Source: an uncultured virus (IMG/VR IMGVR_UViG_3300048598_000595) (taxonomy: Duplodnaviria; Heunggongvirae; Uroviricota; Caudoviricetes). From it: 64,000 nt of DNA. Positions 1 through 64,000 of this stretch are shown here, in pieces (positions within the stretch are counted from its first letter, which is position 1; the number at the start of each line of letters is the position of its first letter). The stretch lies in IMG/VR virus record IMGVR_UViG_3300048598_000595. One strand, 5' to 3'. Below the pieces are notes generated by a model, which was not told the origin of the DNA, searched no databases, and saw only the letters and a list, made by a program, of their open reading frames with translations. The translations under genes and the position numbers were made by a program.

Positions 1-879
1 CTATTTATGTGGATACAATACAATATTTAGTTGTGTGCCAGGGAAAATAGCATTATTAGTACGTTTTCTCTCTTCCGGAAGAACAGCTAAAGTCATCCAG
101 CCGGATCTAATGGAAAACAATCCTGATTGCTCATTACAAATTTCTCTAATTCGTCTAAGACCATTCCCTCCCCTTTTCCCTTTCCTCCCACTAAACCCAT
201 CTAACGCTCTTTTTATAAAGATATAATCAGCATCCCCTAGGTGGGGATAGCGTTGAGACAAATGTGCAGGTATGCCAATACCATTGTCACCAATAGCAAT
301 ATGTACCAACCTTTGTGCATTTTCATAGTCATACGTCTGAACTACACCATAGGTTTGCCCCTGGCTATGTTCAACACCGTTAGAACAAGCTTCCAGGACG
401 ACTGTACTGACTTTTCCCCTATACATAGCCATTTCATCTCCTGGATAATTACGTAATAACACCTCATTCAAATGAATAATAAACTGCTCAATATCCACTA
501 GTTCTTTCATTTCAGTTAAAACAACATACTTATTGGAAGGTATGGATGATTTAGAAAAGAGCTTAAAACCTTTTGATTCTTCTGGAAGTATACAAATATC
601 ATCTATCAAATCATAAGTTGACATTAATTTTAAATATGAATCGACATTCGGTGCAATTTTATCTAGTCGAACTTTTATTTTTGTCTTTTCATAGACTATC
701 CGAATTGCAAGTACTAATAAAACCAAATCAATTGGTGCTAACCAACGTCCTCCTTCAAATGTTATTGTAACTTGATTTCCTTCGACTAATTTATTTAATC
801 TCCATGCTAACATATCAGCTTTATTAGTCCACGCAAGGTTTTGTTCGACTTTTATAACTCTCTGTACCATTTCAAACAA
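1..879 (-). CDS. STAS-like + GHKL/HATPase (anti-sigma-kinase-like) ATP-binding protein, outside prophage 1
   Basis: C-terminal E-x-x-x-N (LEACSNGVEH), DNGIGI and GxGL (GGNGL) boxes and a terminal FPGT motif; AT-rich. Confidence 0.7.
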   Translation of the reverse strand: MFEMVQRVIKVEQNLAWTNKADMLAWRLNKLVEGNQVTITFEGGRWLAPIDLVLLVLAIRIVYEKTKIKVRLDKIAPNVDSYLKLMSTYDLIDDICILPEESKGFKLFSKSSIPSNKYVVLTEMKELVDIEQFIIHLNEVLLRNYPGDEMAMYRGKVSTVVLEACSNGVEHSQGQTYGVVQTYDYENAQRLVHIAIGDNGIGIPAHLSQRYPHLGDADYIFIKRALDGFSGRKGKRGGNGLRRIREICNEQSGLFSIRSGWMTLAVLPEERKRTNNAIFPGTQLNIVLYPHK

Positions 880-1267
880 GCTCCTATTGTAATTAAAAAT
901 CTTCTATATATTTCGCAAACGTAAACACAAACTCTACAGGCTTTTAGTTTTTATATTCGAAAGCGAATAACGAGCACATTTCCTCCTGTAAGGAATTGAA
1001 AGTTCATCATTAATTAATCCAAAATTACCTATTATGGTTAAACAATTCATTAACCCCTTATCCGGTTATCCATCATTTTGTCATTAAAATAATTCTATAT
1101 ACAAAGCTTAAACCCTTTGTGATAATAAGTAATTAAATGAATTTCAGAGATAGTTTATTAATAAAAGACAAAATATAAAGTTCGGCTTGGACTTGGAGAA
1201 GGACACGTACCAAAAGTTGTACCAAAACAAAAAACTGACCTAAAAGGCCAGCTAGATGACATATTTT

Positions 1268-1286
1268 TGGTGGAGGCGGGGCGTGC
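1268..1286 (+). repeat. Left att junction of prophage 1
   Basis: tggtggaggcggggcgtgc, 18/19 identical to 43753-43771; reverse complement ends CCCCGCCTCCACCA, like a tmRNA 3' end. Confidence 0.85.
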
Positions 1287-1346
1287 ACTTTCAAATCCAA
1301 ACTACCTTTTAAAGTTCCTTATAATAATAATAGACCGGCTCATTAT

Positions 1347-1378
1347 AAAAAAGCTCCGTAGATTAACGGAGCTTTTTT
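1347..1378. terminator. Bidirectional intrinsic terminator
   Basis: aaaaaa-gctccgt-agatta-acggagc-tttttt. Confidence 0.8.
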
Positions 1379-1438
1379 ATTATATGATTTTCTATTTTTA
1401 ATAATTCTTTTTTTCTATCTTTTAATTTAGTTGATACT

Positions 1439-1452
1439 AGAACATATGTTCT
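1439..1452. promoter_or_regulatory. Putative Firmicutes LexA (SOS) box
   Basis: Perfect palindrome agaacatatgttct matching GAAC-N4-GTTC. Confidence 0.5.
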
Positions 1453-1697
1453 GTGTTTGTTTGAATAACAAATAATGTCCAATAAATTCAGATAATCGCA
1501 AAAAATAAATTGCATTATATACCTCCCCTGGATTTTATTTGAATCAAACACCATTTTTATTATACCGTAAATTAAGATTAATTCAATCCTTAGTTTTTAT
1601 AAAAATAATAGTATCATGTTTAAATATTAAATATTACATTATTGGACATTTTTTATATTTAGTTCATGGGTAAACTTGTGGTTGGGCTATTCTTTCT

Positions 1698-2126
1698 TCA
1701 CAAAAAGAAACTGGCGATCGCCACCAACACAGCAATATTTCGTTGCCATTTTAAGCTAATGATTTGCCGCTGGCATTCCTTCAATAATTGCTTGTAATCG
1801 TTCAAGTCTTTTTCGATCTCCGCTTTCGCCTGCTTCAATTGCTCCAATGATATTTCCCTGCTGTTCGCTAAGTTCTCTAAGACGAAGATTCGTTTCTGTA
1901 AGTCGGCGTTGATCGTCTCTAAGTTCAGTAATTGTTCGTCGGTCAATTTCTTGCTGGCTTTCAAGCTCTCTAATTCGGAAGTCCGCTTGTCCCAGGTTTT
2001 TTGTAATTCGCTGATTAACTTGAGCGCTTTGGCCCGTGTCTCCTCGTTCATTGTATAATCCATAGCCCAAACCGGCGATAATGATAAGCAAAATAACAAT
2101 AATAGTGATATAAATCTTATGCACAT
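1698..2126 (-). CDS. Spanin-like coiled-coil protein with signal peptide and C-terminal hydrophobic anchor
   Basis: Last gene of lysis cassette; signal peptide ending PVWA; heptad coil; QRNIAVLVAI tail; homolog at 46738-47166. Confidence 0.6.
   Translation of the reverse strand: MCIRFISLLLLFCLSLSPVWAMDYTMNEETRAKALKLISELQKTWDKRTSELESLKASKKLTDEQLLNLETINADLQKRIFVLENLANSREISLEQLKQAKAEIEKDLNDYKQLLKECQRQIISLKWQRNIAVLVAIASFFL
1756..2124 (-). CDS. i-spanin (Rz)-like protein nested in an alternative frame
   Basis: N-terminal TM helix plus coiled coil; same-length homolog in the same overlap at 46796-47164. Confidence 0.6.
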   Translation of the reverse strand: MHKIYITIIVILLIIIAGLGYGLYNERGDTGQSAQVNQRITKNLGQADFRIRELESQQEIDRRTITELRDDQRRLTETNLRLRELSEQQGNIIGAIEAGESGDRKRLERLQAIIEGMPAANH

Positions 2127-2138
2127 TGTAAAACCTCC

Positions 2139-2723
2139 TTATTCCTCAATTAATATATATGGGATAACAGCCGTTTTCCATTGGTCACCAAATAACCGTT
2201 TTGCTTGTCCCACCATCGCCCCATAAAAACTATCCCATTGTTTTGGTGGGACGGTTTGGCAACCTTCCGATCCGGTCGTTGTCTCGCCACCGGCATGGAT
2301 GTTATCTCCAAACCAACCATCATCCTGGTATGGCCCTTCGACTCCATCCCGGATAACGGTCATTTCTCTTGCCGGGATAAGCGCTGGATAACTGCTTTTT
2401 GAACCGTGGTGAATCCCAAAAGTGTAATACCATAAACCCGTTTTCACCTGGCCCATGCCCTTGTGTTCTCCAGTGCCATATCCAGGCCGGTGTTTACTTG
2501 GGTCTGTATTAAAATTATATGGAGCAAAGAAACCGGGCGATATGATAAACGCCGCATCGTCATAAATACCCCAATCATTTGTCCCCGGTTCGCCCAGGGA
2601 GTTTTTGTAATATCCTCTGATAGCAGCGATAAATAAAGGATATTGTTTTTGGTCGACATTAAATTGTTTTATTCTCTCATTTAATTCCGCAGACGATAGC
2701 CGAGGTCGTGCATTTGGGATCAT
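2139..2723 (-). CDS. Putative endolysin with L,D-transpeptidase-like His/Cys motif
   Basis: Between holin and spanins; NIHAGG...SEGCQ motif; homolog at 47411-48010. Confidence 0.6.
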   Translation of the reverse strand: MIPNARPRLSSAELNERIKQFNVDQKQYPLFIAAIRGYYKNSLGEPGTNDWGIYDDAAFIISPGFFAPYNFNTDPSKHRPGYGTGEHKGMGQVKTGLWYYTFGIHHGSKSSYPALIPAREMTVIRDGVEGPYQDDGWFGDNIHAGGETTTGSEGCQTVPPKQWDSFYGAMVGQAKRLFGDQWKTAVIPYILIEE

Positions 2724-2735
2724 TTGCTGTTCCTC

Positions 2736-2951
2736 CTATTTTTGATCAATTTTAATTTTAATTTCTGTCACATCTTTTTGAATTAGATCTATGATATCCA
2801 ACTTATCGGCTAACTTATCGATGGTTGTCTGATACCGCCCTTCGCGCTTTGAATTTTCATTCAAAATCCACCAAAGCAGAAAAACAAATAGGACCGCAAA
2901 AATACCGTTAGGGATTGCCACTTTAATTAATTCTTCCAAAATAATCCTCAC
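2736..2951 (-). CDS. BhlA/UviB-family holin (likely start TTG at 2939)
   Basis: GIFAVLFVFLLWWILNENSKREGRYQTTIDKL matches the family pattern. Confidence 0.8.
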   Translation of the reverse strand: MRIILEELIKVAIPNGIFAVLFVFLLWWILNENSKREGRYQTTIDKLADKLDIIDLIQKDVTEIKIKIDQK

Positions 2952-2982
2952 CTTTCAAATTAATTAAATAAAATTTTTAATG

Positions 2983-3011
2983 TTGACAAAAAATACAATC
3001 AGCGTTACTCT
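2983..3011 (+). promoter_or_regulatory. Sigma70/SigA-type promoter of the moron gene
   Basis: TTGACA-17 nt-TACTCT followed by an AAGGAG RBS. Confidence 0.6.
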
Positions 3012-3032
3012 AAAGCAAAGGAGTGGTAAAAG

Positions 3033-3425
3033 ATGTTAAAAATATTTGGTTTAACTACCATTTTGATAATATTATTTACGGTGCCAGTTATGGCTGAGAA
3101 TAAATGGGAAGAAACTGACACCGTATTGATTTTGCTATGCGTCGCAGATTGGGCACAAACTAGGGATATCGCCACAAATCGTTCAGACCCTTGCATCACA
3201 TTCGACCAATCAGGTTTTACTTATAACGAAATTAATCCGATTTTGGGAAGACATCCCACACTAGAACAAGTTGATATGTATTTTCTAGCCTCAATCAGTG
3301 CTAATATATTAATTATCAAGTATGCCAATCCAAAAATAAAGAAATGGTGGACTATAATTGGCATCGCTACTGAAACCTATTTCGTTTCTCACAATGTTCA
3401 AATAGGTGTTAAATTTAAAATTTGA
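3033..3425 (+). CDS. Secreted/envelope moron protein convergent with tail fibre (candidate exclusion protein)
   Basis: Own promoter; signal peptide ...FTVPVMA; YNEINPILG motif; stop abuts the tail-fibre stop. Confidence 0.65.
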   Translation: MLKIFGLTTILIILFTVPVMAENKWEETDTVLILLCVADWAQTRDIATNRSDPCITFDQSGFTYNEINPILGRHPTLEQVDMYFLASISANILIIKYANPKIKKWWTIIGIATETYFVSHNVQIGVKFKI

Positions 3426-4883
3426 TCATTTGTAAAATAAACTAGTCATGACCCTTTTGGTGCCATCTTCTGCAACTGCCACAAATAATCCTAACTCCGG
3501 TGACCAACAGACTGAACGCCATGGATTATTTTCAGGAGATGTGCGCGAGATCCAATTAAGACCGTTGTAACTGATTGCAATTTTACCAAAAGGACCGGTT
3601 TGATATCCCACAGTGACAAACACTCCTAGCATAGAAGACCAAAAAACCGATGTCCATGCATTATTATCAATCTCTCTACTAGTCCAATTAAGACCATCCG
3701 GGCTAGTCATGACTCGATTTCCACTTCCTGAGGTTGCAACTGCCACAAATAATCCTAACTCCGGTGACCAACAGACTGAACGCCATGCGTTATCCGCAGC
3801 CGATGATCTACTAGTCCAATTAAGACCATCCGGGCTAGTCATGACTCGATTTCCCGTACCAGTATACGCAACTGCCACAAATAATCCTAACTCCGGTGAC
3901 CAACAGACTGAACGCCATGCGTTATCCGCAGCCGATGATCTACTAGTCCAATTAAGACCATCCGGGCTAGTCATGACCCTTTTGGTGCCATCTTCTGCAA
4001 CTGCCACAAATAATCCTAACTCCAGTGACCAACAGACTGAACTCCATGCGTTATCCGCAGCCGATGATCTACTAGTCCAATTAAGACCATCCGGGCTAGT
4101 CATGACTCGATTTCCACTTCCTGAGGTTGCAACTGCCACAAATAATCCTAACTCCGGTGACCAACAGACTGAACTCCATGCGTTATTTTCAGGAGATGTG
4201 CGCGAGATCCAATTACTAACAACTAACGTGATTGTGTCTAGCGCTGTTGTTGCCGTAGCCGCGTGCAAGTTCGGACATTCCGTGATACTCGTTACGCTTA
4301 TTGGTGCCACCCCGGTAGCAACATTTGAGATAATTTGAGTATTAAAATTGTTAGCACTGGACTCTAAATCTTGATTTATAAATCCGGTTCCACTTGCATT
4401 CCATAAAATAGCCTTTCCAGGAGCCGGAACCGGATAAGTATATACCCCACTATTTTGTGTAATATCAGCCACATTGGCTCGACGTACAACTTCGTTAATT
4501 TGCTGTATCATCATAGTTAGCCGGTCATACATATTTTCAAAAACATTCGCATCCCAATTTCCAACATTTCGTAGATTATTTGGCTGATCTAACGGTAATA
4601 CCCGTAATAAAGTTAACTTGTATCCGGTCGGCAAAACAGTACCGGATGGATACGGATATGTAACATGGCCACCGGTGCTGTAATCCAATGGATTATTCGG
4701 GACCACCTGGTACCCTGATGTCACAAGAGTGGTACTGCCTCCTAAATCTGTGATATACACTTTAACATCAGAAAGGGCAAAGATTGGAAAGTTATAATTG
4801 AACTGCGTAGTTACCCCGTTCCCTAAATATGGTCCTGCTTTATTGCTGGTAGACGTTACTGACATTGAATATACCTCCTTCAT
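3426..4883 (-). CDS. Tail fibre/receptor-binding protein: podovirus adaptor-binding N-terminus plus six 43-44 aa propeller-like repeats
   Basis: N-terminal YLGNGVTTQFNYNF...DRLTMMIQQ; repeats WSSVCWSPELGLFVAVA...VMTSPDG. Confidence 0.8.
   Translation of the reverse strand: MKEVYSMSVTSTSNKAGPYLGNGVTTQFNYNFPIFALSDVKVYITDLGGSTTLVTSGYQVVPNNPLDYSTGGHVTYPYPSGTVLPTGYKLTLLRVLPLDQPNNLRNVGNWDANVFENMYDRLTMMIQQINEVVRRANVADITQNSGVYTYPVPAPGKAILWNASGTGFINQDLESSANNFNTQIISNVATGVAPISVTSITECPNLHAATATTALDTITLVVSNWISRTSPENNAWSSVCWSPELGLFVAVATSGSGNRVMTSPDGLNWTSRSSAADNAWSSVCWSLELGLFVAVAEDGTKRVMTSPDGLNWTSRSSAADNAWRSVCWSPELGLFVAVAYTGTGNRVMTSPDGLNWTSRSSAADNAWRSVCWSPELGLFVAVATSGSGNRVMTSPDGLNWTSREIDNNAWTSVFWSSMLGVFVTVGYQTGPFGKIAISYNGLNWISRTSPENNPWRSVCWSPELGLFVAVAEDGTKRVMTSLFYK
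3440..4216 (-). repeat. Intragenic 129/132-bp near-identical tandem repeats
   Basis: ctactagtccaattaagaccatccgggctagtcatgac recurs at 3676, 3808, 3940 and 4069. Confidence 0.95.
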
Positions 4884-4890
4884 TTCGATC

Positions 4891-5382
4891 TTATTTTTTA
4901 GTATATTTACTCCAATTTAATTGCATAAAACCTCGTATTCCATTATTTGGGTTATAATCAGGGTAAATATGCCGATACGTTTGTTCCGCCTCAAGGAATG
5001 AATCTGCTTGTATTACGCCCTTAAAAGCCAAATATAACAATCCAATCGATGGAGACCGGCTTTCCCCAAGATTGCAATGCACTAAACATTTTTTATTATT
5101 GATTAATGCAGCATCGATAAATCGCAAAGATTCATCGATAATAATGTTGGGAATGTATTGTGGATTGTCTGCGTCCACAATATTTAAAAACAGCTGGTTA
5201 TCTCTTATTGCAAAAAAATATTCCGGATGATCTTTTGGAGCTCCTCGGCCAGTATAACCAAGCAGATCCCTGTGATATGGTTCCTTGCAAGCGTGAACAA
5301 TATGCCAATCGGGTTTGTCTTTTACTAATTCTTCATAATCGGTTTCATTTCCAATATATAGATTCTTATGGATTTCTAACAT
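4891..5382 (-). CDS. Dual-specificity/PTP-like phosphatase
   Basis: HCNLGESRS is the CX5R loop; RBS agaggaggga precedes ATG at 5382 (MLEIHKNLYIG). Confidence 0.8.
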   Translation of the reverse strand: MLEIHKNLYIGNETDYEELVKDKPDWHIVHACKEPYHRDLLGYTGRGAPKDHPEYFFAIRDNQLFLNIVDADNPQYIPNIIIDESLRFIDAALINNKKCLVHCNLGESRSPSIGLLYLAFKGVIQADSFLEAEQTYRHIYPDYNPNNGIRGFMQLNWSKYTKK

Positions 5383-5425
5383 GTCTGTTTTCCCTCCTCT
5401 CACATTGATACACTGTTTCCATCCT

Positions 5426-8400
5426 TTATCTCCGTTCAGCCGGCTTCGGGAAAAATACATCCTGCAAATAAAAATCTTCCCCATTGACGATGGCATCATA
5501 GACATTGCCCACGGTGATTTCGATCTGTCGTGACGGATACTTCAGCCAATATCCACCAAATTCAAACGCAGCTTTTCCGGCCTTGCCCCAGTCGATTTCA
5601 TCATCATTGACTGCTTTATTTACCGTGACGTTCCAAAGTTCCACGCCTTTTTGAAGCGCTGCCGCGCTTGGGGTCATCTCGTAACCACCAAATTTTCCGC
5701 CCAGAGCGTTAACTACATCCCGAACTACGATAAATGCACTGGCCGGATATTTCAACACGTTGGTCAAGGCCCATTTTGCCCATTTCATTTCATCCGGATC
5801 ATCTCCAGAAGGGCCCCTTCCGGCCAACAACTCACTGGCCAGAGCCGGGACGAACCACCAATAAATTGCGAATGATACCAATTGGCCGTATTCACCGCGG
5901 CGTTTTGCCCGTTGGACCGCTTCAATCTGTTTGTTGGCGTACACTGAAAAATAACTGTAAAATTGGGTCAATAATTTTTGTAATTCAGTCCCCCGCTGGA
6001 TAGCTGCCATATTGACCACATCACCAGACCCCTGGGTCTCCCGGATCACTCCGTCGGCATAACGGACCGCCATTTCCTCGTTAAGGCTCAGTATATCGTT
6101 TGGGTCCACTCCGTTCATCAAAGCAACTTCGCCAGCCTTCATCTGCTCGGCAATATTTTTGTCATAAGCGGCGATCCACCCGGGCACCGTAATCGCAAAG
6201 TCAAAAAGCCCAGTCAGTGCGAAATATGTATCAGTAATCTTGTCATAGGCGCTAGTGCTAATAAGCTTTTTGGTTGTATCCCGGATATCCCGGTCCCGGT
6301 CTTTCATCCGGTTCCGCATCATTTCCGACTTTTCAAAAACCTCCTGCGCTTTTTTCATTGCCTGCCCGGTTATGAGATCTTTATGAAACTCCAATACTGC
6401 CGAGAGCGTCCGCTTGTTTCCGACCTTCTCCATAATGGATGGCAGCCCCGCATACTGCGAAAATGCGGTGGTAAACTTAAAACCCATGTTAACAACAGAC
6501 GACCCCTGCCGGGCGCGGCTCAATAAATTTTCTACCGGAGTCATGGGGGAGCGGTATTCATAGCCAATATTCATCAGCCAGGGCCTAAACTGCTTGTATA
6601 CTTCATCGCCCATGGTTTCCTTAATAACCCTCATCACCTCGCGATGGTTCAGTAATCGGTCCACATCTCGCAGCGCATTGATGAAACTGACCATATGGAT
6701 CACATCGGCCAGGTGTTTATCAATTACCGATAAATGCAAATTAAGCGGCCGGTTTGCAACCATCTCCGATACTTCCTTGGTGAAACCGGTTTTGGTGGAT
6801 GGTTTTAAATAAGTGATTTCGGTCAGCCCTTTCAGGTTTTCTTGTTCACTCTGCCGGCTGGCCTGCTCCGAAAGCCGGGAATCATATTCGATATGAAAAT
6901 ACCCGCCCTTGTATGTCCCGTATTTGGTCACCACTTCGATGGTTTCCCGTTTCTTGGGTTCGATCCCCTTGCGGGCCTTTTCCACCTCGGCAATCATTGG
7001 CCAAAATTCCTCGATCATATCCCAGGTACCTTGGACAAAATTCCAGTCACTTTGGGTCATATGCCGGTCAAAAACGCTTTCAAAGGCCGCTTTAAGTTCC
7101 TTGCGCTTTTCATTCATAATCACTTTTCCAGGTCCAAGTTTATCAACATCGGCCTGATTTTCCCGCATAATGTCTTTGATGTCCTCATCGGTATACTGTA
7201 TTGTTTCCGAGTACGCATCCATCAGCCGGTTCCGGTTGTCGGTGGCGCCCCAATTAAGGGCCATCATCAAAATGTTTTCCTTAGTCACCCCTTTCGGAAA
7301 TATCGCATGGATCATCCCCGGGATATACAATTTTTTAGTAGCCAAATGGCTCAAGTCTTTTCCAAGATAATCCCGAAGTAATTTGGTATATTTTTCCCCG
7401 GCATTCCGGCGCAGAGTATACTCTTTATCCATGGCGCGCATCATGGGCAGTATCACATACCGCCATACCGGACCTTGGTCCTTATACCCATCCAAAGCCC
7501 GTACGATGTATTCAACTTTTTGATGGGACGCCACAAAACTGCGTACCGAATGCAGGATAGATTCTAATTTGGTCACATTGGGATCATAATTTTTCGGAAA
7601 AAGTTCTTTGTTCTCCCTTCGGATCCGGCCAGTAATCTCTTTGACAATAACCTGAAAATCCCGCTCTTTTTCATCGGTGAGTTGCCGTTTTTCGTTCCGG
7701 GCGATGGTCTCAATATTTTTGACTGCATCCACCAGGTCCCGGAGCTCCCCCAGGGTCAGATCTTGATAATTTTTTACAAATGTTTCGTTGGCGATGGTCT
7801 CCGGAATGGCGGCGTCATCCCATTGCTCCCGGGATTTAATCCAATCCGTCAACGTAGTTGGATCCTCCTGGACGTTCAAAGACGGCTGGGCCAGTTCAAA
7901 CCGGGCCAGGATTTTATCGATTTGGTTTGAGAATTCCTGACCAATTTCCGGCCGGCTTTTGCCGGTGAATTTATTGAGATACCGGAAACTTTTATCAATC
8001 TCTTTGGTAAGCTGCACCGCCTCCAGCGCCAAAGCGTGATTTAATAACCTTTGTTCTGCAAACCGATGCATTTCCGTAAAATTACCCTTTGCGTATTCCT
8101 GGGACTCCCTCACAGCCGCAACCCGTTCCGCTGTAAAATATGCCGTTGCCGCGGTCGCTTCTTGGTAAGGTTTTTCAGCCAGGACACTTTTGGCATATTT
8201 CCGGGCATTGGCCGCCAAGGACCGGGCGCGCTGTAATGATACCTGCCGGGAAAGTTGATTGGTTTCCTCCTGATGGATTAAGTCCTGTAAAATTGCCTTT
8301 TCGAGCGCCAACACATCCATTTGATCATCATTCCGTAATGCCGCTTCAGCCTCGTATTGAAACGCAGCTGTATCCTGATTTAAATCACCGTATCTACCCG

Positions 8401-11400
8401 CCATTTCAACCGCCAGTTGTTCCTCGACGACATCATTAAATTTCGGCGCTTTGATCATCTTTTGGGCCAGCTCGTCGCCGGAAGAATATCCATAAGCCTC
8501 CGCGATGGCTTCAAAAAGTCTTTGCCCGGTTGGGGTCAATCCATCACCGCCGGCTAAAAATTTTCGGGCAATCTCCAGCGGATTTTTCCGGGTCCCAAAT
8601 TGCTGCCGGATTGGTTCTGCGATCCGGTATATCGGTTGGGTGGCCACCTGCTCCCGGATCACCTTCCGGAGCCGGTCCCTTTCCTGGGCTAAAAATTCTT
8701 CCCGGTCCGGCTTCAGCTCATCCATTTGTGGCCGGAGTAACTGATTTATCGCCATTTCGTGCGCTTTTTCTTTCAGTTCCCGGAGCTTCAACCAGGTCGT
8801 GGGGGAAACATCTTTTTCCCGTACCACATCGAACATATAACCATTAAGCGCTTCCCGCTGGGTAATTTCATCATCGGTGGCCACCATCCGGTCCATCACC
8901 TTCCGAACCGGATCCGAAAGTTCGACTTTTAACCCGGCAATATCCCGGTAAATCTGTATCAGCCACCTCCGAAATGAGGCAAAAACTTTTTGCAGACCTT
9001 CGCTGGGGGCTTTACCCTCCATAAGGTATGCCTCAAACCCCCGGGCAAACTGCTCCTGCTGGTCGGTGGTTAAAGTTTCCTGTTCATCGGTAATTTCCAA
9101 CCAATCGGCCAAGGTTCTCCAATTGGCCAAATAAATTTCATCGGCCTGGCCGCTCCGGACAAACCGGAAGGAATCTTCCATCCAAACGTGTGCGGATTCA
9201 TGGATAAAACTAGATTGATCAGCGTGATTAAATAACGCAATAATGCTTTTATCTTGATTGATATTCACCTGAGCCCGTGGTTCCGAATTATCTTGCATAT
9301 AAATATTTGATTTGGATGGGTCAAAAGTACCAACATTGTCAATAGATTTAATTTGATTAGAATTTAAAACGGCAATTTCTCCATACTTTTTACCATTTGG
9401 ATATTCTTGAACATTAATGATCCCATCATATCCATCTTGATAAGCCTGTTTTAAACCATTTTCCCCCATATATTCAGATATCTTCTCGGGTGGAACTGGG
9501 TTTTTAATATTGATATATGCTTCAACAATACGACCATCGTCTTTTAAGCTTTGATAGGCTAATTCTTCGGTAGGATAACCTCTGATTTCATCATCCATAA
9601 TTCCGGTAGTTGAGGCTAACTCATAAAGGGAGCTGGGACCATCTGGACCAACCATAAAATAAAAACCTTGACCATAATTCGACATGTCGTTGGTTCGATT
9701 TAAATCAAATTCCTGTATATCTTTACCACCAAAATGAAATACCACTAATGGGTTCCCTTGTTCATCAACAACCTTAGAACTTTTAAACCATTTTTTAAAT
9801 TCCGGCGTTTCTACTGCGGATTGATTTAACGTTTCCCCTATAAAATTATCAATTGTACCTTTGTAGTGAATTTCCGGAATCTCCAGTTTTCCCGTAAACC
9901 CATCATTTTTAAGCGCTTTAGCGGCGTTATAAAATTCATTAAAAATTTGTTCTTTGGTTAAGTACCCATCTTTTTGCAAAAATCCATCTTGATCTAATCG
10001 AAAGCTAAAGTTATTGTTACCTTTAATGATATGGACACCATAAGGAATAAATTTGGTGCCTTCTTCGTTAAACATTTCAATAATCGAGTTAAAATCACCA
10101 TCTTGCATGGATTGAGCCATATATAACGCATCATGCCCCGCATCTTCCCCAGTTTCCTCTGCGAAAGGATCGAATCCGCGGCTGATAATGTCCGTTGATT
10201 TCTGATAAATACTGTCCGGATAAATCAATTCCCCTTTAAAATACAATGCTTTGCCGTTAAGGTTTCCTTTGGCGGCGAACCGATCAGCCGACTGATTCAA
10301 CGCCCCCGCATTTTCCCGGGCGCCCTGGACAATCTCCGGCTGATTAATCCCCTGGTATAATTCCATGGGATTAACCCCGCGCCTGGAGGCCTCGGCAATC
10401 ATCCGGGAAGCCCAGAGTTTTGCATTTCGATCCACCCAGGTTCCAAACTCGCGTTCCCGAATATTTTTGGGCCGGCCGGCTGCAGTCAGTTTTTCCTTTA
10501 CGTCCTGATATATCAGATTAAAATTATCCCTTATAATATTGTTATGAATGATTTGGGGCTCCGCCGCTTGCTGCTCCAATGTAATCATATCGGCGATCCG
10601 TTTTTCTTCGACGGCCGCCTGGTTATATGTCAGGCCATCCTCGGAAAATTTCACATCGTTTTTTACTGCATCATATAACGGCGTTTTTACGACCTTCTCC
10701 AACCAGGTCGCGTATGAAATTTTAATGCTGCCGCCGGTATCCAACGCCGTTTGGATTTCATCCCCCAAACCGAATACCTGAGATATTTCTTGGACAACCT
10801 GCTCTCTAGTGATATCCGGAACTGCAGACTGCAAAAAGGAAACCAATGGATGGGCATCAACATATACGTTTTCGATGGGTCCATTTTTTACTTGATCCGC
10901 CACAAACTTGGCATAATTTTCGGGCATCCGGTCCAAGTATTGGGACCCGGCCGCCACCTTGCCGATCTGCTCATAAACCTGTACAGCCTGGTTAGCGCCT
11001 TGAATTTGTTTTATACCCTGGTATGTGTGCGACCCTAACCCAGGGATTCCAAATATCAGCTGTGATTGAATGGTGGGGCTGATTACCTGGGACGATTGCG
11101 CCAAAATATCCGCCACCGGTTTTTTGTCAAACTCCTGGTCGGATATCGTTTTTGCCATTTCGCCCCCGAGCTGGGTGACGGTCTCCTGGGCAAACTCCTG
11201 GCCAGACTCCTTCAACATATTTATAAGATATTCTTTAACACCGGCCCGGATCAGGTTCCCACCTGATTGTTTAGCAAGGTTCTTTATTTCCTGCCGTCCT
11301 AAAAAATCTAATACTTTCGATCCGCCGGGTATGGTCTTCAACAGCGAACTAACCTGGGCCATTTCCAAGCCGGAGTTCAGAACGCCAACAACCAAAGCGG

Positions 11401-12394
11401 CCTGGGCAGCCACCTGGGGATCAATTGGATTACCGTATTTATCCCGAATTTTAATAAAATCACCGTAAGCGGATCCGCCTTCCAATATGGCGGACGCTTG
11501 CGCCAAACCAATTTTTCCGCCTAATTGGGCCCCAACTTTCATACCAGTCAACACCGCCGCCGGTACGGTTACAACCTCTTCCGGTGTCGCCGCTTGCGGT
11601 CCCGCATTCCCCGCGATAAGTGCCAATCCTCCTCCCAATACTCCGCCGGTTGAAGCCCAAAAGCCCGCTTTTTCGGACATAAGCCCATAATTGGGTAACT
11701 GCTCACCGGTGAAATACCAGGGATTAAAACCGATCGGTCTTTCCAATGCCGCCATTTGCGCTTCCAGTTGTTGCAATTTGGATTCGTTGCGGGTGGAACG
11801 CCGACCGGTCTGCAATGTTTCTAACATTTGCTCATACCTCAGTTGAGCGTATGAAACATTTAATTGACCGCTTTTTTCGCCTTTCCCAAGTTGGACTCCA
11901 GCCTGAAAAGCCAGATCATTTTCATTTCCGGAACCCAACCCCCGGGCAAAGTTTTGAGAAAACTCCGCTCCAGTCGGCGCCGGTTTCGGTTTAGTAAACG
12001 GCTTGGTAAAATCAAATTGAAGTAAATTCCATCCAAATTTTAAAGCGGATTCATGCTGGGCCAGCTCCGGCAAAACATCTTTAGCGGTAGCCATATTTTT
12101 TGGGTCGGAAAGGAATTGTGCTGTACCCGGAAACATCGATTCATACTGCTTCCATTGCTGGAATGTAGGATTTTTTTGAATCTTTTTTAAATCCTCGAGG
12201 TTGTTATCCACAAATTCTTCCGGCTCACCGGTATTCTGGGCAATATTAATAACATCCGCCGTCCGGATTGGGTCAAAATTTTGGACACTTTGAAAAGTAT
12301 CTTGAAGCCTTGACGATACCCGGGGGACAAATAGAATTGACCGGTCGTTATTCGCCACTATATTCTGGCTGTCATCTTGAAATACTAAAGGCAT
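5426..12394 (-). CDS. Large internal virion/ejection (polyvalent) protein with inserted ART-like module and HExxH motif
   Basis: 2322 aa at the gp16-like position; TPEFKKWF..SKVVD..GNPLVVFH..GFYF module; FIHESAH motif. Confidence 0.8.
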   Translation of the reverse strand: MPLVFQDDSQNIVANNDRSILFVPRVSSRLQDTFQSVQNFDPIRTADVINIAQNTGEPEEFVDNNLEDLKKIQKNPTFQQWKQYESMFPGTAQFLSDPKNMATAKDVLPELAQHESALKFGWNLLQFDFTKPFTKPKPAPTGAEFSQNFARGLGSGNENDLAFQAGVQLGKGEKSGQLNVSYAQLRYEQMLETLQTGRRSTRNESKLQQLEAQMAALERPIGFNPWYFTGEQLPNYGLMSEKAGFWASTGGVLGGGLALIAGNAGPQAATPEEVVTVPAAVLTGMKVGAQLGGKIGLAQASAILEGGSAYGDFIKIRDKYGNPIDPQVAAQAALVVGVLNSGLEMAQVSSLLKTIPGGSKVLDFLGRQEIKNLAKQSGGNLIRAGVKEYLINMLKESGQEFAQETVTQLGGEMAKTISDQEFDKKPVADILAQSSQVISPTIQSQLIFGIPGLGSHTYQGIKQIQGANQAVQVYEQIGKVAAGSQYLDRMPENYAKFVADQVKNGPIENVYVDAHPLVSFLQSAVPDITREQVVQEISQVFGLGDEIQTALDTGGSIKISYATWLEKVVKTPLYDAVKNDVKFSEDGLTYNQAAVEEKRIADMITLEQQAAEPQIIHNNIIRDNFNLIYQDVKEKLTAAGRPKNIREREFGTWVDRNAKLWASRMIAEASRRGVNPMELYQGINQPEIVQGARENAGALNQSADRFAAKGNLNGKALYFKGELIYPDSIYQKSTDIISRGFDPFAEETGEDAGHDALYMAQSMQDGDFNSIIEMFNEEGTKFIPYGVHIIKGNNNFSFRLDQDGFLQKDGYLTKEQIFNEFYNAAKALKNDGFTGKLEIPEIHYKGTIDNFIGETLNQSAVETPEFKKWFKSSKVVDEQGNPLVVFHFGGKDIQEFDLNRTNDMSNYGQGFYFMVGPDGPSSLYELASTTGIMDDEIRGYPTEELAYQSLKDDGRIVEAYINIKNPVPPEKISEYMGENGLKQAYQDGYDGIINVQEYPNGKKYGEIAVLNSNQIKSIDNVGTFDPSKSNIYMQDNSEPRAQVNINQDKSIIALFNHADQSSFIHESAHVWMEDSFRFVRSGQADEIYLANWRTLADWLEITDEQETLTTDQQEQFARGFEAYLMEGKAPSEGLQKVFASFRRWLIQIYRDIAGLKVELSDPVRKVMDRMVATDDEITQREALNGYMFDVVREKDVSPTTWLKLRELKEKAHEMAINQLLRPQMDELKPDREEFLAQERDRLRKVIREQVATQPIYRIAEPIRQQFGTRKNPLEIARKFLAGGDGLTPTGQRLFEAIAEAYGYSSGDELAQKMIKAPKFNDVVEEQLAVEMAGRYGDLNQDTAAFQYEAEAALRNDDQMDVLALEKAILQDLIHQEETNQLSRQVSLQRARSLAANARKYAKSVLAEKPYQEATAATAYFTAERVAAVRESQEYAKGNFTEMHRFAEQRLLNHALALEAVQLTKEIDKSFRYLNKFTGKSRPEIGQEFSNQIDKILARFELAQPSLNVQEDPTTLTDWIKSREQWDDAAIPETIANETFVKNYQDLTLGELRDLVDAVKNIETIARNEKRQLTDEKERDFQVIVKEITGRIRRENKELFPKNYDPNVTKLESILHSVRSFVASHQKVEYIVRALDGYKDQGPVWRYVILPMMRAMDKEYTLRRNAGEKYTKLLRDYLGKDLSHLATKKLYIPGMIHAIFPKGVTKENILMMALNWGATDNRNRLMDAYSETIQYTDEDIKDIMRENQADVDKLGPGKVIMNEKRKELKAAFESVFDRHMTQSDWNFVQGTWDMIEEFWPMIAEVEKARKGIEPKKRETIEVVTKYGTYKGGYFHIEYDSRLSEQASRQSEQENLKGLTEITYLKPSTKTGFTKEVSEMVANRPLNLHLSVIDKHLADVIHMVSFINALRDVDRLLNHREVMRVIKETMGDEVYKQFRPWLMNIGYEYRSPMTPVENLLSRARQGSSVVNMGFKFTTAFSQYAGLPSIMEKVGNKRTLSAVLEFHKDLITGQAMKKAQEVFEKSEMMRNRMKDRDRDIRDTTKKLISTSAYDKITDTYFALTGLFDFAITVPGWIAAYDKNIAEQMKAGEVALMNGVDPNDILSLNEEMAVRYADGVIRETQGSGDVVNMAAIQRGTELQKLLTQFYSYFSVYANKQIEAVQRAKRRGEYGQLVSFAIYWWFVPALASELLAGRGPSGDDPDEMKWAKWALTNVLKYPASAFIVVRDVVNALGGKFGGYEMTPSAAALQKGVELWNVTVNKAVNDDEIDWGKAGKAAFEFGGYWLKYPSRQIEITVGNVYDAIVNGEDFYLQDVFFPKPAERR

Positions 12395-12407
12395 CGTAAA
12401 GCCCCCC

Positions 12408-14255
12408 TTATTGAACTGCTAACTTGATATACGCCGGGACATTGCCATCCGGAAATTGCTGTATAATCTGTTGAATCAATTCCGGAGTGGTAATCAGCTG
12501 ATTCCGCAGCTCCGGATCGTAAGTTGCTTCCCGGAGCTTAATGATTGACTTGACAGCGTTATAAATCGGACTTCCTTGTTTTACTTTGTCGCTTCCCCCC
12601 ACTTGCTTAATAAACTGCTCCAAGTCATCAGCGCCGAAAGTGTTTTTTCCGCTGATGGCCGCCAAACCCCGACCGATTTCCAAAGTAACATCTTTCCCAC
12701 CAAAGGTGTTATATACCTGACCCCATGACCGGTTGGTTTCATCTCGCTGCTTAACATCCTTTTTATATTGCTGCTCTCCCCCAAATATCCACCATCCACC
12801 GACCTTCTGTAATTTCTGATCGGCAATCGCCAAGAGTTCTTCCGGAGACTTCCCTTTGCCGGACTGATGCATTTCATATAAAAATTCTTGTTTTTTTTCT
12901 TTATTGCTGCCGAATTTTTGAGTAGCCAGCAGTTCAATCCTTTCCCAGCTTGATTTTACATCCTGTTTAACACCGTCCAATTGCCCATGATAATATGATT
13001 TTTTCAATTCTTCCCAGTCCTGAACCGTAAGTTTACCGGCTTTCATCGCCTCATCGATGTCTTTTTCCGGGGTAGTCTTATAAAGCACCCCTTTCCAAAG
13101 ACTCATGTATACTCCCGGGTCAGACTGTTGTTTTGTTAGCCATAACCGTTTGACAGCATCCTCTTTGATTTCTTTATCATAACTATCCCGGGCAAATTTT
13201 CCGATCTGTTTTAAAGCCACATCCATGGTCCCACCTTGCTGGTGAATTGCAGATACGGAATTCATAAATGACCGGTCATTTGCGTCCCATTGCCTCATTA
13301 AATTGGTATTCAATTCACCGGCCTTTGAGCGTATATAATCCAGGCCCTTTTCAATCATTTTGTCGGTGTAACCTAATTTTTTATATGCCTCCTTGGCTGA
13401 TTTCTCCATCTTGGCCAGGTCCGGGAGACCGTCCGACATTTTTAATCCCTGGACTGTATTCCAAATAGTATTACCATCCGAATAAAAGCCGGCTTCCTGA
13501 ATCATGGACTCGGCTTTGGATTTAACATCAGGAGAAACCTGATCCCCAAATTGTTTTAAAATGTTCCTAGCGCCGGCGACATCATTGGCGGCCAGCGATT
13601 TTTCCAAAACTCCAGCCACCAGCTGCCCGGCATATTCTTGCTGCTTCACTTTAATATCTTCCGGAGTATATCCCATCTGTCCCAGTGCATGAGTCAATTT
13701 TGCGTATCCGTCCGATAACAACCGGGTGGTGTTATCGATACTGGGACTTTTAGCCGCGTCGGAAGCGTTTAGCTGTAAATTAGTTGCCAGTGTTTGAATT
13801 TTACTTTCCCGGGTCTGGTCCGCTTCATGCCGTAATACCGCCTGTTCCCCGGCTAAATTATGATTATCCGCCAGCTGGCCAAACTGTCTTTTCTGATTTT
13901 CCGATACCAGTTCACCCTGATATTTCTGCTTCAGTTCCGTGGTTTTCTGTCGAAATTCGCTATACGCGCCCTCCGCATTGCCCAAGGTCCGGTTCAACAA
14001 GCCGGTTTCCGTGTTGTAAAGTAGATCATCCATTTCCTGACGGTATTTCACTTCAGTATCCAGGATCTTCTGGGTGTCCTTTTGTTGCTGTAGTTCGGTG
14101 GCCCGTTGACTAATCAACTGTCCGGCGTTTTGGAGGGCGTTTCCCATCTGTTGATTGGCAACCGCGATATTTTCCCCAAACGCTCCCGCCGGCATATCGA
14201 CTAGAGTCTGCACATTTGTTTGTACTTGACGTTGAAAGGTTGGAACTACCGGCAT
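12408..14255 (-). CDS. Internal virion/ejection protein (gp15-like position)
   Basis: MPVVPTFQRQV N-terminus, helical composition, synteny. Confidence 0.65.
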   Translation of the reverse strand: MPVVPTFQRQVQTNVQTLVDMPAGAFGENIAVANQQMGNALQNAGQLISQRATELQQQKDTQKILDTEVKYRQEMDDLLYNTETGLLNRTLGNAEGAYSEFRQKTTELKQKYQGELVSENQKRQFGQLADNHNLAGEQAVLRHEADQTRESKIQTLATNLQLNASDAAKSPSIDNTTRLLSDGYAKLTHALGQMGYTPEDIKVKQQEYAGQLVAGVLEKSLAANDVAGARNILKQFGDQVSPDVKSKAESMIQEAGFYSDGNTIWNTVQGLKMSDGLPDLAKMEKSAKEAYKKLGYTDKMIEKGLDYIRSKAGELNTNLMRQWDANDRSFMNSVSAIHQQGGTMDVALKQIGKFARDSYDKEIKEDAVKRLWLTKQQSDPGVYMSLWKGVLYKTTPEKDIDEAMKAGKLTVQDWEELKKSYYHGQLDGVKQDVKSSWERIELLATQKFGSNKEKKQEFLYEMHQSGKGKSPEELLAIADQKLQKVGGWWIFGGEQQYKKDVKQRDETNRSWGQVYNTFGGKDVTLEIGRGLAAISGKNTFGADDLEQFIKQVGGSDKVKQGSPIYNAVKSIIKLREATYDPELRNQLITTPELIQQIIQQFPDGNVPAYIKLAVQ

Positions 14256-14275
14256 ATGATCGGCCCTCCTTTATC

Positions 14276-14767
14276 TTATTTCCCCATACTGGTTTTGCTC
14301 CACCGGTCCCACGTGTCGGCCACTCCGGTGGCGCCTCCAATTATAGTTGCATTTGCCGCAGTATTTGCGGCAGTAACTGCATTGGATCCCGCCATTCGGT
14401 ATGCTTCAGCTTGCTTTCTGGTCTGCCATATTTGTAGGTCGTCGTTATATTTAATAGCCAATTCATCTAATTTTCCTTTAAGTGCGGTATCCTCTGCAAT
14501 ATCCTGGGCAGTCACTGAACTGGCATCAATTCCATTAGCAGCAAGGACAGTTTTTTGGGTGGCATCAGCTCCGGCGACCATGTTACGAAAATCGGCAATT
14601 TTTAGTTTGCTTTGGGTCTCCATACTTTTGGCCGTCTGTTCCAGTTGATCCGCTTGAAACATATTAGCTTGGTATTGTGCCTCTCCTTGCTGACGTTGTG
14701 CATTGGCACCGGTTATCGTTCCAAAAATTTGAAGCCCCAATCCAATCGCTGGTATCGCCGCGCCCAT
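14276..14767 (-). CDS. Internal virion protein (gp14-like)
   Basis: Ala/Gly/Gln-rich with AANGID motif; synteny. Confidence 0.7.
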   Translation of the reverse strand: MGAAIPAIGLGLQIFGTITGANAQRQQGEAQYQANMFQADQLEQTAKSMETQSKLKIADFRNMVAGADATQKTVLAANGIDASSVTAQDIAEDTALKGKLDELAIKYNDDLQIWQTRKQAEAYRMAGSNAVTAANTAANATIIGGATGVADTWDRWSKTSMGK

Positions 14768-14770
14768 ATA

Positions 14771-15265
14771 TTAATCCCTCCTGAATCGAAAGTATCGAAA
14801 CAACATATGATCCATCCCATATGGTTCCGGTTGGTACATATCCGCTCCACACCATTGGAGCCATTGAATGGACTCAATGTATCGATTATCCACCCAATTT
14901 TCCAAAACCGGATATTCTTCCAGAAACCTCTGGATAAATGGCTTGCTTTGCCGAAAAAAAGTAAACCGTATTTTTTGCACTGCCGGTGAACCTAATAACC
15001 AAATTGTAGCCCGATCACTAACGAGTGATTCCGGGGCGATTCCAAACATTGAAATAATCTGGTCATCCAACACCATTGAAATGCTTGTAGATGAATTTTC
15101 AAATGAATCTTTCAACGCTTTATACGGGTCTGCGTGATGGCTGGCCCAAATTTCCAATCGGTCTGGCTCCCGGAGATTCGGCGCCAGAGATTCCACATCA
15201 GCTAAAATAGATTCCCGAAATATCAGCGCACCCTTTTGGAAATATATCTTACCCACCGACTTCAA
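14771..15265 (-). CDS. T7 gp13-like GNAT-fold virion assembly protein
   Basis: LREPDRLEIWA...WLLGS...LENWVDNRYIESIQWLQWCG pattern. Confidence 0.7.
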   Translation of the reverse strand: MKSVGKIYFQKGALIFRESILADVESLAPNLREPDRLEIWASHHADPYKALKDSFENSSTSISMVLDDQIISMFGIAPESLVSDRATIWLLGSPAVQKIRFTFFRQSKPFIQRFLEEYPVLENWVDNRYIESIQWLQWCGADMYQPEPYGMDHMLFRYFRFRRD

Positions 15266-17987
15266 TCCTTGATATGATTGACAATATCGTTATGGGTAAC
15301 GGATCGGATTGACGAATATAAATTCGGTTGCTCCGCTTGAATCCGCTAGACATTTCTGCATCATAATCACCAGTGAATAATGCTGTCGGAGTCCCCAGTG
15401 GTTCATTCGACCGGGTATTGATTTCGGTCAAATGGATGTTGTCATATCCCACCAAACCGCCTCCGTGAGCATATAATTTTAAGGTTACGCCCGTCACCAT
15501 CACTTCTTTAGACTGCAAAGTCCCCTGGTCGGTGACGGCCTCGATATTTAATGTCTCTAAATCCGATACATATGGCAGTCCAACATGGACCCTGGAGGCC
15601 GGAGTATCCAATGTAATCGTTCCATCCATTACGGTTTTTCCCGAATAAACTGCGCCGTTTGCTAAAATCGCCACGCTTTTTCCTTCCAAATGGTCCAGAC
15701 CGGCAATAGTGGTTACTGCTTTACGGAGTTTTCCACCGGATACATAGGCGAGAAACGCCAGACTATTTACGTCATTTCCGTCTTCGTCTTTCAATGTCAG
15801 GGTGTCGGTGGTGGCATTAGCCACCGTATACTGTTTTTTGTTGAGTTGGTCCGGTTGTGTTTTATTCCCTAAAAAATCAATCTCGGGGATCCATTCGATA
15901 TCCGAAATATCCACTTTGTCCCCATCGGTGAGCCCATGGCCGGCGGCTGTGATAACCGTTATGGACGCAATCGAAACTTTAGTAATATTAACCGGACTAT
16001 CCAATGTTAACCCGCAATCCACAAAATATTGGTCATATAAATCGGCCGTCATTGACCGGTTTGCCATCCGTTCAATAAACCGTGTATCTCCCCGTTTCAC
16101 TACAAACCAAATTTCATCATATTGTGCCCCGGGCAAGATGCATATGCTTTCAAATTGGCCATCAGTCTCGTGGTGATGGAACGCGATCACTTTTTGGGCT
16201 GCATTATACGTGCATCCCAATAAAACTCCATCATCCCGAATCATCCAAATAATAGGCTCCGGTTCGGATTGAAACTCCATCTCCACGATGGTATGATCAG
16301 CGAACAAATGTCCCGAAAAATAGGTGACCGGTCCCCCCACATAACCCCCGCTATTCTCATTCCACTCAACAACCCGCAAACCATTATTGGATTTCTGGAC
16401 AAATATTGCCTGATTATCAATAATCACCGGGTTAATCGACGAACTCCCGCCCAGCATTTGAAATTTATGTTTTGCAGTGGTAGGTGTAAATGACCCTCCC
16501 GAATTGACCGGGCCACTCCACCATACTCCTTCATCCGTTAGCGGTAAAATGTCACCTAGATTCGATATGCTTTCAATTTTATGTACTGCGCGCGAGTTAA
16601 GGTTTAACGTGATACCGTCCGCATCATTGAGCGGTGATGACCGACTATAATCAGTATAATCGCCTGATACACTCCACCATTGGGCTTGGGGTTCGGACTC
16701 CGAACCGGCGAAACCAATTCTGTCTGCATAAAAACAAACACAACTGGGCCAACCCCGATAATCCGACCATGCGCCTTCTGCCCATGTGGTTGTTGCCGCA
16801 GTGCCACTTAACGTTCGTTTTACCGTGGCTGTGGCATGAGTGCTATCGGTTACAGCCGTAATTTGTACAACACCAAAAACACCGCTGACCGCCGCTCCAA
16901 TTCTCCACCATGATCCAACATGACCCGCGTCAAAAATTGCAGATGACGCGGTAAGGGTGACATTTCCAGTGGTAGCGGTTGAGGCGATTGTAATTGCACT
17001 TGTATTAACGGCCATAAACGGTCCATTTTTAAACTCATACAAACTTATCGTCCAGTTATAATGACTGTATCTGACCAATATTCTGGGCTGATAACCCCGG
17101 CATGCAATAAACATTGTATCAGCCGATTGCACGTAATTGATATATGGCAAATCCGCTTCCGTATATGGGGTCGAAATTTCTTCCGCTGCTCCGGAAGCTA
17201 ATTCACTCCAATAAGTTGTTTCCAGTGGTGGAAAAAAATTCGCATTATTGGCGGCATTGGGGCTGGCCAAAATCGATTTATAAAGTTTATCACCATTTGC
17301 CAATAACGTTGCGGTTATTGTACCAGATAGCACCGGAGCGGCGGCGTAAGCAGCGTTGGCGGTTACCGTGAATTTAGTAATATCCACGCCATTAACTACA
17401 CCTCCGGCGATTGCCCGGATTGCATTTTGTATTAAAAGCGCTGAATTTTTTGACGCGGTTGTCGTGGCGAATTTGATTGTTATCGTATCGGTCGCGGCGG
17501 TTACCGATAACGAATCTGCTGTATTCGCTTGTGTTGCAATCTTGATTGTCCCGGAATCGGCTAAACCGTAAGGTAATGCAAACGAAAGTTTTTTCGTTGT
17601 TGCATACGTGTTGATCAAATAATTTCCTACTTTTAAGTTCCAATCAATGGCATATGACGCCATCGGATTAAAGTCCAAAACATTATCGGCGGTAACAGTT
17701 ATAATTCCCCCATCTTTGAAGAACCTGGCATATAAATCCCCAAACTCAATGGCGTAATTTTGACTTGTCCCAAACTTAAATGGCCGTAAGATGATTTTAT
17801 TGGCGCTAGTTTTTACCGTGTTGGTATAATACGTACCGGCCCGGTTGGATACCGGACCCTGTTGATGCACAAACATATTCCGAAGCGTCCGGCACGAAGT
17901 GAAATATTGTTCAATATTGGTCCGTCCTTCCATCATCGGCGATGTTTCACCATTGATAAAACTGGTCTGGCTGATATCCATGGTCAT
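15249..17987 (-). CDS. Tail tubular protein B/nozzle (gp12-like)
   Basis: QTSFINGETSP start, GWPSCVCF..DRI, end IRQSDPLPITILSI. Confidence 0.85.
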   Translation of the reverse strand: MTMDISQTSFINGETSPMMEGRTNIEQYFTSCRTLRNMFVHQQGPVSNRAGTYYTNTVKTSANKIILRPFKFGTSQNYAIEFGDLYARFFKDGGIITVTADNVLDFNPMASYAIDWNLKVGNYLINTYATTKKLSFALPYGLADSGTIKIATQANTADSLSVTAATDTITIKFATTTASKNSALLIQNAIRAIAGGVVNGVDITKFTVTANAAYAAAPVLSGTITATLLANGDKLYKSILASPNAANNANFFPPLETTYWSELASGAAEEISTPYTEADLPYINYVQSADTMFIACRGYQPRILVRYSHYNWTISLYEFKNGPFMAVNTSAITIASTATTGNVTLTASSAIFDAGHVGSWWRIGAAVSGVFGVVQITAVTDSTHATATVKRTLSGTAATTTWAEGAWSDYRGWPSCVCFYADRIGFAGSESEPQAQWWSVSGDYTDYSRSSPLNDADGITLNLNSRAVHKIESISNLGDILPLTDEGVWWSGPVNSGGSFTPTTAKHKFQMLGGSSSINPVIIDNQAIFVQKSNNGLRVVEWNENSGGYVGGPVTYFSGHLFADHTIVEMEFQSEPEPIIWMIRDDGVLLGCTYNAAQKVIAFHHHETDGQFESICILPGAQYDEIWFVVKRGDTRFIERMANRSMTADLYDQYFVDCGLTLDSPVNITKVSIASITVITAAGHGLTDGDKVDISDIEWIPEIDFLGNKTQPDQLNKKQYTVANATTDTLTLKDEDGNDVNSLAFLAYVSGGKLRKAVTTIAGLDHLEGKSVAILANGAVYSGKTVMDGTITLDTPASRVHVGLPYVSDLETLNIEAVTDQGTLQSKEVMVTGVTLKLYAHGGGLVGYDNIHLTEINTRSNEPLGTPTALFTGDYDAEMSSGFKRSNRIYIRQSDPLPITILSIISRIEVGG

Positions 17988-17996
17988 AATAAACCA

Positions 17997-18602
17997 CTAT
18001 CCTCTCACATTAACATATGATGATGTTTGCTCTTGCACCAGATAACCTTCAGATAAGTTTGCTGCTTTTGCATTCGCAATTACCAATTCGTACATCCGCA
18101 CCGCCCCGGATGCCAAATCCGCTTTGCCGGTCAACGGGATGGCTAAATCACCGGCCAGTTTCCAACCAAACGCATCAATAAACGACGCATCAAAAAAATT
18201 GGTATTGATTACATTTACGGTATATTCCAAGTATGCAGATACGGTATTAGTAACAATAATCATTTCGTCCCTGAGCCCTGATTGTAATTTATCAAACTCA
18301 TCTCCAGGTGTATTAATCGGAGTTGAAGCATTAAAAACTTTTCGGGCATATAAGCAATCCGAAGGGTACGAATATATATGAGTCCATCCCGGAATAGTGT
18401 CTTCACATTCCGCCAATGGAATTATTTTGGTGGAAAATTTCCAATTGTGGTCTCTAAGAATCGCTTGCCGTAGCGGTTCGTAAATGCTATTACACGCCTT
18501 GGCAAAATCATTTTCCGTGGCCGACGCCACTGTTTTTTTACCAAGCCGGCTGAGTGCTAAATTAAAAATATCTACTTGATACATGATTGCACCTACCTCC
18601 AT
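17997..18602 (-). CDS. Tail tubular protein A/adaptor (gp11-like)
   Basis: VDIFNLALSRLG...HNWKFS...YSYPSDCL...FDASFIDAFGWKLA. Confidence 0.85.
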   Translation of the reverse strand: MEVGAIMYQVDIFNLALSRLGKKTVASATENDFAKACNSIYEPLRQAILRDHNWKFSTKIIPLAECEDTIPGWTHIYSYPSDCLYARKVFNASTPINTPGDEFDKLQSGLRDEMIIVTNTVSAYLEYTVNVINTNFFDASFIDAFGWKLAGDLAIPLTGKADLASGAVRMYELVIANAKAANLSEGYLVQEQTSSYVNVRG

Positions 18603-18654
18603 GCTTATAATTTGTAGATAGAGCGGCTATTCACCGCCCTATCTGTGATTTTAT

Positions 18655-18852
18655 TTATTTTGGATTTTCACCCGGGGGATCTTCGTTCGGAGGATTTTCA
18701 CCCGGGTGGGCTTTCGGAGCCTGGACATCAACCCGTTTAAAATATTCCTTCGGCGGTTTGGGATTGTCCGGCAATTCGATAGGCACATTGGATTTTCTCC
18801 AATACCGTTTCATAAAAGCGTAATTATTTTCAATTACAATGTATAATCCCAT
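18655..18852 (-). CDS. Small hypothetical head-associated protein
   Basis: Coupled to the upstream gene by a TAATG overlap. Confidence 0.5.
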   Translation of the reverse strand: MGLYIVIENNYAFMKRYWRKSNVPIELPDNPKPPKEYFKRVDVQAPKAHPGENPPNEDPPGENPK

Positions 18853-19256
18853 TAGGGCCTCATTTCCACCGACGGGGTCAAAAACGCGTTAAATTTTCCT
18901 TTGGTGTTTTCAGCAACCGCATTGGTATACACCACTTTTAAATATTTTTTTACCCCGATAGGCACTTTGACTTTTACCGGTACCGTATTAATCCCCAAAC
19001 TGGTTTTATCAATGGCGCCGGACTCGAAAAGTGAGGTATACGTGGACCCGTCCGAAGAAGTCTGCAGTTTGAAATTAATGGTGGAATCTCCGGTGGACTC
19101 GACCGCTTCCGACGTTTGAATTTCCAGATACATGTCCGGCATATCCCCGGCGTTCTTAAACTCCAAAACGTTGGTGCTATCGGCATCACCGATGGCTGTT
19201 ATTGCTTGATTGGTTGAAAAATTGGCGCTTATATCCCGATAACCCATTTGTTTCAC
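18852..19256 (-). CDS. Bbp16-like capsid cement protein
   Basis: FSTNQAITA..STNVL...KKYLKVVY...GKFNAFL; lies after the major capsid gene. Confidence 0.75.
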   Translation of the reverse strand: MKQMGYRDISANFSTNQAITAIGDADSTNVLEFKNAGDMPDMYLEIQTSEAVESTGDSTINFKLQTSSDGSTYTSLFESGAIDKTSLGINTVPVKVKVPIGVKKYLKVVYTNAVAENTKGKFNAFLTPSVEMRP

Positions 19257-19288
19257 CTCGTTACAATTTTATTTTGTTACAATTTTAT

Positions 19289-20014
19289 TTACGCGTCCGC
19301 CAAGGTATAGATAATCTGAAGAGTAAAGGCGGGAGGGTTAGCGGTCGTGCCGTTGGTCACGGATAAAGTCAATTTTTCCCCGGCCGCTAAATTTTTGTGA
19401 GTCCCGTCCAAGGCCCCAAGATTGGTTACGGTACCGGCGCTTGGAAAAGCCGGATCAGCATCAAATTCCTTTTCTACAATGATGTTGGTACCATCGGTCA
19501 GCTTAATGGTGCATTTGTTGGAATCGTCTATTCCGGCCGGATTTCCCAGTGGTATAATGTCCGCCGAAACGAGCGACGTTGCCAATCCGGTCGGTACGAA
19601 ATAAATTGGCCGATCGGTGATGTCAACACCGGCACCCAGATCTTCCACGTTGTAAAGAATTGTTTGATACTTGGCGGTCGCGGCAAGTTTGGCAAGAGGC
19701 CATATTCCATCATCAAACAATGCTCTGGTAGCCGCGTCTGCATTAAAAGCGCCGTCTTTAATAGCCTTGATTAATTGAGCATTATCAAAACTATCTGCGG
19801 CAAACTTGGCTAATACTGTTGCCGCATCAAAATAATCTGCTGCCATGATTGCCCGGCCACCGGCGGAAGCCGCCAAAGCACCGGAGGCAGGAGTTCCGGT
19901 TGTCACCGCCTTGCTGTTCACTCCGTCGTGATCGTGCCCGGTGGTAGGATTAAATACCTCTTGCAATACCTTGCCAATTTCACTAATTGCCGAAGTTAAA
20001 AAATTATAAGCCAT
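19289..20014 (-). CDS. Putative capsid decoration protein
   Basis: Between capsid and cement genes; GHDHDG motif; beta-rich C-terminus. Confidence 0.5.
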   Translation of the reverse strand: MAYNFLTSAISEIGKVLQEVFNPTTGHDHDGVNSKAVTTGTPASGALAASAGGRAIMAADYFDAATVLAKFAADSFDNAQLIKAIKDGAFNADAATRALFDDGIWPLAKLAATAKYQTILYNVEDLGAGVDITDRPIYFVPTGLATSLVSADIIPLGNPAGIDDSNKCTIKLTDGTNIIVEKEFDADPAFPSAGTVTNLGALDGTHKNLAAGEKLTLSVTNGTTANPPAFTLQIIYTLADA

Positions 20015-20057
20015 TGAAATTCCTCCTTTCGTTAAAATAATGAATTTATCTGACCAA

Positions 20058-21050
20058 TTACACCACAGTTCCTTCGGAATTTAACAGCGCATCCACCCGC
20101 CGGATCGGGTAACCCAGGAATTTGGTTATCGGTTTCCCGTTTTCCAGGGTATCAATGGTAAGCGTGGCTGTGGCTTTGTTGAGCGCTTTTTTGTCGAGAG
20201 CGGTTTTAACAGTACGGTTGCAATAAAACGCCGCCCTTCCGTTCAAATCATGGACCGTGTTTAAGGATTCAATCATCATATCCAGCAAGTTTGCCGAAGT
20301 ATCCGTGGTTTTCCCAGTGGTCAATAATGCATCTATGTCAATATTGCACATCCTGCACGCGTACCTCCAGTCATAAACCGCTAAACCAAGTCTCCATTTG
20401 TACTGATCTTCCCACATATACAGAATTTTGTTTCCGGTCTGGGTGACCTTTTGGAGCCCCTTGTCTTCGTGCTGAATTCCGGCCTTGGTACCTTTCGGGA
20501 AAAATCCCGCGATTTTTTCTTCTCCCCAAACAACAAGATACATGGAAGTGTTTTTTACTCCGGAACCGCCGCCTTTAATGATATTAGCTTTGGAAGCCGC
20601 GGTGGTGGCGTCGGAATAAAACGCAGCCAGGCCGGTAATCTGCTCTGGATTGACTTTCTGATCACCATATATTAATTTAGATCCGCCCTCCTGGGACATG
20701 GCCTCGATAAACTTCCTGTTTTTTCGAACTCTATATCCGGCTTTGTCCTCATACATGTTGACCAGCTCTTCGTCAACCTGCCCATAGCCTTCCATGATCC
20801 CCGGGGTAAACAATATCGGGTGACTAGCGTCCGTACTGGGTACAACACCCTGATTGAGTTGACGCCAAGCAACTTCCGGAATTCCGTCTTCAATAACGGC
20901 TTTCTCTCCGACGGTAGTATTGGATTCAACTACAACCATGTCAATTAACATTTCATTGACAGTGCTGTACATATCAATCATTTTCATTACAACTCCGTCA
21001 CTTGTTTCCTTGCCCCAATCGGCCAGGGTCGGATTGGTAGGTACTGCCAT
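20058..21050 (-). CDS. Major capsid protein (BPP-1/epsilon15-like)
   Basis: PTLADW...WRQLNQGV...W.LGLAVYDWRY..R.CNID...GYPIRRVDALLNSE. Confidence 0.9.
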   Translation of the reverse strand: MAVPTNPTLADWGKETSDGVVMKMIDMYSTVNEMLIDMVVVESNTTVGEKAVIEDGIPEVAWRQLNQGVVPSTDASHPILFTPGIMEGYGQVDEELVNMYEDKAGYRVRKNRKFIEAMSQEGGSKLIYGDQKVNPEQITGLAAFYSDATTAASKANIIKGGGSGVKNTSMYLVVWGEEKIAGFFPKGTKAGIQHEDKGLQKVTQTGNKILYMWEDQYKWRLGLAVYDWRYACRMCNIDIDALLTTGKTTDTSANLLDMMIESLNTVHDLNGRAAFYCNRTVKTALDKKALNKATATLTIDTLENGKPITKFLGYPIRRVDALLNSEGTVV

Positions 21051-21088
21051 AATAATTCACCTCATTTTAAATTTTTTATTACTTTGTA

Positions 21089-21853
21089 TTACTTTTTGTT
21101 CATATTGGGGTAAAAAATTTCCCCATCGCTCTTTGGAGCCCCGTTGGGCTTCCCGTCCGGAAAATTATCTTCGGCGATGGCTTTTCCGGCCAGAATCAAA
21201 AACTGATTTATGACCGGATGATTCCCTAAACCGGAATCATTCATTAACGTGCGAAATTCTTTACCTAGCTCCGGACCAGCAATTTGGTTAATTGCCTTGC
21301 CAATAAACGGCTTTTCCACGTTATAATTGGGTAATTTAATCGTTTCATCTTTCCAACCGTTTTTCATTTGGGTAAATAGTTCGGTTTGGCCTTTAATCTG
21401 TGTTTGAATCACTTTGGATTCCAAATCAATGAACTTTTGAGCCTGCTCCTGGGAAAGGTTCATCTCTTTGGCTAACCCCTTAAATTCATCATGAATCGCG
21501 GTGTCAATGGCCACTCCCTCCGGAAATGTGAAATCCGCATACGAATCCGGGGCTCCGGCTGTTTCCGGTTTGACTTCATCCGGTTTTTTATCCTTGACCG
21601 GATCGGCAGCTGGATCCGCTGGAGGCTCTTCATCAATCAAAGTCTTTTCCGGATTACCCGGTCCGGCCGGTGGAGCTGCCGGAGGGTCGGAACCATCCGG
21701 GGTTGGTTCATCAATCAATGTTGTTTCCGGAGTGGCAGGGGAGGCCGGTGGAGCTACCGGAGGATCCCCACCAAAAAACCGTAAGTCAAATTTAACCTTC
21801 GTATCAGTTTCCTTGGTGTTATCCGTGAAACCGATTTTCATATCATTATCCAT
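21089..21853 (-). CDS. Capsid scaffolding protein
   Basis: Pro/acidic N-terminus, LSQEQAQK, GLGNHP, KAIAED; FDLRFFGG motif. Confidence 0.8.
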   Translation of the reverse strand: MDNDMKIGFTDNTKETDTKVKFDLRFFGGDPPVAPPASPATPETTLIDEPTPDGSDPPAAPPAGPGNPEKTLIDEEPPADPAADPVKDKKPDEVKPETAGAPDSYADFTFPEGVAIDTAIHDEFKGLAKEMNLSQEQAQKFIDLESKVIQTQIKGQTELFTQMKNGWKDETIKLPNYNVEKPFIGKAINQIAGPELGKEFRTLMNDSGLGNHPVINQFLILAGKAIAEDNFPDGKPNGAPKSDGEIFYPNMNKK

Positions 21854-21886
21854 GACTAACCTCCTTTTGATATATTTAAAATCCTA

Positions 21887-22210
21887 TCAGTGGTCTGAAT
21901 CGGATTTCGTAGCATTTTGTTCATGCTCCAATACTTTCAAATCATCTTGATATTCCTTATACATTTGGTCAAGCGCTTCAAACCCGCTGACCTCCATGAT
22001 TTCCCGGATAAAAAACGCCCCACCGGTCCGTAATCCTTTTTCATACAAATCCCGGGAATTTCCATGGAACTTTTCGCTGAAAAACCCGGACTCCATAATA
22101 AACCGCCAAATACACCGACGCCCCCGGGGGTCTGATATAATCCATTTGAAATCTGCCAGCTCTTGTTCCCTGCGTTTATCGTTTATATCATGAACATCGT
22201 AGCGCTCTAT
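21887..22210 (-). CDS. Bbp19-like hypothetical protein (frame open upstream of the listed ATG; likely ATA start at 22210)
   Basis: ELADFKWIISDPRGRRCIWRF in frame upstream of 22096; AGGAGG 9 nt before ATA. Confidence 0.55.
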   Translation of the reverse strand: MERYDVHDINDKRREQELADFKWIISDPRGRRCIWRFIMESGFFSEKFHGNSRDLYEKGLRTGGAFFIREIMEVSGFEALDQMYKEYQDDLKVLEHEQNATKSDSDH

Positions 22211-23886
22211 TGCTGAACACCTCCTAACAAAGCGGTCAGCGCGTTATTACTCCCGGTATCCGTTTCCGAAAGGGTCTTTGCTCCCTGGATGGAGGCCGCC
22301 ATCATTTCCTGCTGCTGGGCTGCTTGTTGCTGCTTTGCCCGGTCATTTCGAATTTGGGCAACTTCATCATTCGTGCGAATCAGTTTGGATGGGGTACCCA
22401 ACATGTTCACGTATTCGTCCACCGCTTCATCCGGATTAAACTTGTCCCTCACTTCCGGAAACACTCCCGCTAAATTCCCGACGAATCCGGCAGTTTGTTC
22501 AATCGATGTTATGCCCACCATTTTCTGGGCCTGGGCTAACATCGACACATATTCAACCCCCAACGGCATATTTTCCAACTCCGGAGGTGGGGGAGGTAAC
22601 AATCCATTTTCCACCATAATGTCAAACGAAATATCTATCAGTGGATCCAATAGTTCATTTTCAACCGGCTCCAACACCGCCCCCAGCATTGTCAGTTTTT
22701 CCTCATATTTTTTGGCCACTTCATACATGGTTTTTTCATTGTTCGGGGCTTGGGCAATCATTAAAAAGATATCTACAAAGAAATCCTCTTTAATCGCTTG
22801 TTGAATTTCCGCAATATTGGCGCGTTGACTTTGAATATTGGGATTAACCTCATACGCAGTTTTAACCCCCGCATCAGGGGTGGAGCCTTCGTGCCATGTA
22901 ACGGCCCCGGGTACCACATTAACTCCGCCTTTATTTCGGATACTTGCATTGGCCTGTAATGGGGGGTTGGCTTGTTTATCCAACATAATAAGCAAATCCA
23001 AATTAGCTTTTTGCAATGTTTTAGCATCACCCAGGGCCATCCAACCCGGGCCGCATTTGCTGTAAATATTCGATCCTTTCGGGTTCCATCGCGGTGCTAA
23101 TATTGGAAACCGTTTAAACCCGGCCACTTTTAAAACCGTATTGGCTTTATCGCTGGGGTCCCAGTATATTGACCGAAACTTCATGTTTTTAAAATCTTTT
23201 TTTGATTCAATCCTGCTGTCATTTTCCTCGATAAGGTGATACACCGGGTACCATTCATCGGTATTGCGGTTTTGCTTATATGCATCCTGGATGGCAGTCC
23301 GTACATTATTCAGCCCAAACTCGTTAACCATTTGGACAGCCGTCATCCAAACAATCCGGGCAAATGCATTCACCCGCTGATCCGGTCCGGTACCCAGAAA
23401 GTATTCACCCACAGTAAAGCCCCGGCCCCGAATAACATCATCGTAATCCTCTTTCATGAGCGCGGCTCCTACACTGAAAACACCCAATTCCTCATATACG
23501 GACCACAAAATATTATAGATATTGCTTTTAGAAAACACTTCCATTTGACGCTCGACGACGACGTTCAGCCAATCTTTAACGGGAGGATATTTGTTTAAAT
23601 CGGGGTCCGGTAAAATTAACTTATACCATGGCCGCGCCGGCGAAGTCATCCCGGAATACATCCCTGACGTAAATATCCTGGAGGCCCTGGTTGGTGTCGA
23701 GTCAATGAGCTCCTTATGGTTTAAAATTTCCCCTCGATTGGGTTGCGTCCCCTCAAAAAAACCCAATGCCGGATTGATGAATTTAGAGATACTTTGAAAG
23801 GCGGATTTCCATGATTCGAATTCCTGTTTCAATGAGTTAAAACGCCGTTCGTAAGGCTTCCGGTCTTGTATAATCATAGAGATCAC
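22207..23886 (-). CDS. Portal (head-to-tail connector)
   Basis: SGMTSPARPW, GPGWMALGDAKTLQ, EYVSMLAQAQK motifs. Confidence 0.92.
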   Translation of the reverse strand: MISMIIQDRKPYERRFNSLKQEFESWKSAFQSISKFINPALGFFEGTQPNRGEILNHKELIDSTPTRASRIFTSGMYSGMTSPARPWYKLILPDPDLNKYPPVKDWLNVVVERQMEVFSKSNIYNILWSVYEELGVFSVGAALMKEDYDDVIRGRGFTVGEYFLGTGPDQRVNAFARIVWMTAVQMVNEFGLNNVRTAIQDAYKQNRNTDEWYPVYHLIEENDSRIESKKDFKNMKFRSIYWDPSDKANTVLKVAGFKRFPILAPRWNPKGSNIYSKCGPGWMALGDAKTLQKANLDLLIMLDKQANPPLQANASIRNKGGVNVVPGAVTWHEGSTPDAGVKTAYEVNPNIQSQRANIAEIQQAIKEDFFVDIFLMIAQAPNNEKTMYEVAKKYEEKLTMLGAVLEPVENELLDPLIDISFDIMVENGLLPPPPPELENMPLGVEYVSMLAQAQKMVGITSIEQTAGFVGNLAGVFPEVRDKFNPDEAVDEYVNMLGTPSKLIRTNDEVAQIRNDRAKQQQAAQQQEMMAASIQGAKTLSETDTGSNNALTALLGGVQQ

Positions 23887-24272
23887 CTGCCTGAAATCAT
23901 ATTTTTTGTCACGTTTGCCAAGGATGTATCGCCTTTGTATCCACCTGTATTAAAAAAAGTAGACATGTATCCAAATCGCATTGCATCCCTGCGGCGCTTT
24001 TCTTCCACCGCATTTAATACTTCCGGACTTTGGTCCGTGGGCAATACAGGCGGTAAAATATTGGTGTCTTCTTCGGGAGTTTTTTTCTTTTTTGGTAAGA
24101 AGGAGTTTGTCGAATTCCCTCCTTGACCGTATTGACCATAATTTACTGAGCTGCTTGGACCCGATTGCTTTGATTGATTGGCATTATAACTATCTGATTT
24201 ACTGTAATTCGGACCGCTGTATCCACCGCCCCCTCCGCCACCTGAACCACCTCCACTTCCCATAATTATCAC
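23883..24272 (-). CDS. Gly-rich small virion-associated protein
   Basis: Between terL and portal; MGSGGGSGGG start. Confidence 0.55.
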   Translation of the reverse strand: MIIMGSGGGSGGGGGGGYSGPNYSKSDSYNANQSKQSGPSSSVNYGQYGQGGNSTNSFLPKKKKTPEEDTNILPPVLPTDQSPEVLNAVEEKRRRDAMRFGYMSTFFNTGGYKGDTSLANVTKNMISGR

Positions 24273-24284
24273 CCCATTTTTTTA

Positions 24285-25832
24285 TTAAGCTGCTAAGTCT
24301 AAAACGTCATAATCTGACTGAACTCCGCCAAACGTATTCAAAACATCATACTGGGAATTGGCAAAGTTTAATTTGCTGTTGTTTCTTGAATTATTTTTTG
24401 GTTGCACTGGGACAGCAAACGATATGGCCAACGCATCCGCCCGGTTGGGGGAGGGCAGTCCCTTTGCCCGAATGTCTTCCTTGGATTCGAGATAGATTTT
24501 CCCGGAATCTTTTCCGGTGGCTTTCACCCGGTATTCCGGTATCATTAATTCTTCCGCCAGCTGAGGATCATCCGGGATGGCCCCGCCCTCACGCAACCAA
24601 TCCTTCATCAGCTTCCACATTTCAGCCCGTTTATTCAAATATCCCGGATCACTCGAGGCCCCGCCAAACTCGACTAAAGTCCAATGCCGACCGGACTCTT
24701 TTCCAAAGCTGTATATTCCGGTACCAAAACCAAAATCGATGAATACGGCATCCGCTTGATATTGGTCCTCAAATCCCATTAAATAACCGGCAATAACTGC
24801 ATCATTATCATTGCGCGCATATTTTCCTAAAATCTTAAAGGCCAGCCCCTGCCGGAGCCCAATGACCGTTTCATCACCGCCGGTCCACGCCGGGTCGCAC
24901 GTAAGAATTTTTGCCGCGAAATTGTATTGCTCCAGACGAAGATGTCTTCCCCTGGCCGGGGTAATGATGGCCTCGGAAATGAATTGCAGGTCCGACGCGT
25001 TGGGAAATTCCCCGCGCACATGAGCTTTGACAAAATCGCTGTCTATGCCATAATCTTCAATCCATTGAGCAATTTGTGTTTTGTTGGATATTTTTACGGA
25101 CCGGCTGTCGATTTGGCGAATATGCCACCGGTGCCGCTGCTTCCTGAAACATTCCCGGAACCATCCGTAATTTCGAACCGGATTCCCGAAAGCTACAAAA
25201 ATAATTTGCGTATTGCTATCTGTAAGAGCTCCTTTAATGCCATCATCGTAAATGACATCATCAATCGCCGAGGCCTCATCGCAGAGGATCATGATTCTTT
25301 TACCATAATTGTGAAGCCCGGCAAATGCATCCGGCCTGGTTTTATTCCAAGGGATTGCATCAATGCGCCAGGTTTTTTCGTGCTTTGGTTCAACTGAATG
25401 AATTGATGTAGCCTCATATTTAAACCAATAACCGCATATACACAAACGGTGCCATTTTGCTAGTTCAGACCAAGTTTTTGTTTTAAGCTGGGTATCCGTT
25501 CCGGCGGTGACGACTCCCCGGGTGTCTTCTTGAGTGGACATCCCCCAGAGAATTAGCCAGGCGATCAGGGTTGATTTTCCGATCCCATTCCCGCTGGCCA
25601 CCGCCTCCTGGATAACCAAATTAAATGCTTCGTTGAAATTTACGCCGGCTTTTAACAAATCACCGATTTCAATTAAAATTTCTTTTTGCCACTGATCGGG
25701 CCCGCTAAAATCTTTTAATTCACCTTCACCCCATGAAAACGCATAGATGACAAATCCATATGGGTCAAAGGTAAATTTTGCGATGTCTTCAATCAGTTCC
25801 AATTCGGCTGGAGCTTTCTTGTTTGGTGGCAT
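24285..25832 (-). CDS. terL: Terminase large subunit
   Basis: Walker A SGNGIGKS, Walker B ILCDEAS, FGNP, nuclease DPAWTGGD...SPNRADALA. Confidence 0.93.
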   Translation of the reverse strand: MPPNKKAPAELELIEDIAKFTFDPYGFVIYAFSWGEGELKDFSGPDQWQKEILIEIGDLLKAGVNFNEAFNLVIQEAVASGNGIGKSTLIAWLILWGMSTQEDTRGVVTAGTDTQLKTKTWSELAKWHRLCICGYWFKYEATSIHSVEPKHEKTWRIDAIPWNKTRPDAFAGLHNYGKRIMILCDEASAIDDVIYDDGIKGALTDSNTQIIFVAFGNPVRNYGWFRECFRKQRHRWHIRQIDSRSVKISNKTQIAQWIEDYGIDSDFVKAHVRGEFPNASDLQFISEAIITPARGRHLRLEQYNFAAKILTCDPAWTGGDETVIGLRQGLAFKILGKYARNDNDAVIAGYLMGFEDQYQADAVFIDFGFGTGIYSFGKESGRHWTLVEFGGASSDPGYLNKRAEMWKLMKDWLREGGAIPDDPQLAEELMIPEYRVKATGKDSGKIYLESKEDIRAKGLPSPNRADALAISFAVPVQPKNNSRNNSKLNFANSQYDVLNTFGGVQSDYDVLDLAA

Positions 25833-26487
25833 TTTGCCATCTCTCCCTGGCTGCTGCCATACTTTCGGAAAGTGAGATGTTCATATTGTTATTGATATTA
25901 ATATCTTTTCCGCTTTTGTATTGGTCCATATGAGCTTCCATCAATCTGATTAATAGGGCGTCTGAGTATTCCCGAATATGTCCCACTATATCGCCTTGAT
26001 AAAAAACTGGTTTCAATGTCCCGGTAACCGCTCTTCGGAATGCTTCCGCTTCCAAAGTAGTACCAATCTGATTTTGAACTTCTTTAAACTGTTGGGCGTA
26101 TTTCTCATCTTTCAACCATTCATAATGTTTTCCACGGTCAATATCTAACATTTTTGCAGCTTTGGTAATATTGAGGTCAGCATTTTGTGACAGCGTTAGC
26201 AAAAACATTTGTTTTTCCCGGTCTTCCAGTGCTGTCTGATATACCTTGATTTTGGCCGCATACTCCGGGTCTGTTTTCATCCACTCATAATGAGTATCCC
26301 GGCTGATACCCGCCTCAGCCACTGCCAAGGAAATATTACCGTCAGCCTCAAGGAAAAGAGTCAGAAATTTTTCTTTGGAATCTTTGACTCTCTGGGCGAT
26401 GGCCGCCTGGGTCTCGGTTTTTGGTTTTTTTACGACTTCTTTTTTGGCTGGCCGGCGTCGCTTATTTTTCCAAGCCATAACTGACAC
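25789..26487 (-). CDS. terS: Terminase small subunit with tandem HTH repeats
   Basis: Two GISRDTHYEW/DIDRGKHYEW HTHs; EAEAFRRAV..PVFYQG..REYSDALL; directly upstream of terL. Confidence 0.8.
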   Translation of the reverse strand: MSVMAWKNKRRRPAKKEVVKKPKTETQAAIAQRVKDSKEKFLTLFLEADGNISLAVAEAGISRDTHYEWMKTDPEYAAKIKVYQTALEDREKQMFLLTLSQNADLNITKAAKMLDIDRGKHYEWLKDEKYAQQFKEVQNQIGTTLEAEAFRRAVTGTLKPVFYQGDIVGHIREYSDALLIRLMEAHMDQYKSGKDININNNMNISLSESMAAARERWQNATKQESSSRIGTD

Positions 26488-27057
26488 CTAGCTTTCATTG
26501 GTATGTTCAAACCAGGTTAGCATCAAATCCGCTTTGGTGTTATCCGCATCCGGAGTAAATCGGATGATATAATCCTCATTTTGTTTTAAAATCAATTTAC
26601 ACTTTTCCGAGCTGCCGGCAGCTGCCATGTATTCAGCCCAAATTAATGTTCCGGCGTCAGCTGCTCCTCCGCTGCCCAGAGTCGGGTCTACCTTTAATGT
26701 CAATCCGCTTGCAGTATTAGAATTGCGATTGCTGTTATATGCGGTTACTGCAGTACCTGCTGCCGGAGTTGTCCCGTAAGTGGGATTTTCATATATCTCC
26801 CATAAACCGGCCGCTGAACAAGAATAAGCAAAAATCATGTGAGCCCATTTGGTGGTATCCGGTGTTATGATTTTCCAATACTTCGGGCCAGCGGTATCAA
26901 CGTCCGTATCATAGCTGTGAGCAATAAAATGATCGCCGGCGTTTATTTTATGCTGGATAAAATCCACTGAAATTAACGATGCCGTTGAATGATCCGCCAT
27001 CGGAATGACTCGGGTATTTTCATTGGCGCTTGATTGTACATAGATTGGTTCCGGCAT
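26488..27057 (-). CDS. Hypothetical beta-rich protein, first gene of the late operon
   Basis: Strong RBS, abuts terS. Confidence 0.6.
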   Translation of the reverse strand: MPEPIYVQSSANENTRVIPMADHSTASLISVDFIQHKINAGDHFIAHSYDTDVDTAGPKYWKIITPDTTKWAHMIFAYSCSAAGLWEIYENPTYGTTPAAGTAVTAYNSNRNSNTASGLTLKVDPTLGSGGAADAGTLIWAEYMAAAGSSEKCKLILKQNEDYIIRFTPDADNTKADLMLTWFEHTNES

Positions 27058-27120
27058 GTGATCATCTCCTTGAGGTTATATAAAACAAAAAAACTGCCTG
27101 AAAGACAGTTTTAATAATGG

Positions 27121-27154
27121 GCGAAATCCGAAATTATACAAATTCGGATTTCGC
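27121..27154. repeat. 34-bp palindromic site (12-bp perfect arms), candidate recombinase or regulator site
   Basis: gcgaaatccgaa-attatacaaa-ttcggatttcgc. Confidence 0.7.
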
Positions 27155-27253
27155 TAAATTCGGTTAAATTTTGCCGTTATTGCTGATTACTGATTAAATA
27201 ATCGGGTTATATGCTGTAATTGCTTTTTAAAAAGTCCATTCCTGATGTATCCA

Positions 27254-27454
27254 TTATTTTGCCTCCTGAGCTGCTTTTACGATTGCGTTTTTGCAATCAT
27301 CAAGCCACACCTTGACCTCTTTGTTTTTGGCTAATTCTTCATTGGTTACTTCCAACTTAAAATCAAATTCGCAATGGCTAATCATTACAGCCAAAATCGG
27401 ATCAATTGTAACTTGATTCTTTTCGAGAAAATTTACGAAATCCTTACCGTTCAT
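27254..27454 (-). CDS. Hypothetical protein
   Basis: ORF in operon orientation. Confidence 0.45.
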   Translation of the reverse strand: MNGKDFVNFLEKNQVTIDPILAVMISHCEFDFKLEVTNEELAKNKEVKVWLDDCKNAIVKAAQEAK

Positions 27455-27492
27455 CTTTTCAATACCCCACCCATCATATTTTCCAAATTATC

Positions 27493-28104
27493 TTATTCTT
27501 CGCCACCCGTCCGTTTCCCTCTCTTGGTCCCGATCCGAAGCGTCCGGACCGCCTGGTCAAAAATGTCCCGGTTTAATCCAATATACCTGGCGGTGATGGC
27601 CTCCGAAGTATGACCGAACCATTCCCGCAGGAACGCCAGGGCGAAGACCGGACCTTTTTGATTGCTCCTTCGATATTGGTCATAAAACCAGTATCCGAAT
27701 GTTTTCCGCATGGAATGGGTACCAATCGTATCCTGGATTCCGGCCTCCTTAGCAACTTCTTTGATAACTTGATAAACCCGGGTAGTGGTCAGCGGTTTAT
27801 TCTTGCCTTCCCGGCTGGGGAATAATACTTCCCAATCCGGCTTACCCTTGATGTATTCTTTTAATGATTGCTTTAGCTTTGGATGTATCAGTAATTCTTT
27901 GACTTTTCCGGTTTTCTGCTCTTTGAGTTTAATATGGGTCTGGTCCCGGACATCACCCACCCGGAGCTGGAGGATATCGCCACATCGGAGGCCGGCATAG
28001 ATTCCAACCAACCAAATCAAATACCACATTTGACCCAGTTTTTTTAACAGGTCCTCGATGGCGTCTATCTGCTCCGGCTCCCGTATGGGCTGTACAAAAT
28101 TCAT
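27493..28104 (-). CDS. Small tyrosine recombinase (catalytic domain only)
   Basis: GLR, K, HSMRKT, FGH and YIG catalytic residues all present; MNFVQPIR start typical of Firmicutes phage recombinases upstream of terminase. Confidence 0.9.
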   Translation of the reverse strand: MNFVQPIREPEQIDAIEDLLKKLGQMWYLIWLVGIYAGLRCGDILQLRVGDVRDQTHIKLKEQKTGKVKELLIHPKLKQSLKEYIKGKPDWEVLFPSREGKNKPLTTTRVYQVIKEVAKEAGIQDTIGTHSMRKTFGYWFYDQYRRSNQKGPVFALAFLREWFGHTSEAITARYIGLNRDIFDQAVRTLRIGTKRGKRTGGEE

Positions 28105-28463
28105 CCCGAATCCCCCGTTTTGTAATAGGTTTTAACCTTTTCCATTTCCGTTTGTAACCGGTCCATAATGTTTTCGATAATATCATCGCTTAAATCGTAT
28201 TGTATCGCAGACACCAAAGCATCAGCCAGTTTTAACATTTCTTTTTTGTTTGTAATTACAACGATGGGTTTATTTTTTCGAAAAGCCAAACAGTGATTTG
28301 ATTTTATAACACCATCGCTGTTCGTAAAAAAGATTTTAGCTTCAAATTTTCGGCAATTGGTACAGTACAATTCACCCGCGATGATATGATCCAGATATTC
28401 CGGGAACGGAATCCGGTGTCGTGCCGCTGCCGCTTTGAGAGGGAGAAGCGATTTATCAATCAT
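28101..28463 (-). CDS. Hypothetical Cys-containing protein
   Basis: Coupled ORF with CTNC. Confidence 0.5.
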   Translation of the reverse strand: MIDKSLLPLKAAAARHRIPFPEYLDHIIAGELYCTNCRKFEAKIFFTNSDGVIKSNHCLAFRKNKPIVVITNKKEMLKLADALVSAIQYDLSDDIIENIMDRLQTEMEKVKTYYKTGDSG

Positions 28464-28660
28464 TGTTTCACCTCATTTTTTATTCCGGAGCCGGCGCCGG
28501 GGTCATCGTCAATCCGTTTAGCATATTGATTACAATCGCAGTAAATCATGAATTCATCAAACTTTTTTAGTCGTTGGTTACACTTTGGGCATCGATCTTT
28601 TAGTCGTATAATCATATGGCCGTGGTATTCGTACTGATCCGGATTTTTTGGATTAGCCAT
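28460..28660 (-). CDS. Small zinc-ribbon protein
   Basis: CPKC...CDC. Confidence 0.5.
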   Translation of the reverse strand: MANPKNPDQYEYHGHMIIRLKDRCPKCNQRLKKFDEFMIYCDCNQYAKRIDDDPGAGSGIKNEVKQ

Positions 28661-28946
28661 TTTTTCGATTCCAAATCATGGCGGCCAGTACCCCAACATC
28701 GATAAAATCCATGGATGCAGGAGTCAAATTTTTTCTAAGTAACACCTCTAAACTTCGCGTGGAAACTTCATCCGGATTGTCCCAGCCGGTGTACCCTTCC
28801 CGTAATTTTGACAGGACCCTTTCCCGTAGCTGCTCGGCAAACTGATTAATCAGGTAATTCAGTGCCATTTCCTCGGATGATTCCCCAAAGGCTTGGTCTT
28901 TGAATTGTTGAGTTGTGACTTTCATTAACCCACCTTCTCCAGCCAA
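28653..28946 (-). CDS. Phage hypothetical protein
   Basis: Coupled ORF; GYTGWD...IDVGVLAAMIW. Confidence 0.55.
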   Translation of the reverse strand: MAGEGGLMKVTTQQFKDQAFGESSEEMALNYLINQFAEQLRERVLSKLREGYTGWDNPDEVSTRSLEVLLRKNLTPASMDFIDVGVLAAMIWNRKNG

Positions 28947-29281
28947 ATATAATCCGTAATTGACTTAATACCGGTACCGTCCGGATGGGGATCGTGCACC
29001 ATTTCGTAATTATGCCATACTACTGAATGCAACCGGTTCGGATATCTAGGAGATTTACCAGATACAATGTAATATTCAACATGCATCGGCGGATAAGTTC
29101 CCCAGTATAAGGCATAACCCGATGATTTTGCCCAGTCAATAAATCGTCCCCACCATTGGTCCACTGAATACGAACAAAAATTCGGGACGGTGGCGGGGTC
29201 CAACTCAAGTATGGAACAAACGCAAGCGCGGAAACAATCGCCGTTTTCAGGGTCAAGAATGGATTGTTTGATGTATTTCAT
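28925..29281 (-). CDS. Small papain/C39-like peptidase-fold protein
   Basis: Q...GDCFRAC, HSVV, VHDP give a Cys-His-Asp arrangement. Confidence 0.55.
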   Translation of the reverse strand: MKYIKQSILDPENGDCFRACVCSILELDPATVPNFCSYSVDQWWGRFIDWAKSSGYALYWGTYPPMHVEYYIVSGKSPRYPNRLHSVVWHNYEMVHDPHPDGTGIKSITDYIWLEKVG

Positions 29282-29531
29282 CGGTTAAATTCCCTTTCAT
29301 AGTATTCGGTGACTTTTTCGACGCACCGATCACCGCCCTGGTCGGTCGAATACTTGCACTGATGATAAACCGGGCAAACTTCACACGGACTAGTTATGGT
29401 TTCGAAAACCGCTTCACCAACCCGGTCATCATCAAAACGAAACACAGCCATGATGAAAACCTCCTTATGTTTGGTTGTATATCTCAAAACATGTCCAGTC
29501 TTTCGCCATTTCTGCAAGTTCCCGGACAATA

Positions 29532-30068
29532 TCATCCGGAGTTTTGTTGGTAAATCCCGGTTGACATTGCAGCAATCCAATGGCAGCAATTAAAAGATTT
29601 CCATCCGGCGAATTGGTATTGATTTTCATGGCAGCCGGCATGACCTTTAATCCAAATCCACTCAATTTTCAGTCCATCGCTTAATCCATGAAGCTTGTCC
29701 CATAAATACTGATTGTTTGCGGGGCAATGATTGTTTAAATCGTCTAGTTCACCTATACCATTCATCCCATCAACTAAGTACGTGCTATCGGAATAAACTT
29801 TGTAGTGATGCTGAATTGATATTCTTGGATTGTTCCGGATGCACTGTAACGCTTCAACTGCTGCAGTCAATTCCATTTCGTTGATAGTTGTGACATTATA
29901 ACCGCCGGAACCCTCGTAATGATGAGTCATTTTGCCTAATTGATTATCAGCCCGGGCTTTTCTAATTTGAATTAAGTAGGCCCAACCGCCCGGGCCGTGT
30001 CCATTGTTTCGGTATATGCAGGATCCGTCAGTCCAGATTGCAACGATTCGTTTTTTATTGCAGCCCAT
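29532..30068 (-). CDS. rnhA: Ribonuclease HI-like protein with aberrant C-terminus
   Basis: WTDGSC, GPGGW, TTINEMELTA, YSDSTY, WIKGHAG; last helix replaced; likely start ATG at 30068. Confidence 0.75.
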   Translation of the reverse strand: MGCNKKRIVAIWTDGSCIYRNNGHGPGGWAYLIQIRKARADNQLGKMTHHYEGSGGYNVTTINEMELTAAVEALQCIRNNPRISIQHHYKVYSDSTYLVDGMNGIGELDDLNNHCPANNQYLWDKLHGLSDGLKIEWIWIKGHAGCHENQYQFAGWKSFNCCHWIAAMSTGIYQQNSG

Positions 30069-30226
30069 CGATTTTGTTTGAATATTCGTGATAGCTATCC
30101 TCCACAAACTCAGACCAATCAGACCAATTGTACTCTAGCAAAGGAAAATCTAAGCCTGTTTCGCAATGTCGCTTACTTCCGCGCTCATCATTAAAGTCAA
30201 AAATGGCCATATTTTAAAAACCTCCT

Positions 30227-30496
30227 TTACCTTTCGTGATATGCTTTTAATAGCCTATATTTAGGTACTCTGCCGTTAAATAAGTAATTAAACTTGTTTG
30301 TTTGCTTTTTAAGGCTTTCGCCCTTTGGACCATTGTTTGCTGGAAGTCCATGTTTTTTTCTCCATGCAAGGATAGGTCCGGCGGTAAAGTATCCGCGATT
30401 TAATGCGATTTGCAAATCACTGTATCCTTTGTTGTACAGTTTCATTCTTGTTTGATGCTCTTCTTTTGAAATTGATGGCCGCCCTTTCAAAATCAA
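30227..30496 (-). CDS. HTH DNA-binding protein
   Basis: RMKLYNKGYSDLQIA...ILAWRKKHGLPAN. Confidence 0.55.
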   Translation of the reverse strand: MILKGRPSISKEEHQTRMKLYNKGYSDLQIALNRGYFTAGPILAWRKKHGLPANNGPKGESLKKQTNKFNYLFNGRVPKYRLLKAYHER

Positions 30497-30507
30497 GCCT
30501 CCCTTAA

Positions 30508-30539
30508 TCGTTTTATCAACATTGACAAGTGTTTCAAAA
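30508..30539 (+). repeat. Left copy of a 32-bp inverted repeat flanking the Tad1 cassette
   Basis: tcgttttatcaacattgacaagtgtttcaaaa; 31/32 identical to the reverse complement of 31389-31420. Confidence 0.95.
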
Positions 30540-30562
30540 TCAATCCAACAGTTATTTGATGA

Positions 30563-31024
30563 TTATACCTGGCTTGTCCCTTCAACTTGGCGATTTTCCC
30601 GTTCCTGTTTCCGTTTCATGCTCCATAAAAGCGCTTCATCCAGCTTGGTGATCATCATGCTAGTTTCCCGACAAGGAACCCGCTGATTAAATACTTGCAG
30701 TACATCCCGGGCAAACTCGATAAGGTCATCAATCTGGCATCCATTGACTCCGATTTCTTTGATGGGACCGCCCTGGCCGATGAAAGTTACGCTATCATCT
30801 TGAACATATACGAAGGGCTTCCATTCTCCATTTGGTATCGGATAGGCTCTTTGGCCTTCTGGTCTTGCCATTCTGCCGACTATATCAAAGTACATGCAGT
30901 CACCGTCTTGGATTTCGATTTCTTGACTTTCAGCAGGTTCGAGGCGATATTCTTTATCACCGCAACAAAAATCGATGGTCATTGAATCATTCAATTGATT
31001 TTTAGCTAAAACTTTTATGCTCAT
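30563..31024 (-). CDS. tad1: Tad1-like cyclic-nucleotide sponge (anti-Thoeris/CBASS) with extra N-terminal domain
   Basis: QGGPIKEIGVNG..DDLIE...F...PCRETSMMITKLDEALLW..R..R..RQVEGT matches the Tad1 consensus as I recall it. Confidence 0.75.
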   Translation of the reverse strand: MSIKVLAKNQLNDSMTIDFCCGDKEYRLEPAESQEIEIQDGDCMYFDIVGRMARPEGQRAYPIPNGEWKPFVYVQDDSVTFIGQGGPIKEIGVNGCQIDDLIEFARDVLQVFNQRVPCRETSMMITKLDEALLWSMKRKQERENRQVEGTSQV

Positions 31025-31039
31025 AAACCTAACACCCCT

Positions 31040-31297
31040 TTAAATTCTATTGCTTATTTGTCTTGATTCCATTTCGATTTGTTGAGCGGCTGTTTCAATT
31101 AAAGAAACTAAATTCTCAACACTAGAAGTGTCTACGCTACTAATTTTTTCCCCGGGGATTGTGTTGCATGGCGATGGGGAAAATAGCTTTCCATTAATTG
31201 ACCGAATGTTGGATAGTGCTTCCCCAAGAGACGACCAAGATTTCTCTAGTCGATCTCTTAATATGGATTCCGGTTGAGTTGCTGGTTGGTTTCCCAT
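31040..31297 (-). CDS. Small helical hypothetical protein in the IR-flanked cassette
   Basis: RBS ggagg; two predicted amphipathic helices. Confidence 0.55.
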   Translation of the reverse strand: MGNQPATQPESILRDRLEKSWSSLGEALSNIRSINGKLFSPSPCNTIPGEKISSVDTSSVENLVSLIETAAQQIEMESRQISNRI

Positions 31298-31388
31298 AGA
31301 TTTTATTTATCCTCCATTTTAGTAAATTTGTTAATAATTAGGAAATCGTTGCTTTTTGTCGGTACTGTCGGATCGTGAATGATCAAAT

Positions 31389-31420
31389 TTTTGAAACACT
31401 TGTCAATATTGATAAAACGA
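31389..31420 (-). repeat. Right copy of the 32-bp inverted repeat
   Basis: ttttgaaacacttgtcaatattgataaaacga. Confidence 0.95.
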
Positions 31421-31597
31421 CTTGATTTTTTTATCGAATTATCTATATCTTAGATTCTATTAAATTCATTGATTATTTATAAACCTTGATAAATCAATGG
31501 TTCTAAAACATCCTATTTTTTAATTTAATGTACTCCATTTTATAGATAATTTATAAATGAGTAATAACCATGTTTTAAACCGTTTTACTATTTTCTA

Positions 31598-32911
31598 TTA
31601 ATAGGTCTTAGTCTTGGTTGCACCCGCTAGTTTAAAAGTTGATTTTTCAGGAAAGAAATCGAATAGGACATCTTTGTCCTTGATTCCATAGCGATTTTTA
31701 GCTATATTATCCCTGATTACCCATTCCGGGTCGTCGTTACGCCGGTAGAGAAATTGAATTGAACTTGCTGCTTGCTCTAAATTCCCGGTTTCATTCAAAT
31801 CCGAAAATACCGGTTTGGGGTCTTTCCGTTTGTAAATATCACGGTTAAGTTGACATATTAGATAAATTGGAATTCTTAATTCACGGCCAATTTTTTTAAG
31901 TACTCGTAATGAACCATTCAATTCAGCCCTGGAATTACCATGGATTTCATATTCAGGCTTCATCAATTGAAAAAAATCGATGATTATCAATTTGATTCCA
32001 TATTTTTTTTTCAATTTACGGCCGCGAATTAAAATATCCGATGCCTTGGTTTCCGTTGAGTCGTCAATAATAATTGGATAATTGCTTAGTTTTGAAGCTT
32101 TTTGAGTTAAATGATCAATATCTTCCAGTTTCAGAAGATTTACATTTCGGAATGCCATGGAATCCATCTGGGCTTCGAGAGCAAGAAATTTTCCTTGCAG
32201 CTGCTCCTTGGACATTTCAAGTGAAGCAAAATATACTGGACCGAAATTGATGGCGACAGTCCTGGCAATATTGATAACCTTGGTTGTCTTTCCGGTACCC
32301 GGTGGAGCTGCCAAAATATTTATGGTGTCCGGGTCCAGTCCACCAAGAATATAATCCAAAGCGTCATACCCTGTTCGTAATCCAGTGATTGATTTTTGAG
32401 CCCGTATTTTAGCCTCCAAATCATCCACAAAATCCAATATACCGTCACCAATCATCTGTATTTTTTCTTGTCTGGAATTTTTATCTAGTCGTTCAGAGTC
32501 TTCAAGGATACCTTGCGAAACTACGTCGTTGGGATCTGCTCCGTTCTGTAACTGCTGTATTCGCTGCTGATATTGAAATATGCTTTGCCTAGATAAGCTA
32601 TGTTTTTTAACAATACCAATGTAATCCGGGACTCGTTTGATGTCTGGATAGTATCTCATCATCTCGGCCCAGACCGCATGAGTTAACCCAGACGAATCCT
32701 TTTTGTTTTGGGGTATGCTGTCAAAAACCCCCACTGGATCAATTGGTTGACGATCCTCTGAGCATTTTTTAAACGAATCCCAAAAAAGCTTGTTTTGGGG
32801 TCTGACAAAATCATCTGTCAAAACTTGATCTTGGATATCATCAAAGAGTTCCAAACCGTAATTCATAACAGAACTAATCAAATAATTTTCAGCTTCCAGA
32901 TTCCCTTGCAT
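31598..32911 (-). CDS. dnaB: Replicative DnaB-like helicase
   Basis: AAPPGTGKT, FASLEMS, IIIDFFQLM, QLNR, SDLNETGNLEQ, AKNRYG. Confidence 0.92.
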   Translation of the reverse strand: MQGNLEAENYLISSVMNYGLELFDDIQDQVLTDDFVRPQNKLFWDSFKKCSEDRQPIDPVGVFDSIPQNKKDSSGLTHAVWAEMMRYYPDIKRVPDYIGIVKKHSLSRQSIFQYQQRIQQLQNGADPNDVVSQGILEDSERLDKNSRQEKIQMIGDGILDFVDDLEAKIRAQKSITGLRTGYDALDYILGGLDPDTINILAAPPGTGKTTKVINIARTVAINFGPVYFASLEMSKEQLQGKFLALEAQMDSMAFRNVNLLKLEDIDHLTQKASKLSNYPIIIDDSTETKASDILIRGRKLKKKYGIKLIIIDFFQLMKPEYEIHGNSRAELNGSLRVLKKIGRELRIPIYLICQLNRDIYKRKDPKPVFSDLNETGNLEQAASSIQFLYRRNDDPEWVIRDNIAKNRYGIKDKDVLFDFFPEKSTFKLAGATKTKTY

Positions 32912-33692
32912 CTCCGCGACACCTCGCTAAATATGACTCAAGCTCTATATCCACATCTGTTATGATTGTTTCTCCATCTGGAGGCTCCGGGGGTAAACCA
33001 TCTAAGTAATCCAAAAATGGTTTGTTTGGTCCTATAAATGTACTGGGATTCTTTATGTATTGCAGTTCGGTCCCTTCATGAAGTGATGTTAAATATTTTT
33101 TAGCCGCAGTGATCATCTGTTCAGGAGTATAGCCGTCCTTTATCCGGGTATTCCAACATTTAAAAACTTTTATCTTTTCAATTTTTTTTGGATATCCTTT
33201 CCAAAAAAAATCAAATTCAGGGGTATAATTTAGTTCTTTATGGTTATAGTTCAATAGCTTTAGTTCGGGTGCATGTGGTGCAGTACCCTCCTGCACAGTG
33301 TGCACCACCTCGGGTGCATGTGGTGCAGTACCCTCCTGCACAGTGTGCACCACCTCTTGAGTGGAAGATTCATCAAAAGTTACTTTGGGTGGAATGTATC
33401 GCAATATATATAAATTGCTTAAATTCTTGGAACCTTCCCGGCGATAGACCTTTCGTATGTACTCCCGGGTTTCTAGTTCTTTTAAACAGTACCGGACCTT
33501 ACGTTCACTTATACCGGACAGTTTTGCCAAAGTATCAATGGATGGCCAACATTTTTTATCCGCGCTATTTGCAAACCGGCTAAGATAAACGTATAATAAC
33601 CGAGCTTCTTTGCTTAGTTCCAAATCGTCCAGCACTGCATTTTCAACGATGGTATAATGCCATCCCTCTTGCTGAATTTGGCATTCAGCCAT
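32889..33692 (-). CDS. Replication initiator (N-terminal winged HTH, internal iterons)
   Basis: LSKEARLLY..L...CWPSIDTLA; C-terminal FDFFWKGYPKK...YIKNPSTF; directly upstream of dnaB. Confidence 0.85.
   Translation of the reverse strand: MAECQIQQEGWHYTIVENAVLDDLELSKEARLLYVYLSRFANSADKKCWPSIDTLAKLSGISERKVRYCLKELETREYIRKVYRREGSKNLSNLYILRYIPPKVTFDESSTQEVVHTVQEGTAPHAPEVVHTVQEGTAPHAPELKLLNYNHKELNYTPEFDFFWKGYPKKIEKIKVFKCWNTRIKDGYTPEQMITAAKKYLTSLHEGTELQYIKNPSTFIGPNKPFLDYLDGLPPEPPDGETIITDVDIELESYLARCRGDARESGS
33265..33356. repeat. Two 45-bp direct repeats (probable origin iterons) next to an AT-rich tract
   Basis: tcgggtgcatgtggtgcagtaccctcctgcacagtgtgcaccacc occurs twice. Confidence 0.75.
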
Positions 33693-33790
33693 GTTAGTCC
33701 ACTCCTTGAAATAGATTTAATTATTTGGATGTACGTATTAAATACACGGAGGACCGCGAACCATTGAAATCACCAATCTTTCATAATTGA

Positions 33791-34000
33791 TTAACCGTCA
33801 CCGGAACCGTAACCGGAACCGTCACCGTCACCGTAACCGGAACCGGAACCGTCACCGTCACCGGAACCGTAACCGGAACCGTCACCGTCACCGTAACCGG
33901 AACCGGAACCGTCACCGTCACCGGAACCGTAACCGGAACCGTCACCGTCACCGTCACCGGAACCGGAACCGTAACCGGAAATTTTCTCTAAGCTCTCCAT
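33791..34000 (-). CDS. Gly-X (S/D/Y) repeat micro-protein
   Basis: MESLEKISGYGSGSGDGDG...; start overlaps the end of the upstream gene. Confidence 0.6.
   Translation of the reverse strand: MESLEKISGYGSGSGDGDGDGSGYGSGDGDGSGSGYGDGDGSGYGSGDGDGSGSGYGDGDGSGYGSGDG
33794..33980. repeat. Hexamer array ccgNNa with 60-bp higher-order period
   Basis: Units ccgtca/ccggaa/ccgtaa; consecutive 60-nt lines nearly identical. Confidence 0.95.
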
Positions 34001-34281
34001 GCCGTCACCTTCTCGATGGATGCTTTAGCTGCATCCGTAACCGATAGAATTTCAATTGCTTGTAACAAAGTTACTTCCGGTACGGCGACAGGAAATTTAC
34101 AACTTTCCGGTCGAGAGGTTCCTTCAACAGCTAATTGGGATAATGACGCTGCCCCGGACCAGTACCAGAGCCTCCTGGCGTTAGTCAGTACGACCTCTTG
34201 ACCATCACGGGATTTTAATTCCCCCGCAAAAACCCCCGCTGAATAAGTCCTCACAATTACATACTGTTCATTTTGTTCCAC
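33988..34281 (-). CDS. DUF6948-like small phage protein (likely GTG start at 34281)
   Basis: YVIVRTYSAGVFAG...LTNARRLWYWSGAASLSQLA. Confidence 0.7.
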   Translation of the reverse strand: MEQNEQYVIVRTYSAGVFAGELKSRDGQEVVLTNARRLWYWSGAASLSQLAVEGTSRPESCKFPVAVPEVTLLQAIEILSVTDAAKASIEKVTAWRA

Positions 34282-34334
34282 TGTTTTATCCCCTTTTGTT
34301 ATTTTATTAAAAGGGTTGTCCCCTTTAATAATCT

Positions 34335-35345
34335 TTAAAATAAACTCATTTGGCCAACGGACTTCCAATCAACTTCTTTATTAACCGGTATTTCTAAAGG
34401 TACCGGAGCTGATTGTGTAACCGTAAAAACTTTTTCATCAATCGTCCATCCTAATTTTTGCCCCGGCCAGGGCCTGACTAAAATTTCTTTGATATAATCA
34501 ACCTCACCAATGGTGACGGAACACCCCAATTCGATTCCCCGTCCGGTCTGGCGCAACCGATCAGAATTAATTTTTTTGGCTATCCAATAATCAAAAATTG
34601 GATCAATTGGTTCATACTCCAGCGATATGGAGCCATTATCATAAATTATCCGGCATTTCGGATGATTTTGTGTTGGCGCTGGCTCCGGTACCGGACCGGA
34701 TCGATTCGGCGAGCTGATCGGCTCACTGGGTCCCGCCGGCGGATGCGTCCGGAGATCAATTTTTTCACACCAGCTTTTTAGTTGCTTATCCCGCTTTTCA
34801 GGGTCTTTTTCGTCCGGGTCAAGTCCTTGGCCCTGGGCGATACCAAATACATAATCTGCTTCCTGGTGGGTGAACATGCCACCCAACCGGCCGCCATCTC
34901 CGGTGGCCGTCCAGCGCTCCCGGGGTAAATGGCGATATAACCAAAACAAAAAATTTTCGGATTTCGTTTCAAAATCGATATAAGCGGTTTGATCGTCATA
35001 CCGTATCCGGCAATGTTTCGAAGTTTCAAATTTACCGGTTATAAATTCTTCCGGATCCCGGCCATTTTCAATCAGGCTGATTTTTGAATAATGATCATAC
35101 GCCAGGGTGAAAATTTGGCTAAAATATACCGTGTCCATGGTCCAACATTTTTCATCATCAAAATATGCCCGATTTGTTTTCGGTACCAGCTGCTTTAGCT
35201 GATCATAAAAATCCGGTCGATAATCGCCCTCGATCCGAAATCGGGTATCAGCTGAGTTAATTGTTATCCGACATTCTGCCATGTTGATCACCCCCGCCGG
35301 TGATTTTTTATTTTGAGCCAAATAAGGATAAATGGCACGGTCCAC
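34335..35345 (-). CDS. Protein with three HARP-like repeats and C-terminal clamp-binding motif
   Basis: Repeat starts CRITIN, CRIRYDD, CRIIYDN; ends QMSLF. Confidence 0.5.
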   Translation of the reverse strand: MDRAIYPYLAQNKKSPAGVINMAECRITINSADTRFRIEGDYRPDFYDQLKQLVPKTNRAYFDDEKCWTMDTVYFSQIFTLAYDHYSKISLIENGRDPEEFITGKFETSKHCRIRYDDQTAYIDFETKSENFLFWLYRHLPRERWTATGDGGRLGGMFTHQEADYVFGIAQGQGLDPDEKDPEKRDKQLKSWCEKIDLRTHPPAGPSEPISSPNRSGPVPEPAPTQNHPKCRIIYDNGSISLEYEPIDPIFDYWIAKKINSDRLRQTGRGIELGCSVTIGEVDYIKEILVRPWPGQKLGWTIDEKVFTVTQSAPVPLEIPVNKEVDWKSVGQMSLF

Positions 35346-35677
35346 CAGCCCATAAAACCGGCCAGGTCATCAAAGTACCAGTCTCCCGAAATCTTCCGGG
35401 AGTCCACGCCGTATTGACGGATAAGATCCGGATGATTTTCGTTATAATAATCAAACTTCAAACCGGCTTTTTCAAGCTGATGTTTAGCCAGGCATAACAA
35501 ACAAGGATGCTTATTTAAGCAAGTCCGGCAAGTATTGAGTATTAAATAATGACCCTGCTTTTTAAACCACTTGATCCAAAACCGGGCTCCGATCCGGAAG
35601 GGTCCCGGCTCCGGCCAGCGGTTTCTTACAATCGTTCCGTCATAGTCAAATATGAGAACATATTTACCGTTTAACAT
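35288..35677 (-). CDS. Capless HAD-superfamily phosphatase (BT0820-like)
   Basis: DYDGTI, LNTCR, RKISGDWYFDD. Confidence 0.8.
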   Translation of the reverse strand: MLNGKYVLIFDYDGTIVRNRWPEPGPFRIGARFWIKWFKKQGHYLILNTCRTCLNKHPCLLCLAKHQLEKAGLKFDYYNENHPDLIRQYGVDSRKISGDWYFDDLAGFMGWWTVPFILIWLKIKNHRRG

Positions 35678-36554
35678 TAAACCCCCAGGTCTAAATTGAT
35701 TTGAGTTGGTGCTTTAATTTGGACGGCGGCCACTGAATTAAACCAAAGGACTTCAATCCGAGTTTTTCCAAGTTCCGTTTGATTTTTCTTGTATTCCGAA
35801 TGCCATCCCGAAAGCTCTTGAGTATACAATACATTTTCATAACTGGATATCATCACCGGACCCGGATGCTCCTGGAGGGACCGCAATAATTTTAAATGCT
35901 CTGCATTTGTCATTTCATTTTTATATAGCCTCCGGCTCCGAGTTTCCAATGGATAAGGCGGATCAGCATAGATTAAAACTTCAGGATACCGGTAATTTGA
36001 AATCAACTTTAGCGCGGGTAAATTTTCAATCTGAAGTTGTTTCAATCGTTCGGCAGCCTTGATAATGATTTCCGGTAACCGATCCCAGCGTTTTGGTGGA
36101 GCGTTAACCCCACCTTTTTTTGTTTTTGAATATTATGGGCCCAGGAACTTCGATCAGCAGTTTTCGCGCCAAATGACATCCAACATCGGATAAGCATTCT
36201 TCGGGCATCTTCCAAAGGTTCACCTGTCCGGATAAAATATTCAGTATTATCGGCGGTAATAGATTCCGGTAAAATTTCCTCGTATTCCGACCGATCCCAG
36301 GGAGTGAATTCGATCAGCCTGGCCAGTTCGTCGGGATGGTCGCGGATCACTTTAAAAAGATTGACAATATTTTTATCGATATCGTTGACGGTTTCAAGTG
36401 GTGATGGGTCTTTATAAAAAATATCCGCTAACGAACCACAGTATGGGTTCAAATATGTATGGTGTTTAATTTGGGCAATATACCCGCTTAACCATAGCCC
36501 AAGTCGCCATTTTGACCCCGGGTAACGGAGGATAGGGTTATCTATAACTGGCAT
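35677..36554 (-). CDS. Dam-like (D12 class) N6-adenine methyltransferase split across two frames at A_AAA_AAG (36114-36120)
   Basis: LRYPGSKW, PYCGS, ETVNDID in the first frame; WDRLPE..AAERLK..IYADPPY in the -1 frame. Confidence 0.8.
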
Positions 36555-37420
36555 GGCTTCGGAAACTCCATATATTTCTTACCATCCAGATAATTTCCTG
36601 ACAGCTCAGTTCCACAATTGACCATGGGTTGACCGTCGGTATACGTAATCGTTTCCTTATAGTACAGTTCCCCTTTTTCCCCTGGACACCATTTGCCCCA
36701 TTGCTTGAAAAAGAAAGGTGTTCCAGATTCCTTGCATTGATCCCGAATTGACCGGACCAAATCCGGATGGGTTGGCCGGGCTCTGTTCCCGGATTCACCA
36801 CCGACGATTACCCAATCAAGTTTTTTATCACTTCTTCCTTGGAGTGGTCTAATAACGCCATGATCGCCGGTCAAAGAATCGATTTCAACTTCACTTGTTT
36901 GAATATGCCTTAAATTAACCGGTCCAAGCATTGGTTCAATACTCACAAACCGGATCGCCGATGGTACTTGTAACAAAATAGGAATCCGTTTATCAGCCAT
37001 TTGCTGATTCTCGGTGGTTACCCCCAACCAAACATTGGGCCAACCCGAACCCCAATCATCAGGAAGCCGGCTCAAAATATTTTCCGGCCATTTTGAGAGT
37101 ATCAAATATACATAATGTGGGGTTCTGCGAATAATATCCCAGGCGGCCGGGCGCCAAGGATCAGCTTGTACATTAAAAAAGTCACCCCAGCTCAAAGTGA
37201 AAATCTTATCCCCGGGTTTGATATTTTTGGATTTCAAGGGAAAATAAAACGTATCATTTTTCGATTGAATCACGGTGACGGGATCTTGACCGTATCGTTT
37301 CTTATCCCGATACATATAGCAGTTTAAGCAACCAAAATACTGACTATCCGGATTTTTGGGGCATCCTTGAGCCCAATTCCAAGTGTGGTCTGTCCAGGAT
37401 ATCGTTGTATTTTCAGCCAT
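36542..37420 (-). CDS. DUF5131 (phage Gp37/Gp68) family protein
   Basis: ISWTDHTWN..GC...GCLNCY, NVWLGVTTENQ, SIEPMLG, DWVIVGGESG, FFFKQWG. Confidence 0.9.
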   Translation of the reverse strand: MAENTTISWTDHTWNWAQGCPKNPDSQYFGCLNCYMYRDKKRYGQDPVTVIQSKNDTFYFPLKSKNIKPGDKIFTLSWGDFFNVQADPWRPAAWDIIRRTPHYVYLILSKWPENILSRLPDDWGSGWPNVWLGVTTENQQMADKRIPILLQVPSAIRFVSIEPMLGPVNLRHIQTSEVEIDSLTGDHGVIRPLQGRSDKKLDWVIVGGESGNRARPTHPDLVRSIRDQCKESGTPFFFKQWGKWCPGEKGELYYKETITYTDGQPMVNCGTELSGNYLDGKKYMEFPKPCQL

Positions 37421-38057
37421 TCACTTTTCCCCCGTTCACTGCTTTTAAAATCCAAAGTAAATCAATGGGGTGGACTTCGATGGCCCCGGCCTCCCGGGCC
37501 CGTTCCTGGGCTCTGGGGGTGGTAAGATCATAATGGGGATGTTCCTGTTTATCCTGGTACCATTCCCGCTTCAATCCGAGTTTACCGGCAAACTCATGCA
37601 GGTGATCTTCATTTTTGGTGGATATCATATGACCCACCGAGTCAAATATAATTTGTTCAAAATTCCACAGTCCTTGGTGACCTTTCCATGGAATCGGTTT
37701 GCGAAATCTCACCGGGTTTTTCATCAGCAGCCCGATCCGGCCGGGGGAATAATCTCCAAAGTGGATTTCGGGTACCCCGGGATTATATCCATCAAGCGAA
37801 ATCACATCGTAAATTGTAACCATCCCGATGATGGCCCCCAAGGTGAATTCCTTGATATTCGCCGCTTCCAAATCCGATTTAATATACGGATTTTCCTGAC
37901 ATAAATTCAAAGCCCATTTGGGTGTTTTCGACGAAGTATGAATAAAAATGGGGCCCCGGTAATTTTTATATTTGATTTGGCCGGACCGGGTTTCGATTTT
38001 CTTAGCGCCGATGGCTAATAAGCTGGCGTATGGTTCGTAAAATGATAATGCTTTCAT
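37413..38057 (-). CDS. ASCH domain fused to a DUF4031-like domain
   Basis: ALSFYEPYASLLAIGAKKIETR...KGHQGLW, then LHEFAGKLGLKREWYQ..HYDLT..A..AGA. Confidence 0.8.
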   Translation of the reverse strand: MKALSFYEPYASLLAIGAKKIETRSGQIKYKNYRGPIFIHTSSKTPKWALNLCQENPYIKSDLEAANIKEFTLGAIIGMVTIYDVISLDGYNPGVPEIHFGDYSPGRIGLLMKNPVRFRKPIPWKGHQGLWNFEQIIFDSVGHMISTKNEDHLHEFAGKLGLKREWYQDKQEHPHYDLTTPRAQERAREAGAIEVHPIDLLWILKAVNGGKVNG

Positions 38058-38872
38058 TTCGCAAACCAGGCTTTAAATAGTGTTACTATCCACCGCCAAA
38101 TAGAAAGTTGAAATTCGTCATATTCCCCTAAATCACATGTTTTGCATGGTTTTGCAGTAATCTCTTTCGCAGAATGCTTACAAATAGCACAGGTTCTTTT
38201 TTTCATGGTTATCCTCCTTATGATTCAAAATAAATAAATTTCCCAAGTTCTCCATCATTTACACTTACTTCCACAATAGTTATATCTAAACGGCTTGCGC
38301 CGGTTATTTTCAAATTGGCGGCCAGGGCCTTCAGCTATCGCAAGCAGCCCCCACCGGTCCCTCCCCCTAGTGCGATATTCCGTATGGCGCTTTTAAGATA
38401 ATTTTCGCTCGACCTTCGCAAACTATCTATAAACACCACCCGCCAACTTGCGGCCGGTTTCCCCATCCGGCCGAATCTATACATCAACCTGAGTTGCATT
38501 TTTTTGAAGGGACAATCTGATTTTAAAACCCGGGGGTCAGACCCCCTGCCGGGCCCCCGGGTGATTCGTTGAAATTCAGGGATGGTTACTCCCCGGAATC
38601 AGGATGATCCGGAATGTTGGCCGGGGTTGTCGCGGCTCCCGGTTCGGTCAGCTCCACCGGAGCCTCTTGCGTGGTTGGTTCGTTTCCAAAATCAGTCATT
38701 GTTTTACCTCCTAAAATTTGTTTTTTGTAGGGATACGCTTGGGGACTAGTTTGTCATTTTGGTAATCACCTTCCTTATAATTCAACTGGCGGGATTTTAG
38801 TTTGGCCTGAAAAAATACATCATATTTTTGGAGAAACATGATCGCGCGTTACCCCGCCATTACAATCCCAAT

Positions 38873-39310
38873 CTATTTTTTGACCAATCCCCGGGTATGA
38901 TCACCCGCAGAATGTTCTTTGGAATATTTTGAAGCAATATAAGCTTTACAATCAATACAAAACTTCAAACCTCGATGCTGTATGTCTGGAGGAACTGGCG
39001 ATAAACTTGGTTTTGATGGCTCTGATTTTTTCGATTCGGAAACAATCGGCGTCGACAAAACAGATACCGGGGTGGATATATTTGTTTTTGATTTCTCATG
39101 ATCATCCGGTTTGGACATTTCATCAATTTCATCAAATAGCTTTACATCGTAAGTACTTTGTATCAATGAATCATTTGGATCAATCGACGATAGAGAAGCG
39201 ATAATGCTTTTATATCCACCAATGATTACTTGTAATTGATCAATGATCAGGTCCGTTTGAGGTGCTTCATTTTGGATTTTTTTCAAATCTTCTTCATTAA
39301 TTTTCAACAA
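38873..39310 (-). CDS. Hypothetical protein with C-terminal Cys/His finger
   Basis: CIDC...H...H. Confidence 0.45.
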   Translation of the reverse strand: MLKINEEDLKKIQNEAPQTDLIIDQLQVIIGGYKSIIASLSSIDPNDSLIQSTYDVKLFDEIDEMSKPDDHEKSKTNISTPVSVLSTPIVSESKKSEPSKPSLSPVPPDIQHRGLKFCIDCKAYIASKYSKEHSAGDHTRGLVKK

Positions 39311-39420
39311 GCGATAATACCGTCGTAAAAGGGGCGTCGTCCCTGGTGAATCACAAATCGTAAAAGCGCCGTTTGATTAAATTGAATTTTTTTACTCATT
39401 CTAAACCTACTTTCTTTTAG

Positions 39421-39487
39421 CCGCGAGGGCCGGATTCGAACCGGCGGTCTGGGGCTTTTGTATTCCCCAAATCCTCCACGCCCCGCA
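39421..39487 (-). ncRNA. tRNA-like element lacking a D-stem
   Basis: 7-bp acceptor-like stem, canonical T-arm gccgg-TTCGAAT-ccggc, 5-bp stem with 10-nt loop, no CCA. Confidence 0.45.
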
Positions 39488-39499
39488 ATGTATTAAATT

Positions 39500-39787
39500 T
39501 TAGATTTCATCATCCGGATATCGAATCATTTCAAAATCGTACAGCAAATGATCGGTGAATTGTTGCCAGCGGGACCGATAGCCATCCAGATATTCGATAT
39601 CATAAACAAGCTGTTTCATCCCCCAGAGCGCGGAGGTATAAAAACTTTTTTGCAAATCAAAATGGTGGCGCTGGCGTTTGTTGATGCTTTGTAACAGTAT
39701 CCCCTTAAACTCCATACATTTCTTTTGAAATGACGCTTCCAGCGCTTCGTAGCTCACCTGCTTCGGCATGTCAACCCCTCTTTTCAA
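39500..39787 (-). CDS. Hypothetical protein
   Basis: ORF with RBS in the early operon. Confidence 0.5.
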   Translation of the reverse strand: MKRGVDMPKQVSYEALEASFQKKCMEFKGILLQSINKRQRHHFDLQKSFYTSALWGMKQLVYDIEYLDGYRSRWQQFTDHLLYDFEMIRYPDDEI

Positions 39788-40130
39788 TCCAAAAATATTC
39801 GTCGCCCATGATATTTCCGCCGGCCGGATCGGGATTGTGGACGAGTACCCCGCAGGTATGTATTACCGAATGACGGATGTTCTTAGAATTGTAACCTTGG
39901 GGAAAATAGTACTGGACATGCATTGGCCGTGCGGTACCCCAAAAGAGTTGATAACCGTTTTGCTTTAGAAATGATATGACTATATCAAGCCATTTATCAT
40001 TGGCGAAATCAATCTCGGGTATCATGTCAAAGGGCAAGTCCATAACGGATGCAATACAAGCCCGAAAACTATTCCCTGGGTCCACTTTGGTATTGGTAAT
40101 ATCCTGATATACTGGAGTCAAATATTTCAC
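39771..40130 (-). CDS. Paralog of 28925-29281 with the putative catalytic Cys replaced by Ser
   Basis: GNSFRACIASVMDL...HSVI...VHNP. Confidence 0.6.
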   Translation of the reverse strand: MKYLTPVYQDITNTKVDPGNSFRACIASVMDLPFDMIPEIDFANDKWLDIVISFLKQNGYQLFWGTARPMHVQYYFPQGYNSKNIRHSVIHTCGVLVHNPDPAGGNIMGDEYFWIEKRG

Positions 40131-40378
40131 CCCCGAAACTTAATCACACAAGCCGTACATAATTTTTTAATGGTTTTACCGGCCGAAATCTTTGCCGGTA
40201 CCGGGACTTCCCAACAAGCTTGACCACAATTTGGACAATGGACTTCTTTTCCACCTGCGAATTTTTCACGGATGTTTTTTTGTAGAGGCATACATATAAG
40301 ACGGGTTCCATCGTCTACGTCTAGATCTTTGAAAACAAAACCGGTTTCTTTGTCGAACCCCATCTTTGCATCACTCAT
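40127..40378 (-). CDS. Zinc-finger protein
   Basis: CMP...CPNCGQACW...CTAC. Confidence 0.6.
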   Translation of the reverse strand: MSDAKMGFDKETGFVFKDLDVDDGTRLICMPLQKNIREKFAGGKEVHCPNCGQACWEVPVPAKISAGKTIKKLCTACVIKFRG

Positions 40379-40504
40379 GCGCCGACCCCCTTTTAAATTT
40401 TATGGTTCCTACTCTGGACATCGCCCTCGTGTTTGCCTCCCCCGACAAACACGGATTTCCGAACAAGGGATGTCCAGGGTGGGAGTCATAAAACTCCCGA
40501 TAGT

Positions 40505-40786
40505 TTACTGACGAATGACGACTCGAATACAGCATTCGGTACACATCCTGGATAAGGCTTTATAACCTTCCGGTATAGGCTTGTCCCAACATTCTCTGCC
40601 GCAAACTGGACAAACAGCGTCTTTCCATCCGGGTTTCCCTTCCGGTATATTTATTTTCATAGGCATACATAAAACTTGATGTCCGGATGGTGGTCCTTCG
40701 TATAGCCATCCGGTGCGAAAGTCCAAAGTAAGTTCGGTGACATTCCTGATGTGGCGTTTTGCAAACATTCGTTCAGCCTCCTTCAA
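40505..40786 (-). CDS. Zinc-finger protein, paralog of 40127-40378
   Basis: CMP...CPVCGRECW...CTEC. Confidence 0.6.
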   Translation of the reverse strand: MKEAERMFAKRHIRNVTELTLDFRTGWLYEGPPSGHQVLCMPMKINIPEGKPGWKDAVCPVCGRECWDKPIPEGYKALSRMCTECCIRVVIRQ

Positions 40787-40944
40787 TTGGTTTGAACCAC
40801 CGGCATCGGCGCCGGGATAACCCAGCGAAAACTTTGGGTGAACAATTTACTTTGCATACTTTTTGGTCCCGGCTGATAAAGGCGCACTGGGGGCAATGGC
40901 CGGGGTGAAATTTCTTCGAGTTTAAGGAAGTCAACATTAACTCT

Positions 40945-41283
40945 TTATTCTTTCATGTTTTCAAGCTTAAAATTGAAAAAGGATGATAGTATTCCGTTTT
41001 CTAGTTTATAGCGATAAAAAACAACTTTAGTGGCATCTCCTTGAATATCATAAAAAACAAAACTTTTGGCGACAATTTTCCAATCAGGTAATCTTTCCCG
41101 AACATATGCACAAATAATTAAACTATTAGTTTCAGTCAATTGGGTTGTTACTCTGGACAACCCAATTAATGAAAAACCTCGCTGCATAGACCAACCGACT
41201 TCGTTGAATTCCTGATCTTCAAAAACATATTCATGTTTAGGGTCCTCTTTTGTGGCCGTGAAAATGATTTGTTCAGTCCACAT
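40945..41283 (-). CDS. Hypothetical protein
   Basis: Early operon ORF. Confidence 0.5.
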   Translation of the reverse strand: MWTEQIIFTATKEDPKHEYVFEDQEFNEVGWSMQRGFSLIGLSRVTTQLTETNSLIICAYVRERLPDWKIVAKSFVFYDIQGDATKVVFYRYKLENGILSSFFNFKLENMKE

Positions 41284-41458
41284 GCGGATCAGTTCCTTTC
41301 GATTGATTTTCTGTTATTTCTCGTTCCATGTGATTGTATAAAAGATTGATTAACGGTTTATGGTTAATTTTTTCTTCCGACTTGGTTATTTTATAGTTGA
41401 TGATCTCACCAGTTTTACGGTCAATTTTGATCGAATGTACATACGGCAAGTCAATCAC
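41273..41458 (-). CDS. Small hypothetical protein after cro (candidate RDF)
   Basis: Position; IKIDRKTGEI motif. Confidence 0.4.
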   Translation of the reverse strand: MIDLPYVHSIKIDRKTGEIINYKITKSEEKINHKPLINLLYNHMEREITENQSKGTDPHVD

Positions 41459-41490
41459 TCCTTCACATTACGTTCGTTACCGTTCGGAAG

Positions 41491-41706
41491 TCATCCAGAT
41501 AAAATAAAAAGCTTATCAATTGGTTCTTCGGGAAATGCTTTCATTAGTGCCGCAATGGTTTTAGGGCTTCCACCTCGTTTCCCAGATAGCAATCTGCTAA
41601 TCGTAGCAGGCGTTAAATCGGCTTTTATAGCGAGTTGATGTTGAGTCCATTCGTTTTTTGATAATAGTTCTCGGATATATTCACTGTTCGGAATCAAAAT
41701 ATACAC
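41491..41706 (-). CDS. Cro-like XRE HTH regulator
   Basis: WTQHQLAIKADLTPATISRLLSGKR; divergent from the repressor. Confidence 0.85.
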   Translation of the reverse strand: MYILIPNSEYIRELLSKNEWTQHQLAIKADLTPATISRLLSGKRGGSPKTIAALMKAFPEEPIDKLFILSG

Positions 41707-41724
41707 CTCTTTACGATACGTCTA

Positions 41725-41826
41725 TTTCCGTTCGGTAATTCCAAATTCAGTATAACATTTTTAATTACCGTTTGTCAAGAAATATGTTGCAAAAGCATTG
41801 CCAAATGGTAATACTTTTTATATAAT
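41725..41826. promoter_or_regulatory. Genetic switch: divergent promoters with 14-bp operators (TTACCGNNCGGTAA-like)
   Basis: Leftward TTGACA(41778-41773)-18-TATACT; rightward TTGCCA(41798)-17-TATAAT(41821); operators at 41725, 41765, 41798 and also 41477. Confidence 0.75.
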
Positions 41827-41870
41827 GTTAACAAATATAACCGATGTTTTTTTAGTAGGAGGATAATTCG

Positions 41871-42275
41871 ATGGAGAATATTAGTATAGGTGAGTTTATA
41901 CGAAATAAGCGGACGGAAAAAGATCTCGGCCAAAAAGAATTGGCTAGGCTTGCAAATATAAGTACCGTTGAGTTATGGCGAATTGAAACAGGTGATAGAA
42001 AGAAAGTATCTCCTTCTATCTTAAAGGCACTCGCTCCACATATGGGTGTTTCATATGAAGAATTAATGAAAATAGCCGGATATATACCAGATGATTTTGC
42101 TTTTAATATCACCTATATCGATGAAGAGGAAATGCCGGAATATTACATTAAAGCAATTGGACTATTGCGTATGGCATATGATAATTTAAATCAAGCCGAA
42201 TTTGAAACTATGATGGAATTGATAAAAACATATATACAGACTATTGCAGATGTTAAAAAGGGAGAAAAATCATGA
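41871..42275 (+). CDS. CI-like XRE repressor
   Basis: IGEFIRNKR..LGQKELARLANIS...IETGDR...LMKIAGY. Confidence 0.88.
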   Translation: MENISIGEFIRNKRTEKDLGQKELARLANISTVELWRIETGDRKKVSPSILKALAPHMGVSYEELMKIAGYIPDDFAFNITYIDEEEMPEYYIKAIGLLRMAYDNLNQAEFETMMELIKTYIQTIADVKKGEKS

Positions 42276-43981
42276 AAGCCATAGCATATGCTAGATTTTC
42301 ATCAGATAATCAGCGCGAAGAATCTATTGACGCACAATTAAGAGCTATTCGTGAATATGCGGATAATAAAGGTGTTATAGTAATTAAAGAATATATTGAT
42401 GAAGCCCGATCGGCAACTACCGATAATAGGCCTTTGTTTTTACAAATGTTTGAGGATATATCGTCCGGCAGAATTGAAGCCGATTTTTGTTATGTCCACA
42501 AATTAGATCGTTTTGCTCGTAATCGCTATGATTCCGCTATTTATAAGCGTAAATTAACTAATCATAATATGTGTCTAGTAGCTGTCGCCCAACCGTTGGA
42601 TGATTCCCCGGAGTCAATCATCCTTGAATCAATGCTTGAAGCTATGAATGAATATTATTCGAAAAACCTTGCCCGGGAAGTCATGAAGGGGATGCGTGAA
42701 AATGCATATAAAGGACTTCACACTGGTGGTAAACCTCCGCTTGGTTATGACGTAGGCCCTGATAAAAAATTGATTATTAATCAATCGGAGGCCGATGCAG
42801 TAAGAATTATCTTCGATATGTATTTATCTGGTGAATCCTACCCTAAAATAATTATTCATTTAACTCAAGCTGGATATACTACCAAAACCGGTAAACAATT
42901 TCAGAAGACTTCAGTTTATGAAATTTTACGTAATGAAAAATATACAGGAATCTATATTTTTAATAAAGCTGTATCAGCTAAAAACGGTAAACGTAATAAC
43001 CATGCTAAAAAAGACGCCGAACAAATAATTAAAGCTGATGGCGTTATCCCGGCCATTATAACTTCTGAACAATTTGAAGCTGCTCAAAAAATTATGGAAA
43101 AACGCAAACAGGCCCCGGCAGCTGCCAAGGCTAAAGAAGTATATTTACTTACGGGGCTGATTTATTGTGGAAAATGCAACGGTGTTATGGTTGGCAACCG
43201 AGCCAAACAGGGGCGAAATAAGCAAATATATGCTTATTATGAATGCAATAATAAAAAACGTTTAAAAACGTGCGACGCTAAAACTGTTAACAAAGAATAT
43301 ATTGAAAGTTTTGTTGTAAAATGGCTTTTAAAGGCTATTTTTAGTGATGAAGGAATTACCCAACTAGTGAAGATGCTTAAAGAAAAAAACAATGAGATTG
43401 TGCAGCAAAGACAAGCTGAGATTAAATATGCTCGGAATGAATTGAGAGTTGTTGAGGATAAAATACAAAATATAATTAAAGCCATATCCGATGGCATGTA
43501 TAATCCATCTATGAAAGATGCATTATCGGAACTAGAGCAACAGAAAGAAATATTATCTAATACAATCCATAGTTCTATAAAAAAGGTCGAAAACCAATTA
43601 ACAGAATCAATGATTCAAAAGTATCTCGAAAAAGACAAAAATAGTTTCCTTTTGAATAATATTCAGGCCTGTAAAAATATAATTAGTAGCTATGTTAAAA
43701 AAGTCACTATCTTAGATGGTTTTATTGATAGTGAATTTGGTTTGGATTTAGATGGTGGAGGCGGAGCGTGCCTAACCTTAGAAACGTCCGGTAGGAGACC
43801 AACACTTCCCGCTAAAGTTAACCCGGACAACCGGCGAAATGCAAAGCTCACGGAAGAACAGGTGCAATATATCCGTGAGCATCGGTCAGATAGCTTGACA
43901 TCGTTATGTAAAAAATATAATGTTTCTAAAGCCCAAATCTGTAGGATATGGAATGGAGAACGGTGGAAAAAACTAAAATAA
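42272..43981 (+). CDS. int: Large serine integrase; last 71 aa encoded beyond the att junction
   Basis: AYARFSSDNQ catalytic Ser, KLDRFAR, PPLGY, zinc ribbon CGKC...C...C, coiled coil. Confidence 0.95.
   Translation: MKAIAYARFSSDNQREESIDAQLRAIREYADNKGVIVIKEYIDEARSATTDNRPLFLQMFEDISSGRIEADFCYVHKLDRFARNRYDSAIYKRKLTNHNMCLVAVAQPLDDSPESIILESMLEAMNEYYSKNLAREVMKGMRENAYKGLHTGGKPPLGYDVGPDKKLIINQSEADAVRIIFDMYLSGESYPKIIIHLTQAGYTTKTGKQFQKTSVYEILRNEKYTGIYIFNKAVSAKNGKRNNHAKKDAEQIIKADGVIPAIITSEQFEAAQKIMEKRKQAPAAAKAKEVYLLTGLIYCGKCNGVMVGNRAKQGRNKQIYAYYECNNKKRLKTCDAKTVNKEYIESFVVKWLLKAIFSDEGITQLVKMLKEKNNEIVQQRQAEIKYARNELRVVEDKIQNIIKAISDGMYNPSMKDALSELEQQKEILSNTIHSSIKKVENQLTESMIQKYLEKDKNSFLLNNIQACKNIISSYVKKVTILDGFIDSEFGLDLDGGGGACLTLETSGRRPTLPAKVNPDNRRNAKLTEEQVQYIREHRSDSLTSLCKKYNVSKAQICRIWNGERWKKLK
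43753..43771 (+). repeat. Junction att site between prophage 1 and prophage 2, inside int
   Basis: tggtggaggcggagcgtgc encodes GGGGAC. Confidence 0.85.
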
Positions 43982-44263
43982 TCCCAATTGCCCCGAAAAC
44001 TCTTGAAAAACTTCTGGTTCTTTCGGATTTTCCTTTAAATTAATCAATTTAAATCCGTTTCCATAACAATCCTTAGCAAAACCAATCAAATCATCTAAAT
44101 ATAATGGATTTATCTCCCACACCGCCCAGTCGTTTTTCCCTTTTTCTAAAAAGCGCACTTCTTTGACAATTACCCGGAACCAATCGTCAAAGCCGATGTG
44201 GGGAGAGTGAATAAATGTCGGCCATTGGTTACCATCTCGGATGGTTATAGTGCATTCACCCAT
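43973..44263 (-). CDS. Single HARP-like domain protein with clamp-binding tail
   Basis: MGECTITI resembles MAECRITI of 34335-35345; ends QLGLF. Confidence 0.5.
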   Translation of the reverse strand: MGECTITIRDGNQWPTFIHSPHIGFDDWFRVIVKEVRFLEKGKNDWAVWEINPLYLDDLIGFAKDCYGNGFKLINLKENPKEPEVFQEFSGQLGLF

Positions 44264-44267
44264 AATA

Positions 44268-44597
44268 TCACTCTCCTAATCTTTTAAAAGCATTGTTAAT
44301 ATCACAACGAATGCCTATATCACAACCATGTCCGCATTTATCGCAAAACCCAATTTTTATAAGTTCTTTTAGTTCCGCGATGGTTTTATTGTGATTATTC
44401 ATAAAAGGTTCTTTTGATATAAATGTTTCACATTGCCCATTTTTAGTTATTACTATATCTAACGGCTCTCTACTAATAGTCAGGATAGCCTTACATCCGG
44501 AAATTAAAACAACTCCACTTTGAAATTGTGTAATTTCCGGGTCATCATTGAATATACAATCTTGATTTCTACAAGTGACTTTTATTGGATTAATCAC
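44268..44597 (-). CDS. Cys-rich hypothetical protein
   Basis: Multiple Cys motifs; coupled ORF. Confidence 0.45.
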   Translation of the reverse strand: MINPIKVTCRNQDCIFNDDPEITQFQSGVVLISGCKAILTISREPLDIVITKNGQCETFISKEPFMNNHNKTIAELKELIKIGFCDKCGHGCDIGIRCDINNAFKRLGE

Positions 44598-44830
44598 TTT
44601 TCAACTTCCTTCCTGGCCGCGCTGACCTCAAACGTTATCGATTGGTCCGGCCCGGCGCTTTTTATTTCATTAGCAGATGGAAACAATTCAACCTTTAATA
44701 TTCGATTTACAAATTCCGACTTTCCCCCCCGGTCGCTCCCCTTGAACATCCGGTCTAGCTTATCAACTATGTCCTTATCGACTGTAACGGACAGTTTTTC
44801 TTTTGTCCCTGTTCCTTTTTGACGCGGCAT
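44594..44830 (-). CDS. Ribbon-helix-helix (CopG-like) regulator
   Basis: KLSVTVDKDIVDKLD...KSEFVNRIL. Confidence 0.75.
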   Translation of the reverse strand: MPRQKGTGTKEKLSVTVDKDIVDKLDRMFKGSDRGGKSEFVNRILKVELFPSANEIKSAGPDQSITFEVSAARKEVEK

Positions 44831-44973
44831 GTTTATCCTCCTTAAAAGTTTAGGGGTATTTTAGCTGGCCTTTTGATGCTTTTTACCGCGGGCCTGGTCG
44901 CCGGCGGAGCTGCTGAAGCTAAATTAAAATACCTGCTAAAACACCATAAGTAAATTTATTCCTTTTTGCATTT

Positions 44974-46008
44974 TTACCCGATACCTGTTAGGGTATCTAA
45001 AAAGCCCTTACTGTAATTGCTTTTAAGAAATTGCAGTACTTCATCTTTTGAGAAATTACAAACAGATCCGCCTTGACGCTTATTGATTACGGCAACATCC
45101 CCAATATGTAATTCATCTAAATACTTCCGATATTCTAAGCACCGTTCTATTGGTATTCCCGTCTTTTTCGATATTGCTGACTCCCCGTTTAGTTTGGCAG
45201 AAAAGTCACTAAAAAGCGCTTCTGTAAATTCCAAAAGCTCTTTTATTCGACTCAAGGAATCATTTAAAAGCGCTTTTTCGGGTTGCGTTGTATCTGGAGA
45301 AGTGCTTTTTTTTGCTTCCCAATCTAAACCATCCAAGGAAATCTTCCATGGAAACATGAGTGGAGCCGAAAATATCAGCAACAAAAGCGCCGATGACATC
45401 GATATTTTAAACCATTTAGCCTCAATTCCGGTATTAAAATTCAGGTCAGCAAATACGCTTTTTGAAACAATTTTTGAAGTTTTTGAGACGGCATTTAGCT
45501 TGACCTCTAATTTTTTCCGCTGGTCCTCCAATGCCTTGATTTCGTCCTCAAACTGGTTGTACTTTCTGCCGCGCCCATGGTCCTTAAACTCCAAATTCCT
45601 CTGTTCTTTCTTTGCCCGAATATCATTACGAATATCGGTCAAATCAGTGTTCACATTAGTTTGTATATCGGAAGTTTGCTGGTACATTTGCTCCTCCATA
45701 TCGACCTTGGACACAATCACACCGAAAGCTGAAATGAATTCGAAAATAACTATATAAATGATAACGATAAACCACAACCCCACCGCCTTCCACCTGTCCC
45801 ACTTCCATTTTCTCTTCCTATACGCCGCCGCCCGGCCCCGGAGGTACTGGGCGAATAGTCCGGCGAAGATTGCCCCGGATCCGGCGTATATCTTAAAAAG
45901 CGGATCAGACGAAAGTTGGAGCATTGTGTGAAACGTGGCCGAAATGCAGAGGACCAGGGCAAAAATGTGGATGAAGTAATGCTTAAGGATAGGCCAAAGC
46001 TTTTTCAA
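44974..46008 (-). CDS. Multi-pass membrane protein with coiled coil and C-terminal wHTH-like domain
   Basis: Three N-terminal TM segments, coil, fourth TM segment, C-terminal helical domain. Confidence 0.6.
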   Translation of the reverse strand: MKKLWPILKHYFIHIFALVLCISATFHTMLQLSSDPLFKIYAGSGAIFAGLFAQYLRGRAAAYRKRKWKWDRWKAVGLWFIVIIYIVIFEFISAFGVIVSKVDMEEQMYQQTSDIQTNVNTDLTDIRNDIRAKKEQRNLEFKDHGRGRKYNQFEDEIKALEDQRKKLEVKLNAVSKTSKIVSKSVFADLNFNTGIEAKWFKISMSSALLLLIFSAPLMFPWKISLDGLDWEAKKSTSPDTTQPEKALLNDSLSRIKELLEFTEALFSDFSAKLNGESAISKKTGIPIERCLEYRKYLDELHIGDVAVINKRQGGSVCNFSKDEVLQFLKSNYSKGFLDTLTGIG

Positions 46009-46513
46009 AAAAATCGCCTCTTTTATCTAGAATAATCAATTTTCTTTTTTTAGTTATGCCACAAACCTGCCACCCGGAGCATTTAAAACAATATCCTGGA
46101 TTTGTTGATTTAATTTTATAAGCATCAACATACGTATAAAGTCTTTCTCCCGGCCACCGTTCCCAAGCATACCTTTCGGCTTCTAAAATTAACTCGCTAG
46201 AAAGTGTGTCGCTTTCATTCCTAAATATTGCACAATTAACTCCGGACTGATTATCCATTGGTTTAAACTTTCTCCATACGAATAAAGCACGCCCATCTTT
46301 GGTAATTAAAACTATCTTTTCTCCTGGACCGCAAAACCTATTATGTATGCGCCCATCACGATAATGATAATATGAGTAATGACGCTTAAAAAGCTCCATT
46401 GCATATAAATCACCATCTTTAATTTGTATCCAATGGCCGGTTAATTCTTCAAAAGGCAATGCTTGCCGATAATACATTATTGTATTGGAAAACAAATAAT
46501 AATAAAAAAGCAT
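45983..46513 (-). CDS. Mom-like GNAT DNA-modification protein
   Basis: RHYS...NCAIFRNE...LYTYVD...NPGYCFKCSGW. Confidence 0.6.
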   Translation of the reverse strand: MLFYYYLFSNTIMYYRQALPFEELTGHWIQIKDGDLYAMELFKRHYSYYHYRDGRIHNRFCGPGEKIVLITKDGRALFVWRKFKPMDNQSGVNCAIFRNESDTLSSELILEAERYAWERWPGERLYTYVDAYKIKSTNPGYCFKCSGWQVCGITKKRKLIILDKRGDFFEKALAYP

Positions 46514-46692
46514 AAGACATTTACGGTTAAAGTTTTTTCTATCATCGGATTATAATCCCGAATTTAATATTTGACATTTCCTGCTCCCTCCGTATCTAAT
46601 AAATTATATTTATCCTACAAATATATTTTAATAGGCGCGTCCATAATTTCCAATAGTCAATTTTACCGATTTCCTCTTTCCTCCCACAAAAT

Positions 46693-46721
46693 AAAAAAAG
46701 ACCTCCCCCGGAGGGAGAGGT
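46693..46721 (-). terminator. Intrinsic terminator of the prophage 2 lysis operon
   Basis: acctctccc-tccg-ggggaggt stem followed by T7 on the minus strand. Confidence 0.7.
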
Positions 46722-46737
46722 AAAGGAGGATTTGGGC

Positions 46738-47166
46738 TTATAAAAAAGCGGCCATAATTGCGACCAATACAGCTAAGTTCCTTTGTATTTTTAGATTACG
46801 GATCTGCCTCTGGTAACTGGATGATAATTTTTGTAACTCTGTCAACGATTCCTTGGCATTCGTTAAGGCCGTCAATAACTCCGTTAAATCCTGCTCTGAT
46901 TCCATCAATGATTTTTCGAGATTCGTTATAGTTTGCTTCGAGTCTTCGATAATCTGCCTTGATTCTTGAAGTTTCATTGATAGCTCCGTTATAGAGCTTT
47001 TGCAACTCTGCAATTCTTTGAATTGAAGCTGAATTTTGTTTTGTAAGGTCTGCAATAATTGTATCGCTTCGGTTCGTTGTAATTCTGTCATTTCGTAGTT
47101 GGACGCCCAAACCGGCAATAACAATAAGCAGAGCAATAATAAAACCGACATAAATTTTATGCACAC
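46738..47166 (-). CDS. Spanin-like protein (signal peptide, coil, C-terminal anchor)
   Basis: Homolog of 1698-2126, also 142 aa. Confidence 0.6.
   Translation of the reverse strand: MCIKFMSVLLLLCLLLLPVWASNYEMTELQRTEAIQLLQTLQNKIQLQFKELQSCKSSITELSMKLQESRQIIEDSKQTITNLEKSLMESEQDLTELLTALTNAKESLTELQKLSSSYQRQIRNLKIQRNLAVLVAIMAAFL
46796..47164 (-). CDS. i-spanin-like nested protein
   Basis: Homolog of 1756-2124, also 122 aa. Confidence 0.6.
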   Translation of the reverse strand: MHKIYVGFIIALLIVIAGLGVQLRNDRITTNRSDTIIADLTKQNSASIQRIAELQKLYNGAINETSRIKADYRRLEANYNESRKIIDGIRAGFNGVIDGLNECQGIVDRVTKIIIQLPEADP

Positions 47167-47168
47167 TT

Positions 47169-47462
47169 TTAAACCTCCTCTGACTTTTTAAACGATTTAC
47201 CTGCTAACGCCTTTTCAAGTGCAACAGATAACGCCGTCCCAATACCCCAAATACCATCCGGACCCATGATTGCCGTCATCATGGTCGGAGCATCTGACAG
47301 TCCGCGAAACCATCCCCATAAAACAATACCGGCTAAAATTAAAACCGGAATTTGAGCGAAAACAAATACTTTTATTCGCGTTCTGGTTTGCCAATTCTTA
47401 ATTTGTTTAATCACGCTAACTCCTCCTCCAATAAAAGAGAGTAAGTAAATGAATCTCCCCAT
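47169..47462 (-). CDS. Holin-like membrane protein
   Basis: Two TM segments and a basic C-terminus, within the lysis cassette. Confidence 0.5.
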   Translation of the reverse strand: MGRFIYLLSFIGGGVSVIKQIKNWQTRTRIKVFVFAQIPVLILAGIVLWGWFRGLSDAPTMMTAIMGPDGIWGIGTALSVALEKALAGKSFKKSEEV

Positions 47463-48010
47463 AAGTCGCGAGCCTGGCGTGCCAGAGCCATAAACTCGTT
47501 GAAATCGGCGAGCCGTTTAAAAACTTGGCAACCTGCTGAGAATTTATCCACAGTCTCCGAATTTTCCCCGGCGTGGTGCAAGTTAACGCCAAAAAGCCCG
47601 GTTTCCTCCCGGCCGGAAAAGTAGTCAAGCTTGTTATCCCGGTTGTAATCCCGGATCAATGTGCAGGGAGATGCTTGGACTAAAGCCTCATAATTTTTAT
47701 GTATCCCAATTTTCCACAATCCCGGATATTGCCCGGGCTTTAAAATCCCGGTTCCATTTGGATTCATTGGATTTTGGAGCCAGTATAAACCCGGGTCGGT
47801 CGTAATGGCATAAATATGAATATTATTCCATTTGCCGGCATTTTTGCTTTTCCAGAACACCCAAAGTTGATCATTGAAGGTATTTGGGGTCAGGTCCCTC
47901 GACCGTATTCCAACCAGGTTAAGATTATAGTCCCGGTCGTTCATTTCAAAAACAGTATATTTTTTCCGTTGCATCGTTGAAATAATTTGATTTAATGTAA
48001 CAGGTTTCAT
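47411..48010 (-). CDS. Putative endolysin with L,D-transpeptidase-like motif
   Basis: NLVGIR..FND..TTDPG..FGVNLH..SAGCQV; likely ATG at 48010. Confidence 0.65.
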   Translation of the reverse strand: MKPVTLNQIISTMQRKKYTVFEMNDRDYNLNLVGIRSRDLTPNTFNDQLWVFWKSKNAGKWNNIHIYAITTDPGLYWLQNPMNPNGTGILKPGQYPGLWKIGIHKNYEALVQASPCTLIRDYNRDNKLDYFSGREETGLFGVNLHHAGENSETVDKFSAGCQVFKRLADFNEFMALARQARDLWGDSFTYSLLLEEELA

Positions 48011-48024
48011 AATGTTCTCCCCAT

Positions 48025-48225
48025 CTATCTTTTTACTAATAAAACAATGAGATTGACTGCTAGCCCTCCCAAAGTAAGGAGAAACCATGTCTGAAAGCTT
48101 TCCACTTTTGCGGTTAGCTTTTCGGTTTGTTTTTCCATATTCTCCACCCTTTCCTCTAATTTACCGACACAAACGTCAATTTCCGACATATAAACCACCA
48201 CCTTATAAATATCAAAGCCGCCCAT
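48025..48225 (-). CDS. XhlA-like holin accessory protein
   Basis: Coiled coil plus C-terminal TM helix. Confidence 0.55.
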   Translation of the reverse strand: MGGFDIYKVVVYMSEIDVCVGKLEERVENMEKQTEKLTAKVESFQTWFLLTLGGLAVNLIVLLVKR

Positions 48226-48246
48226 TACTGAGCGGCCTTTAAAACC

Positions 48247-51200
48247 TTAATCGCTTGCTGCCAATCCCATCTTCCGTAAATTTCTGACCAATTGAGCATA
48301 TTCTGCCGGTCGCATTGTCGATTTATATTCCATCAGTTTTGCTTTGCGATTTGTTTTGTTTAACTTGAGTACAATCTTTAAATTGGTGTCCGGGATAACC
48401 TTTGAGGCATACCGGAGATATTGATTTCGAAACTCTGAAAATGACGTTCCATCTTTGACCAATCCATCTTTTTTAAGTGCTTTATAAGTTGTCATCATCT
48501 GGCTGATGGACGGGACGCCATTAATCTGTTTTACTTGTTTGATTACCTGATCTTCGATTTTAATCAGCCGCCTGGCGTTGACCTGTTTCTCTTTATCTTC
48601 TTCATCATAATACTTCTCAATTTCTCCCCGGTCGGAGATTTTCAAGAAAGCCCCTAATACATTCAACCCGGGCATTTTTAACGCCCGTTCCATAGCCGAC
48701 ATATTTTTTTCGGAATAATCATTTGGGGTATAAATGGCGCTTCCTCCGGAGCTCTGCCAGACATCTTTAATCATGGCTTTATGCGCGGGCCATCCACCTG
48801 CCTGATATGCTTTTTCCGGAATGATTGGACGGCCCCGGAAGTCATCCGTGGGATTTTGACCTTTAACATAATAGGTATACAGGTCTCTAGCGATTTTTAA
48901 TATTGGGTTCAAATTATAAGGGTTCTGCTGCCCAATGGTGTCCATCACTCCACGAGCCCCAACAAACCTTCCTCCCGATAATGCCCAGGTAAGCGCCCCC
49001 CACATTTGCCCCTCATAATCTTGCGGAATCCTTAAATAAACCGCCTTTCCTTCCTTATTGGTCCCCATGGGGATAACATCATACATTTGTTTGTCGTACT
49101 CAGGAATTTTGGCAATAAGTTCCTTGAGTTTATCCGAACCGAATGCCGCCGCTCCAACCAACATAAGTTTTGGTATCACATTAACGAGCATCGTTTTCCA
49201 AATAAACGCGCCCCGGTTTTTGTTGAATGCCTCGATAGATGAACGAAGTCCCTCTTTGCCGATATTGCTAAACATAAATACATTATTGGTGAGTTGATGA
49301 AGCGCTCCCTGGCGCCGGGCGTCCGGGGTCCCGATCCGGGTTCGAACAGTCTGACCGATTTCACCGGTAGAAAGACCGGTTTCGTTTTTAAGGTACTTAA
49401 ACCCAGCTACCTTCCCAGTCATCTCGGAAACCCTTCCAAACCGTTCTAGGGCATCCCAGGCTCGTTTTAGATTGCCCCTTGCTCCACGTTCCTTAATGGC
49501 GGCTCCCGGGTTAACATGAAATTCGGTAGTTAATCGTTCAATTTCATTCTCAAAATTATAATCTCCTCCGGAGTAATTTCGATTAGGAGCAAGCATGTAT
49601 TCTTGCATCATGGTTGAGATATCGTCACTCCGATTTAAATCTTTTGTTTTTTTACCGAACATTTCACGGACCGGATTAAGCGGAGCCACTTCCCGGATGA
49701 CATCCCGAAAAGCTTGATTATAATACTTGGCTAGTTTCGGCAAATCTCGCACCCTGATCTCAGGTACATTTTTAACCGTCGCTTTAAAGTCTCGAATAAC
49801 GTTTCTTGCCATCCAGAGAGGATTCTTGGCTACCATTACTTCCTTAATTGGCCGGGTTAATTTTTGGGCGAATTCTGCCAATTTGGTGGCCTCGAATGGG
49901 TTTTTCTCAAAACTCTCCGCGATGTCCTTATGAACGTAATACGATTCCATCTCGCCGTCTTTGAGTATTGAAAAGACTTTCATCTCCGGATCACGTGGTT
50001 CCTTTGCGGTCTGCCCTTTGATATTGGCATCATAAACTTTTTCAGCCGGCTGAATTTCTCCGATGGAACCCAAGAAGTCTAGTGCGGCCGTTTTTGCCTC
50101 ATTCATCTTCGCAGCTCGGAGCATCGAAATATCTTGAATAACGGTAGCCACAAAAGGATTTTCGATGTCAGAAAGGGTACCGATTTGTTTATACACCCGG
50201 GCCGTCCCCTGGCCGCCAAACGTATCCTCCAGGTAATGAGTGACGCTAAATTTGGCGTAATCCTTGGATGATTTCATAAGGTCAATCATTTCCGGGGAAT
50301 ACATGCCCGCGGATTCCACCCGGGGAATAATTGTTTTTTCCCGTAGGGTCCGGTATGATTCTACCGACTTTTCCAGCGCATTATATTTTGGATCCCCCAG
50401 TTTTATTTTTAAATTTCCCAACATTTGTTTAGCCGCTTTTTCATCCAGACCGCGAGGGTTGGCAATGGTTGACCGTTCAGTGGAAGCTCGTTTTGCCAAA
50501 AGGTATACGCCCATATCTTCCATGGACAATCCGGCATCAGACATAGGTTTAATGACTGATTTATTCAAGTTAAAAACATAGTCATTTGCCTCCGCTGCCA
50601 TGTATTTGGTTTCTTCCAACTCCTGTCGGGCATTGGCCGCAAGCTTGGCTGTATTGCCGCCTTGTTTAGTTCCTTTTCGAATCTGTTTTAATAATGATTG
50701 GTCACGGTCGATCAAAAGCTTTTCGAGTGAATCTGGAATATCTTTTAACTTGGGAATTCCTCTCTTGACCGCTTCCGCCCGGGCTTTATTTCCTTCTTCG
50801 AGCATTTTATAAGCACCTTCAAGCCGATTTTGACCTGTTGTGACCGGATTGGTGAGCCGGTTTTGGATATCCTCATAAACTGCTTTCACCCTGGGCTTGT
50901 TTTCGAGATAATTAAAAAACGCCTTGTAAAAATTAGGCGCTTCTTGTTTTAAAAGATTCGGATTATTAAACAACACTGAAATAGAATCGGCGTACAGTTC
51001 CTTGGAAGAGAACCGATACGCCGTATACTTTCTATCCTTTGCCGGGTCGAACGGTTTCCACCTTTGGGAAAGATTTTTCAATTCATTGTTCACCGTTTCA
51101 TATTCAAACAGTTTCCGTTTGAGGATTTCCTGGTGAATCAAATCTTGATATTTTGCTTTAATTTCAGCGGACCAATCGTTATAATTTCCGGCCGGTTTCT

Positions 51201-53310
51201 GTCCGGGAAGAGTAAAATTGACCTGCCCGGCAAAAGCATCTTTCAAAATCTGCTTTTTCTCCGCTCCTGAAAGCTTTTTAATATAATCAAATAAGGGCTT
51301 ATTTTTCTGGAATGCATTCACATCATTCCAGATATCCAAAACATCTTTTGGGGTAATACCGGGAGGATTTTGTACCGTACCGGCCTTTTGACCGTTCACC
51401 ATTTGTTCGGCCTGCTTTTTTAGCCGGAGCCGATCGGCTTCGGTCAGCTCTCCAAGCGCCCCCGGTTTCTCCGGTAAAACTCGCTTCATGAAATTCTGAA
51501 AAGATCCAATCCGTCCTAAAATATTCCCCCGGGAAAGAGTTTTATCTGGCAACCAGTCAACCATATGACCAATTTCATGGGACATGACCCGGGTGGCCAG
51601 AGCCGGATCTTTAAAAATATCCGCTCTTAATTTTATATCCCCTTTACCGTCTGGACCGTTAGAATGAGAAAAAAGCCCCAACGCGTTTCCAAGTTGCTCT
51701 TTAACGTGAGGGACTTTACCGTCATTGATTTGTTTTACTAACTCCACTAATTCCGGCATTTCTATGGATGAGACATCGGCGGCTCCGGTGGAAGTCTGAG
51801 ACGATGATTGATTGTTCGACTGACTATTTTTGTTTGGATTGGGTTCCGGCCCTGGGGGAATAGCTTCCCGTTCATAAGCATACCCGCCCATATCGGCGTT
51901 ATTTTTACCGCCCGGTACTTTTACTCGTATATCTTCTCCCATATCTCCGGGTATATTTTTCGTTCGGCCACGGTTCCCGGTGGTTTGTTCGGATTGGGTG
52001 GGCGGTACCGTTTGCGTTTTTTCTTGATTGATACCACTTTGGATTTCTTGGGTTGGTCCAAAAATATCCTCTCCTCGTAACGTATTTCGATTGTTAATTT
52101 CTGTTTTAGGAGAGATATTCCTGTTATCGTTTTGACCGAAATTTACCGGAACTTTTTCTGCTCCCGGCTTAATTTTTGCCCCGCTTAAATCAGTCATTAA
52201 ACCGGGTCCAGCTTTTAAAAGTCCCATCGAAACAGCGGTAGGCAAGTAATTACTATTGTAATTACTTTTTTCTTCATCCGTCGCCAGTGGATAAGTGGCG
52301 GTTAACCCAGTTGCTCCTTCTGCCGCCCCTTCTAATCCTCCGGAAATAAATTTAGGGGCATCCGGCAATAATTTTTCAAATGATTTTGCCACTGCCTGTC
52401 CACCCAGGGGAGCCGCCCCAAAGAAAACTAAATCTTTCCCATACTCTTCGGCGGTCGGTAATCGTCCTTCTGATATTGCTGTCTTACTAAGAGTATATCC
52501 CGGTGCAGTTGTAACCCCTTTCACAAATGCCTGCAATTCCGGGCCAAGTTTTGAAAGCCAGGGAGTTTTGGAGACAATTGAACCAAGCGCCGCCTCGTTA
52601 CCGGCCAATAAGGAAAGGTCTTGGGGTATTTGTGCAAGCATATTTCCAGCCAATTGGAATCCTTGATTGGATGGATTAGTAGCCAATTCCTGCGTTTTTT
52701 GTGCATACGGTTCGGCCTGACCTTGGGTGAACGATGATAAAGGATTCCATTCCGGTAATTGTGCTTTCGGATTAACCGTATTAATGGCAGTACGAACAAG
52801 GTTGACGGGTGATTCGACCAATTTAGCCAACCCTGTATTAAATTCCCCGGCTCCCATTTGCAATGAATTGTATACTGAACCGAAAGGGTCAAATGACGCT
52901 TTATTTTGATTCTGGGATTGTTCGTTTAATAATTTTTCTTGGTCATTATGAAGCTGTTTGGCGTAAGCGTTCGATGCTTCTATGGTCTTAAATTTTCCTA
53001 GATGCTTACCCGTTTTCATGTACTGCTGAATTGCCTCATCATCCGACATGACCCGGCCATCATCGGAAACAGTTGGAATAAGCACTTCCTGACCATCGAT
53101 GTTCACCCCCATACTCCGGACGGTGCTGATACTGTCATCTGGATTTTTCACGCGGGGACGATTATTAAGGTCAATGTTTCCGGTTTCGGTCATTCCGGGA
53201 ATGTTATCTTGGACGGAAAACTTTCCGAACAATTGCTCTCCATTTATATATTTGCCCGGTTTCTTTTTTGATATTGTAGAACTTGAACCAAAAAGTTCAG
53301 TGCCCAGCAT
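48247..53310 (-). CDS. Large polyvalent ejection protein (HExxH motif, LPD38-like C-terminus)
   Basis: 1687 aa; GNIDLNNRP..ISTVRS domain; MSHEIGH; IPEYDKQMY..IP..YLRIPQ. Confidence 0.75.
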   Translation of the reverse strand: MLGTELFGSSSTISKKKPGKYINGEQLFGKFSVQDNIPGMTETGNIDLNNRPRVKNPDDSISTVRSMGVNIDGQEVLIPTVSDDGRVMSDDEAIQQYMKTGKHLGKFKTIEASNAYAKQLHNDQEKLLNEQSQNQNKASFDPFGSVYNSLQMGAGEFNTGLAKLVESPVNLVRTAINTVNPKAQLPEWNPLSSFTQGQAEPYAQKTQELATNPSNQGFQLAGNMLAQIPQDLSLLAGNEAALGSIVSKTPWLSKLGPELQAFVKGVTTAPGYTLSKTAISEGRLPTAEEYGKDLVFFGAAPLGGQAVAKSFEKLLPDAPKFISGGLEGAAEGATGLTATYPLATDEEKSNYNSNYLPTAVSMGLLKAGPGLMTDLSGAKIKPGAEKVPVNFGQNDNRNISPKTEINNRNTLRGEDIFGPTQEIQSGINQEKTQTVPPTQSEQTTGNRGRTKNIPGDMGEDIRVKVPGGKNNADMGGYAYEREAIPPGPEPNPNKNSQSNNQSSSQTSTGAADVSSIEMPELVELVKQINDGKVPHVKEQLGNALGLFSHSNGPDGKGDIKLRADIFKDPALATRVMSHEIGHMVDWLPDKTLSRGNILGRIGSFQNFMKRVLPEKPGALGELTEADRLRLKKQAEQMVNGQKAGTVQNPPGITPKDVLDIWNDVNAFQKNKPLFDYIKKLSGAEKKQILKDAFAGQVNFTLPGQKPAGNYNDWSAEIKAKYQDLIHQEILKRKLFEYETVNNELKNLSQRWKPFDPAKDRKYTAYRFSSKELYADSISVLFNNPNLLKQEAPNFYKAFFNYLENKPRVKAVYEDIQNRLTNPVTTGQNRLEGAYKMLEEGNKARAEAVKRGIPKLKDIPDSLEKLLIDRDQSLLKQIRKGTKQGGNTAKLAANARQELEETKYMAAEANDYVFNLNKSVIKPMSDAGLSMEDMGVYLLAKRASTERSTIANPRGLDEKAAKQMLGNLKIKLGDPKYNALEKSVESYRTLREKTIIPRVESAGMYSPEMIDLMKSSKDYAKFSVTHYLEDTFGGQGTARVYKQIGTLSDIENPFVATVIQDISMLRAAKMNEAKTAALDFLGSIGEIQPAEKVYDANIKGQTAKEPRDPEMKVFSILKDGEMESYYVHKDIAESFEKNPFEATKLAEFAQKLTRPIKEVMVAKNPLWMARNVIRDFKATVKNVPEIRVRDLPKLAKYYNQAFRDVIREVAPLNPVREMFGKKTKDLNRSDDISTMMQEYMLAPNRNYSGGDYNFENEIERLTTEFHVNPGAAIKERGARGNLKRAWDALERFGRVSEMTGKVAGFKYLKNETGLSTGEIGQTVRTRIGTPDARRQGALHQLTNNVFMFSNIGKEGLRSSIEAFNKNRGAFIWKTMLVNVIPKLMLVGAAAFGSDKLKELIAKIPEYDKQMYDVIPMGTNKEGKAVYLRIPQDYEGQMWGALTWALSGGRFVGARGVMDTIGQQNPYNLNPILKIARDLYTYYVKGQNPTDDFRGRPIIPEKAYQAGGWPAHKAMIKDVWQSSGGSAIYTPNDYSEKNMSAMERALKMPGLNVLGAFLKISDRGEIEKYYDEEDKEKQVNARRLIKIEDQVIKQVKQINGVPSISQMMTTYKALKKDGLVKDGTSFSEFRNQYLRYASKVIPDTNLKIVLKLNKTNRKAKLMEYKSTMRPAEYAQLVRNLRKMGLAASD

Positions 53311-53328
53311 AATTAATCACCTGCTTTT

Positions 53329-54450
53329 TTAATTTTGGGCATAAAATTGAGCATGATACTTATTTTTAAAATCATTGAGAGGATTCGATGATTTTGGAAA
53401 CATCCGCGCAGCCAAAGCTTGCACATATCCATCAGGAACGTCTTCTCCTTTTTGCATCCTGGCGATAACATTATCGACAACTTTTTTAATACTTTTTTGA
53501 GACTGAACATCTTTATCTACTTGCCAAAACTCTTCCGCAGTATAATTTTTACTGGGCTTATAATTCGATATCCCCAACTTACTGGCCGTTGTAGGAATCT
53601 CAAGCTGTTTCTTATCCCCGGTGACCTCCGCCTTATATTGTCTGGCCGCATTTTCACCGTAGTTCGAACGTATCCAGGATACAACATCCGGTACCGGTTT
53701 TTCATTTTGCTTGTAATAATTAGAACTCCCTAAGCGAAAATCATCATAAGCGGTATTCATTTTATCAACAAATGTTTTTTCTTTTTGACCGGAACCGGTT
53801 GAATAAGGCGCATTGGCATCACGTATCAGTTTGGCAATTTCAGCGCGCTTTTTCTCCTGGTCCAATGGATCAACTTCACCTTTCCGGGTCAAGTTTTCTA
53901 ATTGAGCCTGTTGAATTCTTTGGCCTAAATCATTGGATTGTTGATCCTTTTCCCAGCCCTGCATCAAATTCATAAGTTCAGGTGATACTTGCCGGGTCAA
54001 TATTTCTTTTCCGGTCGGGAGGTACCCGGCGTAAGCATTATTTTGGAAATACTGAGAACGAATATCCGGCTGGGCCGGTCCATTTAAAGGCATTGTTTGA
54101 CTGCCGGTTGGAGTGAAAGAGCCGGTTACCTCTGGAATGGTTAGTCCAACCGAACGTAAATTTTGAGTGGTTTGAGCATCGGGCGAAGCTGGTCCATTCA
54201 TACCCGGGACATTTACCCCAACACTTTGAAGCATTCGTTGGTCGGTGGCGGTCATATTATTCACCGGCTCTGTTTGAGTGCCGTTCATCACCGGGATAGT
54301 ATCTTTCCTTTTGAATAGTTTGGACAGAGTTGCACCCCAATCTACCGGTGTTAATTTATTGCGAGTATTCCAGCCGGTTTGGTCACCATAATTATTTAAT
54401 GCTTGTATAATCGTGTCCCATCCATTCGCCATTATGCTCCACCTACCCAA
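53329..54450 (-). CDS. Ejection/DNA-transfer protein
   Basis: Synteny; low-complexity Gln/Pro-rich. Confidence 0.55.
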   Translation of the reverse strand: MGRWSIMANGWDTIIQALNNYGDQTGWNTRNKLTPVDWGATLSKLFKRKDTIPVMNGTQTEPVNNMTATDQRMLQSVGVNVPGMNGPASPDAQTTQNLRSVGLTIPEVTGSFTPTGSQTMPLNGPAQPDIRSQYFQNNAYAGYLPTGKEILTRQVSPELMNLMQGWEKDQQSNDLGQRIQQAQLENLTRKGEVDPLDQEKKRAEIAKLIRDANAPYSTGSGQKEKTFVDKMNTAYDDFRLGSSNYYKQNEKPVPDVVSWIRSNYGENAARQYKAEVTGDKKQLEIPTTASKLGISNYKPSKNYTAEEFWQVDKDVQSQKSIKKVVDNVIARMQKGEDVPDGYVQALAARMFPKSSNPLNDFKNKYHAQFYAQN

Positions 54451-55049
54451 GCAAATTTACTTCCAATGAGTTTTTTTAGTATATCACTAGTATTAGGAGT
54501 GGCGGAAGTGGAAATAGCAGGATCAGGAGTTTTGGGAAGTTCCGTATTCCCATATGTCCCAAACGTACTCATTCCAAGCTGTTGCAGGTTGTTTTTTCTA
54601 TCCTGACCAGCCTGATACAAATTATTCGCCAGTCCCCCAATTGCGGCATTCTTAGCCTCGATTGATTTTGCTGCCGCATTTTGGGTAAGTACGTCACCTG
54701 GCAATTGTCCGTAGAATCCCCGCGTCTTTAGAGTGTTACCTAGATTTTGCAAACCCTCTTTCATTTGAGTATCATACATGGGTGACAATTGATTACCCGC
54801 TTGCGTATACGCATCCTCATAAGTAGGAGTGGTTGTATTGTTATATTCATCCCAAAACTTATTGGCCGATAATATCCTATTTTGATATTCTCGTTCAGTC
54901 TGTTCCTTGTTCCAATTGAATTTCTGTGCCTCAAGCTCGACTTGTTGACGGGTTAAATCATTTTGTTGATTAGCTTGGTTGTTTTGGTTGATACCGTTTA
55001 CAATCCCTAATCCAGTTGTAATTATTGGTATTGCAGGCATTATCCCCAC
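54432..55049 (-). CDS. Ejection/pilot protein
   Basis: Hydrophobic Gly N-terminus, Gln/Asn-rich, RGFYG motif. Confidence 0.55.
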   Translation of the reverse strand: MGIMPAIPIITTGLGIVNGINQNNQANQQNDLTRQQVELEAQKFNWNKEQTEREYQNRILSANKFWDEYNNTTTPTYEDAYTQAGNQLSPMYDTQMKEGLQNLGNTLKTRGFYGQLPGDVLTQNAAAKSIEAKNAAIGGLANNLYQAGQDRKNNLQQLGMSTFGTYGNTELPKTPDPAISTSATPNTSDILKKLIGSKFAWVGGA

Positions 55050-55528
55050 CTCCGTAAGAATTCATCTTTTAATATACTCATTACTATCACATTTTCCCAA
55101 ATATCTCCACGTTTTACGGCTTGGCGTTCTATTCCTTCCCGGACAAAACCGAACCGGTCCCGCATATCTTCGCCCGGTGGCAAACAATTGGTCGCCAGTG
55201 GCCGGACGTATATCCGGTGAAGTTCTAAATCGTTAAAAGCATATTTTAGCATTTGGATGGTGACCAGGCCGCCGAGCCGGGTGAATTTTTGGTCCGGAAT
55301 CGCTATGCCATACTCAGCTTTTTGGTTATCAAAATCAATATTAAAAAGATTGGCCCAACCAATTAAGGTCGGGCCGGATCTGATTGCAAGGCTGACATAA
55401 GGCATGGATGACTCCGATTTCTCAGTGACAATATAATACATGAGAGATTGATCTGCCATCCATTTTTGGACAATGGGCAAATCAGAGTTATAAAATTCGG
55501 TCAACTTCATTCGGTGTATTCGCGCCAT
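55040..55528 (-). CDS. RimJ/RimL-like GNAT acetyltransferase in the tail module
   Basis: AEYGIAI..G....LKYAFNDLELHRIY...GFVREG...MSILKDE. Confidence 0.8.
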   Translation of the reverse strand: MARIHRMKLTEFYNSDLPIVQKWMADQSLMYYIVTEKSESSMPYVSLAIRSGPTLIGWANLFNIDFDNQKAEYGIAIPDQKFTRLGGLVTIQMLKYAFNDLELHRIYVRPLATNCLPPGEDMRDRFGFVREGIERQAVKRGDIWENVIVMSILKDEFLRRWG

Positions 55529-55755
55529 ACGACTGTAGGCTGCGTGACTTCATCGGGCGGACAGCCATACCATTCAAAATCATTACTCACCGGATTATAT
55601 TTAATGATTTCCCGTGAAGTAAAGCAGTCAATCAGTCGATTTTTAAAAGTAAGATATTGCTTTTTGGCATTTGTAACAAAGGCCGGATAAATCTCATCAC
55701 AAGTTACTTCCATCTCATTATTGATTACTTTTGTAAAAGCCTCATCATAAGTCAT
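55507..55755 (-). CDS. Hypothetical protein (possible fibre chaperone)
   Basis: RBS; downstream of the collar protein gene. Confidence 0.45.
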   Translation of the reverse strand: MTYDEAFTKVINNEMEVTCDEIYPAFVTNAKKQYLTFKNRLIDCFTSREIIKYNPVSNDFEWYGCPPDEVTQPTVVWREYTE

Positions 55756-55765
55756 TTTTGCCTCC

Positions 55766-56449
55766 TTAATATCGAATTATATATTTTGTTGTTACCGATG
55801 GTTGAACATTGTTATGGGCCGTACCTGACCCACTAGTTCCCGTCGCGAGTCCCCCGTAGGTTTGTCCCCAAACACTACTTTTGGTACCATTTGCATAATC
55901 CTGATCGCCTCGTGGTAATCCATGAGTATGAGGCCCGTTTTCTGAGGCGGTAAGACTATGCTTTTCTTCTCCAAATACACTTCCTAGTGTATCGGCCCAA
56001 ACAGCCGTTATTTGATTTGCAGAACTACCACCATTTCCGTAATCGTCCATAGCTACTATAATTCTACCTTGCCTTTTTGGAAGACTAATTCGTTTATGAT
56101 CTTCCCAATCTACCTTCACACTGGTTCCTCTAGTGCTGGCTCCTCCGGAAGATGTATATATCGGAGCGGTAGTATTGTTGTAGTCAGTCCATATCTTGGT
56201 ATACAGCACTAATATATCGTCATTCGCTCTACCCGTTGCACCGCTAGATGAATCTCCGATGGTTCGATCGTCTAACCATAACCATCGCCCTGGTGGCAAG
56301 TCCTTCCACGGCCATTCAAGCGGCAGTCCTATGGGTAAAAATTCATCGATTACAGCATTCAGTTTGTTGAGAATTTCCTGTATCTGCGGGTCCTGGGCCG
56401 GTGAAAAACTGGCCATTCGTCGCGCTCGTTGAATCGTCACAAATATCAC
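55766..56449 (-). CDS. Tail-collar domain fibre protein (likely start 56416)
   Basis: PIG..WP..PPGRWL, GEEKHSLT..E..HTH, AHNNVQPS..KYIIRY. Confidence 0.75.
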   Translation of the reverse strand: MIFVTIQRARRMASFSPAQDPQIQEILNKLNAVIDEFLPIGLPLEWPWKDLPPGRWLWLDDRTIGDSSSGATGRANDDILVLYTKIWTDYNNTTAPIYTSSGGASTRGTSVKVDWEDHKRISLPKRQGRIIVAMDDYGNGGSSANQITAVWADTLGSVFGEEKHSLTASENGPHTHGLPRGDQDYANGTKSSVWGQTYGGLATGTSGSGTAHNNVQPSVTTKYIIRY

Positions 56450-56467
56450 CTCCGGTAAAATTGAATG

Positions 56468-56496
56468 TTGACAAAAGTGAAAATTGGGTATACTTT
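56468..56496 (+). promoter_or_regulatory. Moron promoter
   Basis: TTGACA-17-TACTTT followed by AAGGAG. Confidence 0.6.
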
Positions 56497-56511
56497 TAGA
56501 TAAAAAGGAGC

Positions 56512-56934
56512 GTGGCCAAAATGAAAATGTTAAAAATATTTTTAATGACGATGGTTTTGTTGGCGCTGTTTACGGTGCCGGTTATGGGTGAAGAAGATAT
56601 AGGCATTCATGGTGCAGTTGGTTTTAAATACGAATTAACCGATCCTTCCTTCCGATATCAATCATGGGTAATGGATTTACATTACAATTTCACTGATTGG
56701 TTTTCTGTTGGAACAACGCAAACTACATTTACCAATGGATTTGGAACTTATTTTAACTTAATACCGTCTTTTGCACCGACAAATCAATTATATGAATTTT
56801 ACTTACAGTTTAACGTTTGGGAAAATACGGCGTTAAAACTTTGTACTTGGTGCAACCATGCCGTTGACAACGGAACAAATTTAAGTGAAATTCAAGGCAA
56901 TGGAATGTATTTGCAAGGAATTTACAAGTTTTGA
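56512..56934 (+). CDS. Secreted small beta-barrel-like moron protein convergent with tail fibre
   Basis: Signal peptide ...FTVPVMG; amphipathic strands; C-terminal YLQGIYKF beta-signal. Confidence 0.65.
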   Translation: MAKMKMLKIFLMTMVLLALFTVPVMGEEDIGIHGAVGFKYELTDPSFRYQSWVMDLHYNFTDWFSVGTTQTTFTNGFGTYFNLIPSFAPTNQLYEFYLQFNVWENTALKLCTWCNHAVDNGTNLSEIQGNGMYLQGIYKF

Positions 56935-56949
56935 ATAAATGATGTGCTC

Positions 56950-57759
56950 TTAATATTTTATACAGAAAAGTAATGCAACATTTCTCGGCCTGGTTTCCAC
57001 ACCCGCTTCGCTCTGAGGGTTACCAGTTGTATTTATATCTGTAGAACCACCGAACATCCAAGGAAAGTTGCTGCCATTTTGAATTCCCATGGTATTGGTA
57101 AGAATTATATTTTTAAACGTTGTTATAGAATGAATATGATTTTTAATTAATTCACTCTGGGAACTAGCAAATACCCGCCCGGAATCTACTCCCCGACCAT
57201 GATCCCAACCTCTCGCAAACTCACCTCTTAAGTCAGGTAGTTTAAAAGTAGTAGACCCATCTCCGGCCCCCCAAGTTATCCCAATGGCCAAGAACAGATT
57301 TTCGTACATAGATCGTGATACTTCTGCGCCATTACATTCCAACCAACCGGGCGGAGGGGTATTTCTGGCAAATGACAATACTGCTCCAGCAGGACATCCA
57401 TTACTTGCATTTTTCGCCGTCACCCCATCCGTTTCGAAAATATCCGTTATGGCATGCCCGTTAATATTGGTAGTGACATTATCGGCTTCTGCCACGTTTT
57501 GCTCCCCGATATTATCCTCCGTAATAATGCCCGAATCATTATTCCCTTCCGAGTCCGTCATAAGATTATCCTTGTGAACCCCCCCCCGGTCACCGTTGGC
57601 ATGAACCCCATCCGGATTCATCATGATATTCTGTTCGTCTTGATCGTTGTTGATCTGGTCAATGGTGGCAGTCCCCGCCGCCGTTGTATTAGAAGTTGAA
57701 CCCGTAAAACTCCTCGCTGGAATATGTGCTGTACCCATAATATTATCTCCTTTCGCCAA
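56950..57759 (-). CDS. Tail fibre with tail-collar domain
   Basis: PAGAVLSFA..PPGWLECNG..LF.AIG..GDGSTTFKLPDLRGEF.RGWD; ETRPRNVALLFCIKY. Confidence 0.88.
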   Translation of the reverse strand: MAKGDNIMGTAHIPARSFTGSTSNTTAAGTATIDQINNDQDEQNIMMNPDGVHANGDRGGVHKDNLMTDSEGNNDSGIITEDNIGEQNVAEADNVTTNINGHAITDIFETDGVTAKNASNGCPAGAVLSFARNTPPPGWLECNGAEVSRSMYENLFLAIGITWGAGDGSTTFKLPDLRGEFARGWDHGRGVDSGRVFASSQSELIKNHIHSITTFKNIILTNTMGIQNGSNFPWMFGGSTDINTTGNPQSEAGVETRPRNVALLFCIKY

Positions 57760-59272
57760 TTGGGGCGCTCGGAATACTTCCGAAGCTATACCCGTAAATT
57801 AACATACGTTCATCAATCCGGTCATTCCGATACTTTACCTGAAACTTTTTGCCGGTCAGCGGCGGGTCGAAATTTATTTCCGTCAACAAACTATCTCGTG
57901 ATCCCCATGGTGAATTCCAAGGGTCAGTCCAGAGCCGGGTAGTAGTCAGAGGGACATTTGTTTCAACATGAGAATCTTCTACTGATTTTATTTCAATGTC
58001 GGTCGTGCTAACCTCCGCCACCGGCCCTGATTCAACCAACAATTTACCAACCGTCTTATGATTGTTGGGCCGTCCCAAATTAACCCGTTTACAATCAACT
58101 TTTTGGTCTATTGTCATCCCGGCGTCACTGGTCCCAGTTCGAACTTTATATATATACCCGTTTCCCGCAAACAAAAGATCCCCATTGGCCCGGAGGCACC
58201 AATCATTCACTTGCCAACCGGTATAATGCCAAAACGCTCGGGTCCCCCACCGGTGAACCATTACCCGGTTGTTTCTTGTTGCGCCGGCTGTTTTGGTATA
58301 AGCCACGAATAAAAGCCCAGTGAGCGGGTCATAAACCGAACATGCCAAATCAGGCCGGACCTTAGAGGCGGCAATGATGTTCTTAGTCTGTTTTCCAAAT
58401 GCAAGATTAGGAACCAGGTCATTGGCCGTTTGAATAGTAACATTGTAATTTAATACAGCCGGAGTAATCATCCATAGACCACTATTACCCATATAGGTAA
58501 GAGAACCAGGCGTAAGACTGTTAGAGAAATTATTATGGGTTCCTTCCGGAAGTGGTATTCTAGCCCATTCAACATCAAGTTCCGGATCGGTCCCGCGCCA
58601 TATTCTGGCGCCATATTTATAAAATGCTATGATATTTCCCGCAAAATCTGGTAATCCTAGAAGGTTCCCCATGGCCCGGGTGGGATATAAAATTGAACCC
58701 GGTTGAACATTGTTGGGTTCATTTGCCTCCGAATACATTAACCCAATTTTGTCGCTGGAATTCCCTCCGAACAACCACCGATAACTTTTATCATGCCATA
58801 CGGCAAACTTGCAATTTTTTACGAAGTTCAGATCGGCTCCATCCGCCGCGATTACTTCTGATAAAGTGGTGCCATTATACGTATAATAGTTCCCGGCCAT
58901 ATAATCAATAATGTATAAATTAGTTTGAAACGGGAAATTCGGTAGTTTACCGGCTCCACCCATGGCCTGAATTAATGTAGCGGTCCCATCGTTAGCCACC
59001 TTGTGAAAAGAATTGCCGATCATTGCCATTAATTGGGCAGTACCGTCCGGCTTTAACCATTCAAAAACCTGTTCGACTTGAGCACCATAACTTTCCTCAT
59101 TTAAAGCGGTGCAGCCGAGCCGGGTTTCAAATCCCCCGGCAATATTAAAATCAACATTTTCTCCGACTTCTACCTCATTGTCAGCCAGATTGTCCGGATG
59201 GGCATCAACATTTTCTCCACCAGAAAAGTCGTTGTATCCCATCCAATCCAGTCCATCTATATCAATTGCCAT
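57743..59272 (-). CDS. Tail nozzle/stabilisation protein
   Basis: DFSGGEN start, beta-rich, synteny after the adaptor gene. Confidence 0.7.
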   Translation of the reverse strand: MAIDIDGLDWMGYNDFSGGENVDAHPDNLADNEVEVGENVDFNIAGGFETRLGCTALNEESYGAQVEQVFEWLKPDGTAQLMAMIGNSFHKVANDGTATLIQAMGGAGKLPNFPFQTNLYIIDYMAGNYYTYNGTTLSEVIAADGADLNFVKNCKFAVWHDKSYRWLFGGNSSDKIGLMYSEANEPNNVQPGSILYPTRAMGNLLGLPDFAGNIIAFYKYGARIWRGTDPELDVEWARIPLPEGTHNNFSNSLTPGSLTYMGNSGLWMITPAVLNYNVTIQTANDLVPNLAFGKQTKNIIAASKVRPDLACSVYDPLTGLLFVAYTKTAGATRNNRVMVHRWGTRAFWHYTGWQVNDWCLRANGDLLFAGNGYIYKVRTGTSDAGMTIDQKVDCKRVNLGRPNNHKTVGKLLVESGPVAEVSTTDIEIKSVEDSHVETNVPLTTTRLWTDPWNSPWGSRDSLLTEINFDPPLTGKKFQVKYRNDRIDERMLIYGYSFGSIPSAPIGERR

Positions 59273-59817
59273 TATCTAATCACCTTCCATTGAGCGGAGC
59301 CGCTTTTACCCTTATTAATAGAACGCCATTTCACATCGATTAAATTTCGAAAATCAGTTACTAACGCGCTTCCAAATTCGTCTTTTCCTTCCCATTTTGA
59401 AAGACGGCTATAACTAATCATAAACTCCCAAAGCGCATCAATATATATTGGATGCACTTCTAATTCAGATGTAAGCGCTATTGGCATACTCGGAAGCGCT
59501 TTATAATGAATGACATAATTATCACTATGGACAAACCACATATCCCGCCCACGACGACGCCACTGGGAATAAATCGTATTGTTTTTGTCGTCGATATTAA
59601 CTTCCGTCACGCCCAGATTGTTTTCGGGGAGAACGTTGCTATGCCAGGTTAATCCGGTATAAGCGGCGGAAACTATTTCATACTCATAACCACTTTTATC
59701 AGCGATTAATGATAAGGCAATTTTCATGGCCGACACCGCTTTATCATTGGTAATCGTCACGGTTGTGCCGGTAAAATTTTCGGCCAAAGTTTTAATATCT
59801 TGCACGGTGATAGGCAA
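59272..59817 (-). CDS. Head-tail adaptor protein
   Basis: Synteny; YKALP...LEVHPIYIDAL. Confidence 0.55.
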   Translation of the reverse strand: MPITVQDIKTLAENFTGTTVTITNDKAVSAMKIALSLIADKSGYEYEIVSAAYTGLTWHSNVLPENNLGVTEVNIDDKNNTIYSQWRRRGRDMWFVHSDNYVIHYKALPSMPIALTSELEVHPIYIDALWEFMISYSRLSKWEGKDEFGSALVTDFRNLIDVKWRSINKGKSGSAQWKVIR

Positions 59818-59844
59818 ATCAATCAGCCCCTTTCAAAAAGGAAT

Positions 59845-59868
59845 AAAAAAGGGCGACTTGCGCCGCCC
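59845..59868 (-). terminator. Intrinsic terminator
   Basis: gggcg/cgccc stem plus T6 on the minus strand. Confidence 0.55.
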
Positions 59869-59901
59869 TGGGTGAATATTATGATTGTTATTTTAAGTGA
59901 A

Positions 59902-60366
59902 TTATTCGATGATTATCCAGTCTTCGGCTAACATATCCGCTTGACTTGCCAACCATCCTGGTTGCCATTGTTGGCTAGCGGTCCACATTGCAATATATGG
60001 TTGACTGTCCAACGGGGTATCTTTCCCGATATGTTTGGCGGTCCGGTCGTTTACTTTTGCGCCGGGTTCCTGAGACGAAAACGGTGGAAGTTTTAACCCT
60101 GGCATTAAAACGATCCACATTCCTTTTCCATTCCACCCGGCCCGGGCAATCTTGTGACCTTTTTTCAAAGCTTCGACGGCCAGGCCGAAAGTTAATCCGG
60201 TAATTGGCCGATAAGCTTCAATAAAAACTTCCTTTGGTGACTAACTTACATACCCATCGGGATATTTAACCGTATATCCCATTTCACCCGCTGGATGACC
60301 ATAATTATCTTTTGGATTTGGTCCGGGTTCAGCCTCAACAACCTTAACTCCTAAATACTTTGCCAA
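59902..60366 (-). pseudogene. tad2: Tad2 (DUF2829)-domain fusion gene interrupted by in-frame TAG at codon 42
   Basis: TTG start with GGAGG RBS; GYVS*SPKEVF; FGLAVEALKKGHKIARAGWNGKG...WLASQADMLAEDW. Confidence 0.8.
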
Positions 60367-60383
60367 ATCAAATTACCTCCGTC

Positions 60384-60704
60384 TTATTTTATATGCCCAA
60401 CCAAGGCGACTTCACCATAATTCCCCCCAGCTCCGCTAGCCGCCAAAATAGCGCTTACCGCATTCCCCAACGTACACATTACGCCATATAGTGGAATACT
60501 TACATCGTTACGAACATAATAACTAAAAATTACAGTATCGCCATCCTTCACTTGAAGAAGAACCGGTGTCGATGGATTGGTTTTAAAGCTGGCCGCGACC
60601 ATATCCAGGCAATAAATATTACCAGTGGAAGCGGCTTTTAATGCGGTAGCCGCGGCGTTATCTTTGGAATCTTTTACAATCCAAGCCCTTGAAAAATCAT
60701 TCAT
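60384..60704 (-). CDS. Small virion structural protein
   Basis: Beta-rich, in the head operon. Confidence 0.5.
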   Translation of the reverse strand: MNDFSRAWIVKDSKDNAAATALKAASTGNIYCLDMVAASFKTNPSTPVLLQVKDGDTVIFSYYVRNDVSIPLYGVMCTLGNAVSAILAASGAGGNYGEVALVGHIK

Positions 60705-60713
60705 AGGTCCTCC

Positions 60714-61046
60714 TTACGCCAATCCAATGGCTATGAAATCAACCGTTACCGTGCTTAAGTTTGTTCCCGCCGCCACCTCCGTACCGGCTGCAACGTAAGC
60801 CAAAATATTACCGGTATCCGGGTCGAATTTGACGGCAGCCACTGTGGCGGTAACTGGGAAAGTTCCAAAAACAACTCGTTGAACTCGTTTAAAATCAGCG
60901 GCTATTCCCAAATCTTCCCCGCCCGTTGCATACGAATTAGAAAATGTATATTCTCCGGAAATGATTTTTTTTGTATCCATACCGCCACCGCGAATCTGAC
61001 CGTTTGCGCCGTCGCTATGGTCTTTTGTCACTCCCATCACAAACAC
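60714..61046 (-). CDS. Capsid cement/decoration-like protein
   Basis: SYATGG...EVAAGTNLS...FIAIG. Confidence 0.55.
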   Translation of the reverse strand: MFVMGVTKDHSDGANGQIRGGGMDTKKIISGEYTFSNSYATGGEDLGIAADFKRVQRVVFGTFPVTATVAAVKFDPDTGNILAYVAAGTEVAAGTNLSTVTVDFIAIGLA

Positions 61047-61074
61047 CTCTTTTCATTAAAATAATACTGCCCCG

Positions 61075-61533
61075 TTATGATTGCTCGAATGAAATCATAG
61101 CGACCATTACCATTGAATCTGAATCATCCGGATCAGATAATGTTCCTAACTCTTTTCCAAAGTTGGGGAGTTTTTGAATAGCCTTAATCAAGTCCGGATT
61201 GTCAGTTTCAAAGAAACCTTGGTCGAACTTTATTTTGCCAAACTTTTTAACCGGAATTTCCTCGTTTTCGTCAAGTGCCTCCGGAAGGCATTGAAAACGG
61301 GCTTTAGTAATTTGCTTGGGCTTTTCATCGCCGATCGGAATCATCTTCTCCAGTTTGATTTCCGAATCGATATACTGACTAGCCAGTATTTTCTTAGTCA
61401 GCTTTGGGTCAGTTGTTTCAAATACGCCACGAAACCCCTGTTTGGTGAATTTGATGGTAGTATCTCCGATTGTGAACCGACCTCCCGGGTGATGCAGGCT
61501 GACAAAAACCGCTTTCATTATTGTTTTGCTCAT
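61075..61533 (-). CDS. Head-associated protein with a duplicated motif
   Basis: IKF..G.FETTDP and IKFDQGFFETDNP. Confidence 0.55.
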   Translation of the reverse strand: MSKTIMKAVFVSLHHPGGRFTIGDTTIKFTKQGFRGVFETTDPKLTKKILASQYIDSEIKLEKMIPIGDEKPKQITKARFQCLPEALDENEEIPVKKFGKIKFDQGFFETDNPDLIKAIQKLPNFGKELGTLSDPDDSDSMVMVAMISFEQS

Positions 61534-61615
61534 AATAAAATCCTTTCTAAAAAAGAAGGGACGATTGTAATCAACCGCCCTTTCATTTTGTTTGAATTTG
61601 TACTTTAATTATTGT

Positions 61616-62836
61616 TTAGCCGGTCGCGCCGGTGACGACGGCATGGGTTTTTTGATTTTGAAGTTCAAGGGTCGGCATTGCCCAGTACTCATCTTTCCAC
61701 CCATGCCGGTCATTCTCTTGGATATTGCGGTCCAACTTGATATTGTACGTTTTAGAACCATCTTTGAAGAATTTGAGCCGTAATCGTTTCATATGCAATC
61801 CGATCCCCATCCCGGTCCATGAACCACCGGCCAATTCAAGACTGGGAGCAAGGACCAGTTTACCATGAGGGGATTGATAATACTGCAATTGCATACCATA
61901 AGTTTCCTCTTTGGAAGTAGTCTGCAGTTTACCAATGCTCCAACCGGCCATAATGCTGGGCCATTTCGGGCCGCATACAAACAAAGCGTTTTCCTTGTCA
62001 TAAGCGAAAAGCGGTTCACAGAAATTGTCAATGAACGCTTTTTCGGTTACAATTCCCCCAGCGGCCCAGTAGTTCTCGGTGACCATCTCCAAAATTCCAC
62101 CCATGGCCTTTTTACGGTTAGCAGTATCGTTCTTTTTCTTACCTGCGATACAAGTCCGCTCAATCATCCGTTTAAACTCAATACCTTTGTCCGTAGTCAA
62201 CCGTTGACGTTCAGTCTCGCTGCTCCGGAGTGCCTGGTTGGCAAGCAGAGAAGCATCAAAAGGAAGCCGTAATTCTTGAACGTAGTTGCTCACCAAAGTC
62301 GGCTGGTGAACTCTGGTACCGGGAGCCGTGGAATTTTCCTCCATGGCCGGACCGAGATTACACAGATATTGATTATCGGCAATTGTTTGAGCGGTACCGG
62401 TCCATGCCCTAGCGGCTACTGTGACGGTATTGGTATTTTCGGTCAAATCAACGGCTGTAACTACCGCTGTTTCCAATACCAGTCCCGCTAAACTAACTAC
62501 CGCAATAATATCTTTGGCGGTGAAAATACTGGCATCGTCAACCGGCCAGGTAGTAACAGAACTATTATTACCGCCGCGGCTCGGAGTCCACACCACAGTA
62601 GGGTCTTGCTCATACCAATTAATAGTATCCTGACTGGTCGTTTCTTTCGAAATCTCCAGCAAAATTGTGGTGAAAATACTGGACTCCGGAGCAAGCCGGG
62701 CAATCTTGGCCGTAACATCTAACTCTTTCCTGGTGGTGTCAATAGCGTCCGAATAGACCGGACCAGCAGCCGCCGACATCATAAGACAAAACGGCCCTAA
62801 AAAGGCCGTCCGAAAAAGCTTTAACCATTTATTCAT
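61616..62836 (-). CDS. Major capsid protein (DUF5309-like)
   Basis: NWYEQD, NYVQELR, AMGGIL, YQSPHGKL, TLELQNQKTHAVVTG. Confidence 0.8.
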   Translation of the reverse strand: MNKWLKLFRTAFLGPFCLMMSAAAGPVYSDAIDTTRKELDVTAKIARLAPESSIFTTILLEISKETTSQDTINWYEQDPTVVWTPSRGGNNSSVTTWPVDDASIFTAKDIIAVVSLAGLVLETAVVTAVDLTENTNTVTVAARAWTGTAQTIADNQYLCNLGPAMEENSTAPGTRVHQPTLVSNYVQELRLPFDASLLANQALRSSETERQRLTTDKGIEFKRMIERTCIAGKKKNDTANRKKAMGGILEMVTENYWAAGGIVTEKAFIDNFCEPLFAYDKENALFVCGPKWPSIMAGWSIGKLQTTSKEETYGMQLQYYQSPHGKLVLAPSLELAGGSWTGMGIGLHMKRLRLKFFKDGSKTYNIKLDRNIQENDRHGWKDEYWAMPTLELQNQKTHAVVTGATG

Positions 62837-62895
62837 TTTAAAACACCTCTACCCTTTCAGTAAATTTTAAACGCCAGAGGTGTTTCCCTTGGCGC

Positions 62896-63975
62896 TTATC
62901 CAAACATACCTTTCCTCGCTCCACCGCCACCGAAGATATTATCAATTAATTGTTCGTCTCCGGATTTCGGTTCTAGCTTATTACCACCGACACCGGTCTG
63001 GATGCTTAACCCGGTTTTACTGGCCTCGATTGTAGCAGTATCTTGCTCGGAAGTCACCTTTGCCAGTTTGCCAAGCTGTTTTTGCAATTTGACTTTACCA
63101 TATGCGTCCAAAATGACCTGTTCACGCAGTCCTTTTTCACCCGGCATTTTATAAACCAGGTCAAGCATTTGTGGATTAGCTTTGATATGTTCGAAAATAT
63201 CATTTGCATATTCTTCTAAATCATTGTCACCATGCTGAGAAATGATATTTTCTACTTTTAATTTGGCATCATTCCAGGCCGTTTGGTCTTGGTTATGCTG
63301 GGCCATGTTAAGCACTCCGGATTGTTGGAGCAATTGAGTAAGTTTCACCGCTTCTAAATTCAGCCGGGCCTCAAACTGTTTGGTTAGCCTGGCCTCTCGT
63401 TTGGCGTCCCGTTCTCTTAATGCTTCAACTGGGTCAATTTCAAAACGTTCCGCAAATTCGGTGAAGTCTTCTTCCGGCTCGGCGGTTTCCTGTAACACTT
63501 GATTGCTGGTTTGAATGATTTTTTGTAGTTCTTGATCTAAAGTTGCTTGTTGGGTCTGAACCTGCGTTTGAATCGTTTGTGGAGTGGAAGGAGCGACATT
63601 CCTGATTTCACCCCGGCCGATTTTTTGGCGAAGACCATTATAAAATCCTTCCCGGTCCTCGGTATTATTTAAAGTTTTCCAGTCAATCGGAGTGCCTGTA
63701 AGTTCAGCCGCTTCCATAATGCCGTGAATAAGTTCTCCCTCAGTTTTGAAGCGGTTCGCAAGCAATTTTTCTTGAGTTGTTGTATCGATTTTGACTTCGG
63801 TCTGCGTGGCCGGCACTTCCGTTTTAACTTCGGCGGAAGTTACCGGGGCCTGGGTTTCGGGCGCTTTCTTTTCGACGTGGCCATCTGTGGTCGGCGTGGC
63901 CGTCTCGGTGACGGGGCTTTCCTCCGGGGTCGAGTCCAGCGTTAAACCAATTCCCTCGTTGTCAAACATACCCAT
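62896..63975 (-). CDS. Capsid scaffolding protein
   Basis: Acidic N-terminus, KLLANRFKT motif, coiled coils, upstream of the capsid gene. Confidence 0.65.
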   Translation of the reverse strand: MGMFDNEGIGLTLDSTPEESPVTETATPTTDGHVEKKAPETQAPVTSAEVKTEVPATQTEVKIDTTTQEKLLANRFKTEGELIHGIMEAAELTGTPIDWKTLNNTEDREGFYNGLRQKIGRGEIRNVAPSTPQTIQTQVQTQQATLDQELQKIIQTSNQVLQETAEPEEDFTEFAERFEIDPVEALRERDAKREARLTKQFEARLNLEAVKLTQLLQQSGVLNMAQHNQDQTAWNDAKLKVENIISQHGDNDLEEYANDIFEHIKANPQMLDLVYKMPGEKGLREQVILDAYGKVKLQKQLGKLAKVTSEQDTATIEASKTGLSIQTGVGGNKLEPKSGDEQLIDNIFGGGGARKGMFG

Positions 63976-64000
63976 AATAAATCAATCCTTTCAAGGTTTT

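Follow-up and report, generated by a model that had tools for sequence, protein, structure and literature searches.

The locus at positions 1698 to 2126 of the window (the whole stretch of 64,000 nucleotides of viral DNA that was analyzed) presents one piece of DNA that can be read as two genes, and it raises the questions of whether both frames are genuine, whether both products are made, and whether the two proteins could together carry out the last step of host lysis. Gene A (1698 to 2126, minus strand), taken from the list of open reading frames with its translation, starts with ATG and encodes 142 aa plus a stop; gene B (1756 to 2124, minus strand) starts with GTG, encodes 122 aa plus a stop, and lies in the +2 frame wholly within A. 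On reading the sequence, we found that the two starts overlap as ATGTG (2122 to 2126, minus strand) behind a Shine-Dalgarno sequence common to A and B, AAGGAGG (2134 to 2140, minus strand), which lies 7 nt before the ATG and 9 nt before the GTG and overlaps the stop codon (2139-2141) of the upstream endolysin-like gene. The same arrangement recurs in a second prophage of the window, where A (46738 to 47166, minus strand; GTG start, 142 aa) and B (46796 to 47164, minus strand; GTG start, 122 aa, +2 frame) start at an overlapping GTGTG (47166-47162, minus strand) behind GAGGAGG (47174 to 47180, minus strand), likewise common to both genes. In each copy, a single Shine-Dalgarno sequence 7 or 9 nt before the starts thus lies on or directly against the codon that ends the preceding gene.

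Approximately 370 bases carry both frames, and all of B and 86% of A consist of common DNA. The part of A coded alone (1698 to 1755, minus strand, in copy 1) extends 58 nt beyond the B stop and encodes the end of the coil (...SLKWQRN) and a 12-residue tail; a consensus scan placed a terminator-like hairpin and T-run, a pattern match only, within the last A codons (1710 to 1728, minus strand). The two copies align gaplessly across the entire coding region, with 40% identity between the A proteins, and nucleotide identity in the middle is 37 to 47% by codon position versus 56 to 80% at the 5' end. The initial annotation had described two reading frames starting 2 nt apart behind one Shine-Dalgarno sequence, with equal lengths and offsets in both prophages and with both frames open despite diverged middle sequences; the start motifs, the coordinates and the identity values bear out each of these points.

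Double coding exceeded chance in both window copies. When A was recoded synonymously with the codon usage of the window, a B frame of at least 122 codons survived in 0 of 20,000 trials for each copy; when only the gene's own synonymous codons were shuffled, B was open in 120 of 20,000 (copy 1) and 63 of 20,000 (copy 2) trials. The third frame (+1) of the window copies was open for just 22 to 32 codons. Recoding with background usage was repeated on 12 loci and left B open in 0 or 1 of 5,000 trials each, and within-gene shuffles of these loci did so in 0 to 49 of 5,000 trials in 11 loci and in 433 of 5,000 in the remaining one (L050). T-ending A codons create stops in B when they precede codons for K, N, E, D, S, or R, and of the 12 loci tested, all but L014 showed a depletion of T-ending codons within the overlap; in copy 1, they made up 8 of 121 codons in the overlap versus 6 of 20 in the A-only part. 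At 44 codon junctions of A in the copy 1 overlap, a synonymous change to a T-ending codon would introduce a B stop.

Conservation of the two frames was assessed in relatives of A. A profile built from the two A copies matched 63 proteins among 1.84 billion (E ≤ 0.001), of which 51 were 109 to 185 aa long, 10 were long coiled-coil proteins, and 2 were fragments. An alignment of 35 rows, comprising 33 of the 34 fetched A relatives and the two window copies, showed a common plan of a signal peptide, the motif Y-x-x-T-E-x-E immediately beyond the predicted cleavage position, an extended coil, and a C-terminal part with the basic motif Q-R-Q-I..L-K-x-Q-R-N followed by a short hydrophobic end. In 18 of the 35 rows, the first two residues were [MVL][CW], implying NTGTG in the DNA. 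DNA of relatives was drawn from metagenome contigs, a metagenome-assembled genome labeled Bacillota, 58 genomes of the class and 401 of the phylum of that genome, and IMG/VR; strong matches to the A family were present in 10 of 58 genomes at the class level versus just 4 of 401 at the phylum level. Locus searches with single window proteins or with the two-row alignment yielded no relatives, and smaller subfamily alignments found them. No match to A turned up when 50,697 phage records were searched by tblastn, and in a word-indexed protein search, B matched nothing and A matched only its own truncated record.

Both frames were kept in 12 divergent lineages (W1 and W2, the two window copies; L012; L003/L004; L013=L055; L014/L016/L017/L049; L015; L019; L050; L054; L056; and L057). 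In these, the +2 frame was open for 101 to 147 codons, and the +1 frame of the same loci was open for only 18 to 42 codons. The B stop lay 55 to 67 nt before the A stop in all 12 loci measured, with the positions for L054, L056, and L057 read off separately from these 12; since the B stop always precedes the A stop, the tail of A is always coded alone. The start motif NTGTG was found in 9 of the 12 lineages. In L003/L004 and L015, the sequence is ATTTG, in which B starts with TTG and an A start would need ATT, and in two lineages, the B GTG lies upstream of the A ATG, by 4 nt (L050) or 13 nt (L057), with the frame relation unchanged. Despite this variation, the B start was a canonical codon in every dual-frame lineage. 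B was missing from two lineages, L011 and L018, whose B frames stay open for 44 and 36 codons, respectively; both have a lipobox (LLFSC) in A, and both lie outside lysis cassettes: one adjoins LpxB among host genes, and the other follows a core gene of an eCIS cluster. The proposal that the pair is a spanin would have been refuted had one frame been frequently broken in homologs; B was open in 12 of 14 lineages, and the two without it form a separate, lipobox-bearing, nonlysis branch. Rows L005, L008 to L010, L020 to L039, and L051, part of which were inspected individually, were dropped as false positives of a generic coiled-coil kind, being without the signal peptide or tail motif or being 380 to 460 aa long, and three further sequences were left out of the lineage count (G057:C91, with one in-frame TAA; G052:C385, partial; and L007, N masked).

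A conceivable reading of these data is that A is the only gene and that B is an untranslated frame held open by the composition of A or by a constraint at the nucleotide level. Public gene calls fit this reading, as they recorded A as a 117-aa truncation (P0005) and no B, and so does the classical codon-position pattern of A, whose third codon positions were the least conserved between the window copies (0.41 versus 0.53 and 0.57); in L050, moreover, the gene's own codon set suffices to keep B open in the 433 of 5,000 shuffles given above. The other recoding and shuffling results argue against it, as do the short B-frame runs in A-only relatives (36 to 44 codons) and in unrelated coiled-coil matches (24 to 64 codons), the canonical and conserved B start codon, and the conserved position of the B stop. 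Substitution patterns point the same way: among four close relatives, A-synonymous change was suppressed in the overlap, with 1 to 4 substitutions per 121 overlap codons versus 1 to 5 per 23 A-only codons, and substitutions synonymous in B that change A were roughly equal in number to those synonymous in A that change B. In all 12 lineages, the hydrophobic, heptad-type periodicity of B at 3.4 to 3.7 residues exceeded the average over synonymous shuffles, and in 7 of them it was reached by at most 55 of 2,000 shuffles. An A-only gene is therefore very improbable. These comparisons indicate that both frames are conserved and not accidents and that selection acts on B itself, and both the A and the B products are probably made. 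As a case of dual coding, the A/B pair is unusually extreme and unusually well conserved.

We next consider what the two proteins look like. In copy 1, B has hydrophobic residues 1 to 25, with a transmembrane segment at about 4 to 24, followed by a long helix and a C terminus ending in ...LERLQAIIEGMPAANH; an AF2 model gave a helix over residues 2 to 116 (pLDDT of 83.9). The N-terminal hydrophobic segment was common to all 10 B proteins scanned, and a C-terminal motif was conserved among B proteins. By its modeled fold, B therefore has the features expected of an i-spanin, namely, an N-terminal transmembrane segment followed by a helical domain of the periplasmic type. Neither A nor B reached curated Pfam thresholds, with coiled-coil families alone found below them, and neither matched PF03245 Phage_lysis at an E value of 0.1 or lower. 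Among the PHROG matches of B, the top three families were all annotated as Rz-like spanins (phrog_739 in 7 of 13, phrog_214 in 5 of 13, and phrog_89 in 5 of 13 proteins), the best match to phrog_214 being that of a relative (E = 5.6e-6). The window B proteins matched Rz-like spanin PHROGs weakly (copy 1, E = 0.008 to 0.018; copy 2, phrog_739, E = 0.0057). A proteins also matched phrog_89 weakly (13 of 35), amid many generic coiled-coil matches, and the spanin matches of B may therefore reflect a composition of transmembrane segment plus coil. Among the clusters of an atlas that resemble B, taken as leads only, were a viral one labeled "lysis regulatory protein" (0.90) and one of PF03245 Phage_lysis (0.87).

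A of copy 1 has a predicted signal peptide of residues 1 to 21 (...SPVWA|MDY), a continuous helix, the motif QRQIISLKWQRN, and a hydrophobic C-terminal tail of 12 residues; its AF2 model was helical over residues 28 to 141 (pLDDT of 93.7). The hydrophobic end, 12 residues in the window, had a family median of 12 and was at most 16 residues long in 32 of 35 rows. A segment of 12 residues is short for spanning a bilayer. The core of a PROSITE-type lipobox was absent from both window A copies, which thus have no lipoprotein signal of the o-spanin kind, and was present in the signal region in 5 of the 35 family rows, two of which belong to the A-only branch. The descriptions in the initial annotation of one protein with an N-terminal transmembrane helix and a coil, and of another with the motifs PVWA and QRN.AVLVAI and no valid lipobox, agree with B and A, respectively, by hydropathy, AF2 modeling, and motif scanning. 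A suggested modeling of the heterodimer lent the pair slight support: the complex of A residues 22 to 127 with B residues 24 to 122 scored 0.38, in the weak band, a range (scores up to 0.60) that holds only 18 of 157 solved complexes yet both of the mismatched pairs that passed, and the best of three controls scored 0.00. The mark for such scores was reached by 116 of the 157 solved complexes and by 2 of 215 mismatched pairs. Contact agreement between A-B runs was at least 91%, and the pLDDT of the partner was at least 78.

Over long distances, A is the better conserved of the two frames, with B identity reaching A identity in just 11 of 66 lineage pairs. This would fit a reading in which A alone is the effector, resembling a unimolecular spanin and derived from lipobox-bearing A-only relatives, with B in an accessory role as its regulator or chaperone. 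Four A-only relatives (L011, L018, P0017, and P0034) indeed combine the lipobox LLFSC with the same C-terminal tail, the topology of a u-spanin, and A has the 63 profile matches, whereas B alone had none by the word-indexed search. However, the lipobox has been lost from the window A copies and from most dual-frame relatives, and it is precisely the loci without a lipobox that retain B, a pattern suggestive of replacement and not of an accessory function. B also has its own periodicity and its own conserved C-terminal motif. We consider it rather improbable that A acts alone.

The genomic setting of the pair was examined in the window and in relatives. Prophage 1, with an epsilon15-like portal, a GP7 capsid protein, and a serine recombinase (42272-43981), carries in order a holin (71 aa; 2736 to 2951, minus strand; Pfam PF10960 Holin_BhlA, E = 1.1e-16), an endolysin-like gene directly upstream of A/B (194 aa; 2139 to 2723, minus strand; phrog_3000, E = 2.6e-8, with the paralogue in prophage 2 also matching an endolysin PHROG), and A/B. 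Prophage 2 has an SU10-type capsid protein, i.e., it differs in phage type from prophage 1. Its order is a 66-aa protein in the holin position with a C-terminal hydrophobic segment (48025 to 48225, minus strand; no family matched), an endolysin (225 aa; 47411 to 48088, minus strand; phrog_3000, E = 2.7e-36; endolysin phrog_33083, E = 1.6e-19), a 97-aa hydrophobic protein (47169 to 47462, minus strand; no family matched) whose stop codon lies 2 nt before the A start, and A/B. The window contained no tRNA or tmRNA gene, and its positions 1 to 1650, compared as DNA with 58 genomes, yielded just two short matches. A/B in the window accordingly lies in or next to a lysis cassette, where spanin genes are expected, and a holin and/or endolysin family was found within approximately 2.5 kb upstream of the pair in 10 of the 12 lineages. 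Lysis genes directly adjoin the pair in W1, W2, L041, L056, and L057. The exceptions among the 12 were L003/L004, whose neighbors resemble ordinary metabolic genes as judged by eye, and L015, where an IS element is the neighbor.

This setting also bears on a reading in which A and B are both produced but leave the outer membrane intact, acting instead on the timing or regulation of lysis (as an antiholin or a "lysis regulatory protein" might) or as a moron at the prophage end that alters the envelope, for example, through superinfection exclusion or modulation of outer membrane tethering. The pair occupies the last gene position before the prophage boundary, a typical place for a moron, and it is set apart from the lysis genes in the L014 group, by an HTH gene, and in L012 and L054, by genes on the opposite strand. 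The nonphage look of the L003/L004 neighbors and the location of A-only relatives in a host envelope locus beside LpxB and by an eCIS cluster fit this reading as well, and with the lipobox absent and a tail of 12 residues, no outer membrane anchor is demonstrable, such that both proteins could be of the inner membrane. Against it, the pair is co-oriented with and abuts an endolysin gene or a gene for a small membrane protein in the five loci with directly adjacent lysis genes, spanins are the commonest PHROG matches of B, each helix as modeled would be long enough to cross the periplasm, and the cassettes examined offered nothing else that might breach the outer membrane. We regard such a regulatory or moron role as possible and on the whole somewhat unlikely.

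The portal of the window and the endolysin of prophage 2 had relatives only in phages of diderm hosts (the latter by tblastn), and from the genomes of relatives and the phage types, we infer that the host of the window is diderm. The hosts of relatives appear to be lipopolysaccharide (LPS)-bearing diderms without LolA: of five genomes carrying the pair, four had LpxC and none had LolA. Antunes et al. (2016; PMC5007114) reported LolA and LolB to be absent from all Negativicutes genomes, a pattern with which the absence of LolA from pair-carrying genomes agrees. A classical outer membrane lipoprotein subunit may therefore be unusable in such hosts, and a lipoprotein-free A/B pair would suit LPS-bearing Firmicutes without LolA and the Lol pathway.

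Taken together, the data are best explained by A and B forming a two-component module of the spanin type that contains no lipoprotein and acts to disrupt the outer membrane, a reading to which we assign a probability of about 0.5. B would be a type II inner membrane protein, anchored by its N-terminal transmembrane segment, with an i-spanin-like periplasmic helix of approximately 90 residues. A would be exported via a signal of the signal peptidase I type and would consist of a single helix of approximately 114 residues (approximately 17 nm) that ends in the conserved basic motif, followed by the 12-residue hydrophobic tail. In the last step of lysis, after the holin and the endolysin have acted, a helical rod of A and B would bridge the periplasm and disrupt the outer membrane, dispensing with the outer membrane lipoprotein of Rz1-type spanins. 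A frameshift fusion of the B N terminus to the A C terminus was also considered and set aside as unnecessary, since each frame begins at a conserved start of its own and the B stop is conserved as well.

The proposal of a noncanonical two-component spanin made in the initial annotation is thus strengthened by the conservation of both frames, the i-spanin-like B, the A without a lipobox, the spanin position, and the LPS-diderm hosts without LolA. Its further proposal that the outer subunit is anchored by its C terminus describes one of two candidate placements, since an A tail of only 12 residues might lie in either the inner or the outer membrane. Competition between the ATG and GTG starts, which it also proposed, may set the ratio of A to B. 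With the tail in the outer membrane, A would be an analogue of an o-spanin, and the two helices would lie in parallel between an inner membrane anchor at the B N terminus and an outer membrane anchor at the A C terminus. With the tail in the inner membrane, A would be a "type I i-spanin," which is conceivable on the account of Kongari et al. (PMC6139136), and contact with the outer membrane would be left unexplained. In its most detailed form, the spanin reading becomes speculative and, as a whole, unlikely: A and B would form a parallel heteromeric coiled-coil rod whose strands come from the same nucleotides, with the N-terminal helix of B in the inner membrane and the tail of A inserted into the outer membrane, i.e., a Lol-independent, lipoprotein-free spanin that arose by overprinting in a relative of a host envelope lipoprotein gene and that offers phages of diderm Firmicutes a general route across the outer membrane.

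In the open-access texts searched, we found no published description of spanins or of outer membrane disruption by phages of diderm Firmicutes, and searches of the spanin literature for Negativicutes, Veillonella, and other genera returned nothing relevant among the papers listed; a 2019 preprint on Negativicute prophages discusses lysis as holin plus lysin only. If the spanin reading is true, these conserved, membrane-anchored helical rods in the spanin position would offer a testable explanation of how phages leave two-membraned Firmicutes. The pair is also useful for the study of overprinting and of start site competition, and it is an instance in which gene callers missed one gene entirely and truncated the other.

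Among known systems, phiKT gp28 (bioRxiv 10.1101/515445), a disruptin of the kind used by phages without spanins, resembles A/B in being a nonlipoprotein candidate for the last step of lysis. It differs from a pair of anchored rods in being a single small cationic peptide with no dual coding. Omp-alpha/OmpA1 of Thermotoga maritima (PMC3387000), in turn, is like A in being an exported coiled-coil rod with a hydrophobic C terminus. According to that paper, the rod spans the periplasm and its hydrophobic C terminus is proposed as the anchor in the outer envelope, and this provides a precedent for an A anchored in the outer membrane by its C terminus. Unlike A, Omp-alpha has an N-terminal SLH domain, a coil of 316 residues, and a tail of approximately 20 residues, and it is a structural tether of the host, not a phage lysis gene, with no overlapping partner gene; A has the coil and the hydrophobic C terminus, and a Pfam search found no SLH domain.

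The unimolecular spanin T1 gp11 has in common with A an N-terminal export signal, a C-terminal hydrophobic end, and the last place in the cassette, and the A-only relatives L011 and L018, with their lipobox, have the full u-spanin topology of gp11. T1 gp11 is mainly beta in structure. Window A, unlike gp11, is all helical, has no lipobox and a C-terminal hydrophobic run of just 12 residues, and is always accompanied by B; on these grounds, it does not classify as a unimolecular spanin.

The closest likeness is to the embedded and overlapped two-component spanins. The A/B pair resembles lambda Rz/Rz1, T7 18.5/18.7, and P2 LysB/LysC, as surveyed by Kongari et al. 2018 (PMC6139136), in that a single DNA segment closing a lysis cassette encodes two envelope proteins in different frames. 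B, the i-spanin-like partner, combines an N-terminal transmembrane segment with a helical domain of the periplasmic type, A is in the +1 register relative to B, and the phages infect diderm hosts, presumably so in the case of the window. The known architectures are nevertheless not matched. In embedded spanins, the o-spanin starts at about 0.4 to 0.5 of the i-spanin length, the other architectures being separated and overlapped (PMC6139136), whereas A starts 2 nt before B, covers it, and runs 58 nt beyond it. In further contrast to these systems, the second product, A, is not a lipoprotein, is longer than B and contains it entirely, forms one long helix with a hydrophobic tail in place of a short proline-rich peptide, and falls, with B, below the thresholds of curated families. 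If the spanin reading is true, the A/B pair would widen the definition of spanins in a direction that Kongari et al. foresaw, that of "other membrane topologies or anchors" (PMC6139136).

In the alignment of 35 A proteins (33 relatives and the two window copies), a cysteine was located 1 to 4 residues before the predicted signal-peptidase site in approximately 20 of the 35 proteins, as counted by eye (for example, …SPC|WA… and …PAAC|FAD…), and this position is occupied by valine in the A copies of the window (SPVWA). A lipobox requires a small residue at position −1; such a residue was absent from most of these cysteine-bearing proteins. The cysteine could belong to a lipobox of relaxed consensus or could form a disulfide. 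A canonical lipobox (LLFSC), together with a short C-terminal tail as in gene A, was present in two relatives in which the second frame is closed, located at about 7141 to 7650 in L048 (G059:C166) and at about 6692 to 7099 in L046 (G044:C69). One of these two genes adjoins LpxB and an LmeA-like gene amid host genes, and the other directly follows a gene with an eCIS core domain and an AAA ATPase gene. The phage A/B pair may derive from such lipobox-bearing relatives, which could be envelope proteins of the host or of an eCIS.

Small proteins of 65 to 97 aa recurred in several lineages in the interval that separates the endolysin from the A/B pair (window positions 47169 to 47462, minus strand, hydrophobic-looking by eye; L041, 7126 to 7353; L056, 737 to 967; and L043, 7588 to 7815), and no family matches were found for them. 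The module may thus include these proteins as a third component besides A and B. The boundary of the IMG/VR provirus record G001 falls within the endolysin gene of prophage 2; this record corresponds to window positions 1 to 47494 in the opposite orientation and therefore fuses the whole of prophage 1 with the end of the lysis cassette of prophage 2.

Prophage 1 also encodes, on the minus strand, a polyvalent protein of 2322 aa that carries LPD22 and ART-PolyVal (ADP-ribosyltransferase) domains (5426 to 12394), followed by a dual-specificity-phosphatase-domain protein (4891 to 5505). A tail-fibre-like protein (3426 to 4883, minus strand) consists of repeats (…SPDGLNWTSR…AWxSVCWSPELGLFVAVA…), and the 241-aa ORF that is open opposite these repeats (3613 to 4338, plus strand) is probably a by-product of their composition.

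At the end of the copy 1 A gene, a terminator-like hairpin with a T-run was identified inside the last codons (1710 to 1728, minus strand), and the codons of the hydrophobic tail may therefore double as the operon terminator. In copy 2, by contrast, a GC-rich stretch that resembles a hairpin and carries a T-run, recognized by eye, lies beyond A, just downstream of the gene (about 46700 to 46735).

Follow-up and report, generated by a model that had tools for sequence, protein, structure and literature searches.

Paired 32-bp inverted repeats around a predicted Tad1-type sponge cassette in phage DNA, possible regulatory sites of an Aca-like operon

Two genes in a 64-kb stretch of phage DNA, one of them encoding a Tad1-family core with predicted sponge activity, are framed by a near-perfect pair of 32-bp inverted repeats that may act as paired regulatory sites. 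The window, as used here, is this whole stretch of 64 kb. A third gene on the same strand encodes p89, a candidate regulator with a homeodomain-like helix-turn-helix (HTH) that was absent from the preliminary description of this DNA. We tentatively favor an Aca-like, self-regulated anti-defence operon and give that reading somewhat less than an even chance. The preliminary description had proposed an invertible or mobile switch and had named transcription-factor operators as its own alternative. The operators fit better. No support was found for the switch, which we regard as improbable. The cassette region is laid out as follows.

30227..30490, minus strand: p89, 87 aa from a TTG start at 30490, candidate regulator
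30508..30539: left 32-bp inverted repeat, with a dyad at 30513-30528; 23 nt past the stop of the Tad1-like gene
30563..31024, minus strand: 153-aa fusion protein, an N-terminal module plus a Tad1-family sponge core
30563-30871, minus strand: Tad1 core, residues 52-153 of the fusion protein
30872-31024, minus strand: N-terminal module, residues 1-51 of the fusion protein
31040..31297, minus strand: p85, 85-aa ORF
31379..31406, minus strand: promoter-like site TTGACA-16-GATCAT (10/12), with its -35 in the right repeat and dyad and its -10 inside the bracketed segment
31389..31420: right 32-bp inverted repeat, with a dyad at 31400-31415; in the AT-rich gap that follows dnaB, 92 nt upstream of p85
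31421..31597: AT-rich non-coding tract of 177 bp between dnaB and the right repeat, GC 0.20, with imperfect repeats
31598..32911, minus strand: DnaB-type replicative helicase, the upstream neighbour, at the end of the replication module

Genome organization

All genes of the cassette region are on the minus strand. The element encodes a T7-type portal, a GP7-type capsid protein, Bbp16, a 2322-aa polyvalent protein, a replication initiator, and DnaB. At 41.9-44.0 kb, a gene for a CI-like HTH protein adjoins that of a 569-aa serine recombinase (42272-43981). We propose that the element is a temperate podophage-like prophage with the cassette in its early region. Its relatives point to Bacillota as probable hosts, including Sporomusa ovata. 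A second phage-like region extends from about 44 kb onward.

The IMG/VR provirus record G001 (47.5 kb) is collinear with the window and 100% identical to it over 30200-31700. No terminator-like sites were detected between dnaB and the cassette, or between the stop of the Tad1-like gene (30563) and the start of p89 (30490).

Inverted repeats

The repeat arms were previously described as inverted copies with 31 of 32 positions identical, and this was borne out. The arms (30508-30539 and 31389-31420) are 32 nt long, 97% complementary, and spaced 849 nt apart, and their edges are sharp, with no match in the 10 bases past each end. Eight inverted pairs of at least 24 nt occur in the window; this pair is the best of them and the sole one above 88%, the remaining seven being 74-88% complementary. 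No further copy of the 32-bp repeat was found in the window at up to 9 mismatches. The repeats enclose exactly two genes, as claimed, namely minus-strand ORFs at 31297..31040 (85 aa) and 31024..30563 (153 aa). The GC content of the cassette shows no contrast to that of its neighbours.

Each arm contains the imperfect palindrome that had been noted, a 16-bp dyad (TTATCAAyATTGACAA). Free of mismatches, it occurs in the window at these two sites only. With up to 2 mismatches allowed it has five matches versus 0.18 expected, a count that none of 100 shuffles reached. Two extra matches at this threshold, at 32262 and 59519, are both in coding sequence. Dyad matches at 32262 (in dnaB), in the capsid gene of the nearest phage (G002), and in a 488-aa ORF of L004 were rejected as chance, as all encode I-N-I-D/A and have unrelated flanks. 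The half-site of the dyad presumably resembles that of Hin hix.

The outer flanks cttaa and cttga are present as reported and match at 4 of 5 positions, which was seen in 2.3% of random pentamer pairs from the region (P about 0.023). The tract to the right of the repeats is AT-rich and non-coding, also as reported (GC 0.198), and holds a promoter-like site at 31483..31454 (9/12) that is weaker than the one in the right repeat. Further TTGAT..ATCAA dyads had been claimed for this tract, but the single such site, TTGATAAATCAA at 31486-31497, is within chance; it is given no weight because 18 of 100 shuffles yield at least one.

Sponge gene and p85

The 153-aa gene product is a fusion of a small separate module and a Tad1 core, because residues 1-51 match a separate 58-aa ORF and homologues cover residues about 52-153. 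The earlier label "Tad1-like" holds for residues 52-153, on the evidence of PDB, Foldseek, and tblastn comparisons, and fails for the N-terminal module, an unrelated fusion part. Residues 84-153 matched the PDB sequences of CmTad1 (8kbb, E 2.3e-13) and CbTad1 from a Clostridium botulinum prophage (7uav, E 5e-5), and six of seven PDB matches were to Tad1. tblastn returned 61 phage records, all over residues 84-153, including Tad1-annotated genes of Bacillus phages SPG24 and SBSphiJ7. A word-based search found 249 homologues at E<=1e-5, with PF24729 in all 120 listed. Among the matches listed, the closest homologues, at 72-83% identity, span the core and are for the most part stand-alone proteins of 101-106 aa. 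When the 153-aa protein was scanned with the PF24729 (Acb2/Tad1 hairpin) profile, it scored 17.4 bits versus a gathering cut-off of 27; the precomputed annotation of the collection assigns PF24729.3 to it.

An AlphaFold2 model built on a 50-sequence alignment has pLDDT 82-98 for residues 61-140 and shows the Tad1 fold, in which beta strands lead into a long helical hairpin. In a Foldseek search of the PDB, the 14 best-listed rows were all Tad1 (probability 1.00, 70-83 aligned columns, target-normalised TM-score 0.45-0.48). Residues 1-51 are 66% identical to the stand-alone 58-aa ORF, found in a Bacillota MAG (L025), and form a low-confidence fold (pLDDT 48-69). In related phages the N-terminus joined to this Tad1 core is different: L005 has a 70-residue domain there, and L006 has a zinc ribbon.

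The sole relative found for p85, a distant one, is a 92-aa ORF adjoining the Tad1-like gene of phage L005 (53% over 36 aa). In L005 this ORF is downstream of the sponge gene, opposite to the gene order in the window.

L005/G002 and L006, the latter equivalent to a Sporomusa ovata prophage, carry the Tad1 core (76-78% identical) in the head module, between portal and scaffold genes, and without repeats. Their terminase, portal, and capsid proteins are 55%, 38-45%, and 33-35% identical to those of this phage. DNA similarity to them is limited to 30576-30867, the core itself, and does not extend over the whole repeat-bounded unit. Because the core sits elsewhere in these relatives and the DNA similarity covers the core only, the sponge gene has changed place in phage evolution, and the exchanged piece is the core-coding segment rather than the repeat-bounded unit.

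Candidate regulator and promoter

On the evidence of its relatives, p89 is a small homeodomain-like HTH DNA-binding protein. A HMMER scan of 1.8 billion representatives at E<=1e-3 gave 539 proteins with a module matching its first ~50 residues, and in these relatives the module is often tandem, in 2-7 copies. All 16 relatives scanned with Pfam have HTH_23 together with HTH_28, Terminase_5, or HTH_7, and the first Atlas match for p89 is an HTH_7 cluster. p89 itself has no curated family match in Pfam or NCBIfam, and its single-sequence structure model is poor (pLDDT 58). A GGGAGG ribosome site is properly spaced from the TTG start, and the left repeat ends 3 nt ahead of it.

The right copy reads TCGTTTTATCAATATTGACAAGTGTTTCAAAA on the coding strand. 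Its promoter-like site, TTGACA-16-GATCAT, is the best such match in 29800-32200, within an AT-rich gap of 300 bp. In 24000-43900, the early/switch promoter at 41778 is the only minus-strand match that scores higher. As a class, promoter-like sites are not enriched (60 versus 51.5 +/- 7.7 in shuffles). Because consensus matches are not above shuffles, the putative promoter in the right repeat is a lead rather than proof.

In the inward direction, the left copy has no usable -10. In the outward direction, a possible promoter lies wholly within the unit (TTGAAA, 16 nt, TG-A-TAAAAC), from which the left copy would drive p89 and the genes beyond; this site is held loosely because its -10 lacks the final T. 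At the lysogeny switch, the CI/Cro operators belong to another type, TTACCGTTCGG, and the cassette dyad would therefore need a separate binding protein.

Search for the repeat in other genomes

The preliminary description had envisaged the same repeat around other cargo, or an empty site, in related phages. No such repeat was found in viral, genome, or metagenome contigs. No empty site was found either; the flanking genes have no close relatives in the collections searched. The 23-nt repeat core has no exact match in 185,579 species genomes (genome_contigs) or 241 million metagenome records (metagenome_contigs). A 19-nt core has one exact match in viral_contigs, inside the 488-aa ORF of L004 and with unrelated flanks. 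These collection scans were for exact matches, which diverged copies would escape. At up to 9 mismatches, the repeat is absent from 13 viral loci with a Tad1 relative and from 4 genome loci. Bracketing inverted pairs of at least 18 nt were found at none of 10 viral Tad1 loci scanned.

Close relatives of DnaB, p89, and p85 were not found in viral_contigs, nor those of DnaB in metagenome_contigs. Among cultured phages, p89 and p85 have no match, and the DnaB matches listed are about 29-31% identical, all below 60%. In G002, a DnaB 51% identical to that of the window has an unrelated gene of 227 aa 45 bp behind it; the genes downstream differ, and G002 therefore gives no clean empty site. Comparative checks for flipped, empty, or alternative cassettes came back empty, in part for want of close kin of this phage in the records. 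Among public reads, only three DNA metagenome runs share any of the stretch (5-10% of words), with no RNA run among those found. Each run gives one contig of 227-343 nt (30688-31030, 29829-30070, and 32126-32300), and none of the three reaches a repeat junction.

Proposed operon and alternatives

The explanation that we prefer starts from observed features: the repeat and its dyad, the Tad1 core, the HTH class of p89, and where the dyad falls with respect to the -35 and the ribosome site. Both repeats would be the same 32-bp cis-regulatory unit, in which sigma-A-type promoter elements surround a dyad operator of 16 bp, and together would frame a self-contained accessory operon in the early region of the prophage. 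The genes for p85 and the Tad1-type sponge would be driven by a promoter whose -35 is in the right copy. Transcription would continue into p89, with the left copy directly before the p89 ribosome site. p89 would bind both dyads, probably as a dimer, and would turn the operon off once a burst of sponge had been made early on, in the manner of Aca repressors on anti-CRISPR operons. Three steps are inferred: activity of the promoter, binding of the dyad by p89, and repression through that binding.

Two features expected of an Aca-type operon are present. An anti-defence gene is followed by a small HTH gene on the same strand (stop at 30563, start at 30490), and a dyad (31400-31415) contains the -35 TTGACA of the operon promoter, itself identified by consensus match only. 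The near lack of HTH neighbours at other Tad1 loci counts against an Aca-like operon: among 32 ORFs at 10 loci there was one weak HTH_23 match, probably a small terminase. The lack of bracketing repeats at the Tad1 loci scanned, of an inward -10 in the left copy, of enrichment of promoter-like sites over shuffles, and of a curated family match for p89 counts against it as well. A palindromic operator explains 16 bp and not 32 identical bp with asymmetric flanks and sharp edges, a further point against operators.

The sharp edges and the 4/5 flank match fit an old transposon-type insertion equally well. The unit would then be the relic of a 913-bp non-autonomous element with 32-bp terminal inverted repeats, which landed in the spacer between dnaB and p89 with p85 and the sponge gene as cargo, left a 5-bp target duplication (CTTRA), and supplied the promoter from its own terminal repeat. 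Such an origin agrees with the identity of the repeats over their full length, the likeness of the flanking pentamers, the different genome position of the Tad1 core in related phages, and the HTH class of p89, which is also used by transposase DNA-binding domains. Excision would bring the p89 ribosome site right up against the AT-rich tract and the promoter-like site that it holds at 31483..31454. However, no transposase lies inside or beside the unit, the window holds no other copy, and the collection scans for the 23-nt and 19-nt cores gave only the one chance viral match. DNA homology is confined to 30576-30867, there is no GC contrast, and the duplication is imperfect. We consider an insertion relic unlikely. 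That the 913-bp unit is instead an active element, inverted or moved by a phage or host recombinase and thereby varying or exchanging the sponge, we judge improbable.

One form of such activity, inversion, was central to the preliminary description, which correctly placed a small tyrosine recombinase at 27493.

27493..28104, minus strand: 203-aa tyrosine recombinase, catalytic domain only (PF00589, E 2e-18)

This recombinase or a host enzyme would flip the 850-bp segment and change its relation to early-operon transcription. The near-perfect repeat pair does frame a discrete segment, and its internal dyad symmetry is like that of recombinase core sites. The recombinase gene is apparently intact and lies 2.4 kb away, its product is, we assume, of FimB/FimE size, and the large serine recombinase (42272-43981) is also present. 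Yet only one orientation was seen in the window and in G001, the sole other record and thus a very small sample. The single difference between the arms falls at the dyad centre, where strand exchange would be expected. With the -10 inside the segment and the -35 in the repeat, a flipped left copy would rebuild the same promoter before the same genes; flipping would not switch the genes off because the promoter travels with them. Neither recombinase gene has a copy or half copy of the repeat nearby, and the 203-aa recombinase scores 23.6 bits versus the 221-bit cut-off of the tyrosine-type DNA invertase family. No Hin-type small serine invertase was present among the ORFs scanned, and the lack of bracketing repeats at the 10 Tad1 loci also speaks against inversion, which we regard as very unlikely.

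A long-range RNA duplex is given a similarly low probability. In transcripts that read through from dnaB, the two copies would pair as a 32-bp stem around the cassette, serve as an RNase III substrate or a stabilising clamp, and set the processing of sponge mRNA apart from that of the rest of the operon. Read-through is compatible with the lack of a terminator-like site between dnaB and the cassette. The arm difference is a G.U wobble in the sense (minus-strand) RNA and a C.A mismatch in the antisense, although the prior for a wobble is one in two. MFE and centroid folds of 30495-31435 (minus strand) pair the ends over 34 consecutive pairs (z = -4.6 versus 20 shuffles); this fold is not independent evidence for the stem because any perfect repeat of such length folds so. 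If the right-repeat promoter is the main start, the right arm is untranscribed. Covariation is absent, there being no relatives, and a search of Rfam gave one match far below threshold (E 0.65). The remaining probability falls to other explanations, including neutral duplication.

Comparison with known systems

What is known of how phages control counter-defence genes comes largely from anti-CRISPRs. If the proposed operon is real, signal sponges would come under Aca-style control as well: the Tad1-type gene would have its own small operon, a paired operator-like element, and an HTH protein dedicated to it, in a compact system of 913 bp, one regulator, and two sites. The Tad1 core, fused to a separate module here and differently located in related phages, points to reshuffling of the sponge gene. 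If the element flips or moves, it would offer phages a new way to vary their anti-immunity content.

Like invertons of the FimB/FimE, RecV, and Hin/Gin types, the cassette is a short segment framed by internally symmetric inverted repeats, with recombinase genes in the same element. Unlike invertons, it holds a whole operon and the -10 inside the segment, not just a promoter or a variable gene end; no second orientation was seen, and the recombinase is not adjacent and scores below its family cut-off. Small non-autonomous (MITE-like) elements share with it the 32-bp terminal repeats, the near-duplicated 5-bp flank, the size below 1 kb, and the location in a phage intergenic spacer. Mycobacteriophage MPME elements are small non-autonomous mobile elements with terminal inverted repeats. 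In contrast to MITE-like elements, the unit is single-copy, lacks a transposase, and has a repeat without a relative in the collections searched. Within the available text of the literature surveyed on Tad1 and invertons, no invertible or transposable sponge cassette was met, which is not proof of absence.

The closest parallel that we propose is to acr-aca operons. Aca2 binds promoter inverted repeats as a dimer (PMC6765145). In published Aca systems, a DNA motif covers the promoter and others lie between the genes of an operon (PMC6765145; PMC13551039), and control by Aca proteins has been predicted for other anti-defence genes too (PMC13551039). The cargo here differs, being a predicted Thoeris/CBASS-type sponge and not an Acr. 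The sites also differ, being 881 bp apart, inverted, and identical over 32 bp instead of forming a close pair of dyads within a single promoter. A curated family match is lacking for p89, and its binding to the dyads is putative. As in acr-aca operons, the anti-defence gene is followed by a small HTH gene in the same direction, one dyad lies over the -35, and a second copy is placed between genes, just before the ribosome site of the candidate regulator.

The N-terminal partner of the Tad1 core varies among related phages, and is a 51-residue module in the window. This module of the window protein also occurs as a free gene, so the sponge seems to have a modular architecture. The corresponding genes in related loci are:

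L005 (related phage), 3794-4309: Tad1 core with a 70-residue N-terminal domain
L006 (related phage), 3884-4303: Tad1 core with an N-terminal zinc ribbon
L025 (Bacillota MAG), 3998-4174: the 51-residue module as a free 58-aa gene

The late region encodes a 2322-aa polyvalent protein (5426-12394) with LPD22 and ART-PolyVal (ADP-ribosyltransferase) domains. It is adjoined by a dual-specificity phosphatase-like ORF (4891-5505), a relative of which, with 45% identity, lies near the Tad1 gene of another locus (L009). The late operon ends in a 485-aa ORF (3426-4883) containing 4-5 copies of a 132-bp repeat (3442-4198); its repetitive product probably acts in receptor binding or is associated with lysis.

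The lysogeny switch (41456-41812), placed between the Cro-like and CI-like genes, contains repeated TTACCGTTCGG-type sites and two promoter-like sites face to face (each 11/12), at 41778 on the minus strand and 41798 on the plus strand. A second phage-like region (44000-64000) immediately adjoins the first prophage and encodes an SU10-type capsid, a tail-collar protein and a 1687-aa ORF. Lysis-end segments of the first phage resemble this region at two places, 2065-2139 with 47105-47179 (80% alike) and 3030-3097 with 56524-56591 (72% alike).

Directly upstream of the replication-initiator gene (32889-33692) is a dense periodic repeat (33764-34003; 6/12/18-bp periods, ACCGTCACCGGAACCGTA...). 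Its minus strand codes for a 69-aa ORF (33791-34000) rich in Gly, Ser, Asp and Tyr. The initiator gene itself contains a perfect 45-bp tandem duplication (33265-33354) with internal dyads, encoding two copies of VVHTVQEGTAPHAPE. By analogy, the duplication may represent origin iterons similar to those of lambda O.
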